In this document: one piece after another, positions 1 to 64,000 of the stretch
Numbering within the stretch: position 1 is the stretch's first letter
How the letters are laid out: each line of letters begins with the position of its first letter
Source of the DNA: a phage
DNA: 64,000 bases
Sequence record: NC_129898.1
Strand: one strand, 5' to 3'
The notes under the pieces: model-generated
What the model was told of the DNA's origin: nothing
Database searches by the model: none
Seen by the model: only the letters and a program-made list of their open reading frames with translations
Position numbers and translations under genes: made by a program

Positions 1-159
1 GATGATTATCTTCTCTCCTGAGGCGATATTACCTTGCACACTCACCGTTTGACCAACCTTGGATGTGCCAATCTTAGTGACTTCGAACATTACATCCCGA
101 ATTACCGTTGCATAATCGCCAGACACTTTCTTACCTTCTTTAGTGATCTCAATCTTCAT
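1..159 (-). CDS. hypothetical protein, N-terminal 53 codons only (gene runs off the window start)
   Basis: Open reverse frame from ATG at 159-157 with no stop to position 1; its ATG overlaps the TGA of the upstream gene (ATGA). Confidence 0.35.
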   Translation of the reverse strand, partial: MKIEITKEGKKVSGDYATVIRDVMFEVTKIGTSKVGQTVSVQGNIASGEKIII

Positions 160-395
160 ACACTGGGCTCCTTAAATGAATCTATGTAATCAATTAAATC
201 CCAAGCATCCCTATGACCTGTCAGAGGGTATACTTCTTCAAGAGGGATCATAGCAGTAAGTCTATCAAAAACCCAATCCGGACGCAACATCTTATGGTGA
301 TATTCCCACTCACCTTCTACAGACTTTTTCTGAGTGATCAGAATCTCTGTGTAGTGTTTTGCCTGTCTTGAGTAAATTGAAAATGACTTATACAT
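156..395 (-). CDS. hypothetical protein
   Basis: 79-aa ORF in the leftward operon; no recognisable motif. Confidence 0.45.
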   Translation of the reverse strand: MYKSFSIYSRQAKHYTEILITQKKSVEGEWEYHHKMLRPDWVFDRLTAMIPLEEVYPLTGHRDAWDLIDYIDSFKEPSV

Positions 396-432
396 AGATG
401 ACCCTCCCTCTTGTTGAAAACAAAATACACTA

Positions 433-717
433 CTACCAAGTCACTGTCAAGTAGGCAACCGTGTTATTTTTCTCCGGAGAGATGCCAACAACATCCACCT
501 GCAGACCTCCTGCCCTCAAATCTCCAACGATGTGTGGAAAGTAGTCTGAGAGGTGTGATGGGAGATTTATCGAAAATCCACATCCCAGAAAGCCTGCTAA
601 CGCTTTATTTTGTATATCCCCTACAATCGCATCATAAATAGAGTTAAGCTCGTCAGGAAGCGTTACAGGACGTTTTAGAGCTAACTGGTGCAACTTGTCC
701 TTAGCACTCATTTTCAT
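433..717 (-). CDS. hypothetical protein
   Basis: Track ORF 433-786 trimmed to the internal ATG at 717-715, which overlaps the methyltransferase stop (ATGA). Confidence 0.4.
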   Translation of the reverse strand: MKMSAKDKLHQLALKRPVTLPDELNSIYDAIVGDIQNKALAGFLGCGFSINLPSHLSDYFPHIVGDLRAGGLQVDVVGISPEKNNTVAYLTVTW

Positions 718-1247
718 TTCAAGTCTGCCTCTGGTGGTGCCAACCACATAAATGGCGGCAAGTCTAGACGGTTTTTCTTGTCCCATACAAAATATGCATA
801 TGCCTGCCCATCCGTTCTACCATTGGATTGGAATGACGGACGCTTAGATATTGTGATCACAGTGGTAGGTGCATTATCAAGCCACCATTCAAATCTGGCC
901 TTGCTTTCCAGAAAATTAAGACGCAAAAGCATAATAACTACATCGGCATCTTTCAACGCCTTGTCTACAAACTCACGAGCCAAGCTGTACGGTGGGTTGG
1001 TGATAATACAGTCAACATGGTTGTATTCTGTATTCAGATAGTCAACACCTTCTTGGATTTCTCCCCATGCAGATCCTAACGGCATACGGGAGTAGAACAC
1101 ACCTGAGGCACTATTCCTGCAAGGCTCTAAGTAAGTCCAGTCTTCTGGGAACGGAATAAGGTCATACAGCCCTTCTGCACACCACTCCGGTGTCACATAC
1201 TCATCGTAAGCGTTACGTTGTTCATCAGGTTTTCTAGCACAAGTCAT
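714..1247 (-). CDS. DNA methyltransferase (N6-adenine/N4-cytosine class, NPPY motif)
   Basis: Motif IV 'DCIITNPPYS' typical of amino-methyltransferases; no cognate restriction enzyme nearby. Confidence 0.65.
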   Translation of the reverse strand: MTCARKPDEQRNAYDEYVTPEWCAEGLYDLIPFPEDWTYLEPCRNSASGVFYSRMPLGSAWGEIQEGVDYLNTEYNHVDCIITNPPYSLAREFVDKALKDADVVIMLLRLNFLESKARFEWWLDNAPTTVITISKRPSFQSNGRTDGQAYAYFVWDKKNRLDLPPFMWLAPPEADLK

Positions 1248-1263
1248 GCAAATCTCCAGATCA

Positions 1264-1290
1264 TAAAAGCCCTCCGAAGAGGGCTTTAGG
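1264..1290 (-). terminator. terminator-like hairpin after the protease gene
   Basis: Minus-strand transcript AGCCCUC-uucg-GAGGGCU followed by UUUAU. Confidence 0.45.
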
Positions 1291-1298
1291 ATTAATGT

Positions 1299-2348
1299 TT
1301 AAGCTTCTTCGACAATTCCTGCGCCCAGGATTTTTTCATTGAGCTCTTTTGCTGTTTTAATAATATTGTCCACCAGACGCTTACGAGTCTTATCTTTCAC
1401 CTGAACTTCTTCTCCGCCGTTCAGGGTGGTTTTCAATTGGGACAAAATGTCCTGAAGCTCTACCACAGAGAATCGCTGCAGATCTTCCGAGGTAATCTCA
1501 CCCAGTGCAATCTTAACGGTCTCACCACTCTCCATCTGCAGATTCAGGAACACAGTGTGAACATCACCTTTCATACCATTTTCTTTTGCAGACTCAACAG
1601 CATGAACCAGCTCGTCCAAAGATGTGCATTGGTGAATCTCTGGCAGGCCTGCTTCGCCTAGCACACCTTCTTCATCACTTTTTGCCAAAAGCTTTTTCGG
1701 TTTCTGTCCATTCTGAATGCGCTGAATGTTTTCATCGTCCAGAATAATAGCACCAGTTCGAGATGCCAGCTCTTCTCCATCTAACCACACTTCGCCGCCA
1801 GCTGTGATGGATGCGATCTCATCTTCTGTTAGCACTCCACCGTAGTATTTTTCGATCAGGCGTTCAAAACGTTTCTTCCAGTAGTTGACCTGGGTATTCA
1901 TGTTCACACCGTTACCATAGGTGCCACCTTGATAATAGTGGAACATAAATTCTGTGTCCGGAGCCACAGTTCGTTCTTTGCAACCCATCCATAAGATTGT
2001 TCCTGCTGAACAGCACATCCCTTCAGCGTGTACAACAACGCTTGCCTGAGACTCGCGGAATGCCTGCAAATACGCCATAGCAATGTGAACGCAACCACCA
2101 GGGCTGTTAATGATTACACGGATACTTTCTTCTGGCTGAGCCATACGAATCGTCTGTAGACGAGACATATGATCTTGCAGGTCGTCCAAATCGTCAATAT
2201 AAAGAACGTGGTCAACAACAGGTGTTGGGTAGCTGTATGTTTCCATAATACCACCCGGCATACCAAACATTTTGTTACTCATAGGTTCGAAACCGTTCTG
2301 TTTTTCTTTCATGCCGTGTACCATGGTGCTGCGAGGTGTTAAATTCAT
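1299..2348 (-). CDS. ClpP/S49-like serine protease with C-terminal extension
   Basis: 'IINSPGGCV' ClpP-type motif and 'MCCSAGT' serine region; about 120 extra C-terminal residues. Confidence 0.65.
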   Translation of the reverse strand: MNLTPRSTMVHGMKEKQNGFEPMSNKMFGMPGGIMETYSYPTPVVDHVLYIDDLDDLQDHMSRLQTIRMAQPEESIRVIINSPGGCVHIAMAYLQAFRESQASVVVHAEGMCCSAGTILWMGCKERTVAPDTEFMFHYYQGGTYGNGVNMNTQVNYWKKRFERLIEKYYGGVLTEDEIASITAGGEVWLDGEELASRTGAIILDDENIQRIQNGQKPKKLLAKSDEEGVLGEAGLPEIHQCTSLDELVHAVESAKENGMKGDVHTVFLNLQMESGETVKIALGEITSEDLQRFSVVELQDILSQLKTTLNGGEEVQVKDKTRKRLVDNIIKTAKELNEKILGAGIVEEA

Positions 2349-2408
2349 GAGAAATCCTTAATATTGGAAGTTGAAAGCTATTTATTTAAACCTGATTCAC
2401 ATTTACCT

Positions 2409-2720
2409 TTATTTAGCAATCACTATAGAATACTTACGATTGTCAGAAGCATCACAGCTCAATGATTGCCAGTCTACCACATACCACGTATCATTGTCAA
2501 CAATTACTTTATCGCCTGTTCTGTAGCAGGTGCTGCTTTCAATAATCCTAGACTCGATAAAGAATCTGTGTCGGCGCTCACGTAGCAACGCTAAGTTGAT
2601 TATATTACCACCACTGTCCTTGGTCCACACATTCTTGGATCCTTTATTTGCCAAAATTGTCTCGCCGTTATATACAAACAGGCAGTATATTTTATTCAGT
2701 CTCTCTTGTATTGTAGCCAT
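2409..2720 (-). CDS. hypothetical protein
   Basis: Track ORF trimmed to the ATG at 2720 (AAGGAG RBS upstream); the track start at 2768 lies upstream of a predicted promoter. Confidence 0.4.
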   Translation of the reverse strand: MATIQERLNKIYCLFVYNGETILANKGSKNVWTKDSGGNIINLALLRERRHRFFIESRIIESSTCYRTGDKVIVDNDTWYVVDWQSLSCDASDNRKYSIVIAK

Positions 2721-2750
2721 ACTGTGTCCTTCTCCTTGTTTTGTCCAGTA

Positions 2751-2779
2751 ATAATATCTAAAGCTCACCTGTTTGTCAA
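2751..2779 (-). promoter_or_regulatory. sigma70-like promoter on the minus strand (TTGACA-17-TATTAT)
   Basis: Read on the reverse complement; downstream of a terminator-like hairpin at 2786-2815. Confidence 0.4.
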
Positions 2780-2823
2780 CAACTGTTTTAGATATTTAAG
2801 GGTGGAATAACCACCCTTCTGTA

Positions 2824-3612
2824 TTACTCGGAAACAGGAGTCCAAATATGATTTGCACGATCCTCAATAAGATTGAGTGCAATCTGACGGCCTAACCCGG
2901 AACGAACGACATCGTCTGGACTATCAAAGCTAATCATTCCAACCTCAGGATCTGGATGACGCGTAAAGAAATCTGTCACCCATGCAAGGCCAGATTTACC
3001 AGGGATGTCACGTTGGCTGTTATCGCCCATAATTACAAGGGTGGCCTGATCAGAGATCCTTGTGATAATTGACAACATTTCTTCAGGATTGGTTTGCTGT
3101 GCTTCATCAATAAGGACAAAGCATCGTTCATCAAAACTACGACCACGAATGCTTTCAACCTCACAAATCTCGATACGGCTGTTCTGACCGTCTCCAAGCA
3201 TTGCTGCAAAAGCACCTTTGCCAACACGACGACAAATCGTGTCCATCATGCTTCTAAGATAGGGCCACAGTTTCTGCATTGCATTTCCAGGTTTAAATCC
3301 TGAAGTCTTTCCTGTCTGAACGTAAGGGCGTGCAACAATGATCTTATCAATCTCGTTCTTGCGCAGAAGATCCCCTGCATATGCAGATGCCATGAATGTC
3401 TTACCGGATCCAAACACACCGTTTACAATGATAATCTTACGCGACCCTAGATAATCAAGATACTTTTGCTGCTTTTTATTCATTGGTCGGAGAGCTGGAG
3501 CGGTGTGCTCTCGTTCGTCAGCAAATTTTTCAGCAGCCTTACGCAGGCGATCAGATTTGCGAGCCTCTCTAGCTTCATCACGCATGCGTTTTGTTTCTTT
3601 AGCTCGACCCAT
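2824..3612 (-). CDS. phoH: PhoH-like ATPase
   Basis: Walker A 'GVFGSGKT', Walker B 'VLIDEAQ' and PhoH-typical C-terminal region. Confidence 0.85.
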   Translation of the reverse strand: MGRAKETKRMRDEAREARKSDRLRKAAEKFADEREHTAPALRPMNKKQQKYLDYLGSRKIIIVNGVFGSGKTFMASAYAGDLLRKNEIDKIIVARPYVQTGKTSGFKPGNAMQKLWPYLRSMMDTICRRVGKGAFAAMLGDGQNSRIEICEVESIRGRSFDERCFVLIDEAQQTNPEEMLSIITRISDQATLVIMGDNSQRDIPGKSGLAWVTDFFTRHPDPEVGMISFDSPDDVVRSGLGRQIALNLIEDRANHIWTPVSE

Positions 3613-3650
3613 GTTGGGACTCCTTTCAGATTGAGATGTGCCAAGTACTT

Positions 3651-4001
3651 TTACTGCAATAGTTTTTCAATAGCCGCTTCCATGCTGCTTGCAACAGCCT
3701 GAACTCGGATATTCATCTCTTCTTGGTGGATCAGCTCCTTAAGCTCTTTAATGGTAAATTCTTTAGAGAAACCTTCTACCATAATCTTGTGTAAGGCTTC
3801 TTGCGTGTCTACCTGCAAGAACTTTTCCAGTTTGTTGGCAGAGGCTTCTAAATCAGCCCGAATACGAGGGTCATCTGTGCGATTCAGCATCAGGCGTAAG
3901 CCATCAAGATTAGTAGAAATAGCGTCTGCATGTTGAGTAACTAATCGTGGCAAAATGAGATCTACAAACTTATTAGCCAAATCGATACGTTCTTGTGTCA
4001 C
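3651..4001 (-). CDS. hypothetical protein
   Basis: 116-aa ORF starting at GTG; its start overlaps the stop of the small upstream ORF. Confidence 0.45.
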   Translation of the reverse strand: MTQERIDLANKFVDLILPRLVTQHADAISTNLDGLRLMLNRTDDPRIRADLEASANKLEKFLQVDTQEALHKIMVEGFSKEFTIKELKELIHQEEMNIRVQAVASSMEAAIEKLLQ

Positions 4002-4111
4002 TGTTGCACCCCCTCTTCATCCTCATGATGTTTCTTTTCACGCTTGTGTTTTTTCTTAAGCTCAAGCGCAATCTCTTTTTTGTACGCCTTCTTCAAGGCC
4101 TTTTTAGCCAT
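3998..4111 (-). CDS. small lysine-rich basic protein (37 aa)
   Basis: Own translation MAKKALKKAYKKEIALELKKKHKREKKHHEDEEGVQQ; strong RBS (AGAGGAGGTG) and promoter-like TTGACA-18-TATAAT just upstream; below the track size cut-off. Confidence 0.3.
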   Translation of the reverse strand: MAKKALKKAYKKEIALELKKKHKREKKHHEDEEGVQQ

Positions 4112-4140
4112 TTGGCACCTCCTCTGCTTTCATTACGCTA

Positions 4141-4170
4141 ATTATAACCAACTTAACAAGACTTTGTCAA
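4141..4170 (-). promoter_or_regulatory. sigma70-like promoter on the minus strand (TTGACA-18-TATAAT)
   Basis: Read on the reverse complement, upstream of the small basic ORF. Confidence 0.4.
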
Positions 4171-4173
4171 CAA

Positions 4174-4647
4174 TTAGTCAACCTGAACCCAACCGCCTGC
4201 TACCTTTTTAAACATTCTTTGGTTATCACTGCCTCGGAATGGTTTCTTGGTTGGTAAATCTTTTACATACTTTCCATCAATGACGATATCAGCCAGTTTA
4301 AGAACATCACTAGAGATATGCTCAAATGTGAACCCAGTATACACAAGAATAGTTTTCTTGTCACCAAACTTTTCCTTAATTCTCCTCATAAGGTTGATAA
4401 TATCTGGCTCATTATAAGTAGCCAAAGGCTCTCCACCAAGTAAAGAAATACCGCATACAGATTCATTGTCTAAATCCAACAAAATTTTCTGCAAATCTTC
4501 TTCGGTGAACTCTCTTCCTTTATCTTTTGACCAAAATGCTTGATTAAAGCAACTGGGACAAGCGTGTGGGCACCCAGATACCCACAAAGCTGTCCTAATA
4601 CCTGGCCCCTCGGTGTAAGATATCTCTGTATACCCGACAATATTCAT
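4174..4647 (-). CDS. nrdG: anaerobic ribonucleotide reductase activating protein (radical SAM)
   Basis: 'GCPHACPSC' CxxxCxxC cluster; N-terminus aligns with NrdG when started at the ATG at 4647 rather than the track start at 4665. Confidence 0.8.
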   Translation of the reverse strand: MNIVGYTEISYTEGPGIRTALWVSGCPHACPSCFNQAFWSKDKGREFTEEDLQKILLDLDNESVCGISLLGGEPLATYNEPDIINLMRRIKEKFGDKKTILVYTGFTFEHISSDVLKLADIVIDGKYVKDLPTKKPFRGSDNQRMFKKVAGGWVQVD

Positions 4648-4760
4648 ACATACTCCGCATCGCATTTAGGACAATGCCAAATAAAATCGTCCAGTGCCTT
4701 ACACCAACGAAGATTGCAATGACAACCACACTTGCAAATTTTATAAATACCTGTAGACAT
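4644..4760 (-). CDS. small cysteine-rich (zinc-ribbon-like) protein, 38 aa
   Basis: Own translation MSTGIYKICKCGCHCNLRWCKALDDFIWHCPKCDAEYV; AGGAGGTG RBS; stop overlaps the nrdG ATG (ATGA); not in the track. Confidence 0.35.
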   Translation of the reverse strand: MSTGIYKICKCGCHCNLRWCKALDDFIWHCPKCDAEYV

Positions 4761-4823
4761 GCTGCACCTCCTAGTTTACTGTGTGACAACAATATGCAAC
4801 ATCCTTGTGACTTTTGTCAAGTA

Positions 4824-5786
4824 TCAGCAACCACAACTTCCGTAGTGCTTAACCCGTTCTATAACCTCCGCTTGCTTACCTTTATTGTAAGGACGGGAGT
4901 TTGGACTGGACAGATACCCGGATACACGTCTAATCACACTGATCGTTCCCTCTTCATGGTTTCCACACTCTGGGCATACAAAGCCTTTAGCTGTTGCACT
5001 GAACTCACCAGAGAATCCACACTTAAGACATTTATCCACAGGCTGGTTAATACCAAAATACATAATGTGTTTATATCCGAAATCAACAAGAGCTTCCAAA
5101 GCATCTAAGTTGTTTTTCAGATTTGGTGTCTCTATGTACCCAATGTTGCCACCAGAGGAGATCATAGCAAAACCTTCCTCATACTTCCACTTATCAAAAG
5201 GCGAGCTATTGATCCATACTGGCTGATGGAAACTGTTGGTGAGGTATTCATGCTCGTGCTTCAACACTTCTGGGTATTCACGATCCAGACAGGTTGCAGC
5301 TTTATAGCATAAACTCTCAGAAGGTGTGCCGTACAAGCTAAATGCTAGTCCACTTTCCTTCTTGTATCGCTCACAAGCATCTTTCATGTGCTGAAGGATT
5401 CCAAGAGCTAAAGCCTTGTCACCCTCTCTGCCCAAAATCTGACAGGTTTCATACACACCAATATACCCAATACTGATGGAAGCGTACCCGTCATAGAAGA
5501 GTTTATCGATACTCTCTTCAGGATCCAGGCTAGCAAGAGCTCCTTCACACCACATGATAGGGTTATGCCCTGCCTTTGTTCCTTTTAGACGGTTAACTCT
5601 TACAAGGTGAGCCTCATATGCCAAATCCAAATATTCGTCAAGAACTGCAAAGAAATCAACACCTTCCGTTTTAGCTTTTGCCGCAATCATTGGTAGGTTA
5701 AGGCTAACAACACCCAAGTTGAATCTGCCAAGGTATTTCTCCTCGCCTGTTACAGGGTCGCTATATTTCGATAAGAAACTTCTACA
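4824..5786 (-). CDS. nrdD: anaerobic ribonucleotide reductase, exon 2 (C-terminal part)
   Basis: Begins 'CRSFLS'; C-terminal zinc ribbon CLKC...CPEC and glycyl-radical motif 'RVSGYL'; in frame with exon 1 after removing 5787-6548. Confidence 0.7.
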   Translation of the reverse strand, partial: CRSFLSKYSDPVTGEEKYLGRFNLGVVSLNLPMIAAKAKTEGVDFFAVLDEYLDLAYEAHLVRVNRLKGTKAGHNPIMWCEGALASLDPEESIDKLFYDGYASISIGYIGVYETCQILGREGDKALALGILQHMKDACERYKKESGLAFSLYGTPSESLCYKAATCLDREYPEVLKHEHEYLTNSFHQPVWINSSPFDKWKYEEGFAMISSGGNIGYIETPNLKNNLDALEALVDFGYKHIMYFGINQPVDKCLKCGFSGEFSATAKGFVCPECGNHEEGTISVIRRVSGYLSSPNSRPYNKGKQAEVIERVKHYGSCGC

Positions 5787-6548
5787 CATTATGTTCAAGG
5801 TGGTTCGCAAGGCCACCCCCGCACCATTACGTGCTGCTGCATGTCCCCATGCAGATCAGACTATATCTTCACACTTAGTGTGTCTACCATTTCGAGTGTC
5901 ATCAGCTTACACCCTACACCGCTACATTCATCACGGTTAGTCGTTAGGCATTTCGTAACAGAACTCGTAATCATAGTTATTAGGTGCACCACGTTTCAGG
6001 ATAGCAGATATTCTTTTTCTATCTATTCCTAAAACATCAGCACAACATCTCAGACTCTTAAAGTGAATAACCACACCAGTTAATTTGTGGGTGGCTTTCA
6101 CCCCGTGACATCTTGTGTAAAAAGCATAACAGTTGTTGTCGTATCCTTCTTGAGTATTGTCTGGGCAAGCTCCCCACTCAAGGTTGTATACGCTGTTATC
6201 TTTCCTGTTGTCACCTTTGTGCTTAACATATGGTAAATTGTCTGGATTTGGTAAAAACGCTTCAGCAACAAGTCTGTGAACCCTTAGGCAAACAGTCTTT
6301 TTGTTCTTGCGTATCCTGACAAGACGGTAACCTGTGTTTATCTCTTCCCACGAATGAATAATTCTTTCATTTTCGTATCGGGTGCAATAAACATTGCCCA
6401 TCTCGTCAATTTCATAACCTTCAAAATCACGAATTTGTTTTCTCATTTCAGGACTCCTCTTAGTCAGGAGTTCTGTTACGTTTAGCACGGGATTGTCCGT
6501 TCTGGAGTTTCCCCGTTTAGATAGATTTTACATGAGCAGTTATAGTTT
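5787..6548 (-). mobile_element. group I intron in nrdD carrying an HNH homing endonuclease ORF
   Basis: Exon 1 ends in U (..AUGGGU) with a complementary guide 'GCUCAU' 11 nt into the insert; 'AAGAUAUAGUCU' resembles the group I core S element; hairpin CUGCAUG-GGGA-CAUGCAG; insert ends in G; splicing joins SMG to CRSFL in frame. Confidence 0.6.
5937..6446 (-). CDS. HNH homing endonuclease (intron-encoded)
   Basis: HNH-type region 'VHRLVAEAF...HKGDNRKDNSVYNLEW'; AAGAGGAG RBS before the ATG at 6446. Confidence 0.75.
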   Translation of the reverse strand: MRKQIRDFEGYEIDEMGNVYCTRYENERIIHSWEEINTGYRLVRIRKNKKTVCLRVHRLVAEAFLPNPDNLPYVKHKGDNRKDNSVYNLEWGACPDNTQEGYDNNCYAFYTRCHGVKATHKLTGVVIHFKSLRCCADVLGIDRKRISAILKRGAPNNYDYEFCYEMPND

Positions 6549-7709
6549 ACCCATGCTTGTTACTTTGCCGTCTGTTGAACCTGTCACTTTACGATTTAGT
6601 GGAACAGAAACAAAGTCAGGATAAATCCGCTCTGCAGAGCATTCTAGAGCCAATCGTTTCAAATCGTAGTTAGGATCCCCAGGGTTCATGTTGACACCCT
6701 CCTCTAAGAAGAACAGCACTTTAGGAAACACAGGGGTGATCCGTTCTTCACCAAGACCCATTTTGTGGACTTTCAAGTAGTTTTTGGTAATCATTCTACC
6801 AAAGACCGAGGTATCCAGTCCTAAACTTAATGTGATGAATGGAGTTTGCCCGTTGACAGAAGTTAACGTATTGATTTGGTAGAGCAAAGTTTGCATACTA
6901 TCAAACACGTCTTTATCTGTCATTTGCATTGCAACAGTCTCAGCATCTGGCAACCAATGCTCCTGACAAAATTTAAGGTTCTTCTCATAGGTTGCTTCAG
7001 CATACTGTGCCAGATAATGATCAATATGGCTCATGGTTTGACCACCATATTGAGCACTAGCTACTGCACTAGAGATTTGGCTAAGGATTGTTGTTGCAAC
7101 CCCTATTGACTTCGGCTTACTGACATGGGCGTTGCCAATGTTGAATCCGTTTTCCAGCATATCCGGATAATTTACCAAACAACAGTTTGTTAACGGACTG
7201 ATCAGGTAGTCAAGATCATGCACATGGATGAAGCCTTTGTTGTGCTCTTCGGAGACACGGTCTGGCAGGATCTGTGTTGATGCAAGATGTTTGCTAAGGA
7301 TGCCTGCAAGCAGGTCACGATGAGTGTGTACATGATTAGTAGGCTTATTTGCGTTTTCTTTTGTAAATTCATCACAAGTACGATCCAAGAAGCCACTAAT
7401 ATCTGCAAGCAGTTTTCCACCTGCCTCTCTGTTATTATCTCTTGTCTGTCTATACTGGATGTATTCTCTGGCTGCACATTTTAAACCCATATCCATAAGA
7501 GCATCTTCAACAAGGATATGGATATTTTTTACAGAGATCGTGCACTGGTCGGTTGGCAGATTGTTGGCAACAACTTCATTAACCGCACAGGCAATCCGGT
7601 AAGCTTCTTCTTCAGTATGTCCAGACTCAAGTAAGGCGGACTCTGCCGCCTTGATCACCTTAATTCCGTTATAAAACTCTTCTCTACCGTCCCGTTTTAC
7701 AACTTTCAC
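6549..7709 (-). CDS. nrdD: anaerobic ribonucleotide reductase, exon 1 (N-terminal part with ATP cone)
   Basis: ATP-cone-like N-terminus (VKRDGREEF...); the track ORF continues 3 codons into the intron before a stop. Confidence 0.7.
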
Positions 7710-7984
7710 TTTTTCTCTCCAAAACCATTCTTAACAAAAGAGATGAAATCGTCAGCACCACCTATGTGGATACTGTCAAGGTTGCTTTCCAAGAAGATCT
7801 GAGGCAACGTTCTGGGAACAAATGGGCTACACTTCTCGATAAGCTCTTCTTTTGTGTATCCCTCACCTAGCGTCTTGTATACGAAAGGTATGCCTTTGCT
7901 GACTGCAAATTCTTTTGCTCTTACACAATGTGGGCAGTTATCCTTGCCGTAAATGATGATGAAAAAAGATTTTTCGCAGCTCAT
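7706..7984 (-). CDS. glutaredoxin/NrdH-like redoxin
   Basis: 92 aa with a CPHC active site in a thioredoxin-fold context, next to the nrd genes. Confidence 0.6.
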   Translation of the reverse strand: MSCEKSFFIIIYGKDNCPHCVRAKEFAVSKGIPFVYKTLGEGYTKEELIEKCSPFVPRTLPQIFLESNLDSIHIGGADDFISFVKNGFGEKK

Positions 7985-7987
7985 ATA

Positions 7988-9076
7988 TTAAAACTCCCAA
8001 ATTTCTTCTTCAGCGTCGTTAACGGTTGTGTTGACGCGGTAGTCGGTGTTAGACATTTCCTGGTTAGCCGTCTGTTGCAGTGAAGGTTTCATCCACACCT
8101 GCATAAACGGTAGCGGGTCCTTTGTTGGCGGCACAAAGTCTTTGTCGATGTCGTAATAATCATAAATCGGTGAGCAGTTATAGTCAACCCATTCTTTAAG
8201 CAACGGGGAATTAAGACCTATAATCGCTCTTCCTTCGCTGAAAATATAGTCACTCCAACCGTACTCCTTGGTCCGCACTTCGTCAAGAATTTCTTTTAAC
8301 TCACCCTTAATCTCAAGAAAGCTTTGCTCCCATGCAGGATCATCAAGCAGGATATCGATGATAGCAAAATCACCTTTCGAATGCAGCATTTCATCAAGCA
8401 TAATTTTTTGAACAAGTTGTGCCACTTGAACAAAAATACCTTGCTCAGCTACTGCGAACGTACATGCAAAACTTGCAATAAACTCAATACTTTCTAGAGC
8501 TAAAAGTGCAAAAAGTGCTCTAAGGATACATTTCCGTACAACATCTTCTTCAACACTGGAAGGATCCAGTCGGTATTTTGCACCAATAACCTCAAGCTCT
8601 TGCATATATTTGACAATAACTCCAGATCTGCTCAGCACGTTCTGGTTTTCCTGAATCTCTTCTATAATCTCGCGAGCATTAGGAAGGCATTGTCTAACAA
8701 TCTCTGAGTAAGTTAGTGCATGAAGAACCTCAATCTCAGACTGCTTCATCAACAAGGTGAAAAGCTCACTGTTGGTGATAAATGGTGAAAACAGACAAAT
8801 GATAGATCTTGCTGCAACACTGTCTGCCTCCCATTGCCACATCAGTGTCTGCACCATCACATCGTAAGTTGACTTTGAGCATGTTACGAAATCAGAAATA
8901 GACTGTGACAAATCTACTTCGTCCTCTGCCCAATCTTGTTCTTTTTGTTTTTTGTATAGTTCAAACAGCTGTGGATACTTTTTGTTAATAGAGTCGTACA
9001 TCCCCATCTGCTGTCCTAGAAACAGCGGATAATCACCAGTTTTATGAGCAGTGTTCTCAGTATTAAATACGGACAT
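7988..9076 (-). CDS. nrdB: ribonucleotide reductase small subunit (class Ia)
   Basis: Ferritin-like protein of the right size immediately downstream of nrdA. Confidence 0.8.
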   Translation of the reverse strand: MSVFNTENTAHKTGDYPLFLGQQMGMYDSINKKYPQLFELYKKQKEQDWAEDEVDLSQSISDFVTCSKSTYDVMVQTLMWQWEADSVAARSIICLFSPFITNSELFTLLMKQSEIEVLHALTYSEIVRQCLPNAREIIEEIQENQNVLSRSGVIVKYMQELEVIGAKYRLDPSSVEEDVVRKCILRALFALLALESIEFIASFACTFAVAEQGIFVQVAQLVQKIMLDEMLHSKGDFAIIDILLDDPAWEQSFLEIKGELKEILDEVRTKEYGWSDYIFSEGRAIIGLNSPLLKEWVDYNCSPIYDYYDIDKDFVPPTKDPLPFMQVWMKPSLQQTANQEMSNTDYRVNTTVNDAEEEIWEF

Positions 9077-9082
9077 TATTCT

Positions 9083-9110
9083 ACCTCTAAAATGGGGCCG
9101 AAGCCCCTTT
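9083..9110 (-). other. intercistronic hairpin between nrdA and nrdB
   Basis: GGGGC-uucg-GCCCC hairpin with a weak U-tract on the minus-strand transcript. Confidence 0.4.
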
Positions 9111-9114
9111 TAAA

Positions 9115-11430
9115 TTACAGTGCACAACTTTCGCAATACGGATCTTCAACTGAACTATCTGCAATCAAAGGATAGTTCTTTCTGGTTTCATCTTCAGCCT
9201 GTTTCTTCGCGTGAAGCTCCTCTGTCAAAGAGTCACCAGCACCAACCCGAGAGTTTAAGTAATACCATGTCTTCATCCCGAATTTAGTAGCACGGATAAG
9301 ATACCCAAGCTGCTCCTTCATTGAAATTTTACCATCTTTCAACTTGGTGTAATCAATATATAGGTCAGCACTGATTGCCTGTCCTGTGAATTTTTGAATC
9401 ACAGCATACATATCAATCATGTCGTTAGTATCAACGTCCCAAGCCGAGGTATAATACTCTTTCAGTTCATCATATTCAGGAACGATAAACAGCACCTGCC
9501 CTTGTGGTGACTTTTTAAAGATAATGTGTTCACGGACAGGATAAACCCCGTTAGTGGTGTTTGTTGCCAACGAAGAGCTTTCATTAGGCATGTATGCTTC
9601 AAGAACGCTATTACGTAGTCCACCGTTTTCAATAATTTCTTTACGTAACCCTTCCCAATCCTGCTTAAGAGAAGGATCTTTCACCACACTATCGACCTCT
9701 TTGTTATAAGTGTCGATTGGTAACCAACCATCTGGGTATTTTGTTTTATGCATCCACTCGCAGACACCACGCTCTTTTGCCAATCGTAAACTTGCCTTAT
9801 GCAAGCTGTAGCTGTGGAGCTCTGCAAGATCGTGAACAAGCTGTTTACTTTCAGGAGATCCGTAAGCAACCTTGTGGCTGGCAATAAAATGTGCAACATT
9901 GGTAAGGCCAACCCCGATGGATCTGCGTTTTTTAACAGTGCTCTCCATATTTTCATACGGATATGTCATGATTTCCATAACATTGTCAATCATAAGCACA
10001 GTGTAGTATGCAACATCCTCATACTCCTCTGGGGTAACCCTTCCCGCTACAAGAGATGACAGGAAGCACAATGCAACTTCGCCATCATCAACATCGTACT
10101 TGAAGATATTACGCATATCTGAATAGCCTTTTGTCGGGAGGGCTATTTCTGCACACAGGTTACTTGAATAGATTACATCTTTAAAAGGTGTATGTCTATT
10201 CATCTCATCTGTCCAGTACACATACAATCTGCCAACCTCGGTACGCTGAGTGATCAGTTCAACAGCAAGGTCTCTAGCACGGATCCATGTTTTAGGAATG
10301 CTGTCATCTTTAGCAATACGATCAACCTCTGCATCAAACTCCTCCATAGACATGGTGAAGATACCCTCGTGCAGTTGAGGCGCGTGCTTATAGGAAACAA
10401 GCATCCAATCTAAATTCTTAGCCACACGGTTGATAAATGACCTATTAATACCTATAGAGTAGTCCATGGTGTTGATTCTTTTTGAAGCAACAGTCATAGG
10501 GTTTCTCAAACGGATTAGCTCATCAATCTGTGGGTCTAGCGCAAGAAATGATACCGTTGCCGAACCTCCGCGTGATTGTTGTCTATTCTCCTTAACCCCA
10601 GCATCAATACCTCGATAATATGGAAGCTTACCCATATGTTTAATAGTGTTACCACGAACACCATCACCTGCAGATCTTGATGATAAATAGTAGCCAATAC
10701 CTGCTTGGTTAACCGTCATTGTGTACGCAACTTCACGTGCCACACCAATAGATTTTGCTGTATCGTCAGCTTTTATTACACAACAAGATGCATACCCTGT
10801 CTTACCTGTGCGTAGACCGTTTAAGTACGGTGTCGGGGCATTGATCTTTAAGTCTGACAGATAAGTGTATAATTTTACAACATCGTCAATACGGCGTTCT
10901 TTCGGCATATTTTTCATGACAGCCATCGCTATCCCCATGAACATCATCTGTGGGGATTCGAACAGGGTGTCTTTAAGAGTATCCTTGATCCCGTATTTGT
11001 CTCGAAACTGTTTAAGGACTGCATAGCCATAACCAAGGTCTTTACTGTGATCAATAACAGTGTCTAAAGTGTTTAACTCGGTAAAGCTATAACCCATATC
11101 CTCCCAATACCCTTTATCAACCATGGTGTTGTAAAATGATGGTAAGGAAGGGATCTTTGTAAATCCTCCAAAAGCCTCTTTATAAATCTGACCGATAAGA
11201 ACACGACCAGCCATACGAGAATGTGCTTCGTCCTTACGGCTAACACAGGAGTCTATAATAGCTTGGTTAACTTCTTTGGTTGTGCATCCATCATACAGCC
11301 GTTTGTATGCATCAAGTGCAATATGTGACCAATTGCCGTTACCGTCGTCACCGAAAATAGCTGCCTTATTTAAACGTTCCGGATCGAATGCCACTTCACA
11401 TCCGTTGCTTTTAATTACCTTGGTGATCAA
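9115..11430 (-). CDS. nrdA: ribonucleotide reductase large subunit (class Ia)
   Basis: N-terminal ATP cone, conserved 'SNLCAEIALPT' active-site region and C-terminal Cys pair (CESCAL). Confidence 0.9.
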   Translation of the reverse strand: MITKVIKSNGCEVAFDPERLNKAAIFGDDGNGNWSHIALDAYKRLYDGCTTKEVNQAIIDSCVSRKDEAHSRMAGRVLIGQIYKEAFGGFTKIPSLPSFYNTMVDKGYWEDMGYSFTELNTLDTVIDHSKDLGYGYAVLKQFRDKYGIKDTLKDTLFESPQMMFMGIAMAVMKNMPKERRIDDVVKLYTYLSDLKINAPTPYLNGLRTGKTGYASCCVIKADDTAKSIGVAREVAYTMTVNQAGIGYYLSSRSAGDGVRGNTIKHMGKLPYYRGIDAGVKENRQQSRGGSATVSFLALDPQIDELIRLRNPMTVASKRINTMDYSIGINRSFINRVAKNLDWMLVSYKHAPQLHEGIFTMSMEEFDAEVDRIAKDDSIPKTWIRARDLAVELITQRTEVGRLYVYWTDEMNRHTPFKDVIYSSNLCAEIALPTKGYSDMRNIFKYDVDDGEVALCFLSSLVAGRVTPEEYEDVAYYTVLMIDNVMEIMTYPYENMESTVKKRRSIGVGLTNVAHFIASHKVAYGSPESKQLVHDLAELHSYSLHKASLRLAKERGVCEWMHKTKYPDGWLPIDTYNKEVDSVVKDPSLKQDWEGLRKEIIENGGLRNSVLEAYMPNESSSLATNTTNGVYPVREHIIFKKSPQGQVLFIVPEYDELKEYYTSAWDVDTNDMIDMYAVIQKFTGQAISADLYIDYTKLKDGKISMKEQLGYLIRATKFGMKTWYYLNSRVGAGDSLTEELHAKKQAEDETRKNYPLIADSSVEDPYCESCAL

Positions 11431-11657
11431 TTTGCTTCCTCCACTTCATCAACGTATTTATCAAGGCAGGTATCAGTATCTTGTTGGATAAAGGTATCCT
11501 CTTCTACGGAGATATTTATAATTTTACCTGTATACTCGTCATAATAAACATCATCATACATTTTAATATCATTTGTCAGGCCGTTGAACCAAAGCCAACC
11601 AACATACTCTGACCGACTTGCAAAACCAAGATCCTTCCACTTGGAGTTATGACTCAT
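11427..11657 (-). CDS. hypothetical protein
   Basis: Track ORF trimmed to the internal ATG (MSHNSKW...) to avoid a 68-nt overlap with the upstream gene. Confidence 0.35.
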   Translation of the reverse strand: MSHNSKWKDLGFASRSEYVGWLWFNGLTNDIKMYDDVYYDEYTGKIINISVEEDTFIQQDTDTCLDKYVDEVEEAN

Positions 11658-11667
11658 CTTCACCACC

Positions 11668-12168
11668 TTAGCTTTCAATACCGAATAATTTTTCCAGGCG
11701 ATGCAGATCTTCAAAATTGAAAGGTTCATCAACAATATGAATATCTTCAGCCTTTTCAGATTGTTTTGTATACTTTCTTACATTAACACGATCTTCTACA
11801 GGGATATCATACGGAAGATCTTGAACAAGCATTGCCTCACCGGGTGCTTTATCTACATCTAAAATATCTACACCGTTATACATTTGCGGGTATCTAAAGT
11901 CTGCACGCATGACACCAGCAAATACATCTGCCTTTCGATAATGGGTTGGCTTATTTTTGCATCGAACGTTTTTTCCACGAAGAACATCAATATTTTTTAA
12001 ATCAAACCCTACAGCAAAGAGTGCAGCTCGGAGACCGTTTCGTGTGCGAACGTTAAATCCGGGAACAGTAGATAGGAAATCTAAAGTAACTGAAATAAAT
12101 GTCTTTTTAGGAATCATAACATTACTCATATCTGTCTCCATTTCTGGCTCACCAACAAAGTGAGCCAT
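11668..12168 (-). CDS. hypothetical protein
   Basis: 166-aa ORF between nrdA and thyX; no motif recognised. Confidence 0.5.
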   Translation of the reverse strand: MAHFVGEPEMETDMSNVMIPKKTFISVTLDFLSTVPGFNVRTRNGLRAALFAVGFDLKNIDVLRGKNVRCKNKPTHYRKADVFAGVMRADFRYPQMYNGVDILDVDKAPGEAMLVQDLPYDIPVEDRVNVRKYTKQSEKAEDIHIVDEPFNFEDLHRLEKLFGIES

Positions 12169-12227
12169 TATTATAGATTATCTGATGCTATTAGTCAACA
12201 CAAAAGTTACCTATCGCTGTGATAGGA

Positions 12228-13211
12228 TTAACCTTTCATGAAGTGGTTATTAAGCAGCTGTCTGTGCTGAACCCACCCACAAAAGTTGGCAGACCAGAAT
12301 TTACCATCACGGTCTTGATGGGTTACACCTTCCTGCCAAACACAGCTGTCCTGTGTGATTTCACATGAAGACAGGTAGTAGTTTAAACGTTCCATTGCGT
12401 TATCGTGATCCATAGGTGTTGCCTGGTGCTCGTAGGGGCTTGCATGAATACGATCCCCACCAATCAATTTTTTAGCCACACTGTCTGCCTTTTCAAACGT
12501 GCTGTCAATATTTCGATAAGATACTTGTGCACAGCAACTAGCACTAATAGACAGAGCTTCTTTAGTATCGAGAATGCAGAGCTTTCCTTCTGTGTCACGT
12601 ACAGCGTAGTTAAACTCTCCGTCCAAATAAACATGCTCTACATATGGGGTGTGCCATTGACCCGGTTTAAGGATTTCAGGAGTGCTATTCATAATAGCAT
12701 CCTGCATGCAATTAGCCAACATCTGAATCGTAGGATCCGCATCGTGCCAGCAACGTAGGTGGAAAAAATTATTCCACTCGGTGCTTGTTACAACTGTTTT
12801 CATGCGCTGAAACGGCTCTACTAAGCGGTTACATACTTGCTTATGGTAACCAGCAAGGGCGAACTTCTCTGCATGCCAAGCGGCGTTTTTTGCAGCTTCT
12901 TTCCAAAACTCTTCAGGGGTCATCTCCATGTCAGTGTATTCTACACGGATCTTTTGATCGTGTTCCCCTCCATCTTCCATTCCTCGCTTATTTACACCGA
13001 AGCGAACTGGCATTGCCGGATTCTCAACAATCTGCTGCAGCATCTTGCTGACAGGCACTGCACGAGAAGACATGGCGTTTCGGCTGAACATTCGATGTGT
13101 CATAAGCTCTGAGTGAATAATTCGAGGATATTCTAGCTCAAAAGTAGTGATACGCTTACCTTTCTCGGAAATGCTGTCGGCAATAATCTTTGCAGTGCAC
13201 AGTTTTAGCAT
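12228..13211 (-). CDS. thyX: flavin-dependent thymidylate synthase
   Basis: ThyX signature 'THRMFSRNAMSSRA' (RHR..S....S.R family motif). Confidence 0.85.
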   Translation of the reverse strand: MLKLCTAKIIADSISEKGKRITTFELEYPRIIHSELMTHRMFSRNAMSSRAVPVSKMLQQIVENPAMPVRFGVNKRGMEDGGEHDQKIRVEYTDMEMTPEEFWKEAAKNAAWHAEKFALAGYHKQVCNRLVEPFQRMKTVVTSTEWNNFFHLRCWHDADPTIQMLANCMQDAIMNSTPEILKPGQWHTPYVEHVYLDGEFNYAVRDTEGKLCILDTKEALSISASCCAQVSYRNIDSTFEKADSVAKKLIGGDRIHASPYEHQATPMDHDNAMERLNYYLSSCEITQDSCVWQEGVTHQDRDGKFWSANFCGWVQHRQLLNNHFMKG

Positions 13212-13411
13212 TATTTAGCTCTCCTTGTTTTAATTTTGGAAATTTCGTCTGGGTTTATGTTGGCCTTAAATGCAAGGTATCTGTTAAACATATCGGAGCA
13301 CATATCTTGGGTGATCCTAGAGGCATACACCAGCTTACCGCCCAGATCATACACCTCTATCCAGTCACCGTATCTGACTACAGGATCGCCACCTTTAGAA
13401 CATCTGCCCAT
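13211..13411 (-). CDS. hypothetical protein
   Basis: 66-aa ORF, tightly packed. Confidence 0.35.
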   Translation of the reverse strand: MGRCSKGGDPVVRYGDWIEVYDLGGKLVYASRITQDMCSDMFNRYLAFKANINPDEISKIKTRRAK

Positions 13412-13412
13412 T

Positions 13413-14006
13413 TCAAATACCTTCTAAAAACTTCCCTATTTTATACCAGCTGTTAGCGGTATAGTCAACACTAACCTTCAACTCCTCGAATTGCTCGTAA
13501 GGAGTGTCTTTTAAGATTTTAATAACTTCAGGACGTGAAGCGAATTGATTCAGGTATTCATGCCTGTCGTCAATTATAACATCTACAGCCACATTACCTT
13601 TGAAATGTGTGGCGTAGAAGCCGTGACCCTGGGTGTGATCGTCCAGATCCATAAAATCGCTGGTCCAACGCTTTAAGAACCTTGATTTAGATGCAAGGTG
13701 ACCTTTCTTACATACAGAGATAAATGCAAGCTTGTGACCACGAGCCACCAAATCTTTCATAACCTCAATAGCCCCCTCTTCAGGCTTAAGAAAGTCGTAG
13801 AGGAACGGGTCACTCCAGAAATCAAAAGGCCCTATGATGTTTTCTTTGGGGCGATCAGGCCAATACTTTGACAGATCGTAATACATCAGTCCGTTAGAAG
13901 GTTTAGCGACTGTCTTGCTGGCTGGGCCATACAAACGCTCTAGCCATTCCCACCATGCTGTTCCTGAGTCTACCAGTGTTAAATCTACATCAATTCCGAT
14001 CAGCAT
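13413..14006 (-). CDS. HAD-superfamily phosphatase (putative nucleotidase)
   Basis: HAD motif I 'GIDVDLTL' at the N-terminus; nucleotide-metabolism neighbourhood. Confidence 0.55.
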   Translation of the reverse strand: MLIGIDVDLTLVDSGTAWWEWLERLYGPASKTVAKPSNGLMYYDLSKYWPDRPKENIIGPFDFWSDPFLYDFLKPEEGAIEVMKDLVARGHKLAFISVCKKGHLASKSRFLKRWTSDFMDLDDHTQGHGFYATHFKGNVAVDVIIDDRHEYLNQFASRPEVIKILKDTPYEQFEELKVSVDYTANSWYKIGKFLEGI

Positions 14007-14011
14007 TGTTC

Positions 14012-14614
14012 TCAGACCTCTTTAGCATCAATATACTTGCACACAATCTCAGATGCGCACTCCCAAGGAGCTCCCTCAGGGTTAACAACATCAAACTCGA
14101 TACCTTTTATCCCGTTCTTCTCTAGGCTAAGGTAAGTTCTGGAATCATTTCCCCAATCATATCCTGCACGGTGGATACGGAACAGTAGAAGATCGCCACC
14201 TGTGCTGTATGCGTACTCGCCAAGGCATGCCAGCTCCTCTTTGAAGCCACCATCGGAGTAAACAACAACCCCTTTACCTTCAGGGAAATCTTTCTTCAAG
14301 GATGCGACTGCGGCCTTACCGAAAGCATCTTCACCAAAGATAGGTTTAATCAGATTTTCACTACAATGGATCATCCATTCTCGCGGAGAAACATGCTTGC
14401 CGTCTATCATTAAGAACGGGCACGGTTCTTCTTTGTAGCGGCGATCATAAAGTGCATTCCACAACTGTGGTGAAATACCAGCTGCCTTAATTGCCACACT
14501 GAATAGCATTTCCTTTACCTCGCGGTGATGCGAGTTTGGAATGGCTTCCAACAAAAGATCTGCGATATGGTCTTTTCCAGAACTTGGTGGAGCATTAAGA
14601 ACAATAATATCCAT
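14012..14614 (-). CDS. P-loop kinase, dNMP-kinase-like
   Basis: N-terminal 'NAPPSSGKD' resembles the phosphate-binding loop of phage dNMP kinases. Confidence 0.45.
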   Translation of the reverse strand: MDIIVLNAPPSSGKDHIADLLLEAIPNSHHREVKEMLFSVAIKAAGISPQLWNALYDRRYKEEPCPFLMIDGKHVSPREWMIHCSENLIKPIFGEDAFGKAAVASLKKDFPEGKGVVVYSDGGFKEELACLGEYAYSTGGDLLLFRIHRAGYDWGNDSRTYLSLEKNGIKGIEFDVVNPEGAPWECASEIVCKYIDAKEV

Positions 14615-14817
14615 TAAAAACCTCCGTGGTATTCTTCAACTGCATCAATAATACTTTTACACTTATCTACCAGTTCGTTAGCTACTACGGCATCGTCTTC
14701 CCAAACAGCCTCCTCAATCTGATCAAGCAGTGATCGCATCTTATTCATCATTTCTGGAACAAAGCTTTCTGAAAAGCTGTCTGGGATTGTTAACTCTGGT
14801 GTCATTGCGGTCTCCAA
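14614..14817 (-). CDS. hypothetical acidic protein
   Basis: 67-aa ORF. Confidence 0.35.
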   Translation of the reverse strand: METAMTPELTIPDSFSESFVPEMMNKMRSLLDQIEEAVWEDDAVVANELVDKCKSIIDAVEEYHGGF

Positions 14818-14832
14818 TCATACTGTGCGTTA

Positions 14833-15291
14833 TTAGAAGTTTGTTTTTACACGTCCCTTTTCATCTACTTCGTTGTTAGCTAAAAGCGTTACAAAGTCTG
14901 TAAAACGAACATGAAGAACTCTTTTCTTATCCAGGTATCCTAAAGCCACACCTGAGAAATTTACCATCAAAGGTGCTAAAGAAGCTCTAGCACTGAAATG
15001 CTGCTGTTCCACTCTTCCAACACCCTTAGTATAAGAAGGGTTGAGATTGTAAGTTCTGAATCCAAGTTTTGTTGGAGCTTTAGAATTAAAAACAACTTTA
15101 TAACGTTTCTTACTCAGCTTATGTTCCAGAATAAGCATGCCCTTTTCGCCACGGATAAGCTGAAAATCTGTAAAATGCTCTTTTAAGACAAAAGGTAGTG
15201 CCAGCCCCATAGCCTGCCCCCTTTGCACGGCTGTCTCACCAAAAGCTTTTGCATCAGTAAGCTCTTTAGTCAAGTCTATACTTTTGATCAT
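14833..15291 (-). CDS. hypothetical protein
   Basis: 152-aa ORF. Confidence 0.45.
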   Translation of the reverse strand: MIKSIDLTKELTDAKAFGETAVQRGQAMGLALPFVLKEHFTDFQLIRGEKGMLILEHKLSKKRYKVVFNSKAPTKLGFRTYNLNPSYTKGVGRVEQQHFSARASLAPLMVNFSGVALGYLDKKRVLHVRFTDFVTLLANNEVDEKGRVKTNF

Positions 15292-16102
15292 ACCTGGTCT
15301 CCAAAATGTATTGTAGTTCTTTCTTGCCTATACTCTTCATTCCAGCAGTCTTACCTGCTTCTTCTTGAAAAGAAGAATAGCATTCAGCAAACACTCTGTC
15401 AACACCATCAACTAAAGATTTTATGAAATATGTTGATTCTTCAGATTTTGGGTCATCCTTCCCCAATACTTTTCCAGCATTATACCCAACACGCCTTATG
15501 CAGAAGTCGTAGTCATCTGGTGTACTAAAAGAAAATAGCTTATTCTCCCCAATCTCTACAGGATCCCTATTGCACACCTTTTTCTCCCAAATTTGGAAAA
15601 CACATGGCACGTCATAAGGTTTGCCGTTGAGTAAAAACGAGTTCTTGGGGCACCTTTCGCTGTAAATAAGGTGCATCGACATGTCCAGTTTGTTTGCAAA
15701 AAATATTTTTTCAAATGTCCGTGGCAAGATGAAGGCTATAGCCCCACCAGGCTCTAGCAATGATGCACAGTGGTTAAAAAACTTGCAAGCTAAAGACGAA
15801 TTTTTGCCGAATGGAGGATTACCTATGAAGACATCAGCTTTAGGGTACACCTCTAAGAAGTTTGCCTTAATACACGGTGTTGGGCCTTCAAATTCAGGAT
15901 CTGGTACCAAATCGTACGACAGTATCTCTGAAAATAGTTTTGAAAAAGAACCCTTTCCAGCAGAAGGCTCAACGTATGCACAACTCCCATACTTACCTTT
16001 TACTTTACCAACAAGATATTCTGCATACTCAGGGTCTGTGTAATATTTGTCGTTGGACTCTTTCTTGCTCAAGGTGCCTCCAAAATGAAAAGGGAGGCGC
16101 AA
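15266..16102 (-). CDS. SAM-dependent methyltransferase (NPPF motif, probable DNA N6-adenine methyltransferase)
   Basis: Motif IV 'VFIGNPPFGKNSS'. Confidence 0.55.
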   Translation of the reverse strand: MRLPFHFGGTLSKKESNDKYYTDPEYAEYLVGKVKGKYGSCAYVEPSAGKGSFSKLFSEILSYDLVPDPEFEGPTPCIKANFLEVYPKADVFIGNPPFGKNSSLACKFFNHCASLLEPGGAIAFILPRTFEKIFFANKLDMSMHLIYSERCPKNSFLLNGKPYDVPCVFQIWEKKVCNRDPVEIGENKLFSFSTPDDYDFCIRRVGYNAGKVLGKDDPKSEESTYFIKSLVDGVDRVFAECYSSFQEEAGKTAGMKSIGKKELQYILETRYDQKYRLD

Positions 16103-16117
16103 GCCTCCCTCTACTTG

Positions 16118-17101
16118 TCAGATTATCTGAATCAGGGTGTTTTTCATCTCTTCTCGGGTACGGATGTTGTTACGATCACGAACAACAGACCCACAACCTT
16201 CGCAGCGGTAGGTTTTAAATGCACTCAGTTGAGTATACGCCAAAGCCTCTTCCTCGTGAAGGTGTTCTCCACCACAACGTGGGCAACGAACTTTTGACTC
16301 CTCATCTTGGTAGTACAACGACATGTTGGGGTGCTGCTTAGCAAACGGACGCGCCAGCAAATACAGTCCTTCCAGAGACAAGATGTCCCCAACATTATAC
16401 TCCCGCATCTGTTTAAACGCCTCAAGATCACCATGAACACACTTGATCCACATTTCAAATGTGTGGTCAATTAGTTTCTGTCTGGCCAGTTGGAAGTATT
16501 TACATGCATACTCTAACGTGTTTGCATTCAAACGGAATGCCTTTTTAATCATCTTGAGGGTGTCAACCTCTTTGTATGGGCTTGTTGGCGGCAAACCGTG
16601 AAATGCAAATCGTTGGTTAGCCCACCCACAGTCAAAACCAGAGTTGTGTGCTACTGCGACATCACATTTATCCAAATAATACCACAAATCTTGAATCAGC
16701 TCAAGATCGTTGTGGATATCCTCGCCCCACATTTTGTAATCAGGAAGAGCACAGTCAACCACGCTAGGGCTGTCTAACCATTTACCTGCGAAAGTTAGCA
16801 TATAGGGCATAATTTCAATACCGCAGGTTTGAATGTTGGTCTTATAATGCCCAAAGAACCAGCCGTTTGTTGGGGATGTCTCTGTATCATACACCCAAAC
16901 TTTAGCACCTTTGTGTTCTTCAAGGAAGCGCTCCGTTGCCTCTCCTACAATCTCTGACATATTCTCTTGTGCACGTTTAAGCTGTAGCCGGATCCAGCTC
17001 TCACGTGACTCACTACCTAAAAATTCACGAGCAATTTGTCTATTAGTGTATCCCTGTTGCTTCAGTGTTAAAATTTGCTCAAGAGTTAACTTTGTCATCA
17101 T
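16118..17101 (-). CDS. DnaQ-like 3'-5' exonuclease with N-terminal HTH and C-terminal zinc ribbon
   Basis: Exo motifs 'VWVYDTETS' and 'HNSGFDCGW'; C-terminal CPRCGG...CEGCGS. Confidence 0.6.
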   Translation of the reverse strand: MMTKLTLEQILTLKQQGYTNRQIAREFLGSESRESWIRLQLKRAQENMSEIVGEATERFLEEHKGAKVWVYDTETSPTNGWFFGHYKTNIQTCGIEIMPYMLTFAGKWLDSPSVVDCALPDYKMWGEDIHNDLELIQDLWYYLDKCDVAVAHNSGFDCGWANQRFAFHGLPPTSPYKEVDTLKMIKKAFRLNANTLEYACKYFQLARQKLIDHTFEMWIKCVHGDLEAFKQMREYNVGDILSLEGLYLLARPFAKQHPNMSLYYQDEESKVRCPRCGGEHLHEEEALAYTQLSAFKTYRCEGCGSVVRDRNNIRTREEMKNTLIQII

Positions 17102-17113
17102 CGTTAAGATTCC

Positions 17114-17335
17114 TTAGTAAAACTGAAGAATGTCTTTTAAAGCGAAGTCACGATATTCGCCCTTGTCTACATCAAATGCATGCATCAACCACTGCTCTTC
17201 TTTATGATACTCTGTAGATCCAAACCATAAACTAGGCTCAGTAACGCAGCGATCTGCAACAACACCTTTCCAGTTACGGTATTTCATTCTGATCAGAACT
17301 GAATCGCAAGGATTGAATACCTTTTTCATCCCCAT
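17114..17335 (-). CDS. hypothetical protein
   Basis: 73-aa ORF; overlaps the upstream gene end by about 60 nt, so the start is uncertain. Confidence 0.3.
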   Translation of the reverse strand: MGMKKVFNPCDSVLIRMKYRNWKGVVADRCVTEPSLWFGSTEYHKEEQWLMHAFDVDKGEYRDFALKDILQFY

Positions 17336-17879
17336 AGAAATCTCTCTCCTCAGTTTTCTTTATAAACTCCTGCATGTATGCCTCAATAGCCTCATGCTTG
17401 GTGTACTCTGAATTAATGACAAGATCGAGATCCGATTCTGCCCGTGCAATAATCGTAGCCTTAGAGCATCTCCTCAAGAACTTTGTCATATCATCTCTGT
17501 AGTTTTTGTGGAGCGGGAAGTCGCTGTAGTCTTTCTCCAGATAGTCAGCCATCCGGCGCAACGCCTCTGATAAACTGCAATCTGTGTACTCGTTACAGTA
17601 TTTCATCCAGTATTTAAGCACATACCCCTCGAAGGTATTAGTGCATTGGGACAAAACACCCCTGCAACGACCAGTCAGATGATCATGATCTAAACAAGGC
17701 TTACGAAGTGGTTCACACAAGATCGGATCAAGACCATCCTGCTCTTCTGACAATTCTTTTCGAAAGTTGGCTATGTCCTTAGAATCTTTTAGCCACCCGC
17801 TATGAACGGGGGCTTTGACAGCTTTCTTTCTTATTTTACGCTTTGCGATAATCCCTCCAGATGCGCCCTGCCTATCCAA
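17274..17879 (-). CDS. endonuclease VII-like Holliday junction resolvase
   Basis: 'PCLDHDHLTGRCRGVLSQCTN' matches the endonuclease VII zinc/His-Me core. Confidence 0.65.
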   Translation of the reverse strand: MDRQGASGGIIAKRKIRKKAVKAPVHSGWLKDSKDIANFRKELSEEQDGLDPILCEPLRKPCLDHDHLTGRCRGVLSQCTNTFEGYVLKYWMKYCNEYTDCSLSEALRRMADYLEKDYSDFPLHKNYRDDMTKFLRRCSKATIIARAESDLDLVINSEYTKHEAIEAYMQEFIKKTEERDFYGDEKGIQSLRFSSDQNEIP

Positions 17880-18460
17880 TAAGCATCTGCAAGATCGGCC
17901 TTACCTTGTACCAAATTGATCCCATCCAGGAACCCCGGTTCAGATACTTCGCAGGCCTTAACCATCAACTTTTTATCCATCGTAACAGGTTTCTTCACAG
18001 TATGCTCTTTACCTGTCCTTTTGTCAAGCTTTTTCTTCTCCTCAAAAGCAAGTTCTTCAGGAAGATGACTACGAGCAAACTTTTTGGCAGTTGTTGGTGT
18101 CACTGTGTGGACCTTAAACAGGCCGTCATTTTCACAATCTGCTAAAGCATCCCAAAGCATAACTTCAAGACCATAAAACAACCCAGCCAGTTCACGTGTG
18201 GCATCTCCTCGCGATCCGAAGGAGAGCCCTTCCATAACCACGGTGTCAACGCCGTGCGTGTGGATATAATATCTAACCTGTTTGCAGATCCAGTCAATAC
18301 GCTCAGCAGCTGTTGCAAAAGAAACCGTCCCTGGTTTCTTTTCTTTTGCAGACGAGCTTTGGGTTCGTAACACAACCTTATGAACAGGCCTACCATCGTC
18401 CCATACAACGCAGGCCGTGTGGGTAAGAGACTGGTCTATAGACAGCAGTCTTTCTCTCAT
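17831..18460 (-). CDS. RuvC-like (RNase H fold) resolvase/nuclease
   Basis: N-terminal 'LSIDQSLTHTACVV' resembles the RuvC-type first catalytic strand. Confidence 0.45.
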   Translation of the reverse strand: MRERLLSIDQSLTHTACVVWDDGRPVHKVVLRTQSSSAKEKKPGTVSFATAAERIDWICKQVRYYIHTHGVDTVVMEGLSFGSRGDATRELAGLFYGLEVMLWDALADCENDGLFKVHTVTPTTAKKFARSHLPEELAFEEKKKLDKRTGKEHTVKKPVTMDKKLMVKACEVSEPGFLDGINLVQGKADLADAYWIGRAHLEGLSQSVK

Positions 18461-18783
18461 GCTGTCTCCTCTTCATCTGGGGCATAAGCTTTGTCTTTGA
18501 ACAACACAAGGGAGCAAAGCTTAACATCTGTTTCCACACTGGTAAACATGCATAACCGCTCGCCCTCGATCAGCTCACAGTCCTCTTTTAAAACAGCAGA
18601 CCATACACGATCATCTGCGTAATCATCAGTATACAAGATGTATGCAATAGTGTCATCTTCATACAACCGCCACATACCTGTGGCAACAATAAATGTATTT
18701 TTTGTTTTAATGGTGCCTGTTGTATGGTCATCCTCAAAAACAGCTTCCATAATTGCATTATCTACAGAGTTTTTAGTCATCAA
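18457..18783 (-). CDS. hypothetical protein
   Basis: 108-aa ORF. Confidence 0.4.
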   Translation of the reverse strand: MMTKNSVDNAIMEAVFEDDHTTGTIKTKNTFIVATGMWRLYEDDTIAYILYTDDYADDRVWSAVLKEDCELIEGERLCMFTSVETDVKLCSLVLFKDKAYAPDEEETA

Positions 18784-19919
18784 ATTGCTCCAACATTTCT
18801 AAGAACATTAACAAGTTTTGTTTGGTCATTGAATGATCGCTTCATATACAAACAGTCGAAAATTATACTCATCCACTGACCTACGGAAATCCTACGGTCG
18901 ATACCATTGAAATCAGTATACTTAACGGCACCTTTCGGAAACCATTTTTTATACTGATCAATGATTGCTAACCACATCTCCTTCGGTGTGCTGCACTGAG
19001 ACAGCAAGGAGAATGCAGATGCATCTCCAAACTTTCCTTTACCAATAAGCCCTTGGTAAGGCTTAATATTGTCAGCTGAGTCACCACATAGCATTTGATA
19101 ACCGAAGAACAACATTCCATACCCACCAACATCTCCGTTTGGTTTCATGAATATGTTACCCATACCGTTATCAATAAGCATAGGAGTTTCTCTTACAAAA
19201 TCACCTTTATCGTTCCTCATCGGATCGAATACAAGCCCAGGAAGTGTTCGCTGGTCCTTATCTATAGAGATAATAAACTTGTTGAACTTACCTGTTTTCT
19301 GGTAGTGGTTCCAACCTTCAAATTGCTGGATAGCTAACCAGTCGTCAGCTTCAATACCGTTGATCACCTGAGCGTTATACTGCTTTTGGAGATACTGTCT
19401 TGCATCTTCAAGCAACAGTGGTCGAAGAGTATTGTTACGGTTGGCTTTATATCGTTCCGGCATGGGAAGATCTAGTCTGAAATTACCTGTGCCTCCAAGC
19501 ACTCCTACGCACCGATCTTCAGGAATACCAAGATAGTTAAGGACTGCGTTAGCTTTACACTTAATTGTGTGCAAGCAGTTCTCTACAGGATCAGGGGTTT
19601 GGATATCCAAGACATCGAAATCTTCACGTGTCCACGGAATAAACTCCTTGCCAGCTTTTTTACATGCAGCTTCACGGTTGGTGTTCTCAGCCTTTAACCA
19701 ACCGCCAACTGCGTTCTTCTGCCTCCCCCAAAACTCTGTTCGTGTTTTGAACACCTTCTTACGTCCGGAGGCTTTATGTGTTACCTCAATTGTCCTTTTT
19801 TCACAACTTGCTGCAGCTTGATATGCAACCTGATCGAAGTCATAATAAACTATAGCGTCAGGTTCAAGAAGATCAGCTAGACAATCTATGGACTCAATAA
19901 GTGGATATTCTCTACTCAA
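18780..19919 (-). CDS. 5'-3' exonuclease / flap endonuclease
   Basis: 'VINGIEADDWLA' and 'CGDSADNI' metal-binding motifs of the FEN family. Confidence 0.75.
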   Translation of the reverse strand: MSREYPLIESIDCLADLLEPDAIVYYDFDQVAYQAAASCEKRTIEVTHKASGRKKVFKTRTEFWGRQKNAVGGWLKAENTNREAACKKAGKEFIPWTREDFDVLDIQTPDPVENCLHTIKCKANAVLNYLGIPEDRCVGVLGGTGNFRLDLPMPERYKANRNNTLRPLLLEDARQYLQKQYNAQVINGIEADDWLAIQQFEGWNHYQKTGKFNKFIISIDKDQRTLPGLVFDPMRNDKGDFVRETPMLIDNGMGNIFMKPNGDVGGYGMLFFGYQMLCGDSADNIKPYQGLIGKGKFGDASAFSLLSQCSTPKEMWLAIIDQYKKWFPKGAVKYTDFNGIDRRISVGQWMSIIFDCLYMKRSFNDQTKLVNVLRNVGAI

Positions 19920-20220
19920 AGACCCTCCTGTTAGTTACTCTGCAAGATGGTTGGATGCTGTAATGGAATGCATCATCACTCTCTGCAATAAGCGACTCAA
20001 CATCCCAATATTTTTCAAAAAGGAACGGATTAGACCCCCAGTGGTGGGTTATTTTCATCAAGGAGTCTGGTATCAGATAACCAGAGATCTTAACTACATC
20101 ACCAGGTTGAATTGTGTTTTCATGAAGGTTGCTTGCCTTCTTCAGGATCATACCTTTATGATTCTCGTTTGCATACAACTGGACAATATCTTTATCTTCA
20201 ACAATAAAAATTTTAAGCAT
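19912..20220 (-). CDS. hypothetical protein
   Basis: 102-aa ORF. Confidence 0.4.
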   Translation of the reverse strand: MLKIFIVEDKDIVQLYANENHKGMILKKASNLHENTIQPGDVVKISGYLIPDSLMKITHHWGSNPFLFEKYWDVESLIAESDDAFHYSIQPSCRVTNRRVFE

Positions 20221-20279
20221 ACCTAGTTCTCCTAGTTTATAAATATCTGACTGATACTATCAGATTAATGACACTTTTG

Positions 20280-20573
20280 TCAAGACTTTTTAGTCTTCCT
20301 TGGAGAGCTTTTTGTTGATCTTTTCCGTTTGTGGTAGATTCCAAGTGCAGCGTTTTCTTGTGCGCACGTTTTAACAGTTCTCAGACAAGAACTTTCAGCT
20401 TTAGGCAGGTTTAACTCCCACCAACCAAGCCAGTAAAGTTCTGATTCAGACAACTGCTCAGATTCAGCCTTCCGATACAATGATTGCATACCTCTAATAA
20501 TGTCGTCCAGAGGCGTATCGAATACAAAAGCTGTCTTATCAAATTTCTCTTTTACAGGTTTCTTAGCCATCAA
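20280..20573 (-). CDS. hypothetical protein with basic C-terminus
   Basis: 97-aa ORF. Confidence 0.4.
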   Translation of the reverse strand: MMAKKPVKEKFDKTAFVFDTPLDDIIRGMQSLYRKAESEQLSESELYWLGWWELNLPKAESSCLRTVKTCAQENAALGIYHKRKRSTKSSPRKTKKS

Positions 20574-21027
20574 GGTAACCCTCTATCCACGAAAAGTCAG
20601 TCTTCCATTCCGGAACTTTACTAAGCTCACGCCACTCTGCAAAGCAGTCTCGGTAATAGGCCTCTGCCATACCTTTAGTGATCTTATTCACCTTAGCCAA
20701 CTGATTAACTGCCTGAGCATACTTCCCACGGATATTTGCTAACCCAGGGTGCACCGATGTGTGACAATCCGGGCACAGAGCTATCAGTCCGACAAGCCGG
20801 ATCACCCCCTCTTCGAAGGTGTAAAGTTCATGACACTCCACAGGGTGTTTGCTACCTTTGCCGCCACACACCTCGCAAGTGTAGTTGGCCTCTCTGTAGC
20901 ACTTCTTACGGATCTTATCCCACTCACTCTTCTTCACAGCGTTTCGGAGGTTATTATACCAAGCTGTTTCTGGGATCAGTTGTACAATAAGCCTGCGTTC
21001 AGACTTCATTAAACGTCCGTCTTCCAC
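20563..21027 (-). CDS. HNH-family nuclease
   Basis: 'CEVCGG...HPVECHE...CPDCHTSVH' arrangement. Confidence 0.5.
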   Translation of the reverse strand: MEDGRLMKSERRLIVQLIPETAWYNNLRNAVKKSEWDKIRKKCYREANYTCEVCGGKGSKHPVECHELYTFEEGVIRLVGLIALCPDCHTSVHPGLANIRGKYAQAVNQLAKVNKITKGMAEAYYRDCFAEWRELSKVPEWKTDFSWIEGYLDG

Positions 21028-21036
21028 GTATCCTCC

Positions 21037-21243
21037 TCATTCAAAGAAATGGGTGCGAGGGCAGGAACCTGCCTCACCTTGCTTCACAAGCTCATATAGC
21101 TCACCTTGGCTTGTCTCATAAAGGCAAATACGTTTACCATTGTCCCGATATACATCTACAAGGTACGCTGTCTCACCTGCAAACACGACACCACAGGCAA
21201 GGCATGCAGCCATGAACAAAATTGCCAACAGAAAATCTTTCAT
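21037..21243 (-). CDS. small membrane-anchored or secreted protein
   Basis: N-terminal hydrophobic segment FLLAILFMAACLACGVVFA; lies directly downstream of the endolysin gene. Confidence 0.4.
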   Translation of the reverse strand: MKDFLLAILFMAACLACGVVFAGETAYLVDVYRDNGKRICLYETSQGELYELVKQGEAGSCPRTHFFE

Positions 21244-21306
21244 AGTTAAATCCTCCTTAACATTCTATGAGGTAACAATACCACGTCCGTGTGGTCATGT
21301 CAATGA

Positions 21307-21777
21307 TTAATCTAGGACAACACCGCCTGACTTTTTAAACACCTCGATCAACTTTTCGATCTTCTGTTCGTGCTGACCGTACCCTGCACCTGGAAGGCTT
21401 GCCCATCGAGATCTGCAAAGATGGATGGCCTGGTGAATACGACCTTCATCAATATCATCGAGCGCCTTACACTCACGGATCAGTTGCAACGCAATCTTGT
21501 CCTGACTGGCAGGGCCAAAATCTGGTAATCCTAACTGTTTCATATAGTGTTTAGCAAACTTCTCCAGAATCTGGTAACGCCCAGCAGCAGAGGAGGTAAG
21601 TTTAGCATTTAGCTTAACGTAAACACCTGGATGCTTACTGTAATCGCTAAACAGCTTGCCCCCGACTATGACATCGTAGCCCCGATCCTTGGTAGGTTGT
21701 CTACCATTATCTGTACCTTCTGAATATGCGATCATATCCAAGAAAGCTTTTCGTTGAACATTTTTATCAAGTTTCAT
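21307..21777 (-). CDS. endolysin, lambda R-type lytic transglycosylase
   Basis: Near-collinear match to lambda R (QRKAFLDM..SEGTDNGRQ..GYDVIVGG..AGRYQ..WASLPGAGYGQ) as recalled from memory. Confidence 0.9.
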   Translation of the reverse strand: MKLDKNVQRKAFLDMIAYSEGTDNGRQPTKDRGYDVIVGGKLFSDYSKHPGVYVKLNAKLTSSAAGRYQILEKFAKHYMKQLGLPDFGPASQDKIALQLIRECKALDDIDEGRIHQAIHLCRSRWASLPGAGYGQHEQKIEKLIEVFKKSGGVVLD

Positions 21778-21918
21778 TTTTCATACTCTCCAGTTCACTC
21801 ATAACGAGCCCTGATCAGCACGTGGCTAGGTTGCACAGTGCATACATCAGGGCATATGTAGGTGCCAATTGAAAACACTCATTCAATTGGCTACCGTTAT
21901 CTACTAAACATACCTACA

Positions 21919-23202
21919 CTATTCCAGAACATCCCAAGTGTCTGGATTAACATTTCGGACGCAGATACCGACAGGGAATTGGTAGTTGTTGTCTTCTGTC
22001 CTTGCTTGATATTTAAAGGTGACAAACTTGCCGATCATTTCCTGCATCCTGCTATAGCTACGCTCCTCGTGCGTGCCTTTCATCTTCATTTTAACAACGA
22101 TGCCTTCCTTGTCAACGCAGATAAGAACACCCTCATCATTCTTATCTTTCTCAACGTCAATAACTTTCACCTCTGCGTCGTTGAACTTTTTCCATTTCAA
22201 TGCTTCAGATGTTCGCTGACCGTATTCGTATTTACCACAGAAGTTACGCATGATAGTACCTTCATACCCTTCGGACATGAATACACCAACAGATTCTTCG
22301 CAATGATCAACTGTGTACGCAATCTCTGCGTCAACAACCTTGATATGGTCAAGCATCAGAGTGGTAATGGTATCTTCTGCATCCATAAGATCCTTGCAGC
22401 GTCCAGACTCTGTTTCTGGATCCCACCACACCTTGTCACTAGGGATATCAAAAATGTGATACTCTAAGTCATAGCTACAGTACCCTCCGTAACGCAAATC
22501 ATCACGAACAGGCTCAACATCAACAGGAATATCTACCTTATTGAAGTTTTTGTATGTTGATAAGCCTGCCTTAATTGCGGCATGACGGCGTTTTTTATCT
22601 GCCTCGTAGTCTTTATCGATCTCGGCCTGAATCTCTTCCTGTGTGCGCCACCGTTTAGCAAGAGACACTATTTTCTGCAGAGGCAGACCATGAATATAGA
22701 TCTCTCCGTCGAGCTGTTTAATCCCGGTGGTGAAGTGGAAAGAACGAAGTTGCTCCAGAAGCTTTCCTTGAATAGGGTAGGACTTATTACCACGGGAAAT
22801 AAATTTAGGCTCCCCATTTTGGAAAACAACAAGTAGACGAAGGCCATCTAACTTACGCAAGATCCAGCAAGGTAATTTAAGTGCCTTTCCACGCTTCAGG
22901 TAGTCATGCACCAGCATGGGTAAAAGGTCAACGCCCTGCTCGCAATCTTCCATATTTTCAACATACCCCAGACGGACTTGTTTTTCCCACTTACTGATCG
23001 CTTCCAGCTCAGCCTGTTGCTCAGCTGTAGTTTCATTGGCACGACCAACGTTCTTAGGTGTGCAGATCGTCTCTTTGTATTGCAGTTTACCGTCAAGCTT
23101 GCCAAACTCTACGATAACCTTATCACCATCCGTGAATACTTTCCACTGTTGGTAGCTGCCATCTTTGTTCAGTGCGTACAGTGTTGTTTTGATCTGATGC
23201 AT
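21919..23202 (-). CDS. DNA ligase
   Basis: Adenylation motif I 'RKLDGLRL' and downstream 'SEGYEGTIMR'. Confidence 0.75.
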   Translation of the reverse strand: MHQIKTTLYALNKDGSYQQWKVFTDGDKVIVEFGKLDGKLQYKETICTPKNVGRANETTAEQQAELEAISKWEKQVRLGYVENMEDCEQGVDLLPMLVHDYLKRGKALKLPCWILRKLDGLRLLVVFQNGEPKFISRGNKSYPIQGKLLEQLRSFHFTTGIKQLDGEIYIHGLPLQKIVSLAKRWRTQEEIQAEIDKDYEADKKRRHAAIKAGLSTYKNFNKVDIPVDVEPVRDDLRYGGYCSYDLEYHIFDIPSDKVWWDPETESGRCKDLMDAEDTITTLMLDHIKVVDAEIAYTVDHCEESVGVFMSEGYEGTIMRNFCGKYEYGQRTSEALKWKKFNDAEVKVIDVEKDKNDEGVLICVDKEGIVVKMKMKGTHEERSYSRMQEMIGKFVTFKYQARTEDNNYQFPVGICVRNVNPDTWDVLE

Positions 23203-23471
23203 TACTCAGCCTCTTCCTTAAAAATTTTAAACATCTCTTCTTTGCTCATTACCAACCAGTCTCCCATAAAGTCAACTAACCAATCCCCTTGGTACAAGAC
23301 AAGGTTACCAAACGGCTCGACAAGCTCGCACATGCGAAGAATATCTCTGGTTCGAACAGGTGACGATGTAAACACACCTGTATCAATCCACCGTTGCAGA
23401 TCAGATACTGATGAAGAGCTTCCGTCAAACTGGTGTGCCTCTACAGGTTTAGCAAGATTAAATAACGGCAT
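23202..23471 (-). CDS. hypothetical protein
   Basis: 89-aa ORF. Confidence 0.4.
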   Translation of the reverse strand: MPLFNLAKPVEAHQFDGSSSSVSDLQRWIDTGVFTSSPVRTRDILRMCELVEPFGNLVLYQGDWLVDFMGDWLVMSKEEMFKIFKEEAE

Positions 23472-23766
23472 TGCAGTCCTCCTTCTCTAATAGGTCTTTT
23501 ATCGGGTAAACAAGCAGGTGCGGATCGTAATAACTTATAGTCTTATTCTGCCACACTATGAACTTAATTACAACTAAATTTACCACATCTTTATCCCCAT
23601 GTAGTCCAACACACAAATTTGTCCATATTTTGTGGTTGAATACTTTGCTGTCGATGTAGATCTTAGTGTCAAACTTATCCTCTATCCTACCTATAAGTTT
23701 AACCAATTCTTTCATCTGATCACCAAACACAGCATCGTTTTCAAGATCTCTGGAGTGCTTGTACAT
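23458..23766 (-). CDS. hypothetical protein
   Basis: 102-aa ORF. Confidence 0.4.
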   Translation of the reverse strand: MYKHSRDLENDAVFGDQMKELVKLIGRIEDKFDTKIYIDSKVFNHKIWTNLCVGLHGDKDVVNLVVIKFIVWQNKTISYYDPHLLVYPIKDLLEKEDCNAVI

Positions 23767-23830
23767 AACTTTCTACCTCACTTGCATACTTTCCGAAACA
23801 AGTAAAGCCGGGATCGCCCCGGCTATGTTA

Positions 23831-24544
23831 TTAAATATATTCTGTTACATCCTTGAAGCTCGAAGGCTTCATAATCTTACCTTTACTGTCGAGGAATATG
23901 ATAACTTTATTTCCGTTGTAGAATTCTTCTTTAGCAACAAAACCTTCATAGCGACCATCAAAGCGTCGCTCAAGATCTTTAATCTCCAACTCGATGAGTT
24001 GTTCAGCAGGCATATCTGCACTGGCACCGTGTGAATACCGCAGATGGTTGACGCGTGCAAACTTGCTGTCATTAGATTTTAGAACCTTCCGCATCATCCC
24101 GCACACATCACCGCGAAGCTGGAACAGCAAAGCTGTTGACAACTCTGCTAAGCGGTAAGCAGACGCTCTTTGCTTAGAGGTATTTTTCGCAGCGATCAGT
24201 GTATCATAAAATTCACCGATCTTAAACTTAAGACCTCGCGGATTATCAAACAGGTTTGACCACTTTTCATGGTTATCGTTAACAAGATAAGCGGCATAAC
24301 TTGTGACAACGTGAAGATCGCAGGCCTCTTTTAGGAGATGATCCCCACCATCACCTTTCTCCAACTCTTCCAAAACTTCATTGAACTCTTCCTCAATGAA
24401 ACTCAGCTGAAGTTCGAATGGTGTGTATGATTTTTTCACTTTAGCTGCTACACGGTTCCAATTTTCCACCCAGTTGGCAGACCAAAGGTAGTTTTCAGGC
24501 TGAGACAGTTTTTCCAGGTTGTCGATCAGTTTAGTATTCAGCAT
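23831..24544 (-). CDS. putative MazG-like nucleotide pyrophosphohydrolase
   Basis: Acidic 'EEEFNEVLEELEKGD...LKEACDLH' pattern resembles the MazG EExxE..D motif; weak. Confidence 0.35.
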   Translation of the reverse strand: MLNTKLIDNLEKLSQPENYLWSANWVENWNRVAAKVKKSYTPFELQLSFIEEEFNEVLEELEKGDGGDHLLKEACDLHVVTSYAAYLVNDNHEKWSNLFDNPRGLKFKIGEFYDTLIAAKNTSKQRASAYRLAELSTALLFQLRGDVCGMMRKVLKSNDSKFARVNHLRYSHGASADMPAEQLIELEIKDLERRFDGRYEGFVAKEEFYNGNKVIIFLDSKGKIMKPSSFKDVTEYI

Positions 24545-24558
24545 TAAAAGGCCTCCGC

Positions 24559-25320
24559 TTACAGTTCCATAAAGTTTTCTACGATGTCAATGAATGTTTT
24601 ATCAGAGAAAGCGTCAACCGCCCCGTTAAACCAAACTGGGATGCCGCGATCCTCATACTGGTAAATGTCACTACGTGAAATGCCATTCTCCCCTAAATGC
24701 TGTGAGTCGTATTTGTTAACGATCAGTAGTTTAGTCCCCTTATTACAGGCAGGGAATAGCTCCCAGTTAAAATTGATAACTGTGTTGGAGCACCCTACAA
24801 GGATAACCATATCATTGCTCGTCAGAGAAGTCAACAGGTCATACATGTCTACATACTTTGGAGCTACTTCTCCGAAGAACACTACATTAGGCTTGACCCA
24901 AGTATACTCGCTTGCATCTACCTCAGAGTATCCAATGTCTTTAATGACGTCATTCCCTTCATCATCCTCGTAGACTATTTCTGGCAAATATCCGTGGACA
25001 TGTAAAATATCTTCATGTTTTACACCAGCACGCTCCAGCAAATCATCTACATTGGTGGTCAGGTTGATCACACGACCAGACCAGCGGGAATACCATTCAG
25101 CTATCCGGAGATGTGCAAGGTTAGGATCAACACTGCCCAGAGCTACACGCCGTGCATTATAAAAGTCATGCACCTTATAGTAGTTCTTGGCAAAGGTGTG
25201 GATGTTACACACCTCATCGATGCTGAAATTCTCCCACATTGCAGTGCCACCAGATCGGAAAGTTGGGATACCAGATTCAGCGCTCAAACCAGCACCGGAG
25301 ATAATGATCAGTCGTCGCAT
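24559..25320 (-). CDS. Sir2-family (sirtuin-like) NAD-dependent enzyme
   Basis: 'ISGAGLSAESGIPTFR', 'TTNVDDL', catalytic 'HVHGY', 'VFFGE' and 'LVGCSN' sirtuin motifs; no zinc-ribbon cysteines. Confidence 0.8.
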   Translation of the reverse strand: MRRLIIISGAGLSAESGIPTFRSGGTAMWENFSIDEVCNIHTFAKNYYKVHDFYNARRVALGSVDPNLAHLRIAEWYSRWSGRVINLTTNVDDLLERAGVKHEDILHVHGYLPEIVYEDDEGNDVIKDIGYSEVDASEYTWVKPNVVFFGEVAPKYVDMYDLLTSLTSNDMVILVGCSNTVINFNWELFPACNKGTKLLIVNKYDSQHLGENGISRSDIYQYEDRGIPVWFNGAVDAFSDKTFIDIVENFMEL

Positions 25321-25328
25321 AAGTGTCC

Positions 25329-25679
25329 TCAGTAGATGTTTTGTTTAATTTCTATTCCAAACTTTTTAAACGAGTCAGCAGCAAGCATGAATTTACGAGC
25401 CGCTGATGGGTTAGAAGTATGCACGAAAATCTTCACGTTGTCAACTACAGGAGGCTTACCAAATACAAATTTTTCCTCCAGTATGCAGAAGCAATCGTAT
25501 CCTTCAAAAATTTCTCCCAAGTCGCTGTCAAAATGCCACTCAGAAACGCGTCTATATAGCTTTCCCTTGTCATTAATGAAATCCATGAACTCAGAAGAAC
25601 TCTTTAGCCAAAGAGCGTCTGGGAGCCCATAATTTGACGGATCTCTCAAATCATCTAGCCACACAATCAGCTTCTTCAT
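25329..25679 (-). CDS. hypothetical protein
   Basis: 116-aa ORF; its ATG overlaps the RNA ligase stop (ATGA). Confidence 0.45.
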   Translation of the reverse strand: MKKLIVWLDDLRDPSNYGLPDALWLKSSSEFMDFINDKGKLYRRVSEWHFDSDLGEIFEGYDCFCILEEKFVFGKPPVVDNVKIFVHTSNPSAARKFMLAADSFKKFGIEIKQNIY

Positions 25680-26611
25680 TGCATATAGTCCTCGTTGTGG
25701 AAATAGCAGTCAAGTATCTCACGGCGTTCCTGCTCCAGGAGGCAATTCCACACATCTTCTGTGTAGTTTCTACGAATGAAGTTTACCATGCCGTAAAACT
25801 CTTCGTCAACACGTTTAAAGATATCATCATCCCAAATCTTCCAAGCTCTACCCCTCATTACGACCTTCCGTGCCAGATAGTAGGGAGACTTGATCTTTAG
25901 TTGCAGGTCATAAGGGTAGTAAGGCTTACGGATCATATACCCTTCGCCCCTTGTTTCTGCAGCCAACTCTTTTGCATAGCTGAACGGAATTTCACGCACA
26001 GTGTGAGGACGTTTTGCACCAAGGTATTTGGCAATACCGTCTAAAGCTGCTTCTGGTAGCATTATTCCAGAATCATTGTATCGGCAACCGATCAAATAGG
26101 CACCATGATCTTCCTGAACAATATGCGGGTCTGAAGGGTGACAAATTTCAAACATGAATGTCATGTTTTCATGGCCCATAACCTTCTTGATAAGATCTAA
26201 ATTACCACATTGCTCCTGGATTGTTTCCTTTGCGAGGTTACAATATGGAGAATCAAGAGACCCTGTTGTTGAGAACAACAGTTCACCTTTGTGAGATGAT
26301 ACCACACCAAGGAATCCGTTCTTTTTCTCTACCGCCGTCACAAGTTTATTGTCAGGCAGGTTGGTGGAATTTTCTCCCAAGTTAAACACTTTTGTGAAGG
26401 GCCATGCCACAACATTTCCTTCATTACCGACAACAATTCCTCGGCACTCTAGTAAACGCGGAGACAAATGCCATAGATTGTTGTAAAATACTTTTCTGGC
26501 ATATTTATAGATCTTTAACCCAAGATCTGGATAATACCGACTGGTTACAAGACCTTTATTCACTAAATCATCTGCATTAAAATACTTCATCATACATTCC
26601 TCGTTTGTCAT
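25676..26611 (-). CDS. RNA ligase (Rnl1-like)
   Basis: N-terminal 'LLECRGIVV' matches the T4 RnlA 'ALECRGIMF' region; 'EKKNGFLG' nucleotidyltransferase motif I variant. Confidence 0.6.
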   Translation of the reverse strand: MTNEECMMKYFNADDLVNKGLVTSRYYPDLGLKIYKYARKVFYNNLWHLSPRLLECRGIVVGNEGNVVAWPFTKVFNLGENSTNLPDNKLVTAVEKKNGFLGVVSSHKGELLFSTTGSLDSPYCNLAKETIQEQCGNLDLIKKVMGHENMTFMFEICHPSDPHIVQEDHGAYLIGCRYNDSGIMLPEAALDGIAKYLGAKRPHTVREIPFSYAKELAAETRGEGYMIRKPYYPYDLQLKIKSPYYLARKVVMRGRAWKIWDDDIFKRVDEEFYGMVNFIRRNYTEDVWNCLLEQERREILDCYFHNEDYMQ

Positions 26612-26654
26612 TTTGTCACTCTATCTTGCCACACAAATAAACTAGTGTCAACAC

Positions 26655-26683
26655 TTGAAATGAACAAAAGAGTTATGTATACT
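26655..26683 (+). promoter_or_regulatory. sigma70-like promoter (TTGAAA-17-TATACT)
   Basis: Hexamers with 17-nt spacer about 30 nt before the kinase gene. Confidence 0.4.
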
Positions 26684-26711
26684 ACCATTAAAATTAAAAC
26701 GGAGGATTACT

Positions 26712-27122
26712 ATGTCTAAAATGCTATATATCGTGCGTGGTCTACCAGGTTCTGGCAAATCAACACTGGCAAATGCACTATCTTTAGAGGGGCTGTACCC
26801 ACATTTTGAGAACGACATGTTCTGGTACGACGACGATGGAAATTACAACTGGGATGCAAGTAAAGTAACACTTGCAGCAAAATGGTGCAAAGATAACGTA
26901 GAAGATATGATGCGTATGGGATACGACCGTGTCGTGGTAAGTAATACGTTTACAAAAGAAAAACATGTGCAAGAATATGTTGACATGGCAATCAGTCATG
27001 GGTATAGTTATACTGTGATCGTGGTTGAAAACCGCCACGGTAATAAGAGCATTCATGATGTTCCAGATAGGGTTGTGGACCGTATGGAGCGTGAGCTTAA
27101 AAACTGCATTAAACTAAAATGA
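26712..27122 (+). CDS. polynucleotide 5'-kinase (P-loop)
   Basis: 'YIVRGLPGSGKSTLA' Walker A and 'VVVSNTF' resembling the T4 Pnk kinase domain. Confidence 0.6.
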   Translation: MSKMLYIVRGLPGSGKSTLANALSLEGLYPHFENDMFWYDDDGNYNWDASKVTLAAKWCKDNVEDMMRMGYDRVVVSNTFTKEKHVQEYVDMAISHGYSYTVIVVENRHGNKSIHDVPDRVVDRMERELKNCIKLK

Positions 27123-27129
27123 GGGATGT

Positions 27130-27684
27130 ATGAAATATTTTGTAACAAGCGATACACACTTTCTCCACCAGCGAGTCATGGAGTTTGATTCATGTCAAAA
27201 ACACAGATCTCAGTATGATCACAATCTTGACAGTATGAACGAAGGAATCATTGCAGAGTGGAACTCTGTTGTATCACCAGAAGACACTGTGTTTCACTTG
27301 GGCGATATTGCATGCACTAAGGATAAGAATATCAACAACTTATTTCCAGATATTCTAAATATGTTGAACGGACATATTATTCTTGTTCGTGGTAACCATG
27401 ACACAAGGACGACTGTCAGAATTATGAAAGAGTTCGGTAATGAGGTTGTAGATTATTACGAGCTTCGCCACAACAAGAATTTGATCTGTATGAGCCATTA
27501 CCAGTTTGCAAAGTGGAACAGAAAGCCTCACGGATCAGTCCAACTGTTCGGTCATGCTCACGGAACCACACAGCAGTTGTTTGGCAGGCAGTTTGATGTC
27601 GGTTGGGATGTGTGGGGGAGACTCTTACCATTAGAAGAGGCATACCGTATTGCAATGAGTCTTGCTATTGACAGCGGGGAGTAA
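27130..27684 (+). CDS. calcineurin-like metallophosphoesterase
   Basis: 'VTSDTHF', 'HLGDIA' and 'VRGNHD' metal-binding motifs. Confidence 0.8.
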   Translation: MKYFVTSDTHFLHQRVMEFDSCQKHRSQYDHNLDSMNEGIIAEWNSVVSPEDTVFHLGDIACTKDKNINNLFPDILNMLNGHIILVRGNHDTRTTVRIMKEFGNEVVDYYELRHNKNLICMSHYQFAKWNRKPHGSVQLFGHAHGTTQQLFGRQFDVGWDVWGRLLPLEEAYRIAMSLAIDSGE

Positions 27685-27731
27685 TCCCTGCTATTTTAAA
27701 GAAAATTGCCACACAAGGAGAATCAGGAGAT

Positions 27732-28082
27732 ATGAAAGAGGAGGATAAGCTGCCATACCTTAAAGTCCCATTTGGAATACTGTCTATGTCAAAAGTTTTG
27801 AATGATACAACTGGAGAGGTTGTTGTTCTTGACTTGTATGACAAGATCGTATACTGCTACCTGCACAACTGGTATAAGCTTGGAGGAAATTCACGCTTCA
27901 CACCCAGCACAAGGAAAATTGCAGCAGATGTTGGGATAAAGAAAACAAAAGCAGCAGCGTGCGTTAAAACTTTAGAATGTGCAGGAGTGGTTGAAATATC
28001 CACACAAGGGAGAGGTAAAAGATGCACATTTTCCAAAGTTTTGCCACCAGAAGAGGTTATTCGAATGTCAACAACTGGTTAG
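27732..28082 (+). CDS. putative winged-helix DNA-binding protein
   Basis: 'STRKIAADVGIKKTKAAACVKTLECAGVVEI' has an HTH-like pattern; immediately upstream of the iteron array. Confidence 0.45.
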   Translation: MKEEDKLPYLKVPFGILSMSKVLNDTTGEVVVLDLYDKIVYCYLHNWYKLGGNSRFTPSTRKIAADVGIKKTKAAACVKTLECAGVVEISTQGRGKRCTFSKVLPPEEVIRMSTTG

Positions 28083-28156
28083 ACCAGTAAAAACTTAAAT
28101 ATCTGTACTATAAGGATTCGTATGTTTTATGTCCATCCAAGAGCAGAGGGTAGTAA

Positions 28157-28238
28157 CTGTCCGTGATACGGACACTACTGTCCGTCACGCGGACACATCT
28201 GCCCGTAATACGGACACTAACTGTCCGCAATACGGACA
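28157..28238. repeat. four tandem 18-bp palindromic iterons (CTGTCCGT-NNN-ACGGACA)
   Basis: Copies at 28157-28174, 28178-28195, 28199-28216 and 28221-28238, spaced 21-22 bp start to start. Confidence 0.85.
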
Positions 28239-28380
28239 CATAAAGAATATAACTAAAATAACTAAATAATAAAAAAAAATAAAAGATCTAGTAATTATGG
28301 TACTAAAGTACATATACTTAACTTATGTAGAATATACTAGATCCTAAGTACCATGTTTTAAATTTATTACTTACTATTGG

Positions 28381-28705
28381 TAGTGTCGGCCCTTCATTGG
28401 CACTCGCCTACGAGGGGCGAGATGCCGGGCCTCCATAGTGCACACAATGACAGGAGTGCATACATGCAGGACTGTTAACATGTGTGGGAGCGAAGCTATA
28501 GCGCAGGCCAAAGGCCGAGCACTAATGTGGACCACCGACGAAAGCTTGCCAGCGCCGTAAGGAGTCGGTTGAGAGCCTCCCGCGCGAGTTTAGTTAAAGT
28601 TTATGTGTGGAAACGGACAGGAAGGCCCCTAAATCGCCACACAGCTGCGTAAACTATACCAAGTAAGGCAATCGCACCAGTTTGATAGAAAAGCTCGTTA
28701 CAAAG
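28381..28705 (+). ncRNA. candidate structured non-coding RNA, class unknown
   Basis: GC-rich ORF-free region with many local helices (GGCCC..GGGCC, CTCGCC/GGCGAG, GGCCaaaGGCC, CCGAC..GTCGG, TGTGTGG..CCACACA) and GNRA-like loops. Confidence 0.25.
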
Positions 28706-28746
28706 CGATACAGTGAGTTTTTCTATAACTTGAAGAGGAGGCAGTT

Positions 28747-29325
28747 ATGAGTTCACGCAAAGATGACCGCGAAAAGATTGCAAAACGTTATCAGAATGAA
28801 GAACAGATGGAGAAAACTTTCAAGTGGAAGCCAGGTTTCCAGCGTAATCATTCTAACGCTCGTGATCGTAAGCATCCGGATAAGTGGCTAACACCGCCAA
28901 ATGATGGCATGCAGGTTGGTGATGAGAAGGAGCTATCGCCTGGAAAAGATGGCAACTACATTCGCACTAAGGACGCTGGTCCAAAGGATGACAGCTATCT
29001 TGTAGATAAGGTTCTTGATGGTATTGATGTAGATGTTGACACCACACGGAACTTTTTTCTTGGGTGGTATCGCACAGGTTTTTTCGACATCAAGGCCATT
29101 CGTCGTGTTTGTGATATTAAAAAGTCTGCATATGATGACGACTCGTTACATCGCACCCTGAGGCAATATTCAGAAAGATATGGTCATCCGGTTATCACTC
29201 TTGACGATGTTGACGAAGTGATGTATCATGCAGAGGTTGTTGCAGGCAGATTTGGTGATGCATATCTTGATATCCTTTCTGCAAACGATGAGGTAATGTT
29301 GAATAAGATTTACTACGAACGTTGA
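28747..29325 (+). CDS. hypothetical protein
   Basis: 192-aa ORF with GAGGAGG RBS. Confidence 0.55.
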   Translation: MSSRKDDREKIAKRYQNEEQMEKTFKWKPGFQRNHSNARDRKHPDKWLTPPNDGMQVGDEKELSPGKDGNYIRTKDAGPKDDSYLVDKVLDGIDVDVDTTRNFFLGWYRTGFFDIKAIRRVCDIKKSAYDDDSLHRTLRQYSERYGHPVITLDDVDEVMYHAEVVAGRFGDAYLDILSANDEVMLNKIYYER

Positions 29326-29335
29326 GGAGAGCTTA

Positions 29336-29524
29336 ATGAACAATCCGGTAGCAAAGAACTGTAATAAGTTCAACAAGTCTGCAATTCACACTGACAGGAA
29401 AAAGAGCTGGTCACCGGACATTGACGAGGAGCTTGAGAATTACTTTGAAGATCTGGTTACCAATGCAGGTGAGGTTGCGATTAAAGAATACGCAGACAGG
29501 AGGGATAAGGCCGGAATCTGTTGA
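29336..29524 (+). CDS. hypothetical protein
   Basis: 62-aa ORF. Confidence 0.35.
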   Translation: MNNPVAKNCNKFNKSAIHTDRKKSWSPDIDEELENYFEDLVTNAGEVAIKEYADRRDKAGIC

Positions 29525-29549
29525 CAAAAATAATGTTACCTGATAAGAT
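29521..29549 (+). promoter_or_regulatory. sigma70-like promoter (TTGACA-17-TAAGAT)
   Basis: Consensus -35 with 17-nt spacer; a second extended -10 'TGATACAAT' lies at 29572-29580. Confidence 0.45.
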
Positions 29550-29600
29550 CTGCAATATGATGTGATACAATTTTAACTTACGAGGTCTACAGGTAATGCT

Positions 29601-29843
29601 ATGTTTAAGGTTAAGCTCGTTTTCCGTTCCATGAATGAGGATTATTTAGAAGATGAAGGTGAATTTCGTGCACTAGATGATGCAATAGATTTTGCCAACG
29701 ACTTAGCTTGTATGAACACGGGTTATGGGTTGTGTTGTTGGGACGGTGGTATTCAGATCGGTGATAGCAAAATCTTCTACTTCTACCCTGAGCCGGATAA
29801 CAAACAAATTAAGTATGTTTTATTTATTTGTGCTTTACAATGA
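29601..29843 (+). CDS. hypothetical protein
   Basis: 80-aa ORF. Confidence 0.4.
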   Translation: MFKVKLVFRSMNEDYLEDEGEFRALDDAIDFANDLACMNTGYGLCCWDGGIQIGDSKIFYFYPEPDNKQIKYVLFICALQ

Positions 29844-29844
29844 G

Positions 29845-30130
29845 GTTGTTTTCGTGTATCATGATGAATATCCAATTTAAAGATGAATTTGATGGCTTTA
29901 TCTCCGGATGCTTTGAAACAGGGTTCGGAGAATGCTGAGTTCCCATTAGAGGGCTTGATAGTGCACCACACTTAAAATGGTAGGGGCAGCCAGCACATGA
30001 CGATGTGACCCCAGCCAACCTGTAATAAGGTCGAGCCAAAGCGCGGTAATGGGTCTCTGGTAACCCACTTGTTGGGTCTTGTGGTCCAGGACGCTGGGCA
30101 AGTCGCAGGGAATACCACCCTGCGGCGAAC
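29845..30130 (+). ncRNA. candidate structured non-coding region, class unknown
   Basis: GC-rich; only overlapping multi-frame antisense ORFs; helices such as CGCAGGG-aatacca-CCCTGCG and GGGG..ACAT-gacg-ATGT..CCCC. Confidence 0.2.
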
Positions 30131-30159
30131 TTGACAATCAGTATTTGCCGTGATAAAAT
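30131..30159 (+). promoter_or_regulatory. sigma70 promoter (TTGACA-17-TAAAAT with TG extension)
   Basis: Near-consensus hexamers; the track ORF start at 30131 falls inside it, so the gene is started at 30188. Confidence 0.55.
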
Positions 30160-30187
30160 CCACCTATCACGTGATAATGGAGGAAAC

Positions 30188-30526
30188 ATGGCGGATACAA
30201 CTAAAAAGCGTCGCCGTAGAGGCAGACCTCTGAAAGAGGAGTCCAACGCCATTCAGCTAGAGAAGAACATTCTTGATATGAAGGAATCTTTTATAGCGAT
30301 GGTTCCAGAAGCTCACAAAGTTTTAAGAGAGCTGATGTTGGATCCGAAAACCAAGCAAAATATTCGTCAAAGCATTGCAGAGTATGTTCTTGATAAGGCA
30401 GACCGAATGCAGGAAGAATATGATGAGATGTTTGGTGAAGAGGAAGAGGTGGTAGTAGAAGAGGCTGAAAAACCAGCACCTTTTATGCCATTTACCACAG
30501 AAATACAGCCTGTTAGCAATAGCTAA
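30188..30526 (+). CDS. hypothetical protein with basic N-terminus (possibly DNA-binding)
   Basis: Started at MADTTKKRRRRGRP with GGAGG RBS; acidic C-terminus. Confidence 0.5.
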   Translation: MADTTKKRRRRGRPLKEESNAIQLEKNILDMKESFIAMVPEAHKVLRELMLDPKTKQNIRQSIAEYVLDKADRMQEEYDEMFGEEEEVVVEEAEKPAPFMPFTTEIQPVSNS

Positions 30527-30535
30527 AATATTTTC

Positions 30536-30564
30536 TTGACAAACTTTGCTTAACAGTGTAATAT
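30536..30564 (+). promoter_or_regulatory. sigma70 promoter (TTGACA-17-TAATAT) ahead of the tRNA cluster
   Basis: Consensus -35 and good -10 about 60 nt before the first tRNA. Confidence 0.5.
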
Positions 30565-30622
30565 TGTAAACATGGTCTCCCACCTTTTCTGGCGGCTAAG
30601 GTGTAAAAGAAAGCCACCCAGT

Positions 30623-30697
30623 GCCCTGTTAGCTTAGTGGATAAAGCAGCGGCCTTCTAAGCCGTTGACACTGGTTCGAGTCCAGTACGGGGTGCCA
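30623..30697 (+). tRNA. tRNA-Arg (anticodon TCT)
   Basis: Hand-folded cloverleaf: acceptor GCCCTGT/ACGGGGT, anticodon loop CTTCTAA, T-loop GGTTCGAGTCC, encoded CCA. Confidence 0.75.
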
Positions 30698-30827
30698 AGT
30701 TCTTTTTAATGTAGCTTACTTTAGCAGAGTAAATCTTCGGCAAGTGGCGGTAACCACTTTACCGATACCTCATAGTTAGTGGTGAGAACACTAGCTATTT
30801 TAAAAAGAATTTAAATATTAGTATTTA

Positions 30828-30915
30828 GGTGAGTTAATTCCGTAGGGGTAGCGGGGCAGACTGTAAATCTGTTATCATTGCGATTCGGGTGGTTCGACTC
30901 CATCACTCACCACCA
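30828..30915 (+). tRNA. tRNA-Tyr (anticodon GTA)
   Basis: Acceptor GGTGAGT/ACTCACC, anticodon arm CAGACTGTAAATCTG as in E. coli tRNA-Tyr, long variable arm, encoded CCA. Confidence 0.8.
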
Positions 30916-31029
30916 AATTTATATTTTTAAATGCATAAATCATACAGATAATGGCATTGATATTTATCGTCGTTTATACTAGTCACTAACTGCTCGAAAA
31001 TCAGTGTCATTATCAGTATTGTTTATAAA

Positions 31030-31120
31030 AGAGGGTAGGGAGCAATGGTGCTCAAGCGGTCTTGAAAACCGTCCCGTTGAGGATGACTCGATGATGGTTC
31101 GATTCCATTATCCTCTGCCA
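31030..31120 (+). tRNA. tRNA-Ser (anticodon TGA)
   Basis: Acceptor AGAGGGT/ATCCTCT, anticodon loop CTTGAAA, 20-nt variable arm, T-loop GGTTCGATTCC, encoded CCA. Confidence 0.75.
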
Positions 31121-31218
31121 TATTGTTGACCTTGTAATTAAGCGAAAGCCGGAAGCAGAACCGGATTATCAAATGTTACAGTCGTCATCGCCGACTAGCC
31201 ACATGGTCAACATATTGC

Positions 31219-31315
31219 GCTAGGTAAGCCCTTTGGCAAGGGCGAGGATTTTTAATCCTGAAAATAGACGAGGTAGTCGTTGAATACATAGATGGTTCGA
31301 TTCCATCACCTAGCA
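31219..31315 (+). tRNA. tRNA-Lys-like (anticodon TTT) with atypically long variable region
   Basis: Acceptor GCTAGGT/ACCTAGC and anticodon arm GAGGA-TTTTTAA-TCCTG are canonical, but about 30 nt separate the anticodon stem from the T arm and CCA is not fully encoded. Confidence 0.4.
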
Positions 31316-31321
31316 CCTTTT

Positions 31322-31397
31322 GCTGATGTAGCACAATTGGCAGTGCAATTGATTTGTAATCAATAGGTTGCAGGTTCAAGTCCTGCCATCAGCACCA
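31322..31397 (+). tRNA. tRNA-Thr (anticodon TGT)
   Basis: Acceptor GCTGATG/CATCAGC, anticodon arm ATTGA-TTTGTAA-TCAAT, T-loop GGTTCAAGTCC, encoded CCA. Confidence 0.85.
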
Positions 31398-31398
31398 T

Positions 31399-31473
31399 GG
31401 CCCTGTAGCTGGAAGGTTCAAGCAAGCGACTCATAATCGCCAGACGGTGGTTCAATTCCACCCAGGGCCACCA
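31399..31473 (+). tRNA. tRNA-Met or tRNA-Ile2 (anticodon CAT)
   Basis: Acceptor GGCCCTG/CAGGGCC, anticodon loop CTCATAA, T-loop GGTTCAATTCC, encoded CCA. Confidence 0.75.
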
Positions 31474-31484
31474 AATTATAAATA

Positions 31485-31561
31485 CTCCGCGTAGCTCAGC
31501 TTGGTAGAGCGCCTGATTTGGGATCAGGAGGTCGAGTGTTCGAATCACTCCGTGGAGACCA
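31485..31561 (+). tRNA. tRNA-Pro (anticodon TGG)
   Basis: Acceptor CTCCGCG/CGTGGAG, anticodon arm CCTGA-TTTGGGA-TCAGG, T-loop GTGTTCGAATCAC, encoded CCA. Confidence 0.8.
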
Positions 31562-31607
31562 CCTTTAGTTATACTTTAAACATATACACACAAAAGGAAC
31601 CTTTAAA

Positions 31608-31877
31608 ATGTATACACTTAAAATTGTAGAGCGTGTAAATCCAACCCATACTGTAGATTTTCGTGACGATTTCAATCCTCTGGCTGTAAATCTTCGAGAG
31701 TCATATCATGAACTCAGCTGCGATGCAGTGGTGGTCTTTTTTGAAGACAACTCTGAAGGGGCGGTAGCTTGTGTTGTTGATAGTGAGCAGAAGTTTTATA
31801 TTTACAGAGATGTAGATGCATACTTGATGAATGAAAATGCAGTTACTGTTAGAATCATCCACCGAGTGCCTCGATAA
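31608..31877 (+). CDS. hypothetical protein
   Basis: 89-aa ORF after the tRNA cluster. Confidence 0.45.
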   Translation: MYTLKIVERVNPTHTVDFRDDFNPLAVNLRESYHELSCDAVVVFFEDNSEGAVACVVDSEQKFYIYRDVDAYLMNENAVTVRIIHRVPR

Positions 31878-31930
31878 GTATTAGTCTCCTTTTAGTTAGT
31901 TTCGATCTATTTAGGTTACTCAATTTTAAC

Positions 31931-31966
31931 CCGCCCCGTTAGCTGTATAGCTGCGGGGTTTTTTCG
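31931..31966 (+). terminator. rho-independent terminator-like hairpin
   Basis: CCGCCCCG..CGGGG stem followed by TTTTTT. Confidence 0.45.
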
Positions 31967-31982
31967 TTTCTGGAGCCTTAAA

Positions 31983-32381
31983 ATGATTTCAGTTTTAACA
32001 TGGCTAGGTAGGTATAGAGGGATCATAAAAGGTTTAGTTTTTGCAGCTGCTCTAGGCACAGCATACCTTGGGGCCGTGTATTGGTTTAACTCTAAGCTTA
32101 ACGCTGCTTATCAGGAAGGTGTAACAGCAACAGAGTTGAAGTGGGAGCAGATCCTTGACCAGCAACAAAAGCGAGCCGACAGGATTAAAATGGGACATGC
32201 CGAGGAGGTGAAAAACCTTGAAAAATCCCTTTCTGACTTACAGGATAAGCTGGAGGCAGCTAAGATGGCAGGTAAAGAAAAGCAGATTATTTACCTCCAG
32301 TCACCTGAGGGTAAGAAGTCAACACTCCCTGACCAGCTTATAGATATCTATAACGAGAGCATCAATCAGGAGGGTAGATGA
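31983..32381 (+). CDS. i-spanin (Rz-like)
   Basis: N-terminal transmembrane helix (IIKGLVFAAALGTAYLGAVYWF) followed by a coiled-coil-like periplasmic domain. Confidence 0.55.
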   Translation: MISVLTWLGRYRGIIKGLVFAAALGTAYLGAVYWFNSKLNAAYQEGVTATELKWEQILDQQQKRADRIKMGHAEEVKNLEKSLSDLQDKLEAAKMAGKEKQIIYLQSPEGKKSTLPDQLIDIYNESINQEGR

Positions 32382-32665
32382 GAGCCACCGTATTATTAGT
32401 TGCTTGCTTGCTTCTGTGCGGATGCGCGACAAGTGTCGAAAAAGAATATAAGATTGATCCTCCGGATGTGGGAAGATTGATTGTTAAACCGCCCGAAGGT
32501 GCTATGAAGCCTCCTGCTAAAGCTATACCTTTAAAGAAAGGTGCGCCTGATGCGGTGAATTCTGGCATTATGAGGGATAATAACCTGTCTTGCAGTAATG
32601 ATAGGGCTAAATTGATCATTTTGCAAGACTATATTAGAACACTGTTTCCAAAGGAGAGAGGTTAA
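32378..32665 (+). CDS. o-spanin (Rz1-like lipoprotein)
   Basis: Signal peptide with lipobox-like LLLCGC and proline-rich mature part; ATGA overlap with the i-spanin gene. Confidence 0.55.
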   Translation: MRATVLLVACLLLCGCATSVEKEYKIDPPDVGRLIVKPPEGAMKPPAKAIPLKKGAPDAVNSGIMRDNNLSCSNDRAKLIILQDYIRTLFPKERG

Positions 32666-34212
32666 TGTCTAAGATTTACGGACCGTGTTCTGAAAAGCAG
32701 AAGATGATCCTTGAAAACGATGCAGACATTCTTGTCATTGGTGGTGCGGCTGGTTCAGGTAAGTCGTTCCTCCTGCAGTTGATGCCGCTTAAAATTATTG
32801 ATGATCCGCACAGCTCTGTGGTTATGTTCCGAAGAACAACTCCACAGTTGGAAGGTGAGGGTGGGCTATGGCCTAAAGCAGTAGCTATTTACAGTGATCT
32901 GCCTGAAAACATTAAACCAAAGTTCAGAGAGAAGGATCATAAGTTTATTTTTCCACGGTTTGATCCGAGCACTGGCAAGTGGGACAGGAGCAAAAAAGGG
33001 GCCGTTGTAAAATACTGCCACATGGAGTATGTCCAAGATAAGCTTAACCATCAAGGCCTTGAGTACACCATGGTTTGCTTCGATGAAGGCACGCAATTCG
33101 AATGGGAGCAGATAGACTATTTGATGTCTCGTCTGCGATCTCAGTCAAAGTATCCATCAAGAATGGTTATCAGTTGTAACCCCGACTCAGAACACATGCT
33201 TGCCAAACTGGTTAGGTGGTGGTTGGACGATGAAGGGTATCCAGATCCGGAGAAATGTGGTAAGAAAAGATATTTTATCCGACGCGACGGTGAGTTTATC
33301 TGGGGAGACTCTAAAGAGGAGTTAATAGAGAAATACACCACGGTTAACGGACTGGGTGTGGAGATCAAGCCAAGACCGTTGTCATTCTCGTTTATAGGTG
33401 CAACAATTTTCGATAATCCTGTCTGCTTGAGAGACAACCCAGAATACCTTGCTTTCCTTGAAGGTCTACCAGAGCTTGAAAAAGCCCAGCTTCTTCATGG
33501 CAACTGGTTTGCCAAACCTGAGGGTGCAAACTATTTCCAAAGATCTTTCCTTCGTGATGCCGATAGAGTACCTCTTGGATCAGTATCTTGCAGGGCATGG
33601 GATAAGGCAGGAACCGAGAGAACTTCCGGTAATAAATTTCCTGACTTTACTGCCAGTGTTAAGGTAAGTAAAGATAGCGACGGTTTTTATTACCTGTCCG
33701 GGGATTATTGTCCTGAGAACGTGGATGACGGTAGGTATTCCACAGGTCTGGAAGGTAAGTTCTGTAAAAAGGCTGGGGAACGAGATGTGATCATCAGGAA
33801 ACAGGCGCAGTTTGATGGAGATGATTGCATAATCGTATTTTCTGTGGACCCCGGTCAGGCAGGTAAGAGTGAGTTCTTAACCTCGTCCAGATCCTTGCTC
33901 GCCGAAGGGTTCAGGGTTGAAGAAGATCCGATGCCTTCCAACAAATCTAAACTGACAAGGTTCTCACCTTTTGCCAATCTTGCCCAACAAGGAATGGTGA
34001 GGATTGTAAAATCCAGTTTCCATCCTGACACTCTGGAAGCATTTTTGACTGAACTTGAAAAGTTCAACGGGGAAAGATCAACATTTAACAGAAAAGACGA
34101 CTGGGCCGACTGTGTAGCTTCTGCGATTAATTTCCTGGAGAAAGAGGAGGTAGCGCTGCCTTGTGTTATTCCATCAATCTCATCACCTTCTATGTTCAAG
34201 CGTTTTATCTAA
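32665..34212 (+). CDS. terminase large subunit
   Basis: Walker A 'GGAAGSGKS', Walker B 'MVCFDEGTQ', C-terminal nuclease-like region. Confidence 0.9.
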   Translation: MSKIYGPCSEKQKMILENDADILVIGGAAGSGKSFLLQLMPLKIIDDPHSSVVMFRRTTPQLEGEGGLWPKAVAIYSDLPENIKPKFREKDHKFIFPRFDPSTGKWDRSKKGAVVKYCHMEYVQDKLNHQGLEYTMVCFDEGTQFEWEQIDYLMSRLRSQSKYPSRMVISCNPDSEHMLAKLVRWWLDDEGYPDPEKCGKKRYFIRRDGEFIWGDSKEELIEKYTTVNGLGVEIKPRPLSFSFIGATIFDNPVCLRDNPEYLAFLEGLPELEKAQLLHGNWFAKPEGANYFQRSFLRDADRVPLGSVSCRAWDKAGTERTSGNKFPDFTASVKVSKDSDGFYYLSGDYCPENVDDGRYSTGLEGKFCKKAGERDVIIRKQAQFDGDDCIIVFSVDPGQAGKSEFLTSSRSLLAEGFRVEEDPMPSNKSKLTRFSPFANLAQQGMVRIVKSSFHPDTLEAFLTELEKFNGERSTFNRKDDWADCVASAINFLEKEEVALPCVIPSISSPSMFKRFI

Positions 34213-34215
34213 GTG

Positions 34216-34244
34216 TTGCCAATCTTAATTAGATGTGGTAGAAT
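34216..34244 (+). promoter_or_regulatory. promoter-like element (TTGCCA-17-TAGAAT with TG extension)
   Basis: Between the terminase and portal genes. Confidence 0.4.
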
Positions 34245-34314
34245 AGAGTAATCGGAGATACTAGCCCTCTGACACGAGGGCTATTTTGTTATACTGTTTT
34301 GAGGGGTAAAGCTT

Positions 34315-35871
34315 GTGTCCAAAAAGAACCGCAGGAAACACAACGCCACAGCCAAAACTGTGAATAAATCTGGGAACGCAGGCGCACCAACTCATAATGT
34401 TCGTATGAGTGAGATCGGTTCTGGCGCACTTTCCCAAATTATGGCAGAATCACAATCTATGATGGTTGAGGAATTGCGTTGGCCTCAGCTGATTGCCACA
34501 GTGGAGACTATGAAATGTGATTCCACAGTTGCTACTGCCTTAGATACAAAATATGTTTTCATCACGAAAGCATTTAATGATTTTAAGATCCTTTATAATG
34601 TTAAAAGTGAAGACTCTAAGAAAGCTGCCGAGCTTATAGAGTATTCTTTGCGTAATTTGGCAAACCAGCAAACTCTTCGAGATATTGCAAGAAGCGCAGC
34701 TACCTTTAACGAGTATGGTTTTTCACTGTTTGAGAAAGTATACCGCAGAGAGAAAGAAGGTAAATATGCCGGGATGCTTCTTATTGATAAAATTGCATTC
34801 CGACCTCAGGCCAGTTTGTCCAGATCAGAGCCGTTTGTCTTTGACAAGAATAGTAGAACACTGACAGGTATTTATCAATCACCTAATGCATTTCTAAACA
34901 CGCAGAATGCACGCTGGGCTGGTCCTCTTGCTGCAATGCCTTCAAAAGGCTTTAACGAGCCTGAAATTTTCATCCCTGCCAAGAAGCTTATGCTCATGAC
35001 CTTGTCAGGAACAGAGTCTAATCCTGCAGGTGTGTCACCGATGATAGGTTGCTACAGATCTTTCCGTGAGAAAGTTCTGATTGAAAACCTTGAGGTTGTT
35101 GGCTGCTCCAAAGACCTTGGTGGTGTGCTTGAGCTGAAAATTCCTTCCAATATTCTGAACAAGGCCAGCATTGACCCGAATTCAATGGAAGGGAGAATGG
35201 TTGCAGATCTTATGCTTGACGCAGCAAATGCCCACAGTGGGGAGCAAAGTTTCTTTATACTTCCGTCTGATAGAGATAAGTCTGGTAAAGAGCTTTACTC
35301 CATGACCCTGAAGGGTGTTGACGGCATGGGTAAGCAGTATTCAACTAAAGATTTGATTGATGCCCGTAAGAAGGCGATTCTTGACCGTTTCGGTGCTGGA
35401 TTTATTAACCTCGGTAACGATAACGTTGGATCCTTCTCCCTGTCTGAGTCAAAACAGTCTATCCATGGGCATTTTGTTCAGCGTGATATAGATATTATCA
35501 CTGAGGCCTTCAATAAAGATCTTATTCCACAGCTTCTGGCATTGAATGGTATCATCCTTGAAGATGATGATATGCCTAAACTGAAACCTGGTCTGATTGA
35601 AGAAGTGGACATGGAGAGCTTCTCCAAGTTTGTCCAGAGGATCGGTGCTGTAGGTTATTTGCCAAAAACTCCTGCAGTAATTAATAAGATTCTTGAAGTA
35701 GGCGGGTTTGATGAAAGATTTGACGAGGACATGGATCAGGAAGAGCTAATGAAACTCTTGGGCCAGGACATCAGTAGAGCTGGTGATGGAATGGCTGCAG
35801 GATCCACTGGCAACGGCACTTCTAAGATGTCATCAACCAGAGATAACTCCATATCTAACATGGAAAATTAA
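34315..35871 (+). CDS. portal protein
   Basis: 518-aa ORF immediately downstream of the terminase gene; GTG start with GAGGGG RBS; assigned by position and size. Confidence 0.65.
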   Translation: MSKKNRRKHNATAKTVNKSGNAGAPTHNVRMSEIGSGALSQIMAESQSMMVEELRWPQLIATVETMKCDSTVATALDTKYVFITKAFNDFKILYNVKSEDSKKAAELIEYSLRNLANQQTLRDIARSAATFNEYGFSLFEKVYRREKEGKYAGMLLIDKIAFRPQASLSRSEPFVFDKNSRTLTGIYQSPNAFLNTQNARWAGPLAAMPSKGFNEPEIFIPAKKLMLMTLSGTESNPAGVSPMIGCYRSFREKVLIENLEVVGCSKDLGGVLELKIPSNILNKASIDPNSMEGRMVADLMLDAANAHSGEQSFFILPSDRDKSGKELYSMTLKGVDGMGKQYSTKDLIDARKKAILDRFGAGFINLGNDNVGSFSLSESKQSIHGHFVQRDIDIITEAFNKDLIPQLLALNGIILEDDDMPKLKPGLIEEVDMESFSKFVQRIGAVGYLPKTPAVINKILEVGGFDERFDEDMDQEELMKLLGQDISRAGDGMAAGSTGNGTSKMSSTRDNSISNMEN

Positions 35872-35938
35872 AAATTATCAACACAGGGGGTTGCAAAACC
35901 TCCTTTGGCGTGATAAAATAATCCACATGGGGAATAAG

Positions 35939-36358
35939 ATGCCACAGGAAGAAATGATTTCCTACGAAATCATCTACGAACCTGACACTAAAGATGCTCA
36001 CGGTGAGTGGATGAGTAAAGACACCATCAAAAAGGCTAAAGATAACTGGGACGCAGCATACGCCGCAGGACTAGTTTCTGAAAACCTTTTTCACTTGACC
36101 TCTACAGATGCTTTCACTATTGAAAAGACGTGGATTCAAGAAGAGTTTGATGTTGTAGTAATTGGCACTGAGCAGGTCATCAAGGCTGGCTCTTGGGTTG
36201 CTAAAGTTAAATACAATAATCCTGAATTATGGGAAGCTAAGAAGGCTGGCATTGTTGGTGGCCTAAGCATTCAGGCAACAGGTAATGTTGATGAAGAGAC
36301 TGGTGAAATTACCAACGTAAACTTCGGGATCAGTGTTGTAGAAGAGGGCAATGAATAA
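35939..36358 (+). CDS. hypothetical head-module protein
   Basis: Track ORF 35783-36358 overlaps the portal gene; trimmed to an internal ATG (alternative 35927). Confidence 0.35.
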   Translation: MPQEEMISYEIIYEPDTKDAHGEWMSKDTIKKAKDNWDAAYAAGLVSENLFHLTSTDAFTIEKTWIQEEFDVVVIGTEQVIKAGSWVAKVKYNNPELWEAKKAGIVGGLSIQATGNVDEETGEITNVNFGISVVEEGNE

Positions 36359-37335
36359 TGTCTGAAAAAACGATTACTATTAAAGAGAAGGGGATTGCCC
36401 TGTGCCATAAGGCGCAAGGCTATAGCGCTAACAACAGACCTGTATCTCTTTTGATGAAGAGTGATCTTCAGCCTGAGCAGTTAACAGACGATATTGTTAA
36501 GGCACTTCGCCAAGTTACTGTGGAGCTTAGTTTTGAAGAATACCTGCGTCGTTTCTTCGATATGTGGTATGATGATGCCAAAGCACTTGCACACATGCTT
36601 GGTTTTGAGATTGAAGAGGAAGCTTGGGCTAAAGAGCATCCTGATTGGGAATGGGCGCAAGCTGACGCAGAGTCTTGTATTGCATGGCTGGAAGAGCGTT
36701 GTGATAACGTGACCATTCATAAAGCTGCAAAAGAAGGCAAGCAGCTTAGTGTGGTAGATCAGTACAGCCTGCTAAAAACACAACAGATTTTTGAACAAGT
36801 AACCGCTGATCTCTTCGATAAAGAAGGGAACCTGATCAAGGCGGTACAGGAACCTACTGAGGTAGATAAAACTACCGAGGTGGATGATGTTGCAAAATCC
36901 GCAAATACCGAGGAGAATCCGGTGGACGTAACCAAAACTAAAGAGTATCTGGATCTGCTGAAGCAAGTAGAAGAGCTGAAAGCAACCCAGAGTAAAGCTG
37001 AAGAAATCATCAAGGCTCAGGTTGAAGTTGAAAAAGCTAAAATGCTGACTAAAGCTCAAGCTTTAAGCTTTGTTGGTGAAGAAGATCATGCAACCCTGGT
37101 TGACTTCATGCTGGAAAAAGCTAACGAACCTATTGTAGCTATGCTGGAGAAAGCTCAAGCCAAAATTGAAGAGCTGGAAGCAGAGGTGCATAAAACCAAA
37201 GAAGAGTTTGCCACCACTGAACATGGTAATGATGGCGAACCTGTTGTGGATGATATTGCAAAATCCGCAGAAGAAATTCTTGCTGAAAACGTTGCAAAAG
37301 CACTTGCTCGTGCACGTGCAGAATCTACTAAATAA
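36358..37335 (+). CDS. putative scaffolding protein
   Basis: Acidic, helix-rich, with internal repeats (DDVAKSA..., DDIAKSAEE); sits between portal and capsid genes. Confidence 0.45.
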   Translation: MSEKTITIKEKGIALCHKAQGYSANNRPVSLLMKSDLQPEQLTDDIVKALRQVTVELSFEEYLRRFFDMWYDDAKALAHMLGFEIEEEAWAKEHPDWEWAQADAESCIAWLEERCDNVTIHKAAKEGKQLSVVDQYSLLKTQQIFEQVTADLFDKEGNLIKAVQEPTEVDKTTEVDDVAKSANTEENPVDVTKTKEYLDLLKQVEELKATQSKAEEIIKAQVEVEKAKMLTKAQALSFVGEEDHATLVDFMLEKANEPIVAMLEKAQAKIEELEAEVHKTKEEFATTEHGNDGEPVVDDIAKSAEEILAENVAKALARARAESTK

Positions 37336-37355
37336 GACATTAACGGGGGAAATAA

Positions 37356-37745
37356 ATGATTACCGCTCAATATTCTGATATCGTGCTCGGCAAAGTTGAT
37401 TCTAGCGATGCTGGCTACAATTTTAAAGAGATGGAAATTACACTGACAGAGCACCATCATGCTGGTACTGTTGTAACAAAAACTGGCACTATCGCTAACG
37501 ATGATGGCTCAGATGTTTATGGTGTTATTGTAGACCGAGCTCTGGTAAAAGATGCAGGAAAAGTTCATCTCGCTGAGCCTCTGCAAACAGGCCAGAAATA
37601 TAAACTGGTTGTTGCAGTTCACGGTGTTACCTTTGCAAAAGATAAGCTGCTGGGGTCTAACGGTGAAGCAGCTAAGCAGGCTGTTCTTGAAAAGCTTGAA
37701 GCTCTGGGTAACAAAGTTCACGTCCAGACTCTTGGTGAAGAGTAA
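37356..37745 (+). CDS. putative head decoration protein
   Basis: 129-aa protein immediately upstream of the capsid gene; assigned by position and size only. Confidence 0.35.
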   Translation: MITAQYSDIVLGKVDSSDAGYNFKEMEITLTEHHHAGTVVTKTGTIANDDGSDVYGVIVDRALVKDAGKVHLAEPLQTGQKYKLVVAVHGVTFAKDKLLGSNGEAAKQAVLEKLEALGNKVHVQTLGEE

Positions 37746-37793
37746 GCCCTAAATTGTTCGGGAAAATATTTAAGTTTTACTTTGGAGAAATAA

Positions 37794-38804
37794 ATGATTA
37801 CTCGTAAAGATGAATTTGGCATTGTTGATTTAGGTGCTACTCTGGACCTTGTTCCGCGTCAATTTCGCCTGATCACCGGTATGGATCTGTTCGAAACTCG
37901 TCTTGGCACCTCAACAATTGCTCAGATCGAGCGTGTTGATGAAGTTGTAACCGACATTCCGGCACGCCGTCGTGGCGGTGAGCGTAACTACGTTGGTAGT
38001 GAACGTGCTCAGGTTAAAAACCTGAACATCCCGTTCTTCCCTCTGGACAAAGGCATCACTGCCGCAGATGTTCAGAACTTCCGTCGTTACTTCACCCCTG
38101 ACGCTCCGAAAACTGTTCAGGATGTAGTAACCCGCGTTGTTCGCCGTATCCGTGTTTCTCATGAAGCACTGCGTGAGAAAGCGCTGTTCCAGGCTATTCT
38201 GGGTAAATCCTATGCACCTGGTGACACCACCTGTCAGTATGATTACTACACTCTGTGGGGCGTGTCTCAGAAGTCTGTTGAGATTGACCCTGCAAAAGCA
38301 GATCAGGATCCTATGGAGGTTCTGGAAGAAGCTCGTCTGCACATCGCACTGCAAGCTGGTGATAACGCAGCTGGCTACCGTATTGTAGCTCTGTGCTCAC
38401 CAGAGTTCTTCAGTGCTATTACCCATCACCCGCTGGTAGAACTGGCATACACCTATTACGGCTCTGCTCAGGAACCTCTGCGTCGCCGTCTGGGTGCTGG
38501 CGGTCAGGACAGCGTATACCGTGTGTTTGAACATAAAGGTATCACCTTTATCGAAGATATCTCTGGCAATATTCCTAAGAAAGAAGCTCGCATTCTGCCG
38601 ATGGGTATTGATCAGATGTTCCAGCTGCACTTTGCTCCGGCAGATGATGTTAACGAAGCAAACACTCCAGCACAGGAACTGTACATGTGGTACAAACACT
38701 CTGCATACCTGCGTGAAGAGAAGATTGAATCTGAAACTTCTATGCTGGCAGTTAACACCCGTCCAGAGTTGGTTGTTAAAGTAACTCTGAAAAACGGTGG
38801 CTAA
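37794..38804 (+). CDS. major capsid protein
   Basis: 336-aa ORF with strongly biased high-expression codon use, in capsid position, followed by a strong terminator. Confidence 0.7.
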   Translation: MITRKDEFGIVDLGATLDLVPRQFRLITGMDLFETRLGTSTIAQIERVDEVVTDIPARRRGGERNYVGSERAQVKNLNIPFFPLDKGITAADVQNFRRYFTPDAPKTVQDVVTRVVRRIRVSHEALREKALFQAILGKSYAPGDTTCQYDYYTLWGVSQKSVEIDPAKADQDPMEVLEEARLHIALQAGDNAAGYRIVALCSPEFFSAITHHPLVELAYTYYGSAQEPLRRRLGAGGQDSVYRVFEHKGITFIEDISGNIPKKEARILPMGIDQMFQLHFAPADDVNEANTPAQELYMWYKHSAYLREEKIESETSMLAVNTRPELVVKVTLKNGG

Positions 38805-38828
38805 TCACTAAGGTGATTCATCCCATAT

Positions 38829-38860
38829 GGGGAGGGGGTTCTCCCCTCCCCTTTTTATTT
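38829..38860 (+). terminator. rho-independent terminator
   Basis: GGGGAGGGGG-ttct-CCCCTCCCC hairpin followed by TTTTTATTT. Confidence 0.7.
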
Positions 38861-38884
38861 ATTAGGGTTTAACAGGAGTGTCCC

Positions 38885-39700
38885 GTGAAGAGAGCCGTAT
38901 ATCCAGTTGAGTATGATCCTCTATTAAGAGTTTTCAACAATCAGTTAAGTTTCTATCAATTTTTAGCACAATATAACCCAGAAATCAATGTTGGTTTATC
39001 AGCCCTGCTGCCACCAACAGAATTCGTTATTGGCAGTGTTCACTATCCGTGCAGAACGATTGTAGACTTCTTCGAGAAGATTGCAAAACACACAGGCCTG
39101 CCAATTGATACTGGTATTTCAACTATCCGTATGGGTGTTATTCTTCTGTTCTTCACAGAGAACCTTGATGAAAGCACTTTAACACTGCAAAGCGGTGATG
39201 TCAATATCACACTCACCCCGTCAGTGTTTAAAGAGGTAGATGCCGCTTTCAAAGTTTCCGTGGCAGAGGGCCATCTGTGGGATCCTGCAGGGATGCCTAA
39301 AAAAGTGACCATAAACGATGAGCAATGCAGCATTGTTTATGAAGAAGATACCCAAACTTTCACCATCGAATGGCCTAAGAAACGCTCTCAGGTTGTAAAT
39401 CTTGGACTGACCTCTACAGTGGCCCCAGAGCCTGAACCTGAAGTTCCGGAACCACCTCTTGAGGGTGACGGTGAAGGTCCTGTAGCAGATCCACAAGATG
39501 TGGCTGTAGCCTCTTTCGCATCTGCAGCTGTTGAGAATAAGGATGAAATCCTTAAACAGGCCGCAGCTCTTAACAACGAAGATGACAAAAGTGGTTCAAA
39601 AGATGCACTCCAAACCTTTGCTAAAGAGTATGGTGTTACCTTAAGTAAGGCAAAAACTTTCCAAAATATGATGAAAGATTTTGAGGCTGCACTGGCATAA
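38885..39700 (+). CDS. hypothetical structural protein
   Basis: 271-aa ORF with an acidic, proline-rich linker. Confidence 0.45.
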   Translation: MKRAVYPVEYDPLLRVFNNQLSFYQFLAQYNPEINVGLSALLPPTEFVIGSVHYPCRTIVDFFEKIAKHTGLPIDTGISTIRMGVILLFFTENLDESTLTLQSGDVNITLTPSVFKEVDAAFKVSVAEGHLWDPAGMPKKVTINDEQCSIVYEEDTQTFTIEWPKKRSQVVNLGLTSTVAPEPEPEVPEPPLEGDGEGPVADPQDVAVASFASAAVENKDEILKQAAALNNEDDKSGSKDALQTFAKEYGVTLSKAKTFQNMMKDFEAALA

Positions 39701-39708
39701 TTTTGTTA

Positions 39709-39744
39709 AGGCCCCTTCCAAGTCAGGAATGGGGCTTTATTTTT
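39709..39744 (+). terminator. rho-independent terminator
   Basis: GGCCCC..GGGGC hairpin followed by TTTATTTTT. Confidence 0.55.
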
Positions 39745-39759
39745 ACGAGGTATTTTCAA

Positions 39760-40380
39760 ATGGCATGGTATGAAGATGAAGAGATTATCCCGTCCCCTCC
39801 TGACCATGATGGCGTAGTCGATACCCCAGAAGAACCACCAAAAGAAGATCCTGCACCTTCTGAACCTGATCCAGACCAACCTCTTATTGATATTATGAGG
39901 TTATTGCTTGGCAATGTTGATGAGGAAACACTTCCTGATGAGGTAATTAAAACATTCCTCGACATGGAGAAGCTGAAACTAAATTACCCGGCAAATCCTG
40001 ATAAGCTACCCCTGCTTAAGTACAATGTGCTTGTGCAGCTTGTGCGGTGGCTGATGATGCAGGAAGTGTCTAGCGGTAATGCAAGTATAACTTCCCGTCT
40101 GGAAAAAATAGGTGATGAGACCATAGAGATTCGTGGTGGATCTTCCTACGCCCAGTGGAAAGATTTCCTTGATTGGCTGCTGGCACACCCAGACTATGTA
40201 GACTCAGAGCTAGATGCTTATAGCAGAATGATTATCATTGGCGGTGTTCGTGTAGACGAGGGAATTCGGGTTAAATTCAATGAAAACAGTAACGGCCCGT
40301 TCGATGTTCAGGGGATTACACCTATCAGTGGTCTAAATAATCAACCTCCTCGCCACCCAAGACGCAAACGCAGTTTTTAA
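39760..40380 (+). CDS. hypothetical structural protein
   Basis: Trimmed to ATG at 39760 because the track start lies within the terminator hairpin. Confidence 0.45.
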   Translation: MAWYEDEEIIPSPPDHDGVVDTPEEPPKEDPAPSEPDPDQPLIDIMRLLLGNVDEETLPDEVIKTFLDMEKLKLNYPANPDKLPLLKYNVLVQLVRWLMMQEVSSGNASITSRLEKIGDETIEIRGGSSYAQWKDFLDWLLAHPDYVDSELDAYSRMIIIGGVRVDEGIRVKFNENSNGPFDVQGITPISGLNNQPPRHPRRKRSF

Positions 40381-40386
40381 AAATTG

Positions 40387-40415
40387 TTGCTTTTGATGTA
40401 TCTTTGTGGTAAAAT
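40387..40415 (+). promoter_or_regulatory. promoter with extended -10 (TGGTAAAAT)
   Basis: Motif TGGTAAAATACA is shared with the promoter at 43908-43936. Confidence 0.45.
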
Positions 40416-40433
40416 ACATTAGTGAGGAATATA

Positions 40434-40898
40434 ATGCTAAAGGTTAAATGTCAAACTAGGTTCAACCTAAAGCGTTTAGATCGCTTTTACAAAGACCTTG
40501 TGAAACTAGAAAGCAAAACAATAACCTACGGCTTTTATGATGAACCTCACCCGTCAGGCTTAAATATGGCAACATTGGCAGCTATTCACAACTTCGGTTG
40601 GAACGGGCTGCCTGTTCGCAATTTCATGGAGACGGCCTTTGCATTTCACAGCACGCAACTGCAGACCTTGACAGAAAAATTGTTGAGAGCTATGGCTAGA
40701 GGATCAAGTGCAGAGGCTGTTCTTAAGCAGATGGGGGACACAGGGGCCAAAGCTATCCAGTTTGTTATTGAGGCTGGGCAGTTTAGTAACCCTACTGTTA
40801 GTGAGAAGTGGGCACAAGAGAAGGGCTTCAACGAGGCTATGCGGCATTACGATGTGCTGCTGGAATCTGCAACCTTTAAAATTGGACAGCAAAAATAA
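40434..40898 (+). CDS. hypothetical structural protein
   Basis: Started at ATG 40434 (GAGG RBS); the track start is a GTG at 40422. Confidence 0.45.
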   Translation: MLKVKCQTRFNLKRLDRFYKDLVKLESKTITYGFYDEPHPSGLNMATLAAIHNFGWNGLPVRNFMETAFAFHSTQLQTLTEKLLRAMARGSSAEAVLKQMGDTGAKAIQFVIEAGQFSNPTVSEKWAQEKGFNEAMRHYDVLLESATFKIGQQK

Positions 40899-40907
40899 GG
40901 GGGTTGA

Positions 40908-41333
40908 GTGGCAGCAGGTTATAAGCTGATAGGAAAGAACAGGCTAATACCCCGTAAAACATTCAAAGGTCGCCACAGAGTGTATAACAAAACAGTTGGT
41001 GGTCCTTTTGCTAACGAGGGGTTAGAACTTGAGTATGAAGAGTTTGATGTCTTAGAGTGTGTTGTGCAGCCGTTGACAGGAAGGGCAGCTAAAGATTACT
41101 CCTCTCAAATAAATCCTGAAGGTGACAGACAGTACGAGGCTTTTACAGTTTACTCCTCAACCAAGTTGTACAGTCCAGATGAAGGAACATATGCAATGGC
41201 TGATCAAATTCAGCTGCCTGACATCCGTGGTGACTTGAAATGGTTTACCGTTTTAAAATGCGATGCATATGTAACGTCTGGTGGTGGAAGATATAGATTT
41301 TTTGTGGTAGAAGAGCCTGAAGGAGAAGATTGA
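40908..41333 (+). CDS. hypothetical structural protein
   Basis: 141-aa ORF, tightly packed. Confidence 0.45.
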   Translation: MAAGYKLIGKNRLIPRKTFKGRHRVYNKTVGGPFANEGLELEYEEFDVLECVVQPLTGRAAKDYSSQINPEGDRQYEAFTVYSSTKLYSPDEGTYAMADQIQLPDIRGDLKWFTVLKCDAYVTSGGGRYRFFVVEEPEGED

Positions 41334-41884
41334 TGGAAGCTTTCGAAAAAGTTTTTTCTGATCTTGAAACAACCATTGCTAAGCTTGTCAAGGTTGCCAC
41401 AGGAAGAACTGTAGTTCTGGCAGAAAGCTCTACCATACCGAAGCCGGAAGGTGAGTTTGTACTTTTACAAACCTTGGCGATCAATCCAACCACTTGGGAA
41501 GATAACGAGTTTCAAGATGCGGAGGGTAATGCTTACGTAACACACAGTTACACTGTTACTTATCTGTTAACAGCTTATCGTGGCAGGGCATATGCTGCAC
41601 TTAGCAGAGTATTGCAAGCAATAAATCTTCCAATGTTTTATGACAAGTATTTCCCTCTGGGATCGTGCTTTGCTTACTCTAACAATTCAACAATCTCCCC
41701 TCAAAGGGTGCCGTTGAATAAGCAGACGTATGAAAATAGAGCCACGGTAATGCTGACATTTAACGTAAGGTTTGTTGAGACAGACATTGGGGCTTTTGAG
41801 GATCTTCAGGGAATTAAGGCTGAAATAACCACACACTTCCCTTCACCCAATTCTGATAAATCGGTTACAGACAGTGGTCAGTAA
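41330..41884 (+). CDS. hypothetical structural protein
   Basis: 184-aa ORF overlapping the upstream stop. Confidence 0.45.
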   Translation: MMEAFEKVFSDLETTIAKLVKVATGRTVVLAESSTIPKPEGEFVLLQTLAINPTTWEDNEFQDAEGNAYVTHSYTVTYLLTAYRGRAYAALSRVLQAINLPMFYDKYFPLGSCFAYSNNSTISPQRVPLNKQTYENRATVMLTFNVRFVETDIGAFEDLQGIKAEITTHFPSPNSDKSVTDSGQ

Positions 41885-41956
41885 TCGTTATAATTGTGTA
41901 GTGTAATGATTACACTGCGTGTTTGATATCCGTGCACAGATATTAAGAGGAAACAA

Positions 41957-43333
41957 ATGCCATATTTAGATAAAGTGGTAGATGTTACAGTTAACCTCGG
42001 AACCCAGCCTATTGACACTGTAGGTTTCGAAACTCCGCTGTTCATCGCTATCCACAACAACTTCACTGAGCGAGCTCGCGTATATGCGGAGCTGGATCAG
42101 ATGGTGGAAGACGGTTTCGCACAAGGCTCTGCAGCTTATGAGTTTGCAGCAAAAGCTTTCGGCGGTGTATTCCCTCCGCAGTATGTTATGATCGGCAGAC
42201 AGGCAAAAGAAAAAACCACTGTAGATTTTAAAGGTATTGCTGCCGCAGCTGATACTGATGTCGTAATGACTATTGCAAAAGGTAGCTACAATACTTCTCT
42301 GATAGTGCCTATCTCTGGTGGAACAGGTGCAACTCAGATTGCAGAGTCAATGAAGACTAAAATTGAAGCAGATGATAGCTTGAACGATATCACTGTAGCG
42401 GCTGAAGACGGTGTTCTCACCATCACGGGTGACTGTACTGTTGGTTATCATACTGGTAACTATACAATCAAAAATATCGCCAATGCTGAAAAACCTTCTA
42501 CAGTAGTTGATAAGATCAATGCTGAGCGTGACAATTGGTACTTCCTGTGCCATGAAGACCACACCGACATTGAAGCATGTGCTAAGTGGGCTCAGGCTAA
42601 CTACAAGCTGCATGTCTACTCTACTGCAGAAGATGTGACTGGTAAAGATAATAACATCGCCACCAAACTAATGGCTGCACAATATGACAGTGTTGGCATG
42701 TACGATCCTCGTGCAGATAAGGACTTCCCGGAGGGTGGTATCATAGGTGCTATGGCATCCAACGATCCGTCCTATGGTGACAGTTTGCACTTAAAACAGA
42801 TGCCGGGTGTGATTGCACCATCTTTGACTTTAACTCAGCGTATGGCGATTTGGGAAAACCACGTTAACTTCTATAGAATGATTAACGGTGTCGGCGCTTT
42901 CTGGGAAGGTAAGTGTGCTTCAGGTCAGTATGCAGACGCTATTCGTTTTGCACACTGGATCAAGTTCAGATCTGAAGAATCCATGTTCGGGTACATGCAT
43001 CGCCGCTCCAATATGGGTTTAAGCATGAAGATGTCTGATGATGATCTTCCGGTTATCAAGTCTGTTCTGATGAACAACCCGATCAATACTGGCATTAAGA
43101 ATGGTGCGATCCTGACAGGTTTTGACGAAGACAACAATGTGTTCTACGACCCGATCATCACAGTTCCTAAACGTGCAGAAATCCCAACCAATCAGTTGGC
43201 TGCTCGTGTTCTGGAAGGTGTGAAAGTAGAACTGGTGTATAACAACGCCCTGCACTTCGTTCGTATCCGGATCAACGTCCTCCTGGACAAAGTTGGTTCT
43301 AAATCCACCAATGCTGTTGCAATGACTGAATAA
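41957..43333 (+). CDS. major tail protein (sheath-like or large tube protein)
   Basis: 458-aa ORF with high-expression codon use, upstream of a 157-aa tail protein and the chaperone/tape-measure genes. Confidence 0.5.
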   Translation: MPYLDKVVDVTVNLGTQPIDTVGFETPLFIAIHNNFTERARVYAELDQMVEDGFAQGSAAYEFAAKAFGGVFPPQYVMIGRQAKEKTTVDFKGIAAAADTDVVMTIAKGSYNTSLIVPISGGTGATQIAESMKTKIEADDSLNDITVAAEDGVLTITGDCTVGYHTGNYTIKNIANAEKPSTVVDKINAERDNWYFLCHEDHTDIEACAKWAQANYKLHVYSTAEDVTGKDNNIATKLMAAQYDSVGMYDPRADKDFPEGGIIGAMASNDPSYGDSLHLKQMPGVIAPSLTLTQRMAIWENHVNFYRMINGVGAFWEGKCASGQYADAIRFAHWIKFRSEESMFGYMHRRSNMGLSMKMSDDDLPVIKSVLMNNPINTGIKNGAILTGFDEDNNVFYDPIITVPKRAEIPTNQLAARVLEGVKVELVYNNALHFVRIRINVLLDKVGSKSTNAVAMTE

Positions 43334-43343
43334 GGAAGACTAG

Positions 43344-43817
43344 ATGGAAACTCAAATTTTAACTCCTTATGCATATGACCCTAAAAAGGTCAAACTGTAT
43401 CTGATGCAGCAGCGTGTCACTGGCTTCGCTGCTGACACCAAGATCGTTGTTTCAAGAAACGAAGACAACATCTACCCTCACGTCGGTGTGGATGGTGAAA
43501 TGTCTGCAGCTCTGTCTCGTAACCAATCTGGTGTTATGACTGTGTCCTTGCAGAACACTTCTGTATGGAACGCTTACCTTTCTGACTGGCAGAAACAGGC
43601 ATCTATTACTGGTCTGGTATTCTTCCCGGTTCTGCTGGAAGGTAGCCAAGGTCCTGGTATTTCTACAATCGGTTGGATCCAGAAACAGCCTGACCTGACT
43701 TATGGAACCGAAGTAGGTCAACTGGACTGGGATATCGGTATTCTGGATGCATGGCTCAACCGTGACAACATCACTGGTGCTCTCACTGGCCTCGCAGGTC
43801 TTGCAGGTATTATCTAA
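43344..43817 (+). CDS. tail tube-like protein
   Basis: 157-aa ORF between the major tail gene and the chaperone pair; followed by a terminator. Confidence 0.45.
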   Translation: METQILTPYAYDPKKVKLYLMQQRVTGFAADTKIVVSRNEDNIYPHVGVDGEMSAALSRNQSGVMTVSLQNTSVWNAYLSDWQKQASITGLVFFPVLLEGSQGPGISTIGWIQKQPDLTYGTEVGQLDWDIGILDAWLNRDNITGALTGLAGLAGII

Positions 43818-43835
43818 GGGCACACTTTAGCATAG

Positions 43836-43866
43836 GCCTCACCTTCGGGTGGGGCTTTTTGCTTTT
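43836..43866 (+). terminator. rho-independent terminator
   Basis: GCCTCACC-ttcg-GGTGGGGC hairpin followed by a T-run. Confidence 0.6.
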
Positions 43867-43907
43867 ATGGTTTTGACACACGCTCTTGAATTGCTTGAAA
43901 GGTTAAA

Positions 43908-43936
43908 TTGACAATGCACCGTAATCATGGTAAAAT
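43908..43936 (+). promoter_or_regulatory. sigma70 promoter (TTGACA-17-TAAAAT with TG extension)
   Basis: Consensus -35, 17-nt spacer, TGGTAAAAT. Confidence 0.55.
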
Positions 43937-43979
43937 ACACAAATATGGTGCACAACATGACTAATAAGGATGCTATAAA

Positions 43980-44453
43980 ATGGCTATAAACTTTAGACCT
44001 ACAACAGAGATTGATTTAGCAGGGCACAACTTTGTGATCACCCACTGGGGTCCGATGAAAGCAATGAAAAACATGCCTAAAATCGGTAAGATTGTGGCTG
44101 TCCCGCTAGGTGCTATCGGTGGATCTATTCTCTCAGGCGGTCAGAATATGGCAGAGGTCCTTCCTACAGCCCTGGCTTACCTGTTCCAAGAACTTGATGA
44201 TAACTCTATTGAAGAGTTATTTAAAATCTTGTTCGAAGATATTACCGTGGATGGTGTGGATAAGCTTAACCCTGATGTTGTGTTTGCAGGGCATCTGCTG
44301 GAGATGATTAAGCTGGCAGGTAAGGTTCTGGAGGTTAACTACGGCTGTTTTTTCACACAAGACGGTTTAGGAAGCCTTCTGGAGATGTTACAGCAGATGG
44401 GTATGATTCAGCAGGTGAACAATCTGGATCAGACTCCGGAAGAGCAGGAATAA
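43980..44453 (+). CDS. tail assembly chaperone (G-like)
   Basis: 157-aa acidic protein directly upstream of the tape measure gene; contains slippery TTTTTTC at 44347-44353. Confidence 0.6.
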   Translation: MAINFRPTTEIDLAGHNFVITHWGPMKAMKNMPKIGKIVAVPLGAIGGSILSGGQNMAEVLPTALAYLFQELDDNSIEELFKILFEDITVDGVDKLNPDVVFAGHLLEMIKLAGKVLEVNYGCFFTQDGLGSLLEMLQQMGMIQQVNNLDQTPEEQE

Positions 44454-44713
44454 GCAAGGTTGTTGTGAGGGCCAGTGAGTGGGCAGCCAAGAACAGTTCA
44501 CTCAACTGGTTCGACTTTCTTTGGTGCAGGGTGCTCAAGAATTTCAAAGGGGAAAATTTTGAATCGCTAAATCTTGCAGATATGGCGTATTTCCTGAAGC
44601 TCTGTGAGTATCTTGATATCGAAGAATTCCTAGATACCGTCCAAAACAGGGAAATGGAGCGGGAGCAGAAGGCTGCCGCAGCTGCTGCGAAAGCTAAACG
44701 CAGGAGAGGATAA
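43980..44713 (+). CDS. tail assembly chaperone frameshift product (GT-like)
   Basis: The -1 frame is open from 44312 to 44713 and overlaps the G-like ORF; slippery heptamer in the overlap. Confidence 0.45.
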
Positions 44714-44718
44714 TCTAA

Positions 44719-44756
44719 GGGCCGGATTCCTTTTCTGGGATCTGGCCCTTTTTATT
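44719..44756 (+). terminator. terminator-like hairpin
   Basis: GGGCCGGAT..ATCTGGCCC stem followed by TTTTTATT. Confidence 0.45.
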
Positions 44757-44767
44757 ATGAGGAAAGC

Positions 44768-47107
44768 ATGGCTACAAACAAAATAGTTGCCACAACAGTC
44801 AACAAGATTGGCTTTGAGATAGAGAACTCCTCCTACAAAAAAGCTGTAGAGAAAATTCGCAGTATTGGGAGGGAGTTCAGGAAACTGGGCGAGGATTTTA
44901 ACTCAGCCAACCCAATGAGTAGATGGCAGGCAGTGGCTGTTAAAACCCAGCAAACAATGCAGCGGGTTGCCAGACAGCAATCTCAGGCAAATGCTAAACT
45001 TCACAGGGAGAGCGTAGCACAAGCCAAGAAAGAGGCTGCAGTAAGGGCTGCAATAGAACGTAGGGAAAACGCAAGACGTAAACAGGCTGTAGGTAATCTT
45101 ACCGCTAAAAATCCAGAAATGGCCAGGATGCGTAAGTTCTACCAGCAGCAAGCTAAAGAGGCCAAAAAGGCTGCCAAATCTACACCAGTGTCTTACGGCG
45201 GTTATAAGGCACCAAAGGCAAGAGTTTTGGCTAATGCCAAATCTTTCAAGTATATCCCAGGTAACCCTAATATGGGTGGTGTGGCTTCCGACCCTAACCT
45301 TGTGAAAGCTCAGACAGCCGCTATGAATCGTTATCATAGACAGCTAAGAAGAGACAGTAAAGCTGGTATGGATAATAAGCTTATGTCTGATCGTGAGGCA
45401 AGGAGAACCCACCTCTACAACTCTGCGATAAGACTTTCTGCCAAGTATGGGGCCGGATTCCGTGGAAGCTTGGCAGGATACTCAGAGTTAGAGTCCAGGT
45501 TTGCTCGCGGGGAGATGAAAAAGTCAACCTTTAACGCCCACCTGTCAGCTCTGCAGTCTGGATTTAAAAGCGCCACCAGCCAAACGCTTACACTAGGTGA
45601 TGCCATGAGGGACTTACGTAGGTCTGTTATTAATGCAACAGCTGCGTATACTGCTTTCTCTGGATTTACTGCTGTGAACAGATCTGGTCACATGATGGAG
45701 GGGGCAAGTGCTGCTCTTACTGCTGTTACTGGAGATCCAAACAAAGCCAACAGTGAGGTTGCGTTTGTCCAGCAAGAGGCTATGCGTCTTGGTTTTGATC
45801 TCAAATCTGGTCTTCAAGGTTACGCCCAGATGGCGGTAAACGCCAAAAACCAGATGACAAATCAAGAGGTGCATGAGCTATTCTCTGCATACTCACAGTA
45901 TGCTGCTGCTTACGGTGCCGATGAGGTAAAATACCAGCGTGGCATCATGGCAATCCAGCAAATGCTCGGTAAAGGACAGGTAATGTCCGAAGAACTGAAG
46001 CAACAACTTGCTGAAGCATTGCCTGGTGCATACGAACCTTTTATCAAAGCCACCAAAGAGGCTTTTGGTCTTTCTGAACTATCCATGGATCAGTTCATGG
46101 ACATGATGAAGAAAGGTGAGGTTAAAACAGCCAAGATCATGAAGTATGTGGCTAAGTACATGAACGAGGCATCTGCAGCTGGTTATGAAAGAATGCAGAA
46201 GTCTAACGTACTGGCAGAAAACAGGCTGAAAACCTTCATCGAACTATCTCGTCAGAAGCTGTTCACCCGTTGGGCTGATGAATTAACAGAGTTCTATTAT
46301 ACACTGATTCGCACAGGTGAGACTTTGCAATTTGTGTGGGATGCCTCTGGTGATTTTGTTAGCGGGTTTGTGAGAGGCCTCAACTGGGTAGTTGGTGAAC
46401 TAAACAATACCATAGTCAAGATCCGCATGTTTTTCCTTGAATGGGGGATTAAATGGGGATTCATAACAGCTAAGACGAAGGAATATTCTGAAGAGCTTAA
46501 TGACACCTTTAGCTATGCTAAATGGGCAGGGTTTGCTGCTGCCATCATGCTGGTAGTGAACGCCCTGACAAAAGGTTTTGTCATGGCATCTATGCTTGTA
46601 AAAACCTTCAAATTCCTTAGTTCTATAAGAGGCGCAGCTGGAGCAGCAGGTGCAGGTGCAGCTACCACAGAAGGATCTGGTGGTGGTGCGGCAGGAAAAG
46701 GGGGAGGTGGCCTCAAGACACCTGGCGGTAAAGTTGGCCTGCTTGGGAAGCTTGGTATTATCGGTACAATATTAAGTGCCGGGGAGTTATTTAATGACCG
46801 TTTCAACCCGCTGAGTGAGAGAAATCAGCAACTGGATACTATCAGCGATATGATTCGCAAAGATATCATATCGGGAGGTAACGGGTTTGTTGATCCTTTG
46901 GACACCTTACCGGGAGGGACTCTTCCGTTGCCGGGTGGTCCTGGTTTTGCTTCTCAATTAAGAACTATGGAAATGCTACCTTTAGAGATCAGTGATGGCA
47001 AAATCACGATTTCAATAGATGAGGGGGAGTTTAGCAAAATACTTGATGCAAAACTTGAGTGGGAGAATAACAAAGATATTAACTTTATGTCAACAGATCT
47101 TTGGTAA
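44768..47107 (+). CDS. tape measure protein
   Basis: 779 aa, helix-rich N-terminal two thirds, hydrophobic segments and Gly-rich stretch near the C-terminus; follows the chaperone pair. Confidence 0.75.
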   Translation: MATNKIVATTVNKIGFEIENSSYKKAVEKIRSIGREFRKLGEDFNSANPMSRWQAVAVKTQQTMQRVARQQSQANAKLHRESVAQAKKEAAVRAAIERRENARRKQAVGNLTAKNPEMARMRKFYQQQAKEAKKAAKSTPVSYGGYKAPKARVLANAKSFKYIPGNPNMGGVASDPNLVKAQTAAMNRYHRQLRRDSKAGMDNKLMSDREARRTHLYNSAIRLSAKYGAGFRGSLAGYSELESRFARGEMKKSTFNAHLSALQSGFKSATSQTLTLGDAMRDLRRSVINATAAYTAFSGFTAVNRSGHMMEGASAALTAVTGDPNKANSEVAFVQQEAMRLGFDLKSGLQGYAQMAVNAKNQMTNQEVHELFSAYSQYAAAYGADEVKYQRGIMAIQQMLGKGQVMSEELKQQLAEALPGAYEPFIKATKEAFGLSELSMDQFMDMMKKGEVKTAKIMKYVAKYMNEASAAGYERMQKSNVLAENRLKTFIELSRQKLFTRWADELTEFYYTLIRTGETLQFVWDASGDFVSGFVRGLNWVVGELNNTIVKIRMFFLEWGIKWGFITAKTKEYSEELNDTFSYAKWAGFAAAIMLVVNALTKGFVMASMLVKTFKFLSSIRGAAGAAGAGAATTEGSGGGAAGKGGGGLKTPGGKVGLLGKLGIIGTILSAGELFNDRFNPLSERNQQLDTISDMIRKDIISGGNGFVDPLDTLPGGTLPLPGGPGFASQLRTMEMLPLEISDGKITISIDEGEFSKILDAKLEWENNKDINFMSTDLW

Positions 47108-47120
47108 TAAACAGCACACA

Positions 47121-47145
47121 GGGGGCTCCGGCCCCCTTTATTTTA
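47121..47145 (+). terminator. rho-independent terminator
   Basis: GGGGGCTCCGGCCCCC hairpin followed by TTTATTTTAT. Confidence 0.6.
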
Positions 47146-47151
47146 TCGGTG

Positions 47152-47180
47152 TTGTAAAAACGGCTATTTTATGATACAAT
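47152..47180 (+). promoter_or_regulatory. promoter with extended -10 (TGATACAAT)
   Basis: TTGTAA-17-TACAAT with TG; same extended -10 as at 29572-29580. Confidence 0.4.
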
Positions 47181-47213
47181 ATTTAGATGGTATCGGAGTG
47201 TCCTGGAGAGGTT

Positions 47214-48098
47214 ATGCCAAGCAATATAGTTGATGAAAAAGACCTGTACAAGCCTCAAGAGGTTAAATCTCCAAAGGCTGAAAAGGCAGAACAGCAAACT
47301 GAAAGCGATGTAAAGTACACTATGTTTGTCAGCGGTCTTAACTATGGTGGTCGCAATACGGAGATGAAGGGTAAAAACTTTACTAACGATCTTGCCATCA
47401 TCTTCGATCAGATTGAGAACTACTCTTTCAAACATACTGTTGATAAGACTGATTTTGCGGTGGAAGATAAATCTACCCTGTCAGACCACGCTGTAATTAA
47501 AGATGGTGTATTTTCTTTTACTGGTAGGGTAAATACATCACCACATATAATCTATGAGCAAAACTACATTGACAGGAATACTGACTCTAAAAACCCTGCA
47601 GCATCTATGCGACCGGGCGCTGCACTGGAGGCTTTGACTGAGATCATTAATAAGCGCCAGTTGGTTTCTTTGGTTACCGAGGAAAGACTCCTTGAGAACT
47701 ACATCATAACCAGCCTTTCTGCCAACAAGTCTGTTGGTGAAGGTGCTGCGATGGTGTTTGATGTAGAACTTACAGAGTTCCGCACATTCTACTTGAACAA
47801 GGTTGTTAATGCAACTGTATACAGCAACCCTAAGAAAGTAGGCAAGACCCAGCAAAAAGGTGCTGTCAACGACTGTAAGAATGGCAGTAACGTAGGTAAC
47901 AAGAGGGACACAGGGGCATTTGCAGACACTGCCTCCACAAATGCCGCAGAAGAGTGGCAGCCATACAAATCTATGATGTGGACGGATGAAAACGGTGTTA
48001 CCCAATCCGCAGCAGATTGGTATTATCAGGAATATGGAAGACCTTCTACCATAGTCCCATCTGAGCAGGGAAACTACAACAAAGTTAACGGAAAATAA
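47214..48098 (+). CDS. tail/baseplate protein
   Basis: Started at ATG 47214 (GGAGAGG RBS); the track start 47187 lies in the promoter. Confidence 0.45.
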   Translation: MPSNIVDEKDLYKPQEVKSPKAEKAEQQTESDVKYTMFVSGLNYGGRNTEMKGKNFTNDLAIIFDQIENYSFKHTVDKTDFAVEDKSTLSDHAVIKDGVFSFTGRVNTSPHIIYEQNYIDRNTDSKNPAASMRPGAALEALTEIINKRQLVSLVTEERLLENYIITSLSANKSVGEGAAMVFDVELTEFRTFYLNKVVNATVYSNPKKVGKTQQKGAVNDCKNGSNVGNKRDTGAFADTASTNAAEEWQPYKSMMWTDENGVTQSAADWYYQEYGRPSTIVPSEQGNYNKVNGK

Positions 48099-48110
48099 GG
48101 GGAGCGTGTA

Positions 48111-48491
48111 ATGGAACTTAAAGATTGGTGCATAATCACCTTTGTGTGGGACATTGACGGCTTTCCTGATCAAACCATGCGTGTTGTTTTAGACAATGAG
48201 ACGTATGAAATGCGTATGCAATGGAATGAGAGGGATGAGTCCTGGTGGTTATCTCTTGGTCCGGTAGGTGACAGCCCTTTAGTAACTAGAAAAGTAACAG
48301 CTTGTCAAGATATTCTAGACGGACTGCATTACAGAGACGATTTACCGAAAGGTAGATTGATGGTGCTGTCGTTTAAAGACGATCAATATTGGGGAAGGGT
48401 TGGAAGATACAACCTTGGAGCAAGGTCTGAGCTGCAACTTGTATACGGTACCCCAGTTGATCTTTACAAGGAACAGCAAGGGTTAGAATAA
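48111..48491 (+). CDS. tail/baseplate protein
   Basis: 126-aa ORF in the tail operon. Confidence 0.45.
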   Translation: MELKDWCIITFVWDIDGFPDQTMRVVLDNETYEMRMQWNERDESWWLSLGPVGDSPLVTRKVTACQDILDGLHYRDDLPKGRLMVLSFKDDQYWGRVGRYNLGARSELQLVYGTPVDLYKEQQGLE

Positions 48492-49489
48492 TGGCAGAGT
48501 ACAGACGTAGAACATGGCGACTGTTGTTTGGTCGTCCTGTAGAGCATGGCGGTAAATCAAAAACCAATATCCCAAAATCTGTTGAAAAGAAAGGAGAGAG
48601 TGATTCCGGAGTTTATGAGATTAGTTCGGACACTGGTGCTGCCAATATAGAGTTTGACATACAAAAGGACAATACCAAAGAGCCAAACAAAGGCTATGTG
48701 ACAGTTTACAACCTGTCTGACGATACAGTTAACTATCTAGATATGCATCAAGCTGATGCTCTTGCAGTTATGTTTGAGGCTGGCTATGATAATGAGAACC
48801 AGTTGATATTCTCTGGAACTGTAGAGTTTGTTGAGGACAGATGGGAAGGCCCGACCAGAAAAACTAAGTTCATCTTTGGGGATGGCACTGAGAACATCAT
48901 TAAGTGCCAAAGCACAAGATCTTATCAGAAAGGTACACCTCTGAACTCTGTGCTTAATGACCTACTGAAGGATATGAACTTGCCAAAAGGTAGGGTTGTT
49001 GGTTTTGGAAACCAGACTTTGCAATACTCTATGGCTTTCTCTGGAAACACTGCAGAGAACCTCCGCAGGTTTGCAAGGCTGACCAACTCGACGTTTAGCG
49101 TTCAGGATGGGGCTTTGTATTGGACCAAGGTTGGAAAAAGGTTCAAGGATTCTGTGTTTGAAATAAGTGCAGAATCTGGGATGCACGGATCACCTACTCC
49201 TAAAAACCCAGAACCTGCTAAAAAACGAAAAGCTAAAGCTGCTGCGAAAGGTGGCACAAGTAAGAAAAAGAAAAACCCGAGAGAGGATGTTGGTCTTACT
49301 GTAACCACATGTCTCAACGGAGCTATCCTCCCAGAGTCCACCATTTATCTTAAAAGCAGGCAGTACACAGGCTTCTATAAGGTGATCACAGTGCATCATA
49401 AGGGCACCATAGAAGGTGGTGATTACACTACAGAGCTTGGCCTTGGGGAAACAGTGGGTGGAGTTGTTGACAAAACTGAGGAGGTATAA
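48491..49489 (+). CDS. putative baseplate hub protein
   Basis: 332-aa ORF preceding the spike-like gene; assigned by position. Confidence 0.35.
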   Translation: MAEYRRRTWRLLFGRPVEHGGKSKTNIPKSVEKKGESDSGVYEISSDTGAANIEFDIQKDNTKEPNKGYVTVYNLSDDTVNYLDMHQADALAVMFEAGYDNENQLIFSGTVEFVEDRWEGPTRKTKFIFGDGTENIIKCQSTRSYQKGTPLNSVLNDLLKDMNLPKGRVVGFGNQTLQYSMAFSGNTAENLRRFARLTNSTFSVQDGALYWTKVGKRFKDSVFEISAESGMHGSPTPKNPEPAKKRKAKAAAKGGTSKKKKNPREDVGLTVTTCLNGAILPESTIYLKSRQYTGFYKVITVHHKGTIEGGDYTTELGLGETVGGVVDKTEEV

Positions 49490-50166
49490 TGGCAATAAAT
49501 AGGAAAGATGCTGCTGTAAGATCCTTTATAGAAAAAATAATGAGGGACTACCACACCAGTATCAGGGCCAGAGTTGTCAGTGTAGATTACAGTATCCCCT
49601 CCGCAGCAGTGCAGCCAATAGCTGAAACCACGTTTGATGACGGAGATGTTGAGAGATACCCTCTTATCTATGATGTGCCAATCCAGGTGATGTCTGCAAA
49701 CAGTGGGAAGGCAAGGTTAACACTTCCTATTAAGGCTGGAGATGTTGTAGGATTGCAGTTTTCAGAGAGAAATGAAAACAATAATGATGATCAACAAACT
49801 CACGGCCTGTTTCCAGGGTGGGCAATAACCTCTGTTCATTCAGACTCTAACGCTCTGCAGATCGATCCTGATAATGTAGAGTTATGGAATGATAGGGTTT
49901 ATTTTAAGCTTACACCTTCTGGTGATTTTGAGCTTCAAACACCCGGTGGGACATTACGGTGCGACAGCAGCGGGGAGTTTTCTTTCACCAACGGAGCTGC
50001 CAATTTACGAGCTGCTGTGGACGGAAATATTAGAATGAATGGTGCCACAATAGACCCATCGGGCAGAATCATAACTGCTGCTGGTGTGGATTTGGACTCA
50101 TTCTATGCAGAATATAAAGGTCATACCCACTCTTGCCCTGATGGTGAGACAAGTGGACCGCACTAA
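49489..50166 (+). CDS. baseplate central spike-like protein
   Basis: C-terminal 'HTHSCPDGETSGPH' HxH tip motif resembling P2 gpV-type spikes. Confidence 0.5.
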   Translation: MAINRKDAAVRSFIEKIMRDYHTSIRARVVSVDYSIPSAAVQPIAETTFDDGDVERYPLIYDVPIQVMSANSGKARLTLPIKAGDVVGLQFSERNENNNDDQQTHGLFPGWAITSVHSDSNALQIDPDNVELWNDRVYFKLTPSGDFELQTPGGTLRCDSSGEFSFTNGAANLRAAVDGNIRMNGATIDPSGRIITAAGVDLDSFYAEYKGHTHSCPDGETSGPH

Positions 50167-50178
50167 TAGAGGGCTTGC

Positions 50179-50895
50179 ATGGCTACGCTTTATAGTGATA
50201 TATTGATGGACCCACAGACAGGCGATTTGGCGATAGACAAAGGTCTTAAGTTGATAGACTCGAACCAAGTAAGTCTGCGCCAGCGCCTGTGGATGAGGTT
50301 TAATACCTGGAAAGGGAGCTGGTACTTTGACGAATTGTTTGGCTTCCCTTATATGGACTTTCTTAGCAAGAAAGTCATGAAGACTGTTCTTGATAACAAG
50401 ATTATGGAAGTGGCAAGACAAGAGCCGGATGTGCTAAACATCATAAACTTCCAATCTACCATGGATCGAAGATCGAGAACATATCAAGCGTTCTTTGAGG
50501 TTGTTACCAAGGAGAACGAGATTGTAAGACTTGCTTTCGTAGGTCTTGATCAGTTTACCTATCCACAACCTGATTCTGGGACAACCTCTCTATGTGATGA
50601 TGAAGGTTGGATTAAGTGGGCTAATAAACTGTATTACCTGATCAACTTCAGGTTGCCTAGAACCGGGGATGCCACATGGTGGAACCAGTATGCTGGTCCT
50701 GAGATGGAAAACCCGATCCCTGTAGGATCTCTGTTGACTCAGGATAAAGATCTGCTGATGACCGAGGCAGAACAAACCATTAACCGCAATACCTGGACGC
50801 TTGCTCCAGATGAGCGCGAATACTCTGGTGTTATTGCTACCTCTAATGATGAGGCTATTGCCAACCAGTCTGGTCGTGCTATTGATGTTAACTAA
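50179..50895 (+). CDS. baseplate wedge protein (gp25/W-like N-terminus)
   Basis: N-terminal region loosely resembles gp25/gpW-like baseplate proteins. Confidence 0.35.
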   Translation: MATLYSDILMDPQTGDLAIDKGLKLIDSNQVSLRQRLWMRFNTWKGSWYFDELFGFPYMDFLSKKVMKTVLDNKIMEVARQEPDVLNIINFQSTMDRRSRTYQAFFEVVTKENEIVRLAFVGLDQFTYPQPDSGTTSLCDDEGWIKWANKLYYLINFRLPRTGDATWWNQYAGPEMENPIPVGSLLTQDKDLLMTEAEQTINRNTWTLAPDEREYSGVIATSNDEAIANQSGRAIDVN

Positions 50896-50904
50896 GGAGA
50901 AATC

Positions 50905-51573
50905 ATGGCTGTAGCTTATCCTACAATACCAATTCCAGATCTTGAAGATGCAGAAACAGTCCTGAGTGATGACTTCTTGGTTGTCAATCAGACTGATGGG
51001 ACAAGAAAGGCTAAGATTGACGATGTTGTCAACGATCTCAGCATTACCAAAATAGTCTATTTCACAGAGGGTGGTTATCTTAAGAGCAAGAAGGACTTTG
51101 CTTATGACCCAGAGACCAAGCGCTACTACACGTGGAACGGGGATTATCCTAAAATAATCCTTCCAGACTCTACTGTAGAGGGTGCTGGAGGTGTGTCTGC
51201 AAAAGCCTGGTCTGTTTTTGGGGAGCTTGCTGCAACTTCTTCTGGCAGAATAGTTGATTACGGATCTATTGGTGGTCAGCTTGATATGGATCTTGAAGTT
51301 GCGGACACTTTTAAAGTTCGACTAACTTCAAATACCACAATCTCTTTTGAAAATCAAACAGAAGGCCTTGAAGGGGTGGCGAGAACTATAACCGTATGCA
51401 TTACTCAGACCTCTGGAGGCAACAAAGTCTATTGGCCTGATAATGTTAAATGGGCATACGGAAGAGATCCTATCCTAACATTTACAGCTGGTGCAACAGA
51501 TATTTTCAAGTTAGAAACCTACGACAACGGGCTAACTTGGTACGGGGCACTGATTATAGCAGGAGCTATCTAA
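50905..51573 (+). CDS. tail fibre/tailspike N-terminal anchor-domain protein
   Basis: N-terminus paralogous to the first ~110 residues of the 1479-aa fibre (DDFLVVNQTDGTRKAKIDDVV vs DDYLVVQQPDLTRRVKIGDVV). Confidence 0.5.
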   Translation: MAVAYPTIPIPDLEDAETVLSDDFLVVNQTDGTRKAKIDDVVNDLSITKIVYFTEGGYLKSKKDFAYDPETKRYYTWNGDYPKIILPDSTVEGAGGVSAKAWSVFGELAATSSGRIVDYGSIGGQLDMDLEVADTFKVRLTSNTTISFENQTEGLEGVARTITVCITQTSGGNKVYWPDNVKWAYGRDPILTFTAGATDIFKLETYDNGLTWYGALIIAGAI

Positions 51574-51574
51574 G

Positions 51575-54172
51575 ATGCGTATTCAACACAACATTGATAA
51601 CGTATTTCAGATGATTGAGGGGCACAGGAAGTGCCTCGATAACAACACAGGCATTACCAATCTCCCCACGCAGAACAAACTGGTAAACCAGGATGGACTT
51701 ATAGCGTCAGGTTGGTCAGGGAGTAAGATAAATAATGATTGGGCAATGCATGAAGCTCAGGCTGTGTTGATTCTGGGGTACATTGAGGCATACAGGGCAT
51801 CAAAAAGCGATTTTTACCTAGATAGGGCCAAAGAAGCTTGGGAAGCCTACAACAGTCATCTTCTGGGTGCCTATGCAGTAGAAAGTAAAATGCAAAGATT
51901 GTCCCACTACCCATTATCCACAGATGGGGTTCCATCACATGGTGGATTTAAAGATGTAGTGGTGTCTTTTACCAATGGTAGAGGAAAAATCCCAGCTGGA
52001 TCTCCGACATGGGGGGAATACTTAGACAAGGCATTCCAAGCGTATAACGGTGTGCTAGGAAGAAACACTGTAGACTCTGATGTTTACGGCGGCACAGATG
52101 CTAACCCAAATTGGACAACATCTGGATTAAGTTGGTGGGTTGAGTGGTATATAGCATGGGATGGTAACCGCTATTGGGCCAACGGTAGCATAGCCGACAG
52201 TGGTCATACGTCTGTAGAGTTCGGCACAATCCAACTGCAGGATAAGGGTGTTACAGGCAGCCACAAGGTAACCTACTGTGTAAGATTGCCACAAGAGCAG
52301 GGTGGATCGGTGATACCTGCTGGATCCCCTGTAATTGTAAATCCTATAAATGTGGTTGCAGACAATCAAGCCCCAGAGTTGGATGGGGAAGAAATGTGGT
52401 GTGACGCTTGTTATCAACTCTACACCTTGACAGGTGAGGAAAAGTATTACACAGCGTTTAAGCAGTCTTACAACAAGCTGCTTAATTTCAGCGATATAAA
52501 TGCCTACGACAAACTGTTTAGAAAGACCACGTTAATTAAGGCACCGTTCACAGATGGTACTTGTCTAGTCGCAGGAACAGTTCCTGTCATGAGCAGGGAC
52601 AGCGACGGGTATATCAATTTTAGAATGAACGCACGTCAGCCTTGCGAAATAATTCAAAAAGGGACTACATACAAGATAGGCAGAGATGCTGAAATTGTTA
52701 TGAATTTCGGAGGAGAAGGGGTTCTGTTCCAGCCACACTTCATCCTTAACGATGGCAACAATAACAAAAAACAGTATAGGATAGGTGTCCCTTTTGGAGG
52801 GGCAGAGGTAACAGAGACAGTTGCCAAGGTTACTGATTTCGTAGAGGTGGTTGGTAAAGATGGTAACCCGTATCTCTTACCAAAAGAGGAAAACATTGTC
52901 GTAAGCGGTGGCGCTAGTGTTAGTATGCAGTATGATACCGACATTTATAACCACTCCGACAACTTCACCCGTTGCAACATAGCAAGAGGCAAGGTAACTT
53001 TCAATTTTGGAAGAGAGATTTCTTTAAACTCAGTAACTTATCGATCAGATGATGAGATGATAAGGGTCAAATTTCTTGACAAAGACCGTTGGTTATGGTA
53101 TGCTGATCTATATGCCACTAATGGACAATGGATAACAGAAACTCTTACCCTAGGTGATTTTAAACTAGACCCAACACAACCTCATCACACAGAAGATGAG
53201 ATTAAACCTTTCTTTGCTAACCCTAAAGGAATTACCTCTGTAGATTTCAGTCTGAGCGACAGGCAGATAGGCAATGGCTTGTTCGATCTGTATTGCGTCA
53301 ACACGCTGCCACAATTTTATGTTGCAGATAGGGATGCTTATCTGATCTGGTTTAGTGTATGGATGGCAAGCAAGACAGAATCAACAGCCAAGGTTGGTGA
53401 TTGCTATGTCAGAAACTACAAGCAAGGTGCCTACAGGCACACCCCAGGTGTGTTCCCTGCCGGAAAGGTGATAGACAAGGAAAATTATCTCTTAGAGGAA
53501 AGGCCAAATTGGCCCTATCCTGGAATGCAATATCCGGTAGTCTACTGTATGGGTGCGGAAAACATAGATCGCCAAAGATTGGCAAATACCATTGGATTTA
53601 TGTACGACTCCCAAGTTTGGTATAACAACACATTTAAAACAGAAGGGCCAGTTGCATCTCGCTATGTATGGCAGAGGGGTAATGAGGGGTTGACTGGTTG
53701 GTGGGAGATGGTAGATAACTCTAAACTCCAATCAAGAGCCTTTGTTGCTGCGTGTCGCACACTATATGAGCTTAAGAAACATAAAGAACCTGTTGATGAA
53801 AGACTGTTCCTGTTCTGCCAGAAATGGGCATGGTTCCTCAACAGATTCCAGTCATCTCATTCCGGAAATCTTCCTACAGACTTCAACACCTCAGGAGGAT
53901 ATTCTTATCAAGACAGAGGTGACAGGATGTGGGTGGTAGGTGAATGGCTTGCAGGTTGCTGCTGGCTAGGCCTTTGTGGGTATTCAGAGACAATACCTCA
54001 AATAGATATTGTTGTAGAAGCCTGTGTGAAGTTACTGCAAAAGCACCACTTCATTAACGGGGATAATGTTTTAAACGGCTGCTGGGCAGTTTCTGATCCG
54101 GTAGGCTATCACTCTGGCGAAATCCTTCGCGGTCTGGGACTTTATGCTCAATACCGTGGATTGTACCTTTAA
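51575..54172 (+). CDS. tailspike-like protein, possible glycan-degrading domain
   Basis: 865 aa starting 2 nt after the anchor-domain ORF; N-terminal region suggests an alpha-helical toroid-type fold (weak). Confidence 0.45.
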   Translation: MRIQHNIDNVFQMIEGHRKCLDNNTGITNLPTQNKLVNQDGLIASGWSGSKINNDWAMHEAQAVLILGYIEAYRASKSDFYLDRAKEAWEAYNSHLLGAYAVESKMQRLSHYPLSTDGVPSHGGFKDVVVSFTNGRGKIPAGSPTWGEYLDKAFQAYNGVLGRNTVDSDVYGGTDANPNWTTSGLSWWVEWYIAWDGNRYWANGSIADSGHTSVEFGTIQLQDKGVTGSHKVTYCVRLPQEQGGSVIPAGSPVIVNPINVVADNQAPELDGEEMWCDACYQLYTLTGEEKYYTAFKQSYNKLLNFSDINAYDKLFRKTTLIKAPFTDGTCLVAGTVPVMSRDSDGYINFRMNARQPCEIIQKGTTYKIGRDAEIVMNFGGEGVLFQPHFILNDGNNNKKQYRIGVPFGGAEVTETVAKVTDFVEVVGKDGNPYLLPKEENIVVSGGASVSMQYDTDIYNHSDNFTRCNIARGKVTFNFGREISLNSVTYRSDDEMIRVKFLDKDRWLWYADLYATNGQWITETLTLGDFKLDPTQPHHTEDEIKPFFANPKGITSVDFSLSDRQIGNGLFDLYCVNTLPQFYVADRDAYLIWFSVWMASKTESTAKVGDCYVRNYKQGAYRHTPGVFPAGKVIDKENYLLEERPNWPYPGMQYPVVYCMGAENIDRQRLANTIGFMYDSQVWYNNTFKTEGPVASRYVWQRGNEGLTGWWEMVDNSKLQSRAFVAACRTLYELKKHKEPVDERLFLFCQKWAWFLNRFQSSHSGNLPTDFNTSGGYSYQDRGDRMWVVGEWLAGCCWLGLCGYSETIPQIDIVVEACVKLLQKHHFINGDNVLNGCWAVSDPVGYHSGEILRGLGLYAQYRGLYL

Positions 54173-54175
54173 CAT

Positions 54176-54198
54176 AGGGGGCTGTTTGCCCCCTTTCA
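54176..54198 (+). terminator. weak terminator-like hairpin
   Basis: GGGGGCTGTTTGCCCCC followed by TTT. Confidence 0.3.
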
Positions 54199-54207
54199 GG
54201 AGAAAGA

Positions 54208-57200
54208 ATGGCTGATATTAAAGTTGTCAGAATTGAATCTCTTCCTGCCACTACCGCAGTGGCAGAGGATGATTACCTGGTTGTTCAACAACCAGACCTG
54301 ACCCGTCGTGTAAAAATTGGCGATGTTGTCCATATAGATGGGACTGTTTCTCATGTAATCTCCTTTAAGGAAGGTGGTAAGTTAAACGGCCCAATGGATT
54401 TTGCCTACTTCGAAGAGGAAGACCTCTACCTGCGTTGGAAAGGCGAATTTCCGCACACTGTTCCTGCACTGTCTTCACCGTACGCCGATGGTGGGATTAC
54501 CGATGCTGCATGGATGGTATATACAGACCCGTCCTTAAGAGAGGAGCTGGAGTCTACCATTGGCGCATCTATGATCATGACAGCCGAGGGGCAGTCTGTA
54601 CAGGATGTAATGGATGTTACTGTTCAGACAGCCAACGATGCCAAAGCACTTGCACAGCGGGTAGATTTTGGTACGGTGCATACTGTAGGCGATGTCATTC
54701 ACCTTGTCAACTTTGTTGGTCCTGCAGTTATTGAAGAGGGAAGAACTACTAACTACCCTTCTGAAGCAGCTGGTGAAAAATTTCTGAACGGTGTGGTATC
54801 TCGTCGTGATACTACAACTGTTGATGGTATTTTCCGTGGCGCTACCTCCGGAGCCATGTATACCATTGCAGTAACCAACGGTGTAGCAACAACAAAAAGA
54901 ATAGCACTTCGTGATGAATTTAAACGCCTGGAGGCAAACAATCCAACAAGAACAGTTATCCGTGCTGGAGATGATTTAAACACGGCAGGGTACTTGCAGC
55001 TTGATGCAACAGGCCGTTGGGGTATGTGGAACCAGCAAACAGCCTCGTGGCAACCTCTTGCTATAGAGCAAGGCGGTACAGGAGCCAGAGATGCCGCTGG
55101 AGTCCGTATCAATATCGGTGCTTTCTATAAGCAACGTGCAGCCCTTGAGGCAAATTTCAATATCAATAACTTAACTGGTAATCAGGACGGCATATACTAC
55201 CAGCCAATGACTGCTAATGCAACTGAGGAAAATGGTTATCCTGCAGGTTCTGGTGCTGGTCACTTGATTGTTTGGCAGAACAATGCTAACGGTGGCACAG
55301 GCTGTCGTCAGGAATACTATCCATTCTCTAACGTGGATGTTTGGTATTTGAGAACCTATCAGGCCAACACAAACCAATGGACTGCATGGCAGCCGATGGT
55401 CAGACCTCGGAATGATGACACCTTCAGATCTCATATCGGCCTTGGTAAAAACAACTCACCTGCTTTCGGGCACCTTTACTTAGCTCAGTACTCAGGAGAT
55501 GTTAAATCTGCCTCAGGTATTCTCCATGGAGATAAATATAACACTGATGGTGTTCTTGAGCATGGTTATAGGATCTACTCAGAGGTAAGAAACGACAATA
55601 AGGCTTGGTTAACAATCCACCTGCACAAAGGTGCAAAAGGATCTGAAACTCATCGGTATTTGGGTTTCCGCGAAGATGGTGTATTAGACTGTCCTAAATA
55701 CATGCAGGTTGGGGATCTTACTGGTCAGCTGACAAACTGGGGACTTGGAGAATGGATTCGTAGTTCAGGGGCAGAAAGAGGGTTCTGGGGTTCCAAGAAA
55801 GCCGCTAAGATGGTCGTCTGGGATGGCGGTATGGATGAATCTGGTAATGGTACTCTAGAATGGGGTGTTTATAACAACCGGAAGGCCAAGTGGGAACCTT
55901 TACCTCAAGCCGCAGGTGGCACTGGGGCTACAACCCTGGCAGATGCTCAGAATCTGTTCAAAGTTCCTATAGCTGCGGGTGTCAAAGATTTCTTAACACT
56001 GCCAAGAACTGCAGGGATGGAAGATGGGAAATACTACCCAATCATCGTTAGAACAGATCCGTATTATGCTCCAGCAACTGGCACTGATATTACCCTAGTC
56101 ACCAGATCGTCATCTGGCGGTGACCCTATGAACTGCGCCACCTTACAGTGTCACTATAGAACTGGCGGTTGGACAGATAGAGGGGACTCTTTCTACGGGG
56201 TAGTGAATTTCTATCAAAATGAAAAAGCACTTCTTGGGATGGTTGCTCCAACAAGGGGTAAACAAGAGTATGTTGCTTTCTATGCAGAGGCTCGTGCTTT
56301 CCCTGTCAGCATATACGCAAGCAGAAATGTTGTCGAAGTGTTTACCAGAGAGCAAGATTATCAAGTCGGCTCTGTAACAAACAATCAGGACGGTGTTAAG
56401 TTCGTTGCACCTCTCCAGTCAGCAGATTTAAATCTGGCTGTTCTCGGAGATAACAATACCAACACCAGACCTATTGTTGACTTCAAAGGTACCTCTGGGT
56501 TCTACACTGGCGGCGGCACACAGTGGCACTATATAGGCACTGCTGAACGCTATGCGGTGATGAGCAAAATGAACATGCCTAAAGTCGAACTATGGGCTGA
56601 CGGTATTGACTATTTGTGCTACGGCAGTCCTAGAAAGGCGTTATTCTCTAACGCAGGATTCCAGTGTGCATCAGATGGGACAGATGATCTTACTAACGGT
56701 ACGTTTACCTCTAAATGTGGTAATGGTGCTGGCCTCCAAGGTCAAGCAGAGTTCAGGTCTACTCCAGAAGCTGGTCAAGTTATTGTTCGTGATGTTGTAG
56801 GTTCCGCTCACAGATTCTACAATTTCAACAAAGACGGTACTTTCTCGGCCCCTGGTGGTTTTGTATGCCACACAGGTGCAGACTGGAACAACCAGTTCGG
56901 AAATAATAATCCGTCCAAAATACTGGCTGGCAACGTCAACGGGCCTGAAGGTTCAATGGTTGTTGGCGGGTTGTCTGTGGCGTTTTCTGGAAACTATGCT
57001 TTCCAGATGGCAGGTCGTTTAGATCAGCTGTACACCCGTTCCATAGAGCAGGGTAACCACAGAGCGTGGAACAAAGTTATTCAGCACCGTGGTCAAGGGT
57101 TGGGGACTAGCGACCTTAACGATTACAAAGCGGATCGCGAAGGTATCTACCATCAAGAGGCAAATGCCAACGCCACAGCGGAAAGACACTACCCACCAGG

Positions 57201-58647
57201 ACAGCAGATGGCTGGTACGCTGATCGTGCTTAGAAACTCTGCCAACGAGGGTACAGGGTGTGTCCAGATATATAAAATGTATCTTGGAGGAACGTGGGAA
57301 AGGTACTATAATAACACTGGCAGCGGAATGAACTGGAGCCCTTGGAAGAGAACGAGCTTCCCAGAAAGTACAACTGCCCCAGTCATGCCTGACCTGTGGT
57401 TGCCTTTAACCTCTAATCTAAAACCTGTACTAGGTGAAGGTGAGATGGTGTTCTCCAGACCTTCTACAGCAACATATTTCACTAAGCGCGGTGTCATGGC
57501 TGTTGCACAGGCAAACCAACCACGTTTCGAAAGAGATGGTCTGCTCATTGAAGGTCAAAGGACAAATCTGATGCTTAATAGTGAGGACCCGAGCAAGTGG
57601 GGGGCAAGTCAACAGATCACTGTTGGCAACACTGTAACAAACACTAACGGAACAAAAGGTGCAAGATTTACAGTAAACACCATATCCGGTGTAGAAACAA
57701 CGGCGTTAAACCTGGCTACAGTTCCAGCCACTCGGGGTGCAGATGTGACAGGTGATGAGAAATTTTGTACTGGATCTATTATTGCAAGAGGTGGTAAAGC
57801 TCACCAGAGACTGCGTGTAAGATTCGACATGTATAACGGATCCACCACAGTATTCCAGGGTGATGCCTATGTTAACCTGTCAACACTTGAAGTTAAAACA
57901 ACAGGTGGTGCAGCTGGGAGAATTAAAGTAAAAGCTGAGAGATGGCAAACAGCCGGACCTGCTTGGATAAGGGTTGTTGCTACGTTTGAGGCAGCGGCCT
58001 CTGACATGAATATTGGGTGCCAGTTCCAGATTTCACCACCGGAGGGTTCTCAACATGCCGTAGGGGATTGGATTGACGTCGCAATACCTCAGTTTGAGTT
58101 AGGATCTTGTGAGTCCTCGTTTATCCCTACAGGGTCTTCACCAGTGACTAGGGCAGCAGACCTTTGTAAATTCCCAATGACTGATAATTTAGCACCTAGA
58201 CCGTTCACCATCGCCGCTACGGTGGATGCCAACTGGAGAGGTTGGGGAAAAGCTCCTAACGCAGCTCCTAGGGTTATTGATACAGAGCTCCATCAATCCG
58301 GTGCTGCATTTATCATGGGTTTTGGCTCTTCAGCAAATATTGCAGATGATGGTTACCCATATTGCGATATTGGCGGTTCAAACAGACGTGTCTATGAGAT
58401 GGCTAAAACACGTAAATTGAAGATTGGGTTCAGGATAAAAGATGACGGTAAAACCTGCTCTTTTGCTAACGGATTGGTAAGTACGGAAACGCAATCTTCT
58501 TGGGAATTCCTGGCAGGAGGCGCTTTCATCCGTATCGGTGGGCAAACCGCAACTGGTGAAAGACATTTGTTTGGTCATATCAAGGATATAAGGGTTTGGA
58601 ACTCTGCACTGACCGACACCCAGCTTATGATGGAGAGTGTTGAATAA
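54208..58647 (+). CDS. large tail fibre protein
   Basis: 1479 aa; N-terminal anchor domain shared with 50905-51573; two paralogous internal modules. Confidence 0.7.
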   Translation: MADIKVVRIESLPATTAVAEDDYLVVQQPDLTRRVKIGDVVHIDGTVSHVISFKEGGKLNGPMDFAYFEEEDLYLRWKGEFPHTVPALSSPYADGGITDAAWMVYTDPSLREELESTIGASMIMTAEGQSVQDVMDVTVQTANDAKALAQRVDFGTVHTVGDVIHLVNFVGPAVIEEGRTTNYPSEAAGEKFLNGVVSRRDTTTVDGIFRGATSGAMYTIAVTNGVATTKRIALRDEFKRLEANNPTRTVIRAGDDLNTAGYLQLDATGRWGMWNQQTASWQPLAIEQGGTGARDAAGVRINIGAFYKQRAALEANFNINNLTGNQDGIYYQPMTANATEENGYPAGSGAGHLIVWQNNANGGTGCRQEYYPFSNVDVWYLRTYQANTNQWTAWQPMVRPRNDDTFRSHIGLGKNNSPAFGHLYLAQYSGDVKSASGILHGDKYNTDGVLEHGYRIYSEVRNDNKAWLTIHLHKGAKGSETHRYLGFREDGVLDCPKYMQVGDLTGQLTNWGLGEWIRSSGAERGFWGSKKAAKMVVWDGGMDESGNGTLEWGVYNNRKAKWEPLPQAAGGTGATTLADAQNLFKVPIAAGVKDFLTLPRTAGMEDGKYYPIIVRTDPYYAPATGTDITLVTRSSSGGDPMNCATLQCHYRTGGWTDRGDSFYGVVNFYQNEKALLGMVAPTRGKQEYVAFYAEARAFPVSIYASRNVVEVFTREQDYQVGSVTNNQDGVKFVAPLQSADLNLAVLGDNNTNTRPIVDFKGTSGFYTGGGTQWHYIGTAERYAVMSKMNMPKVELWADGIDYLCYGSPRKALFSNAGFQCASDGTDDLTNGTFTSKCGNGAGLQGQAEFRSTPEAGQVIVRDVVGSAHRFYNFNKDGTFSAPGGFVCHTGADWNNQFGNNNPSKILAGNVNGPEGSMVVGGLSVAFSGNYAFQMAGRLDQLYTRSIEQGNHRAWNKVIQHRGQGLGTSDLNDYKADREGIYHQEANANATAERHYPPGQQMAGTLIVLRNSANEGTGCVQIYKMYLGGTWERYYNNTGSGMNWSPWKRTSFPESTTAPVMPDLWLPLTSNLKPVLGEGEMVFSRPSTATYFTKRGVMAVAQANQPRFERDGLLIEGQRTNLMLNSEDPSKWGASQQITVGNTVTNTNGTKGARFTVNTISGVETTALNLATVPATRGADVTGDEKFCTGSIIARGGKAHQRLRVRFDMYNGSTTVFQGDAYVNLSTLEVKTTGGAAGRIKVKAERWQTAGPAWIRVVATFEAAASDMNIGCQFQISPPEGSQHAVGDWIDVAIPQFELGSCESSFIPTGSSPVTRAADLCKFPMTDNLAPRPFTIAATVDANWRGWGKAPNAAPRVIDTELHQSGAAFIMGFGSSANIADDGYPYCDIGGSNRRVYEMAKTRKLKIGFRIKDDGKTCSFANGLVSTETQSSWEFLAGGAFIRIGGQTATGERHLFGHIKDIRVWNSALTDTQLMMESVE

Positions 58648-58979
58648 TGAATACTTTTACCCTTTGGTTCACTGGCAGGGAGGATTTTAACGGTTTCATG
58701 GACGAAATCGGCTTTTACGAGAACGAGGTGTTGCAAAACACCCTTCTTGTAGAGGTTGTCGGGTTCATTTACACAGAAACTGAAGACACTTATGAGGCCG
58801 AGGACGAGTTTGGCAACATGGTTGTCTACCCAGTTTGCGAGAAAAGTAAATTGTTTTATGTCAACGTTCTGGCTCTGGACGAGGATGCAGAAAACATCGT
58901 CTCGAAAAGCGGAAAAGTTGTAGATCCGATAAGGTTGAACATGTTCGACCAATCAGTATCTACCTTGGAAGCACTTTAA
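58647..58979 (+). CDS. putative tail fibre assembly/chaperone protein
   Basis: 110-aa acidic ORF overlapping the fibre stop (ATGA). Confidence 0.4.
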   Translation: MNTFTLWFTGREDFNGFMDEIGFYENEVLQNTLLVEVVGFIYTETEDTYEAEDEFGNMVVYPVCEKSKLFYVNVLALDEDAENIVSKSGKVVDPIRLNMFDQSVSTLEAL

Positions 58980-58985
58980 AGTATT

Positions 58986-59014
58986 GCCCTCGCTTCGGCG
59001 GGGGCTTTTTGTTT
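58986..59014 (+). terminator. rho-independent terminator
   Basis: GCCCTCGC-ttcg-GCGGGGGC hairpin followed by TTTTTGTTTG. Confidence 0.6.
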
Positions 59015-59076
59015 GTATTGCGTATTAACTTAAAATCTGGTAAAATAACTACCATAATTGTTAACCGGGAGGCACA

Positions 59077-59667
59077 ATGTTTTTATGGGAAAGGCCTAGA
59101 TACCTTCCAGACATTAGACTGGAGCTACTGGCAGACATCGTTACATTTAAAAGCCCGTTTACAGGTAAGACGCAAAAAGTCACCTATGCCACGCCTAACT
59201 GGAAGGGCACTTTGACGGTTTCCAATATCAGCGAGTCTCAGTTGTTGGAGCTTAAAAGTTTTGTTGATCAGGTTTACAAAGATGGAAATATTTTTCTTAT
59301 CAAGGCTTATGGGCATTCAGTTACCTCCAACGAGCCAATCGCTCTTGGACCAACCGGTAACGACGATTTTTTGAAGACGGTTGGTTGGGAGCCTAACAGG
59401 GATATAGCCAGAGCTGGGGATAAAATATCTGTCAATGATGAGTTGAAAGTGGTGACAGCCTCAGTACGAAGTGATGGTGTTGGGGCCGCTGTTATAAACA
59501 TATCTCCAAGACTTAGGAAACCTATTGCCGCAGGGGATACCATGAAGATAATAACTCAATCTCCGAAGGGTAGATTTCATATCAGGGATCTTTATAAAAT
59601 TAAGCAAAAGGTTGATGCTATGCAGAAAGGTGACAATATAGTTATCAACTTCTTTGAGGATTTCTAA
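59077..59667 (+). CDS. minor tail protein
   Basis: 196-aa ORF with GGGAGG RBS. Confidence 0.45.
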   Translation: MFLWERPRYLPDIRLELLADIVTFKSPFTGKTQKVTYATPNWKGTLTVSNISESQLLELKSFVDQVYKDGNIFLIKAYGHSVTSNEPIALGPTGNDDFLKTVGWEPNRDIARAGDKISVNDELKVVTASVRSDGVGAAVINISPRLRKPIAAGDTMKIITQSPKGRFHIRDLYKIKQKVDAMQKGDNIVINFFEDF

Positions 59668-60220
59668 GATGATAAGAGCGCCATTAGATAATTTATTTCT
59701 TGAAAAGCTAGAGCTTGATGGTGTTGAGATCTTAATTGCTGCAAAGCTAGAGCTGCCAACAGGGACTGTCAGGGTGTGCTCAGGAACTGGTGTTGTGGTG
59801 ATTGAGGGGCAACATTTTATAGGGATAGGTGGATCAGCAACATTGACTGCTGTGTCTGAGAAAGATGCCACCAACTTCGGATCTGTGGTAGCAACATTGA
59901 ACGGGTTTGATCCTAAATATGTTGGCGATCTACTGAAGACGGAGTACTCTGGTTGCCGTGCCACGTTATATATCACCGCTATGGAGAATGGTTTACCTGT
60001 CACAACTAATGGCTTGTTTGACGGCCTTATAACAGACATGGCTATTCAGACAGGGGAGAATAGTGCTCTGTCCATATCCATCTCTTCCATCTTCAACAGC
60101 TGGTTAAGAGGTTTTCCTTATCGATACACAGAGGAAAGCCATAGTTCAAGAAACGATAATGACAGATTTTTTAAATATGTAGATCAGGTGGCGAGCCGCC
60201 CGATCATTTGGGAGGTTTAA
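59654..60220 (+). CDS. minor tail protein
   Basis: 188-aa ORF overlapping its neighbours. Confidence 0.45.
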   Translation: MRISKMIRAPLDNLFLEKLELDGVEILIAAKLELPTGTVRVCSGTGVVVIEGQHFIGIGGSATLTAVSEKDATNFGSVVATLNGFDPKYVGDLLKTEYSGCRATLYITAMENGLPVTTNGLFDGLITDMAIQTGENSALSISISSIFNSWLRGFPYRYTEESHSSRNDNDRFFKYVDQVASRPIIWEV

Positions 60221-60645
60221 TGAGCACACATCCTCGTTTAGTAGACTGGCAAGAAAGGTTGTGGAAAGTATTTGACGAAGAAGCCACCGTCCCGTTTGAA
60301 TGGGGATTCCACGATTGTTGCACTTTTGCTGCTAAGTGTGTTGATGCCCAATACGGAACAGATTTTCTTTCTAACTTTGAAGGAACGTATAAAACAGAGT
60401 TGGAAAGCAAGAGATGGTGCATGCTTCGTTTCAAAACCACACACCTGCCTACTGTTTTTGATCTCTTTTTGACTCGACTGGATACTCCTAAACAGGTCCA
60501 GCGTGGTGATATTGTTATTTTCGAAGGTCTGAACGGCCTCACCGCTGGTGTGTTTTGGAACAACCTGATTTGGGCGAAAGGTGATAAAGGGATCTTTACG
60601 TTCGATATGAAAGATTCTATCGTTGTTGATGTCTGGAGGTATTAA
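60208..60645 (+). CDS. minor tail protein, possible NlpC/P60-like peptidase fold
   Basis: 'GFHDCCTF' Cys-containing motif with downstream His; weak. Confidence 0.35.
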   Translation: MGGLMSTHPRLVDWQERLWKVFDEEATVPFEWGFHDCCTFAAKCVDAQYGTDFLSNFEGTYKTELESKRWCMLRFKTTHLPTVFDLFLTRLDTPKQVQRGDIVIFEGLNGLTAGVFWNNLIWAKGDKGIFTFDMKDSIVVDVWRY

Positions 60646-63600
60646 TGCCAATTGCAATGATTGATAACATCGTTGCTTCTGCAAGATCTTCAAGTTATGA
60701 CTGGAACGCATCCAAGGCAGCTCTGGCTGACAGCCTGAACACTGTTACCACCAGAACTCTGGATAAGATTTTCGAGGGCAACAAATCTTACAGAAGTCAG
60801 CAAGATAGACAAAAGCTTCTCAGATCTTCTGCTGCACCTTGCTCTGTAGTATATGGAAAGACACGCACATCTGGATTGCTTGCGTTTTTGGAGCAGGACA
60901 GGGACAGAACCCTTCATTGTGCTATTGTTCTTGCTAATCATCCCTTGGAAGGCATAGAAGATATACTTATCGACGGTAATCCTATTTCTTCGTATGGCGA
61001 TTTGGTATCGTGGGAGTTACATAACGACAGGAAAACCTCTGATCCTTTCATGGGCACACACTGCCCTTCATGGTCACCAGACATGATAGGCAGAGGGATC
61101 AGTTGGCTACGTGCCAGCTTCAAGTTTGACCCCAACAAGTTTCCTTTTGGGTTGCCAAACGTTACACTCGTCAAGGTTGGTAAAAAATGTTATGATCCTC
61201 GTATCAGTAAGGAGGTGTATACCAATAACGCTGCCTTGGTGATTCTGGACTACCTAAGAACGTACCTCAAATGTCCCGACGAAACTATCAACTGGGAGTC
61301 CTTCAAGGAAGCTGCCAACATATGTGACGAAGCTGTAAGAAACGCAGACGGAACCAGTGAGCGTCGTTACACCATTAATGGTGAGTTTGACATGGATGAA
61401 GCACCAGCAAGTATTATGGCAGAAATGCTGAAAGCTTGTGGTGCAGATCTTAGCTATGTAGCTGGTAAATATGGTCTGCTGGTAGGTGCATACTATGGCC
61501 CGGCAACAATGACACTGAGTGAGGACTGTGTTTGCGGTGAGGTTAAGATCTATCCGGAAGCCTCCTTCGATAAAAGATCGAACACAATAACTGGCAGATT
61601 CACCAGTCCAACCAAAGGGTATTCTGAAACAGACTTCCCATCGGTGTTCGTACCTGAGTGGGTAGAGAAGGATGGAGAAAGAAAGATAATTGATATAGAT
61701 TATCGTTTTGTTACCAGTCCTTATCAAGCTCAGCGTGTTTCCGCAATATTCTTAAGACGTGCCAGAGCTGGCAGGATTATTGAAGTAACCTGCAATATGC
61801 GGGGTTTTAAATTTAAGCCTGGGCGTTACGTTACGATGGACCTTCCAAGTATTGGTATAGTGGGCCAAGAAATGAGGGTTCTTGAATGGGAGTTCACCAA
61901 AAAGGGCGGTGTCAAGGTAAAACTCCGTCAAGATGCTAAAGAGTGGAATGATGCCACAGGGCAACTTCCAGACTCTGGAGATGTAAATATTCCGATATCT
62001 CCATCTGGTGTAGCTCAACCGCAAAACTTCAGATACTCTGTTCTTCAAGCCGGGGAAGTAACTCACGGTGTTTTGGCTTGGGACAACGTTGGGACTTATG
62101 CTCAAAACATTGTGCAGGTAAGAAAGAACGGAGAGATTATTTGGACAGCACAAACAGTCGAGCAGTTTGTCCGCGTAGAGGGATTGACCAAAGGGTCATA
62201 CACAGCAACCGTGGTTGCAACATCTTATAAAGGTGGTGTATCTCCAGAAGCGTACTGCGAGTTTAACATTCAGGCACCTGAAGCCCCGGTTTCTGTAGAA
62301 GTTAAGCAGGGATACTTTGCTATCACCCTGATTCCGCACAGCAGGGACTTAGCAAGTGTAAGCACCCAGTATGACTTTTGGACATCTGGTATGACAAGGT
62401 TGCCGGACACAAGTGATGCAACCGTTACTTCAAAAGCCACCCGCATGGGTGTTGGTTCAACTTGGACATCTGAAGGTCTGCAGAACGATAAGATTTATTA
62501 TTGGTATATTCGAACCACAAATGCTTTTGGTAGTTCTCAGTTTGTAGAGTGTGCTGCACGCTGCTATACCTCCATTGAAGATTTGATGCCTCAGATAGAT
62601 GCTGAATTTAAAAAGACAGAAACTTATAAAGAGTTGATGAGCACTTTAGATTCCTCTATTGAAGAGGTTGAAAATCGTGTCACAGAACTTAACAAGTACA
62701 TGGACGGAAGGGTAGATGAGGCATTCCAACAACTTGGGGATAGGATAGGTGCTGTAGTTACAGAGACAACTCAGAAGTTTGAGGATGTCAATGGCAATAT
62801 CACAGCGCTGGATAAGAAACTTGTTGCTGCACAGAACAAGTTCACCAACGATCTGAACACTGAAAGTGGAAGACTGGCATCCCTGATTGAGACAACCAAT
62901 AAAGCAACCACTGATCTTCTGAACAAAAAGACAGAGGCTTTAGATGAGAAATTGGTTGCAGCCAAAGGGGAGTTGGTAGAACAAATAGGTGGAGTGGAGA
63001 GCGGATACCTTGCCGGAGATAAAACTCTGGATGGCAAGATCAATACCCAGAGAACAGAACTTGACGCAAGCATCTTGAGCACCAATAAGGCGACAGTGGA
63101 TCTTCTTAACAGGACCTCTGAAACTCTGGATCAAAAGATCAGTCAGACAAACGCGACGGTATCTAAGAACTATACCACCCTTGACGGTAAGATAACTACC
63201 GCAAAAACTGATCTCAATACCTTGATTGCCAATACCAACAAGGCCACCACAGATTTGTTGAATCAGAAAACCTCCGCACTGTCGGAGCAGATAACTTCTG
63301 CACGTGGGGAGATTTCTACCAACAAACAGGCGATTGCGGATTTGGATGGTAAGCTGACCTCCACAAAAACAGTACTGGACGCTACAATCTCCGATACCAA
63401 CAAAGCAACTGTGGATCTTATTAACGGCACAGCGTCAGCTATTCGTCAAGAACTTGCTGTTGCTAAGCAGGAGATCATTGATGATGTTGGGGATGTATCA
63501 GAGCTAAGAGCTGCAGTGGCTACAACATCTAAGGCTGTGACCGACTTAGAGGGCAAAGTAAATGCTCAATGGGGCACAAAAATACAGGTAGACTCCGCAG

Positions 63601-64000
63601 GGAATAAGTATGTGGCAGGTATCCAATTGGGAATGGAAGGTTCTGGAGGCCAAGTTCAATCATACTTCATGGTTAGTGCAAACAACTTTGCGGTATACAA
63701 CCCTGGGAATGGAACAGCAACCCTTGCTTTCGCAATTAAGAACAACCAAGCGTTCTTGAAAGATGCCTTTATAGAGAACGGGACGATCTCTTCTGCCAAG
63801 ATTGCACAAGAAATTTCGTCTAACAACTACGATGGCAACGGGTACCATAAATACGGTTGGTATATTAACAAGAACGGGCACGCCCAGTTTATGGATGTGT
63901 GGGTGAAAGGTAACATCAACGCTAGTGCAGGTAACTTCACAGGGGCAGTTAACGCCACCAGTGGTACCTTCCGTGGGGATGTTTATGCCAATAATGGTAG
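60645..64000 (+). CDS. large tail fibre/host-specificity protein with FN3-like domain and C-terminal periodic repeats (3' end beyond window)
   Basis: ATG at 60645 overlapping the upstream stop; frame read through to the window end without a stop (hand translation); FN3-like segment; repeated TNKATTDLLN..K..L units. Confidence 0.65.
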   Translation, partial: MPIAMIDNIVASARSSSYDWNASKAALADSLNTVTTRTLDKIFEGNKSYRSQQDRQKLLRSSAAPCSVVYGKTRTSGLLAFLEQDRDRTLHCAIVLANHPLEGIEDILIDGNPISSYGDLVSWELHNDRKTSDPFMGTHCPSWSPDMIGRGISWLRASFKFDPNKFPFGLPNVTLVKVGKKCYDPRISKEVYTNNAALVILDYLRTYLKCPDETINWESFKEAANICDEAVRNADGTSERRYTINGEFDMDEAPASIMAEMLKACGADLSYVAGKYGLLVGAYYGPATMTLSEDCVCGEVKIYPEASFDKRSNTITGRFTSPTKGYSETDFPSVFVPEWVEKDGERKIIDIDYRFVTSPYQAQRVSAIFLRRARAGRIIEVTCNMRGFKFKPGRYVTMDLPSIGIVGQEMRVLEWEFTKKGGVKVKLRQDAKEWNDATGQLPDSGDVNIPISPSGVAQPQNFRYSVLQAGEVTHGVLAWDNVGTYAQNIVQVRKNGEIIWTAQTVEQFVRVEGLTKGSYTATVVATSYKGGVSPEAYCEFNIQAPEAPVSVEVKQGYFAITLIPHSRDLASVSTQYDFWTSGMTRLPDTSDATVTSKATRMGVGSTWTSEGLQNDKIYYWYIRTTNAFGSSQFVECAARCYTSIEDLMPQIDAEFKKTETYKELMSTLDSSIEEVENRVTELNKYMDGRVDEAFQQLGDRIGAVVTETTQKFEDVNGNITALDKKLVAAQNKFTNDLNTESGRLASLIETTNKATTDLLNKKTEALDEKLVAAKGELVEQIGGVESGYLAGDKTLDGKINTQRTELDASILSTNKATVDLLNRTSETLDQKISQTNATVSKNYTTLDGKITTAKTDLNTLIANTNKATTDLLNQKTSALSEQITSARGEISTNKQAIADLDGKLTSTKTVLDATISDTNKATVDLINGTASAIRQELAVAKQEIIDDVGDVSELRAAVATTSKAVTDLEGKVNAQWGTKIQVDSAGNKYVAGIQLGMEGSGGQVQSYFMVSANNFAVYNPGNGTATLAFAIKNNQAFLKDAFIENGTISSAKIAQEISSNNYDGNGYHKYGWYINKNGHAQFMDVWVKGNINASAGNFTGAVNATSGTFRGDVYANNG

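Follow-up and report, generated by a model that had tools for sequence, protein, structure and literature searches.

Does the phage of sequence record NC_129898.1 really keep its lysis genes apart from one another and, if so, which protein would open the inner membrane of its host? The question is raised by a pair of small genes placed directly upstream of the gene for the terminase large subunit (TerL), in the 64,000-nt stretch of DNA that we analysed and that we refer to as the window. A first-pass annotation had read these two genes as spanins, had found the endolysin gene on the other strand, and had described the lysis functions as dispersed rather than gathered in one cassette. Our results support this description: endolysin and spanins occupy separate loci, on both strands, and do not form a single cassette. 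The dispersed layout is real; it is also ordinary and has already been published for rV5-like phages. The explanation that we favour, and that we hold to be highly probable, is that the window derives from an rV5-like coliphage with lysis genes distributed among different transcription units, a situation also found in T7 and T4.

The origin of the window was assessed by nucleotide similarity. When positions 31600-34300 and the initial 3 kb of the window were compared to phage records, approximately 120 of these matched with nucleotide identities of 93-97%, and almost all of them were rV5-like coliphages (Vequintavirus) such as YP-6, HMD-6, FV3, rV5 and the BASEL phages. Judged by these matches, the window belongs to the genome of an rV5-like coliphage (Vequintavirus). 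It runs antiparallel to the rV5 record, and its position 1 corresponds to about position 92983 of rV5 and to position 28741 of HMD-6. In gene content and gene positions, the window agrees with the published rV5-like genomes (rV5, LL12, FV3, PVP-SE1 and CB7), with strain-level differences only; a deletion of approximately 390 bp is found near nrdG. The TerL gene of rV5 consists of three exons and an HNH gene, whereas that of the window has no intron. In rV5, the spanins are encoded by ORFs 67 and 66, directly upstream of TerL, the lysozyme by ORF 89, and a membrane protein of 68 aa by ORF 90. The literature on rV5-like phages already describes spanins beside TerL and the absence of a lysis cassette, and it names either no holin or no more than a candidate (papers on UAE_MI-01, KP1/KP12 and Minorna were set aside, their subjects not being rV5-like phages). 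The positions of the features discussed below are collected in Table 1.

Table 1. Positions of the features discussed in the text, numbered from the first nucleotide of the window.
Feature	Position	Strand	Description
68-aa protein (rV5 ORF 90 family, PHROG 4641)	21037..21243	-	predicted signal peptide and two-cysteine beta domain
Sigma-70-like promoter	21275..21303	-	TTGACA-17-TATTGT, extended -10 TG; 10/12 matches; P90 in rV5 record
Endolysin, lambda R-type lytic transglycosylase	21307..21777	-	156 aa; PHROG 90 endolysin, E 5e-55
Terminator-like hairpin	31934..31964	+	CCCCG-UUAGCUGUAUAGCUG-CGGGG then U6; minimum-energy and centroid folds
i-spanin (Rz-like inner-membrane subunit)	31983..32381	+	132 aa; PHROG 4297
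o-spanin (Rz1-like outer-membrane lipoprotein)	32378..32665	+	95 aa; PHROG 1267
TerL (terminase large subunit)	32665..34212	+	515 aa, uninterrupted; PHROG 979, E 2e-208

The endolysin matched the structures of lambda lysozyme available in the PDB (1AM7 and 3D3D) over residues 4-154 (E = 2.2e-56 for 1AM7), and the catalytic SEGT motif was aligned between the two proteins ('aysegtdngrq' in the endolysin and 'awsegtdngrq' in 1AM7). Its gene is found on the strand opposite to that of the spanins, at a distance of 10.2 kb, between the genes for DNA ligase and an HNH endonuclease/exonuclease, and is part of a long series of minus-strand genes for replication and nucleotide metabolism. The earlier description of a lambda R-type endolysin about 10 kb away on the other strand was therefore accurate. 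Pfam and NCBIfam gave no match for the endolysin, the spanins or the 68-aa protein, and useful matches for these sequences came from the PHROGs and the search of the PDB only. The N-terminus of the endolysin (MKLDKNVQRKAFLDM) contains no hydrophobic stretch, and no segment of the protein passed even the relaxed hydropathy scan. Because the endolysin presents neither a signal peptide nor a signal-anchor-release (SAR) domain, it should be cytoplasmic and dependent on a holin.

We searched the entire window for such a holin. Membrane topology was judged from hydropathy windows, applied at two stringencies to all plausible genes, and from alignments. These hydropathy scans of all plausible genes detected no small protein with two or three membrane helices encoded within the 64 kb. 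An N-terminal membrane-targeting hydrophobic segment was found in three small proteins only, namely the i-spanin, the o-spanin and the 68-aa protein encoded beside the endolysin. The first-pass annotation had seen no classic holin near the endolysin or the spanins and had proposed to check this by predicting the membrane topology of all small ORFs. Our hydropathy-based check identified no canonical holin adjoining either locus, and the same result holds across the whole 64 kb.

Several hydrophobic ORFs were considered and rejected during this search. An ORF of 65 aa with a holin-like look (4595-4792, minus strand) is an out-of-frame artefact that overlaps the start of nrdG. The real gene at this locus is a Cys-rich ORF of 38 aa (4644-4760, minus strand), which has a strong Shine-Dalgarno sequence and is conserved in HMD-6. 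Further hydrophobic ORFs of the minus strand (62.2-63.9 kb) are artefacts antisense to an ORF for a tail fibre (60630-63998, plus strand) that encodes more than 1123 aa and runs off the right end of the window.

The only published holin candidate for this group of phages is gp129 of rV5. No homologue of gp129 was found within the window by tblastn. In rV5, ORF129 is located at 94058-94294, beyond the point that matches the left edge of the window, and the homologue of HMD-6 is located at 27466-27702, 1.04 kb before the equivalent of the window start (28741). From collinearity with these relatives, we infer that a gp129 homologue is present in this phage approximately 1.0-1.3 kb past the left edge of the window, on the strand of the endolysin. 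In both rV5 and HMD-6, gp129 is 78 aa long and has hydrophobic segments at approximately residues 3-30 and 36-63, with a basic C-terminal tail rich in K, R and E (KNIRKEKKESRDGDRT and KTVRKMKEADKNGNSA). By hydropathy, both versions present the topology of a class II holin, that is, two helices and a charged tail. This protein is restricted to Vequintavirus, it is unusually variable (53-100% amino-acid identity) and it belongs to PHROG 10061 (function unknown). Searches of Pfam and NCBIfam gave no match for gp129, neither homology to holins nor linkage to lysis genes was found, and no record names gp129 a holin among the matches listed.

The neighbours of gp129 share its variability. Between HMD-6 and rV5, identity was 49% for ORF128, 56% for ORF129 and 72% for ORF130, against 92-100% for the flanking genes, which suggests that the three genes form a small co-diverging island. 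ORF128, the upstream neighbour of gp129, carries the label 'putative glycosidase' in the BASEL annotations, which our searches did not confirm. When ORF128 was considered as a wall hydrolase, we found no Pfam match, no PDB sequence match and three homologue clusters only, and its AlphaFold2 model was unusable (pLDDT 49). The gp129 homologue is our best candidate for the holin, but this assignment is tentative and we rate its chances as somewhat short of even. The group is widely used in therapy and biocontrol, and its only published holin candidate is encoded outside the window.

Alternatively, it has to be considered that rV5-like phages have no canonical holin, and that the membrane is breached by a protein of an unrecognised kind or by a holin-independent route. 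Several annotation efforts in this subfamily are in line with such a scenario: in KPP-1, the holin 'could not be discovered' (PMC9862379), the annotators of LL12 accepted no protein as the holin, and none is named in the annotated stretch of BASEL phage DrSchubert that covers these loci. It is also consistent with gp129 having no homologues outside the genus, although the set-up of endolysin and spanins is more widely shared. However, gp129 itself constitutes a plausible class II-like candidate, and holins are extremely diverse and routinely missed in homology searches. Moreover, to our knowledge, a hole-forming holin is always needed by a cytoplasmic lambda R-type endolysin without an export signal. 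Overall, we consider that the absence of a canonical holin is improbable. A more elaborate version is likewise improbable: the Vequintavirinae would lack the known classes of holins, and the timing of lysis would depend on a membrane protein of an unrecognised kind or on a module such as the ORF128-129-130 island just outside the window. The 68-aa protein might then regulate lysis in the periplasm or inhibit the lysozyme, comparable to RI or Spackle of T4, instead of being an unrelated early protein.

The 68-aa protein had been put forward in the first-pass annotation as the only nearby candidate for the holin. It would then be a single-helix holin of N-in/C-out topology, similar to T of T4, and would form a mini-cassette with the endolysin. 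It is indeed the sole membrane-targeted small protein near the endolysin, its single N-terminal hydrophobic stretch is strong (mean Kyte-Doolittle value of 2.7 over 19 residues), and its gene adjoins the lysozyme gene in most Vequintavirus genomes. However, an alignment of 11 homologues revealed that the hydrophobic N-terminus is the least conserved part of the family, variable in both sequence and length, and in some homologues it is short (approximately 14 residues, then R or W). This stretch always ends in a (V/A/S/T)-x-(A/S) signal-peptidase I site, and the small-x-small motifs found in the alignment are VFA, SFA, TFA, VRS, AWS, AWA, ASA and AHA. A near-invariant glycine, Gly23 (22 in the Met-less numbering of the alignment), comes right after the motif and is followed by an invariant Thr (G-x-T); in the protein of the window, cleavage is predicted between VFA and GE.

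The part of the protein located past the cleavage site presents the opposite pattern. Its approximately 45 residues are strongly conserved among the 11 homologues and include two invariant cysteines and a GSCP motif. In the protein of the window, the 45 C-terminal residues are net acidic (8 D/E vs 5 K/R) and do not form a short basic tail. The AlphaFold2 model (pLDDT 81) consists of a confident four-strand beta domain with the two cysteines and a low-confidence N-terminal helix. When this model was compared to the PDB with Foldseek, no match was found below an E-value of 0.01, and the hits were generic small beta-barrels only (best E = 0.019). The variable hydrophobic N-terminus, the conserved peptidase site and the conserved C-terminal domain together resemble a Sec signal peptide that is cleaved off from a secreted, disulfide-bonded domain, and not a holin.

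The distribution and genomic context of the family also argue against a holin. The family (PHROG 4641, function unknown) is small, with 123 phage records and ten metagenomic clusters, and amino-acid identity to the protein of the window is at least 95% in 119 of the 123 records. Holins usually diverge fast, and a conservation of 95-100% is unlike that of typical holins. The 63-nt gap between the endolysin gene and the 68-aa gene contains the predicted sigma-70-type promoter that the authors of rV5 annotated as P90, which would provide the 68-aa gene with its own promoter, although the count of sigma-70-like sites in the region of this gene is not above chance. The two genes are not always linked: a homing endonuclease (HNH gene) is inserted between them in DrSchubert, the homologue of Serratia phage ChuuTotoro lies between the ligase and exonuclease genes with no endolysin neighbour, and no endolysin is annotated beside the homologue of Salmonella phage SSBI34. 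In sum, the conserved helix core, basic C-terminal tail and consistent linkage to lysis genes of a holin were not found in this family, the proposal did not hold up, and we regard it as very unlikely that the 68-aa protein is the holin. Rather, it looks like a secreted, disulfide-bonded periplasmic mini-protein with its own promoter. It should not be annotated as a holin, and this negative result is the useful outcome of our analysis.

Both genes upstream of TerL gave matches to families of 'Rz-like spanin' proteins in the PHROGs. For the first protein, the match was to PHROG 4297 and extended along the entire protein (residues 1-130 of 130, E = 7e-48); for the second, it was to PHROG 1267 (E = 4e-22). 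The i-spanin gene has a GGAG Shine-Dalgarno sequence, and its product presents an N-terminal membrane helix at approximately residues 14-35 (Kyte-Doolittle value of 1.76 over 19 residues). With R10 and R12 placed before the helix on the cytoplasmic side, hydropathy indicated a single N-terminal helix of N-in/C-out topology, and the alignment revealed the same helix layout in four genera. The remainder is a long charged periplasmic domain without cysteine, of which residues 40-105 are rich in E, K, Q, L and A, a composition that may point to a coiled coil.

The o-spanin start codon sits within the ATGA that ends the i-spanin gene, which yields an overlap of 4 nt. The signal peptide of the o-spanin ends in a lipobox, L13-C14-G15-C16, followed by Ala17 at position +2. 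G15 and C16 were invariant in Vequintavirus, Seunavirus, Mydovirus and Avunavirus, and L13 was kept in all five aligned sequences. The invariant Gly-Cys of this lipobox marks Cys16 as the lipidated residue. The residue at +2 was never Asp in the alignment, which is consistent with sorting to the outer membrane. The predicted mature protein (80 aa) contains 9 prolines, and its single periplasmic cysteine, Cys72, is nearer to the C-terminus (23 residues away) than to the lipid anchor (56 residues away); the o-spanins of the sister genera have no equivalent of Cys72. The cysteine pattern of this pair is that of the single-cysteine spanin systems described by Kongari et al., who also list an 'rv5' spanin family (Kongari 2018, PMC6139136).

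Homologues of the i-spanin were found in 200 phage records. Four genera of Vequintavirinae have kept the gene order i-spanin, o-spanin, TerL. Seunavirus SSE121, Mydovirus KpS11 and Avunavirus Av-05 all present the i-spanin, o-spanin, TerL and portal genes in this order, including the 4-nt overlap. The number of records and the conservation of gene order across the four genera indicate that the arrangement is far beyond chance, and many GenBank records already label the pair I-spanin and O-spanin. By all the sequence-level features tested, the pair is a two-component spanin of the Rz/Rz1 type, a kind of protein that disrupts the outer membrane. That the two genes would instead encode packaging proteins such as the small terminase subunit (TerS) is scarcely credible: although TerS is usually encoded directly upstream of TerL, with translational coupling here as well, although the rV5-like genomes, in the parts examined, have no annotated TerS, and although the i-spanin weakly matches a TerS family (phrog_1206, E = 0.0016), this match spans the charged helical region only, the matches to spanin families are full-length and 40 orders of magnitude stronger, the first protein starts with a membrane helix and the second with a signal peptide and a lipobox whose Gly-Cys is invariant in four genera, and the spanins of T7 are also placed between TerS and TerL.

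At the junction with the terminase gene, the stop codon of the o-spanin (TAA) and the start codon of TerL (ATG) share 1 nt in the sequence TAATG. Judged from this arrangement, the spanins, recognised as such by PHROGs, share the orientation of the packaging genes, and their translation is coupled to that of TerL. The two spanin genes are the first of the morphogenesis block. The first-pass annotation was thus correct in placing the spanin pair directly upstream of the terminase gene, and the ORFs that it described, with their 4-nt overlap and their shared orientation with the packaging genes, were recovered exactly.

On the upstream side, the terminator-like hairpin stops 19 nt short of the i-spanin start codon (ATG) and divides a block of tRNAs and small genes from the spanin-TerL block. 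The fold of the 66-nt stretch that holds this hairpin is not exceptional (z = -1.5), and a consensus scan did not report it. No sigma-70-like promoter for the spanin-TerL block was found between the tRNA cluster and the spanins. An ORF of 89 aa located upstream of the spanins was considered as a candidate TerS and rejected: its length is that of gp18 of T7, but it has no similarity to gp18. Its predicted product is a soluble protein of PHROG 8729 (function unknown), with no match in Pfam.

With its lysis genes dispersed in this manner, the phage could lyse its host according to established lysis biology, as described by the model of the Young laboratory. The endolysin, which has no signal, would build up harmlessly in the cytoplasm. 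The spanins would be produced along with the packaging and head proteins and would span the periplasm from one membrane to the other; the o-spanins would form dimers joined via Cys72, and the peptidoglycan mesh would restrain the spanins. A holin encoded elsewhere in the genome would then open the inner membrane at a programmed time. Finally, the endolysin would break down the wall, and the freed spanins would fuse the inner and outer membranes.

The significance of this layout extends little beyond correct annotation, and the arrangement matches those of T7 and T4. In T7, the gene order is holin (17.5), TerS (18), spanins (18.5/18.7) and TerL (19), so that the spanins are found immediately upstream of TerL, as they are here, and they are co-expressed with the packaging genes, which is another likeness to the window. 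The lysozyme gene of T7 (3.5) is far away, among DNA-metabolism genes. Some differences are nevertheless apparent. The o-spanin of T7 is embedded in the i-spanin frame, whereas the pair of the window overlaps by just 4 nt. T7 encodes its holin and TerS just upstream of the spanins, whereas in the window this place is taken by the 89-aa soluble protein, with no holin nearby. Finally, the T7 lysozyme is an amidase and the endolysin of the window is a transglycosylase.

In T4, the endolysin (e), the holin (t) and a non-embedded spanin pair (pseT.3/pseT.2) are encoded at unlinked loci, as in rV5-like phages, and the authors of rV5 made the same analogy. The i-spanin of T4 has no cysteine and the disulfide is made via the o-spanin, as in the pair of the window (Kongari 2018, PMC6139136). 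In contrast to the window, the spanins of T4 are not located beside the terminase. The holin T is a single-helix protein of 218 aa with a large periplasmic domain, and the endolysin of T4 is a muramidase whose fold differs from that of the endolysin of the window.

The comparison with lambda is closest at the level of the proteins. Lambda R is a close homologue of the endolysin of the window, and the lambda spanin is made of the same parts, an inner-membrane helix protein and an outer-membrane lipoprotein. However, the four lambda genes (S-R-Rz/Rz1) form a single late cassette in which Rz1 is embedded in Rz, whereas the lysis genes of the phage studied here are found on both strands at two loci at least, and probably at three.

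In the window, the gene for the terminase large subunit (TerL) is one uninterrupted open reading frame (ORF), whereas the rV5 gene consists of three joined segments around an HNH homing endonuclease, and that of HMD-6 is annotated in two pieces. The genome thus carries an intron-free terminase allele. The nrdD gene, for the anaerobic ribonucleotide reductase, is interrupted by an HNH homing endonuclease, as it is in HMD-6 too. Relative to HMD-6, a deletion of ~390 bp was found at 4640-4830, by which the equivalents of rV5 ORF115 and ORF116 were lost and a short Cys-rich ORF was left. Upstream of the spanins, two members of the tRNA cluster differ between the ARAGORN and Rfam calls: the tRNA at 30828-30912 was called by Rfam but not by ARAGORN, and the tRNA-Ser at 31030-31120 by ARAGORN but not by Rfam. 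Both tools called a tRNA-like element at 31219-31317 that is over-long (97-99 nt) and presents an odd anticodon loop.

Coordinates of the features discussed, in the window or in retrieved relative sequences (L002, L003, L007-L009)
Feature	Coordinates	Strand	Remarks
nrdD, split	4824-7709	-	
nrdD, N-terminal part	6540-7709	-	
HNH homing endonuclease in nrdD	5937-6488	-	
nrdD, C-terminal part	4824-5816	-	
Cys-rich ORF left by deletion	4644-4760	-	38 aa; stop overlaps nrdG start
68-aa protein	21037-21243	-	
tRNA cluster	30623-31561		
Terminator-like hairpin	31934-31964		CCCCG...CGGGG + U6; directly upstream of i-spanin start
TerL	32665-34212	+	515 aa
ORF before large tail-fibre gene	60175-60642	+	roughly 150 aa; HDC motif
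ORF128/129/130 island	L002:31503-32431; L003:4611-5482		lies some 1 kb past the window's left edge
Large gene upstream of i-spanin, SSE121	L007:1674-2483		
Large gene upstream of i-spanin, KpS11	L008:1017-2474		
Large gene upstream of i-spanin, Av-05	L009:1134-2489		
Spanin homologues, SSE121	L007:2480-3168		
Spanin homologues, KpS11	L008:2471-3162		

The 68-aa protein encoded beside the endolysin shows 95-100% identity across 119 of 123 phage records, a conservation exceeding that of its surroundings. It resembles a secreted beta mini-domain with two cysteines whose gene appears to have a promoter of its own; a role as periplasmic regulator or inhibitor is only a guess. The ORF lying just before the large tail-fibre gene has an HMD-6 counterpart annotated as 'cell wall hydrolase protein', and its product is probably an enzyme associated with the tail, not a second endolysin. 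The rV5 genes ORF128, ORF129 and ORF130 form a co-diverging island, with amino-acid identities of 49%, 56% and 72% between rV5 and HMD-6, as against 92-100% for the flanking genes. Two further small membrane proteins adjoin this island: the 39-aa ORF131, with one membrane helix, and the 151-aa ORF133, whose membrane helix is C-terminal.

The terminator-like hairpin before the i-spanin gene carries no annotation in the rV5 record and is absent from the output of the consensus scan. The sister genera present a large gene (269-485 aa, PHROG 16176/37109) that shares 4 nt with the start of the i-spanin gene, whereas in Vequintavirus an 89-aa ORF and the hairpin occupy its place. The genera also differ in their spanin cysteines. 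Vequintavirus o-spanins carry Cys72, whereas the Seunavirus and Mydovirus homologues (SSE121 and KpS11) have a periplasmic cysteine in neither subunit. Cysteine-less two-component spanins make up roughly 4% (Kongari et al., PMC6139136), and the Seunavirus and Mydovirus pairs therefore belong to this class.

Follow-up and report, generated by a model that had tools for sequence, protein, structure and literature searches.

A very probable programmed −1 frameshift site in an rV5-like Vequintavirus tail assembly chaperone gene

Results

Tail genes and transcription signals around the chaperone gene

The window, by which we mean the whole stretch of 64,000 nucleotides that was analysed (NC_129898.1), carries a series of tail genes on its plus strand, in the order sheath, tube, tail assembly chaperone (TAC), an open reading frame (ORF) in the −1 frame, and tape measure gene. 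The tail sheath gene (41957-43333) was recognised by phrog_205 (tail sheath, E 7e-118) and Pfam DUF3383, and the following gene (43344-43817), for a tail tube or virion structural protein, by PF11681 (KPP10_Orf10) and phrog_280 (E 2e-41). The ORF at 43980-44453, read in the zero frame throughout, encodes a product of 157 aa and 17.3 kDa. It matched PF21822 (Phage_TAC_15) with 84.5 bits (E 1.1e-23), for a cut-off of 22 bits, and phrog_3840 with E 6e-69; by these family matches it is identified as the tail assembly chaperone, designated G or TAC-N below. The tape measure protein gene (44768-47107; 779 aa) matched PF20155 (TMP_3) and, with 1124 bits, phrog_5255.

The source of the window is an rV5-like myophage of E. 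coli (Vequintavirus). In a nucleotide search with 900 bases around the slip site described below, Escherichia phage FV3 was 99.4% identical, and 121 phage records matched the same bases, nearly all of them rV5-like Vequintavirus. About 18-23 records labelled 'Campylobacter phage' (MG0656xx, host C. jejuni) agree at 97-99% identity with E. coli Vequintavirus over each of the two regions searched; these records are probably mislabelled or contaminant assemblies.

Two terminator-like hairpins, each with a T run, bracket the chaperone gene and the −1-frame ORF on the plus strand. One lies directly 3′ of the tube gene (43834-43857), the other, of 14 pairs, between the stop of the −1 frame and the start of the tape measure gene (44717-44750). 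The Murica record has terminators annotated at both places. On the same strand, 5′ of the chaperone gene, a candidate sigma-70 promoter is found at 43908-43936 (TTGACA, 17 nt, TAAAAT, extended TG), which agrees with the consensus at 11 of 12 positions and is a consensus match only. Because of the two bracketing hairpins and this near-consensus upstream site, the arrangement suggests that the chaperone and the T segment may form a transcription unit of their own, with attenuated read-through into the tape measure gene.

Candidate slip site and predicted fusion product

Relative to the chaperone ORF, the −1 frame is stopped at 44309-44311, 44321-44323 and 44336-44338. The last of these, a TAA on the plus strand, leaves the frame open from 44339 to the TAA at 44711-44713. 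The initial annotation had it open from 44312 through 44713; the end is confirmed, and the start moves to 44339. The overlap with the 3′ end of the chaperone ORF, which had also been noticed, measures 115 nt (44339-44453). Three codons past the opening of the −1 frame, inside its open part, lies the slippery heptamer T_TTT_TTC. It had been placed at 44347-44353, which reads GTTTTTT, and its real position is 44348-44354 (plus strand). There, the zero-frame codons TGT (44346), TTT (44349) and TTC (44352), for Cys123, Phe124 and Phe125, put it in the X_XXY_YYZ register, as claimed. No second X_XXY_YYZ heptamer occurs anywhere in the 157 codons of the chaperone ORF, nor was another slip site of this form found in the G/T overlap.

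The predicted fusion, GT or TAC-NC (43980-44713, plus strand), would be read in the zero frame over 43980-44354 and then in the −1 frame over 44354-44710. Its computed length is 125 + 119 = 244 aa, for a mass of 27.1 kDa, and replaces the earlier figure of about 205 aa. The −1-frame segment, or T part (44354-44713, plus strand; 119 codons and a stop), passes the chaperone stop by 86 aa. Within it, a Gly/Ser-rich linker precedes a conserved domain. The segment matched phrog_10409, 'unknown function', with E 2e-51; its last 82 codons (44465-44713) are present in databases as a separate hypothetical protein. No Pfam match to the T part was obtained by sequence, and when relatives of solved structure were searched for by sequence, the best hit to G was not significant (E 0.44) and the T part had no hit at all. 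The tryptic junction peptide predicted to be specific to GT is VLEVNYGCFFHTR, and the predicted G-specific C-terminal peptide is VLEVNYGCFFTQDGLGSLLEMLQQMGMIQQVNNLDQTPEEQE. The +1 frame was considered as an alternative and rejected, being closed, with only 7 aa beyond the G stop.

About 0.15 in-register heptamers are expected by chance per 38-codon overlap in one genome, and an in-register heptamer from a single genome alone is weak evidence. When crude ORFs of at least 100 aa were scanned over the window, 68 in-register heptamers were counted. Only the one at 44348-44354 combines a plausible gene with an extended −1 reading, here of 119 codons. For most of the others the −1 reading is 0-37 codons long, and nearly all end inside their own ORF; the exceptions are on minus-strand ORFs, two of them (127 and 80 codons) antisense to the large gene 54208-58647. 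T_TTT_TTC or T_TTT_TTG also occurs in register, within putative genes, at 29079 (plus strand, ORF 28747-29325), 12768 (minus strand, ORF 13211-12228) and 59367 (plus strand, ORF 59077-59667). At these three places the −1 frames stop after 9, 16 and 7 codons, respectively, well within the ORFs, so that nothing points to their being used for programmed shifts.

Conservation of the site and of the extension

A tblastn search with the 244-aa fusion returned 490 phage records, 355 of them at 80% query coverage or more, and in those 355 the match typically consisted of two pieces in different frames. Representatives were fetched from GenBank for Seunavirus, Henunavirus, Certrevirus, unclassified Vequintavirinae, and Phapecoctavirus and Justusliebigvirus (both Stephanstirmvirinae), and further ones for the unclassified Klebsiella phage KP2025, Aeromonas Plateaulakevirus and Rheinheimera Barbavirus. 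Their TACs are 28-55% identical to the window chaperone. Apart from the Barbavirus, all of the GenBank representatives (11 of 11) have T_TTT_TTC in register inside the overlap, and behind it the −1 frame extends for 86-98 aa.

In the Rheinheimera Barbavirus, G_GGA_AAG stands four codons downstream instead of T_TTT_TTC, the architecture is the same, and the extension is 74 aa. Selection for slippage predicts just such a swap of heptamer with the architecture kept, and the slip function thus appears to be retained in Barbavirus in spite of the replaced heptamer. In Rheinheimera phage Barba18A, G_GGA_AAG is at 1524-1530 of the fetched segment, and an HNH endonuclease gene of opposite orientation is inserted ahead of the tape measure gene, after the T ORF (1826-2464 of the segment).

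IMG/VR was scanned with a peptide seed derived from the chaperone alignment, [VIH][NY]Y[GA][CP]FF[TGK]. This seed enriches for Phe-Phe but leaves free the three synonymous choices on which the heptamer depends, namely T at the Cys/Pro wobble position and, for the two Phe codons, TTT and then TTC. In all 36 confirmed loci (36/36), both heptamer and −1 extension were present. As for the length of the run in the slip context, six Ts were seen 44 times, four of these T6-pattern matches being due to chance, and seven Ts were not seen at all; the run length is fixed at six.

The DNA pattern GTN-AAY-TAY-GGN-YS-TTTTTTC also matched IMG/VR contigs, mostly of about 4-60 kb, that have a different T domain. 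These contigs carry a chaperone-sized zero-frame ORF and a −1 extension of 30-70 aa with the motif ...W(R/M)LVL...L.ELE..WS.(D/E)D..., so that the slip site, as a nucleotide-level element, seems to be common to other, possibly smaller, phage genomes.

The same T_TTT_TTC was found in Felixounavirus Alf5, in the same register and within a homologous N-F-G-S-F-F. The window TAC is homologous to the 'tape measure chaperone' of the Felixounavirus Escherichia phage CL1 (OK040806.1) over residues 15-137 (tblastn E 7e-5, 29.6% identity), a weak match in a syntenic locus. CL1 has seven Ts at the homologous site (1530-1536 of the fetched segment), and its G and T are one continuous ORF of 213 aa, the one annotated 'tape measure chaperone'. 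The close Felixounavirus relatives listed (more than 96% identity) match CL1 over 641, not 642, bases. The seventh T may be a homopolymer sequencing error; otherwise it is a natural variant that makes only the long form.

Dual coding and the start of the T frame

In a codon alignment of 23 representatives with less than 90% nucleotide identity, synonymous-codon identity was 0.40-0.45 over codons 1-115, 1.00 at codons 123, 124 and 125, and 0.60-0.64 from the slip site to the stop. This pattern is the signature that a recoding signal followed by a dual-coding region would be expected to leave.

No column with a conserved start codon for the T frame was present in an alignment of 13 T parts. The first ATG, GTG or TTG comes after the conserved KNSSLxW(F/Y)D motif in 5 of the 13 genomes, and within it in another 3. 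In the Erwinia, Klebsiella K54_rec4, Salmonella SSBI34, Pectobacterium and Rheinheimera phages, none of these codons precedes the conserved N-terminal part of the T domain. From the heptamer to the position about 37 codons further on (44465 in the window), the −1 frame encodes a Gly/Ser-rich linker and is open in every genome. With no conserved start and a linker open everywhere, frameshifting must be the general route to the T domain. In the window genome itself, a GTG at 44465 lies 12 nt after the G stop, with an AAGG (44456-44459) 5 nt upstream, and judging from this context it could permit independent or coupled initiation of an 82-aa product.

Stimulatory elements, efficiency and tRNA supply

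Downstream of the heptamer, the minimum free energy fold of 44355-44454 gave z = −1.05, and its only long stem begins some 20 nt past the site. RNAalifold, run on 11 diverged sequences, found 0 conserved pairs. Neither a stem-loop nor a pseudoknot conserved 3′ of the site is supported by these folds. In tail chaperone frameshifts, a stimulatory RNA element (3′ structure or 5′ SD) is frequent without being required. Upstream, a Shine-Dalgarno (SD)-like GGAGG at 44330-44334 (plus strand), 13 nt from the heptamer, is a possible 5′ stimulator. At this position most relatives have GGAGG, GGAGA, GAGGTG or AGGTG, and others GAAGA, GAAGT or GAACA.

In E. coli dnaX, A_AAA_AAG followed by a strong 3′ stem-loop causes about 50% of ribosomes to shift. 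The window site resembles dnaX in its proposed −1 tandem slip and in the possible SD-like stimulator 13 nt upstream. It differs in two respects: folding revealed no 3′ structure, and the SD-like motif is not kept by all relatives. The window GGAGG recalls the 5′ SD stimulator of dnaX (PMC5009743). Among U-rich heptamers, U_UUU_UUA and U_UUU_UUU rank well below A_AAA_AAG in E. coli (PMC5009743); among the papers searched, none gave an efficiency for U_UUU_UUC in this host. Because U-rich heptamers are weak shifters in E. coli, and in view of the two differences from dnaX, the frameshift efficiency is probably low, of only a few percent. This would be consistent with lambda, in which a G:GT ratio of about 30:1 is needed (PMC5009743).

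Several tRNA genes were found in the window, none of them for Phe, so that, unless the rest of the phage genome supplies a tRNA-Phe gene, slippage would have to rely on the tRNA-Phe of the host. In the tRNA cluster (30623-31561), ARAGORN reports a 99-nt 'tRNA-???' at 31219-31317, with a four-base anticodon (atcc), which Rfam scores as tRNA with 37.5 bits. By eye, its anticodon loop could read UUU, and its extra arm is about 30 nt long; among GenBank relatives it is annotated as tRNA-Lys in a few and is unannotated in most. An Rfam tRNA at 30828-30912 was missed by ARAGORN, and the ARAGORN tRNA-Ser at 31030-31120 is absent from the Rfam list.

Annotation of the locus in existing records

No frameshift is annotated in any of the seven Vequintavirus records examined, RefSeq entries included; the FV3, slur16, MiataMamis, VB-EcoM-WM and Murica records are all without it. 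In these seven records, 44465-44713 is given as an unrelated 'hypothetical protein', split in two, or omitted, and the six other Vequintavirinae and four Stephanstirmvirinae-type records examined are annotated likewise. In MiataMamis (PP925834.1), the T segment appears as two tiny hypothetical proteins (2076-2171 and 2183-2314 of the fetched segment). The −1 frame is intact there, and the split is a gene-calling artefact, not a real interruption. In PHROGs, the T segment is classed under the 'unknown function' families phrog_10409, 8811 and 16039.

A search for literature on frameshifting in Vequintavirus or Vequintavirinae returned papers on frameshift mutations in host genes or on T4-like phages, and one useful paper, on Pseudomonas phage Adele (PMC12846349). 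No paper or GenBank record stating a frameshift for Vequintavirus itself was found.

Discussion

The initial annotation had proposed a G/GT arrangement upstream of a tape measure gene, and this is borne out by the family of the TAC, the gene order, the conservation of slip site and extension, the suppression of synonymous change, and the absence of a conserved T start. We conclude that the Vequintavirus tail assembly chaperone gene very probably uses programmed −1 ribosomal frameshifting of the kind known from lambda G/GT.

Most ribosomes would translate 43980-44453 into the 157-aa chaperone. We infer that slippage of a minority would take place at U_UUU_UUC (44348-44354), when the P site is occupied by UUU and the A site by UUC. 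In E. coli, UUU and UUC are both read by tRNA-Phe, of anticodon GAA. Both Phe-tRNAs would re-pair one base back, on UUU UUU, and reading would resume at CAC (44354) in the −1 frame, to continue up to 44710. The resulting product of 244 aa would be made of chaperone residues 1-125, the Gly/Ser-rich linker and, at the C-terminus, a conserved domain some 80 aa long. If lambda gpG and gpGT are taken as the model, the tape measure protein (779 aa) would be coated by G and GT, the T domain would bring in the tail tube protein, product of 43344-43817, and neither G nor GT would be found in the finished virion; the contacts of G with the tape measure and of T with the tube are carried over from lambda (PMC5009743).

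The same stretch could be explained by two separate genes with no recoding, the 82-aa ORF 44465-44713 being started at its own GTG through a weak SD sequence or by termination coupling, and the heptamer being merely the codons of a conserved Cys/Pro-Phe-Phe motif. The AAGG in front of this GTG and its location 12 nt behind the G stop would suit such a gene, GenBank records annotate it in this way, with even a ribosome-binding site marked in Murica, and PHROGs holds a family of its own, phrog_10409, for the segment. However, a second gene does not account for a start codon that is not conserved and annotated starts that are inconsistent or missing, for a −1 frame open in every genome over the 37 or so codons between the heptamer and 44465, for the invariance of the three synonymous heptamer positions against a baseline of about 0.43, or for Barbavirus, in which another canonical heptamer was swapped in. 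We therefore regard two independent genes as quite unlikely. That a non-functional heptamer simply happens to lie beside a fortuitously open frame would fit the chance expectation calculated above for one genome. It conflicts with the conservation of slip site, extension and T-domain protein sequence across several phage subfamilies and families, with the synonymous signal, and with the fact that, of the 68 heptamers of the window, no other belongs to a plausible gene and is followed by a −1 reading that extends far beyond the stop of its ORF. Given the conservation and the synonymous data, a chance origin is effectively refuted and out of the question.

The GT fusion could also arise if RNA polymerase added one U on the six Ts in some of the mRNAs. 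Such transcriptional slippage deserves attention in that the site is a homopolymer, an inserted U yields the same protein, and the seven Ts of CL1, unless they are a sequencing error, indicate that the long form is tolerated when encoded in the DNA. Yet bacterial cases occur on runs of about nine A or T (PMC5009743), compared to which six is short. The exact X_XXY_YYZ register, which is irrelevant to a polymerase, is kept in every lineage, and the G_GGA_AAG of Barbavirus is not a homopolymer. Since the known runs are of about nine and the strict codon register points to the ribosome, we consider transcriptional slippage as the source of GT very unlikely.

A ribosomal frameshift remains our reading, and the site may exceed an ordinary G/GT slip through some non-standard or dual mechanism, an idea that we hold to be unlikely as a whole. 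For example, transcriptional slippage might contribute a share, or G and GT might be joined by a third product, a free T of 82 aa initiated at GTG 44465, the ratio of the three being set by the flanking promoter and terminators and by the internal GGAGG. What leaves room for it is that the N-Y-G-x-F-F / T_TTT_TTC element is frozen at the nucleotide level, with a run fixed at six Ts followed by C, and that the signal is common to a TAC superfamily of large myophages spanning Vequintavirinae, Stephanstirmvirinae, Ounavirinae and Plateaulakevirus, and is present as well on contigs with a different T domain.

Frameshifting in the tail chaperone genes of long-tailed dsDNA phages, with lambda gpG/gpGT as the model, is documented (Levin 1993; Xu, Hendrix and Duda 2004; reviewed in PMC5009743). 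As in lambda, two overlapping ORFs are found directly upstream of the tape measure gene, and no strong RNA stimulator is evident. Unlike lambda, which slips at G_GGA_AAG, the heptamer is T_TTT_TTC, the TAC belongs to a different Pfam family (PF21822), and the phage studied here is a 136-kb contractile-tailed myophage. A further case is phage P2, for which Christie et al., in 2002, are said to have described an E/E+E′ tail chaperone frameshift with slippage at TTTTTTG. P2 reportedly shares with the window phage a contractile tail, a −1 shift on a run of six Ts, and a chaperone gene upstream of the tape measure gene; its protein family is reportedly unrelated, and the last base of its heptamer is G rather than C.

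The closest documented case is that of the Felix O1-like phages. G-TTTTTT-C at 44347-44354, with a −1 frame that runs on to 44713, shortly ahead of the tape measure gene, is an arrangement of the Felix O1/Pakpunavirus type, and the window shares with the Felix O1 group the motif N-F/Y-G-x-F-F, the heptamer T_TTT_TTC, its register and the gene order. It differs from the group in that Felix O1-like genomes are smaller (about 88 kb), with a T stop that abuts the tape measure start and no terminator between the two. The homologous frameshift is given as a joined CDS in the record of Mooglevirus Mordin, and is mentioned in the Moogle genome paper (PMC4319497). The Adele paper (2025) reported a conserved −1 frameshift at an invariant GTTTTT in Vandenendeviridae and Andersonviridae, and described Vequintavirinae as structurally related to those groups (PMC12846349). 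As in the Pakpunavirus and other Vandenendeviridae loci of that paper, an invariant G and T run lies near the 3′ end of TAC-N, followed by a −1 frame uninterrupted in all alleles, and, as in Adele, the downstream 'hypothetical protein' would be the C-terminal part of TAC-NC (PMC12846349). The likeness to Adele and Pakpunavirus is by published description, the loci of the paper being from Vandenendeviridae and Andersonviridae, not Vequintavirinae.

The homologous site was thus already annotated or described in Mooglevirus, Andersonviridae and Vandenendeviridae, and its Vequintavirus member is new and unannotated. The site is real and deeply conserved, yet an ordinary feature of long-tailed phages, and teaches nothing new on how frameshifting works. 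Recognising the 244-aa GT product corrects the records and assigns a function to one 'hypothetical' gene, in a group of phages that is widely used for E. coli O157 biocontrol and for phage therapy. The identical heptamer at homologous codons links the tail modules of rV5-like, phAPEC8-like and Felix O1-like phages and, from the literature, of PAK_P1-like phages.

Follow-up and report, generated by a model that had tools for sequence, protein, structure and literature searches.

Phages related to rV5 and phi92 are among the coliphages with the broadest host ranges and are candidates for therapy. The counterparts in these phages of the proteins described below have been published as putative tail fibers, with their placement left open. 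Both rV5 gp43 and rV5 gp42 were detected in virions by mass spectrometry (Kropinski 2013, PMC3606486). In a 2026 cryo-EM study of phi92, gp140, which was tried only alone, fitted no fiber density, and fiber II was left unassigned (PMC13450770). For podoviruses, the concept of an adaptor that carries a tailspike has been reviewed (PMC6872550, PMC6966330), and in R-type pyocins the fiber varies most in Knob2 and in the C-terminal lectin domain, which are both proposed binding sites, approximately 100 Å apart (PMC6116203).

Here, we analyzed the receptor-binding genes in a window of 64,000 nucleotides from a phage (NC_129898.1). The homologies, the conserved split between two genes, their co-occurrence and the folds are established, and the best explanation of the whole, to which we give a probability of roughly two-thirds (0.68), is that a small adaptor and an anchorless enzyme form a two-component fiber encoded by a portable cassette, next to a 1479-aa fiber that is mounted in the same way and carries an exchangeable tip. 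The putative parts of this reading are that the two proteins dock, that the large one acts as an enzyme, and the site of attachment.

Locus identity and gene layout

The window belongs to Vequintavirus, showing 92 to 98% nucleotide identity with >100 genomes; 72 records aligned with no less than 80% of the 7.7-kb query, with identities of 90 to 98%. A full-length locus with the same four genes was present, at 92 to 98% identity, in >70 Vequintavirus genomes, and the gene order in EmilHeitz was identical to that in the window. By full-length nucleotide identity and shared gene order 3' of the hub, spike, and baseplate genes, the locus can be assigned to the Vequintavirus lateral-fiber locus (rV5 gp43-gp42-gp41), and the region would be the first block of this locus in an rV5-like myovirus. 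The genes and the site that closes the unit are as follows:

50905..51573, + strand: 222-aa adaptor protein (ORF; orthologue of rV5 gp43, related to phi92 gp140)
51575..54172, + strand: 865-aa anchorless large protein (ORF; rV5 gp42 orthologue, phi92 gp141 homologue)
54208..58647, + strand: 1479-aa lateral tail fiber (ORF; positional orthologue of rV5 gp41, with an LL12-type tip)
58647..58979, + strand: 110-aa ORF overlapping the fiber stop (phrog_1361, function unknown)
58986..59005, + strand: intrinsic-terminator-like hairpin (8 bp, 7 of them G-C) with a T-run after it, at the end of the unit

A second terminator-like site was located at 47120-47137, 3' of the tape-measure gene, and no G+C-rich site comparable to the terminators at 47120 and 58986 was found between the fiber genes. 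Because of these two terminators, the genes would form a single transcription unit, in which the large gene would also be translationally coupled to the adaptor gene.

A shared N-terminal attachment module

Two of the proteins start with related modules:

50905..51219, + strand: adaptor attachment module (aa 1-105), an N-terminal segment of ~45 aa followed by Tail_spike_N (aa 51-104)
54208..54522, + strand: fiber attachment module (aa 1-105), paralogous to the adaptor module (PF18668)

The sequence-only reading had proposed that these anchors are paralogues, and this was confirmed: residues 8-105 of the adaptor and 7-105 of the fiber were 38% identical over 99 aa (BLASTP, E 2e-18). Only these two copies of the module were present in the whole window, the next match having an E value of >0.3 (tblastn). 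A protein was counted in PF18668 (Tail_spike_N) when its HMM score reached the curated gathering threshold of 25 bits; both proteins exceeded it, the adaptor with 40.5 bits (E 3e-10, aa 51-104) and the fiber with 38.1 bits (aa 50-103). Among PDB sequences, the adaptor N terminus matched 9occ gp13, 8x8m, CBA120 TSP3, TSP4, and TSP1, and G7C gp63.1, while the fiber N terminus matched 9occ (E 3e-10), 9d84, and 9lna. With PF18668 in both proteins and CBA120 and G7C among the matches, the proposed likeness to phages that hang several receptor-binding proteins on one attachment site also held. The fiber bears the attachment module of the adaptor within one chain, and, since the two proteins share it, the fiber would be mounted in the same way.

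Knobs and exchangeable tip of the 1479-aa fiber

The fiber matched phrog_6578 and phrog_1419, and its orthologues in relatives were 1268 to 1619 aa long. Three parts of it are considered here:

55138..55410, + strand: knob copy 1 (aa 311-401), identified with a profile of eight repeat copies against pyocin knobs
57091..57363, + strand: knob copy 2 (aa 962-1052), with which the exchangeable distal cassette begins
57439..58629, + strand: lectin-like distal tip domain (aa 1078-1474), identified by PDB sequence and phrog matches

Residues ~318-400 and ~969-1050 aligned with 41% identity across 83 aa (E 6e-11), a shorter alignment gave 50% across 54 aa (E 9e-13), and no third copy of the repeat was found in the window. 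A profile of eight repeat copies (A4) matched the knobs of R1 and R2 pyocin fibers (6ct8, E 8.9e-6; 6cl6, 3e-5; 6cl5, 4.9e-5) in an alignment that spans ~70 residues of Knob2, and a Pfam search with the isolated repeats and the segments between them gave no match. The two copies occupied a conserved position in all orthologues and were 34 to 50% identical to each other, each being closer to its orthologue (53 to 56%) than to its paralogue (34%). Judged by these alignments, the internal repeat is two old copies of a pyocin-type knob domain, both borne by the shaft. The duplication noticed from the letters alone is real, but it does not reflect recent shuffling, the copies being ancient and kept in all orthologues. 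Modular shuffling does occur, as a swap of a distal cassette that starts at knob 2. Compared with the fiber of the relative L003, identity fell from 96% (aa 901-950) to 68% (aa 951-1000) and 40% (aa 1001-1050) and then to about 0 to 22%.

Relatives bear unrelated tips at the same place. The tip in the window matched phrog_1419 (E 5e-122) and, over aa 1080-1322, the RcGTA head spike fiber 6tb9 (PDB sequence, E 2.7e-8), and there was a subthreshold match to Laminin_G_3/ConA-like domains (E 0.001). Among relatives, the 110-aa ORF was confined to those sharing this tip (L001 and L008); it was not detected in L003, which does have the downstream 196-aa gene, and neither gene was found in L004 to L006. 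The 110-aa ORF is thus far a candidate for a tip-specific accessory or chaperone protein. The cassette swapped among relatives would consist of knob 2, the lectin-like tip, and the 110-aa accessory gene, with the knob-2 boundary as a natural splice point for tip swaps.

The dual receptor specificity that had been suggested for this fiber would require the two knobs to contribute binding sites of their own rather than to serve mainly as structural or folding beads. Knob 2 covaries with the tip, and its R-pyocin counterpart is suspected of being a further site of binding (PMC6116203). However, knob 1 was 96 to 100% identical to the L003 fiber while the tips differ, as expected of a structural element, the copies are old and each resembles its orthologue most, and Buth 2018 stresses the role of the knobs in trimer folding. 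On balance, we consider two specificities conferred by the knobs doubtful.

The adaptor and its large partner

The adaptor matched phrog_7760 ("tail fiber") with an E value of 6e-119 and was 99% identical in relatives. The view of the 222-aa ORF as an anchor only was not upheld, since its C-terminal ~105 aa are a separate conserved domain that travels with the large protein:

51250..51570, + strand: "dock" domain, C-terminal ~105 aa, a beta-sandwich (predicted fold)

The adaptor would then have three parts, i.e., the N-terminal segment, the Tail_spike_N head, and the dock. A dock profile of 12 sequences had no match among PDB sequences. Both AF2 models used had a pLDDT of 64 (moderate confidence) and were based on seven-sequence alignments; the word-indexed protein search returned only 5 to 6 relatives per query, and for this reason the alignments were shallow and the models moderate.

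The 865-aa protein had been read as lacking an anchor, and it indeed showed no PF18668 and no resemblance to the anchor, no Pfam family at E values up to 0.1, and no match among PDB sequences at E values up to 1. Its predicted fold was a discontinuous (α/α)6 barrel with inserted beta-sandwich domains (AF2); as modeled, this is the six-hairpin toroid fold of the (α/α)6-barrel glycoside hydrolase superfamily. Sequence identity to the GH105, GH88, GH8, GH76, and AGE-family barrels was only 9 to 14%, and, unlike those barrels, the modeled one was pieced together from three segments that lie apart and carries large beta inserts. Five acidic residues were invariant (E60, D270, D678, E732, and E849), and neither a curated sequence family nor a catalytic site or activity could be assigned to the protein. 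For the majority of full-length clusters, the large family began within ~20 residues of the N terminus.

The domain layout and adjacency, as they appear from the sequence, are those of a two-component adaptor and receptor-binding enzyme, and the small adaptor probably carries a separate sugar-cutting enzyme. The Tail_spike_N head would fix the adaptor to the baseplate or the fiber network. The putative enzyme, a glycoside-hydrolase-like (α/α)6 barrel with carbohydrate-binding-module (CBM)-like inserts and without an attachment domain of its own, would ride on the dock, probably via a conserved N-terminal helix (motif GHxxFLxxNTG), and the pair would act as a two-component enzymatic fiber for binding or cleaving a conserved surface glycan.

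A portable cassette of the dock and the putative enzyme

A small protein ending in a dock was encoded directly 5' of a large-family member in 12 of the 13 other dock-containing lineages checked, and the dock domain and the large protein were found in 524 and 526 phage records, respectively, with near-identical counts per genus. The adaptor N termini carried three curated attachment domains: PF18668, PF03906 (T7 tail fiber N), and PF08400 (prophage tail fiber N). In the phi92-like phage PaulScherrer, the gene of a 157-aa dock protein preceded that of a 958-aa homologue (35% identity), and the N-terminal segment of the adaptor was common to the downstream enzymatic fiber; unlike the adaptor in the window, the phi92-type adaptor has no Tail_spike_N subdomain. 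The metagenomic phage L022 encoded an anchorless, dock-only protein of 107 aa whose gene overlapped that of the partner, and in the Roseobacter phage CRP-4 a dock protein was followed by an unrelated 661-aa protein. The dock and the putative enzyme make up a portable two-gene cassette of myo-, sipho-, and podoviruses and a prophage, in which only the adaptor N terminus changes to match the local tail. No description of the cassette as such was found in the literature searched. The parts are of known kinds, and the adaptor-enzyme pair is common to very different phages.

Two further lines of evidence were considered and discarded. Fusions of the "Rosetta stone" type were sought in the ~280-aa N-terminal extensions of some large proteins (Serratia phage PCH45 and clusters P0025, P0030, P0035, and P0065), but these were not significantly dock-like (hhalign probability, 2.6%; hmmsearch E 0.06 for PCH45; a weak E of 1e-5 in a 95-sequence set for P0030) and had no more in common with the dock than a short motif resembling W-P-x-N-x-x-W or T-x-D-x-G-x-x-W. 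A Mantel test of dock versus large-protein distances (r 0.45, p 0.0006) was set aside because the close pair of the window and L004 dominates it.

As a tentative extension, the dock and the enzyme N terminus may be a stand-alone connector usable with tails of every type, with the cassette moving among myo-, sipho-, and podoviruses and prophages by anchor exchange, and gp43 plus gp42, or gp140 plus gp141, may be the lateral fiber called fiber II in phi92. If the dock is such a connector, a large glycan-active protein could be mounted on the tails of myo-, sipho-, or podoviruses by changing only ~100 to 200 N-terminal residues. With gp43/gp140 as an adaptor for gp42/gp141, there would be a concrete model to fit into cryo-EM maps. 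None of these points alters how modular phage receptor-binding proteins are viewed in general.

Alternative roles of the two proteins

An unlikely alternative makes the 222-aa protein a short spike in its own right with its beta-sandwich as a glycan-binding tip, the 865-aa protein being attached otherwise and the link between the two being functional rather than physical. XD1 domains have been described as spacers rather than binding surfaces, and in CpaA and StcE the XD1 fold is a glycan-binding module (Chao 2022); because the same fold binds glycan in those proteins, the dock itself could be a lectin tip. In the same direction, Chen 2026 compares phi92 gp140 with the Pa223 head spike, and CRP-4 has a dock domain without the large partner. 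However, an independent spike would leave unexplained the near one-to-one co-occurrence and strict adjacency in unrelated phages, the mounting of an anchorless 865-aa virion protein, and the dock-only protein of L022.

Alternatively, the small protein (or at any rate its dock) could help the large protein to assemble, as a chaperone, and not be a lasting structural adaptor. Phage fiber chaperone genes commonly adjoin the gene of their client, the two genes here are tightly coupled and always adjacent, and L022 provides a dock without an anchor. However, rV5 gp43 is present in purified virions (PMC3606486), the small proteins bear the structural attachment domains PF18668, PF03906, and PF08400, and the small gene is located 5' of its partner, whereas most fiber chaperone genes are located 3'. 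A role as a chaperone is therefore quite improbable, and we retain the structural adaptor.

The sequence-only reading had left the choice between a split two-component tailspike and a frameshift, and the junction of the two genes bears on it:

51561..51577, + strand: junction read from the sequence, with AGGAG, TAA (51571-73), G, and ATG (51575)

With one base between the two ORFs, the 865-aa ORF is read in the +1 frame relative to the adaptor; its ATG is preceded by an AGGAG ribosome-binding site at 51561-65, and its frame is closed by a TAG at 51557-59, five codons 5' of the ATG. The geometry was identical in eight loci (L001 to L008), even where protein identity was as low as 75% and 57%. 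It varied across 10 other annotated phage lineages, the extremes being an overlap of 35 nt and a gap of 3 nt, and in a Burkholderia prophage the gap was 12 nt; this variation rules out a shared frameshift device. No slippery heptamer was found within the open overlap 51560-51573 (CAGGAGCTATCTAA), and programmed frameshifting was rejected on the basis of this overlap and the differing junctions. That one tailspike gene was broken by a sequencing error or frameshift mutation, or is joined by programmed frameshifting, can be dismissed, despite the two ORFs lying one base apart in adjacent frames and the one-chain extensions of PCH45 and the four clusters (a minority of the family, and not dock-like), since >100 genomes annotate two separate genes, the same junction recurs in eight independent loci, the other lineages keep the split with differing overlaps and frames, and the +1 frame is shut before an ATG that has a good AGGAG site. 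The two-component arrangement, kept in relatives and in 12 other lineages, is strongly favored.

Comparison with known systems

Compared with the rV5 locus (gp43-gp42-gp41) and the phi92 locus (gp140-gp141 and a gp143-type fiber), the genes in the window are orthologues in the same order. The fiber tip differs from that of rV5, being of the LL12 type (ConA-like), whereas the rV5 tip has an endosialidase-chaperone domain. With the R-type pyocin fibers (6CL5, 6CL6, and 6CT8), the 1479-aa fiber shares the arrangement of two knobs followed by a lectin-like tip, with the second knob in the variable part. However, its knobs have about 560 aa between them and do not stand in tandem directly before the shaft and foot, and it is far longer and has another N-terminal attachment.

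CBA120 TSP1 to TSP4 (Ackermannviridae) and G7C gp63.1/gp66 likewise have a common PF18668 head domain at the N terminus of several receptor-binding proteins, and the adaptor model resembles the N-terminal modules of CBA120 TSP1, TSP3, and TSP4 and TSP4-N. These branched tailspikes and the window share the principle that one protein bears another. An Ackermannviridae/G7C-type carrier is recognized by T4 gp10-like XD2/XD3 jellyroll branching domains, and its carried tailspike binds via its own D1-D2 head; here, the enzyme would be carried without any head domain, the carrier is a small protein without an enzymatic body, and the enzyme, as modeled, is an (α/α)6 barrel and not a beta-helix.

The podovirus adaptor systems (gp37 of SP6, K1-5, and K1E; the RBP1 branching domain and RBP2 docking peptide of the Klebsiella KP32 type) also combine a small tail-anchored adaptor with an anchorless enzyme encoded nearby, and the Aeromonas podovirus form of the cassette starts with the T7-fiber N domain PF03906. 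Unlike those systems, the cassette in the window spans three tail morphologies and has a different partner family.

The locus and its earlier descriptions

The three open reading frames (ORFs) proposed by the sequence-only reading were all confirmed, and they lie together with these features:

47120-47137: G+C-rich, terminator-like hairpin
50905-51573, plus strand: 222-aa adaptor
51575-54172, plus strand: 865-aa large protein
54208-58647, plus strand: 1479-aa fibre
58647-58979: 110-aa ORF overlapping the fibre stop codon and matching phrog_1361, a profile with no assigned function
58986-59005: G+C-rich, terminator-like hairpin

The hairpins flank a block that starts with the tube-initiator and hub genes and ends with the 110-aa ORF, which suggests a single late transcription unit holding adaptor, enzyme and fibre. 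The GC skew of the window is negative in 1-26000 and positive in 26000-64000, and this sign change near 26 kb would fit a coding-strand switch between two divergent gene blocks.

The locus is ordinary and widely sequenced, and all its parts are of known kinds. The 7.7-kb region holding the three genes matched 122 phage records. In 72 the match extended over at least 80% of the region, in nearly every case with a nucleotide identity of 90-98%. With few exceptions, the records come from Escherichia phages of the genus Vequintavirus (rV5-like), HMD-6, ECP26, rV5_ev146 and the BASEL phages among them. About 20 GenBank records (MG0656xx, e.g., H16-H20, H29, H32 and H36) are named "Campylobacter phage," host C. 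jejuni, and share ~92% nucleotide identity with rV5-like coliphages over the fibre locus; these host labels look doubtful, and phage-stock contamination may be the cause. In EmilHeitz, the same genes follow those for the tape measure, tube initiator, hub, central spike and one baseplate protein, and are annotated as "sialidase domain protein" (222 aa), "lateral tail fiber protein with glycosidase domains" (865 aa) and "lateral tail fiber protein" (1478 aa), the next gene being a "hypothetical protein." The counterparts of the 222-, 865- and 1479-aa genes in rV5 are gp43, gp42 and gp41 (PMC3606486; PMC7229145). Maffei 2021 called the fibre-gene assignment in such phages unclear, Piya 2020 identified no enzymatic domain among the tail proteins of LL12 (PMC7229145), and Chen 2026 could not place phi92 gp140 and leaves gp141 unmentioned (PMC13450770). 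No published account of an adaptor/enzyme cassette was found in the literature searched, where search coverage was limited.

Adaptor and large protein are separate genes

At the junction, AGGAG is followed by 7 bases, TAA, G and ATG, and the +1 frame is blocked by a TAG five codons 5' of the large-gene ATG. This geometry was identical in eight related loci, including metagenomic relatives with merely 75% (adaptor) and 57% (large protein) identity. More distant homologues of the large protein, at 25-35% identity, occurred in 526 phage records, and we inspected the upstream gene in 10 of these phage lineages: phi92-like Justusliebigvirus, Rosemountvirus SE13, Erwinia phage Coenus, the Aeromonas autographivirid Atoyac23, Vibrio phage D510, the jumbo Seoulvirus SPFM17, Salmonella phage PMBT28, the Grimontviridae podovirus 7-11, the lambda-like Klebsiella siphovirus KLB29 and coliphage PJNS034. 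All 10 had a separate gene of 157-325 aa directly upstream, the two genes overlapping by up to 35 nt or standing up to 3 nt apart. The conserved split, the closed +1 frame and the varied junctions therefore exclude sequencing error, recent mutation and a conserved programmed frameshift, and with them the frameshift offered earlier as an explanation of the split.

A portable dock domain

The description of the 222-aa protein as anchor only was inaccurate, as it consists of an anchor and a conserved C-terminal domain. Only its last ~105 residues (the dock domain) were conserved in the upstream proteins (BLASTP E values of 1e-15 to 1e-29, with further cases found by profile search at 1e-22 to 1e-35), and a distance matrix showed the N-terminal parts to be mutually unrelated across lineages. 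Three adaptor N-termini carried three different curated attachment domains: the window has PF18668, Atoyac23 has PF03906, the N-terminal domain of T7 tail fibres, and KLB29 has PF08400, the N-terminal domain of prophage tail fibres of the lambda Stf type. The dock domain alone was present in 524 phage records and the large protein in 526, with nearly equal counts by genus (dock/large: Escherichia, 239/242; Salmonella, 99/101; Erwinia, 33/33; Campylobacter-labelled, 23/23; Cronobacter, 12/12). Thus, the dock, not the anchor, accompanies the large protein. What is modestly new here is that dock and enzyme are recognized as a portable cassette whose anchors are interchangeable.

A Burkholderia vietnamiensis prophage (GCA_902829795.1; locus L021, 4567-8736), adjoining an integrase, encodes a 473-aa protein with SPRY and C-terminal dock domains (dock E value, 1e-23) and, after 12 nt, a 911-aa family member. 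In a metagenomic phage (contig ERR11172694_13567; locus L022), an anchorless 107-aa dock-only protein (4685-5008) overlaps a 1633-aa large-family gene (5001-9902) with a ~700-aa C-terminal extension; this is a minimal form of the pair, and it does not agree with the small protein serving simply as an "anchor." Roseobacter phage CRP-4 (locus L017, 3210-5825) was the sole case seen of a dock domain without a large-family partner, its 205-aa dock protein preceding an unrelated 661-aa protein. By eye, the first ~40 residues of that dock protein resemble the rV5/phi92 anchor segment. The metagenomic protein P0066 (293 aa) joins the first ~194 large-family residues to a dock (E value, 1e-21) in reversed order and may reflect either chimeric assembly or a genuine rearrangement.

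The large protein

The 865-aa protein had no Pfam match and no PDB sequence match; within the genus it is 97% conserved. Its family, with about 90 clusters in a set of 1.84 billion representatives, is small. The fold assignment is robust, but an enzymatic activity is inferred. The family domain nearly always starts within 20 residues of the protein N-terminus, and the protein thus lacks its own anchor. Proteomics found both gp42 and gp43 in rV5 virions (PMC3606486); thus, the anchorless large protein is a structural component, and its mounting calls for explanation. Some family members, in Serratia jumbo phage PCH45 (locus L013, 3158-7156) and in clusters P0025, P0030, P0035 and P0065, have ~280 further residues fused to their N-terminus. 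These extensions were similar to one another and, compared with the dock domain, showed only a short, nonsignificant motif match.

The shared attachment module

The proposed common N-terminus of the 222- and 1479-aa proteins was borne out, with 38% identity over 99 residues (E value, 2e-18), and tblastn of the full 64-kb window found no third copy. Both N-termini scored above Pfam's gathering threshold for PF18668 (Tail_spike_N), the head domain found at the N-terminus of CBA120 TSP1 and G7C gp66, and both had PDB sequence matches to tailspike N-terminal modules, those of the adaptor including CBA120 TSP1/3/4 and G7C gp63.1. By HMM, the module is bipartite, with a ~45-aa N-terminal segment preceding the PF18668 domain. 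In PaulScherrer, a phi92-like phage (locus L009), the adaptor retains the first part only, and the downstream 624-aa "hydrolase" fibre (10997-12922) carries both (E value, 1e-16); module sharing is therefore conserved outside Vequintavirus. A 102-aa "tailspike protein" ORF (12976-13281) weakly matched the second sub-domain (E value, 0.02).

Knobs and exchangeable tips of the fibre

The internal repeat of the fibre was upheld (41% identity over 83 aa and 50% over 54 aa; E values of about 1e-11 to 1e-12), and an eight-copy profile of it matched the knobs of R1 and R2 pyocin fibres (6ct8, 6cl6 and 6cl5; E values of 9e-6 to 5e-5). All orthologous fibres (1268-1619 aa) have two knob copies at equivalent positions, and each copy shares more with its orthologue (53-56% identity) than with its paralogue (34%); therefore, the duplication is old. 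Buth et al. described knobs as common folding or structural beads in saccharide-binding fibres, with Knob2 possibly a second binding site (PMC6116203). Dual receptor specificity of the 1479-aa fibre is hypothetical.

Against the fibre of locus L003, identity was 96-100% to residue 550 and 94-96% over 801-950, then dropped over knob 2 (aa 962-1052), first to 68% and next to 40%, and past it to about 0-22%. Relatives carry three distinct tips: ConA-like and RcGTA-head-spike-like (the window, L001 and L008), rV5-type with a 'SDRDLKDNIEVI' motif (L003) and His-x-His-repeat (L004-L006). Thus, the modular shuffling proposed earlier is real, with its boundary at knob 2. We take the 'SDRDLKDNIEVI' motif to be the endosialidase-chaperone domain reported by Piya et al. 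for rV5 gp41 (PMC7229145). The 110-aa ORF occurred only with the ConA-like tip (L001 and L008); it was not detected in L003, where the downstream 196-aa gene was found, and neither gene was found in L004-L006. This ORF is a candidate tip-specific chaperone.

Proposed arrangement and known systems

In the most likely arrangement, the adaptor would be fixed to the virion via its N-terminal module, and its C-terminal sandwich would carry the enzyme, whose conserved N-terminal helix, GHxxFLxxNTG, is a plausible contact. The dock is probably an XD1-like sandwich, whose distal face would be free because the dock ends the chain. Alternatively, the small protein could be an independent spike with a lectin tip, or a chaperone. 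As adaptor and enzyme, the pair would form a putative two-component enzymatic fibre directed at a conserved glycan. In operation it would resemble the gp37 adaptor of SP6/K1-5 and the RBP1/RBP2 systems of KP32. Its likeness to the branched complexes of CBA120 and G7C is looser, and it falls outside that group because the carried protein has no head domain.
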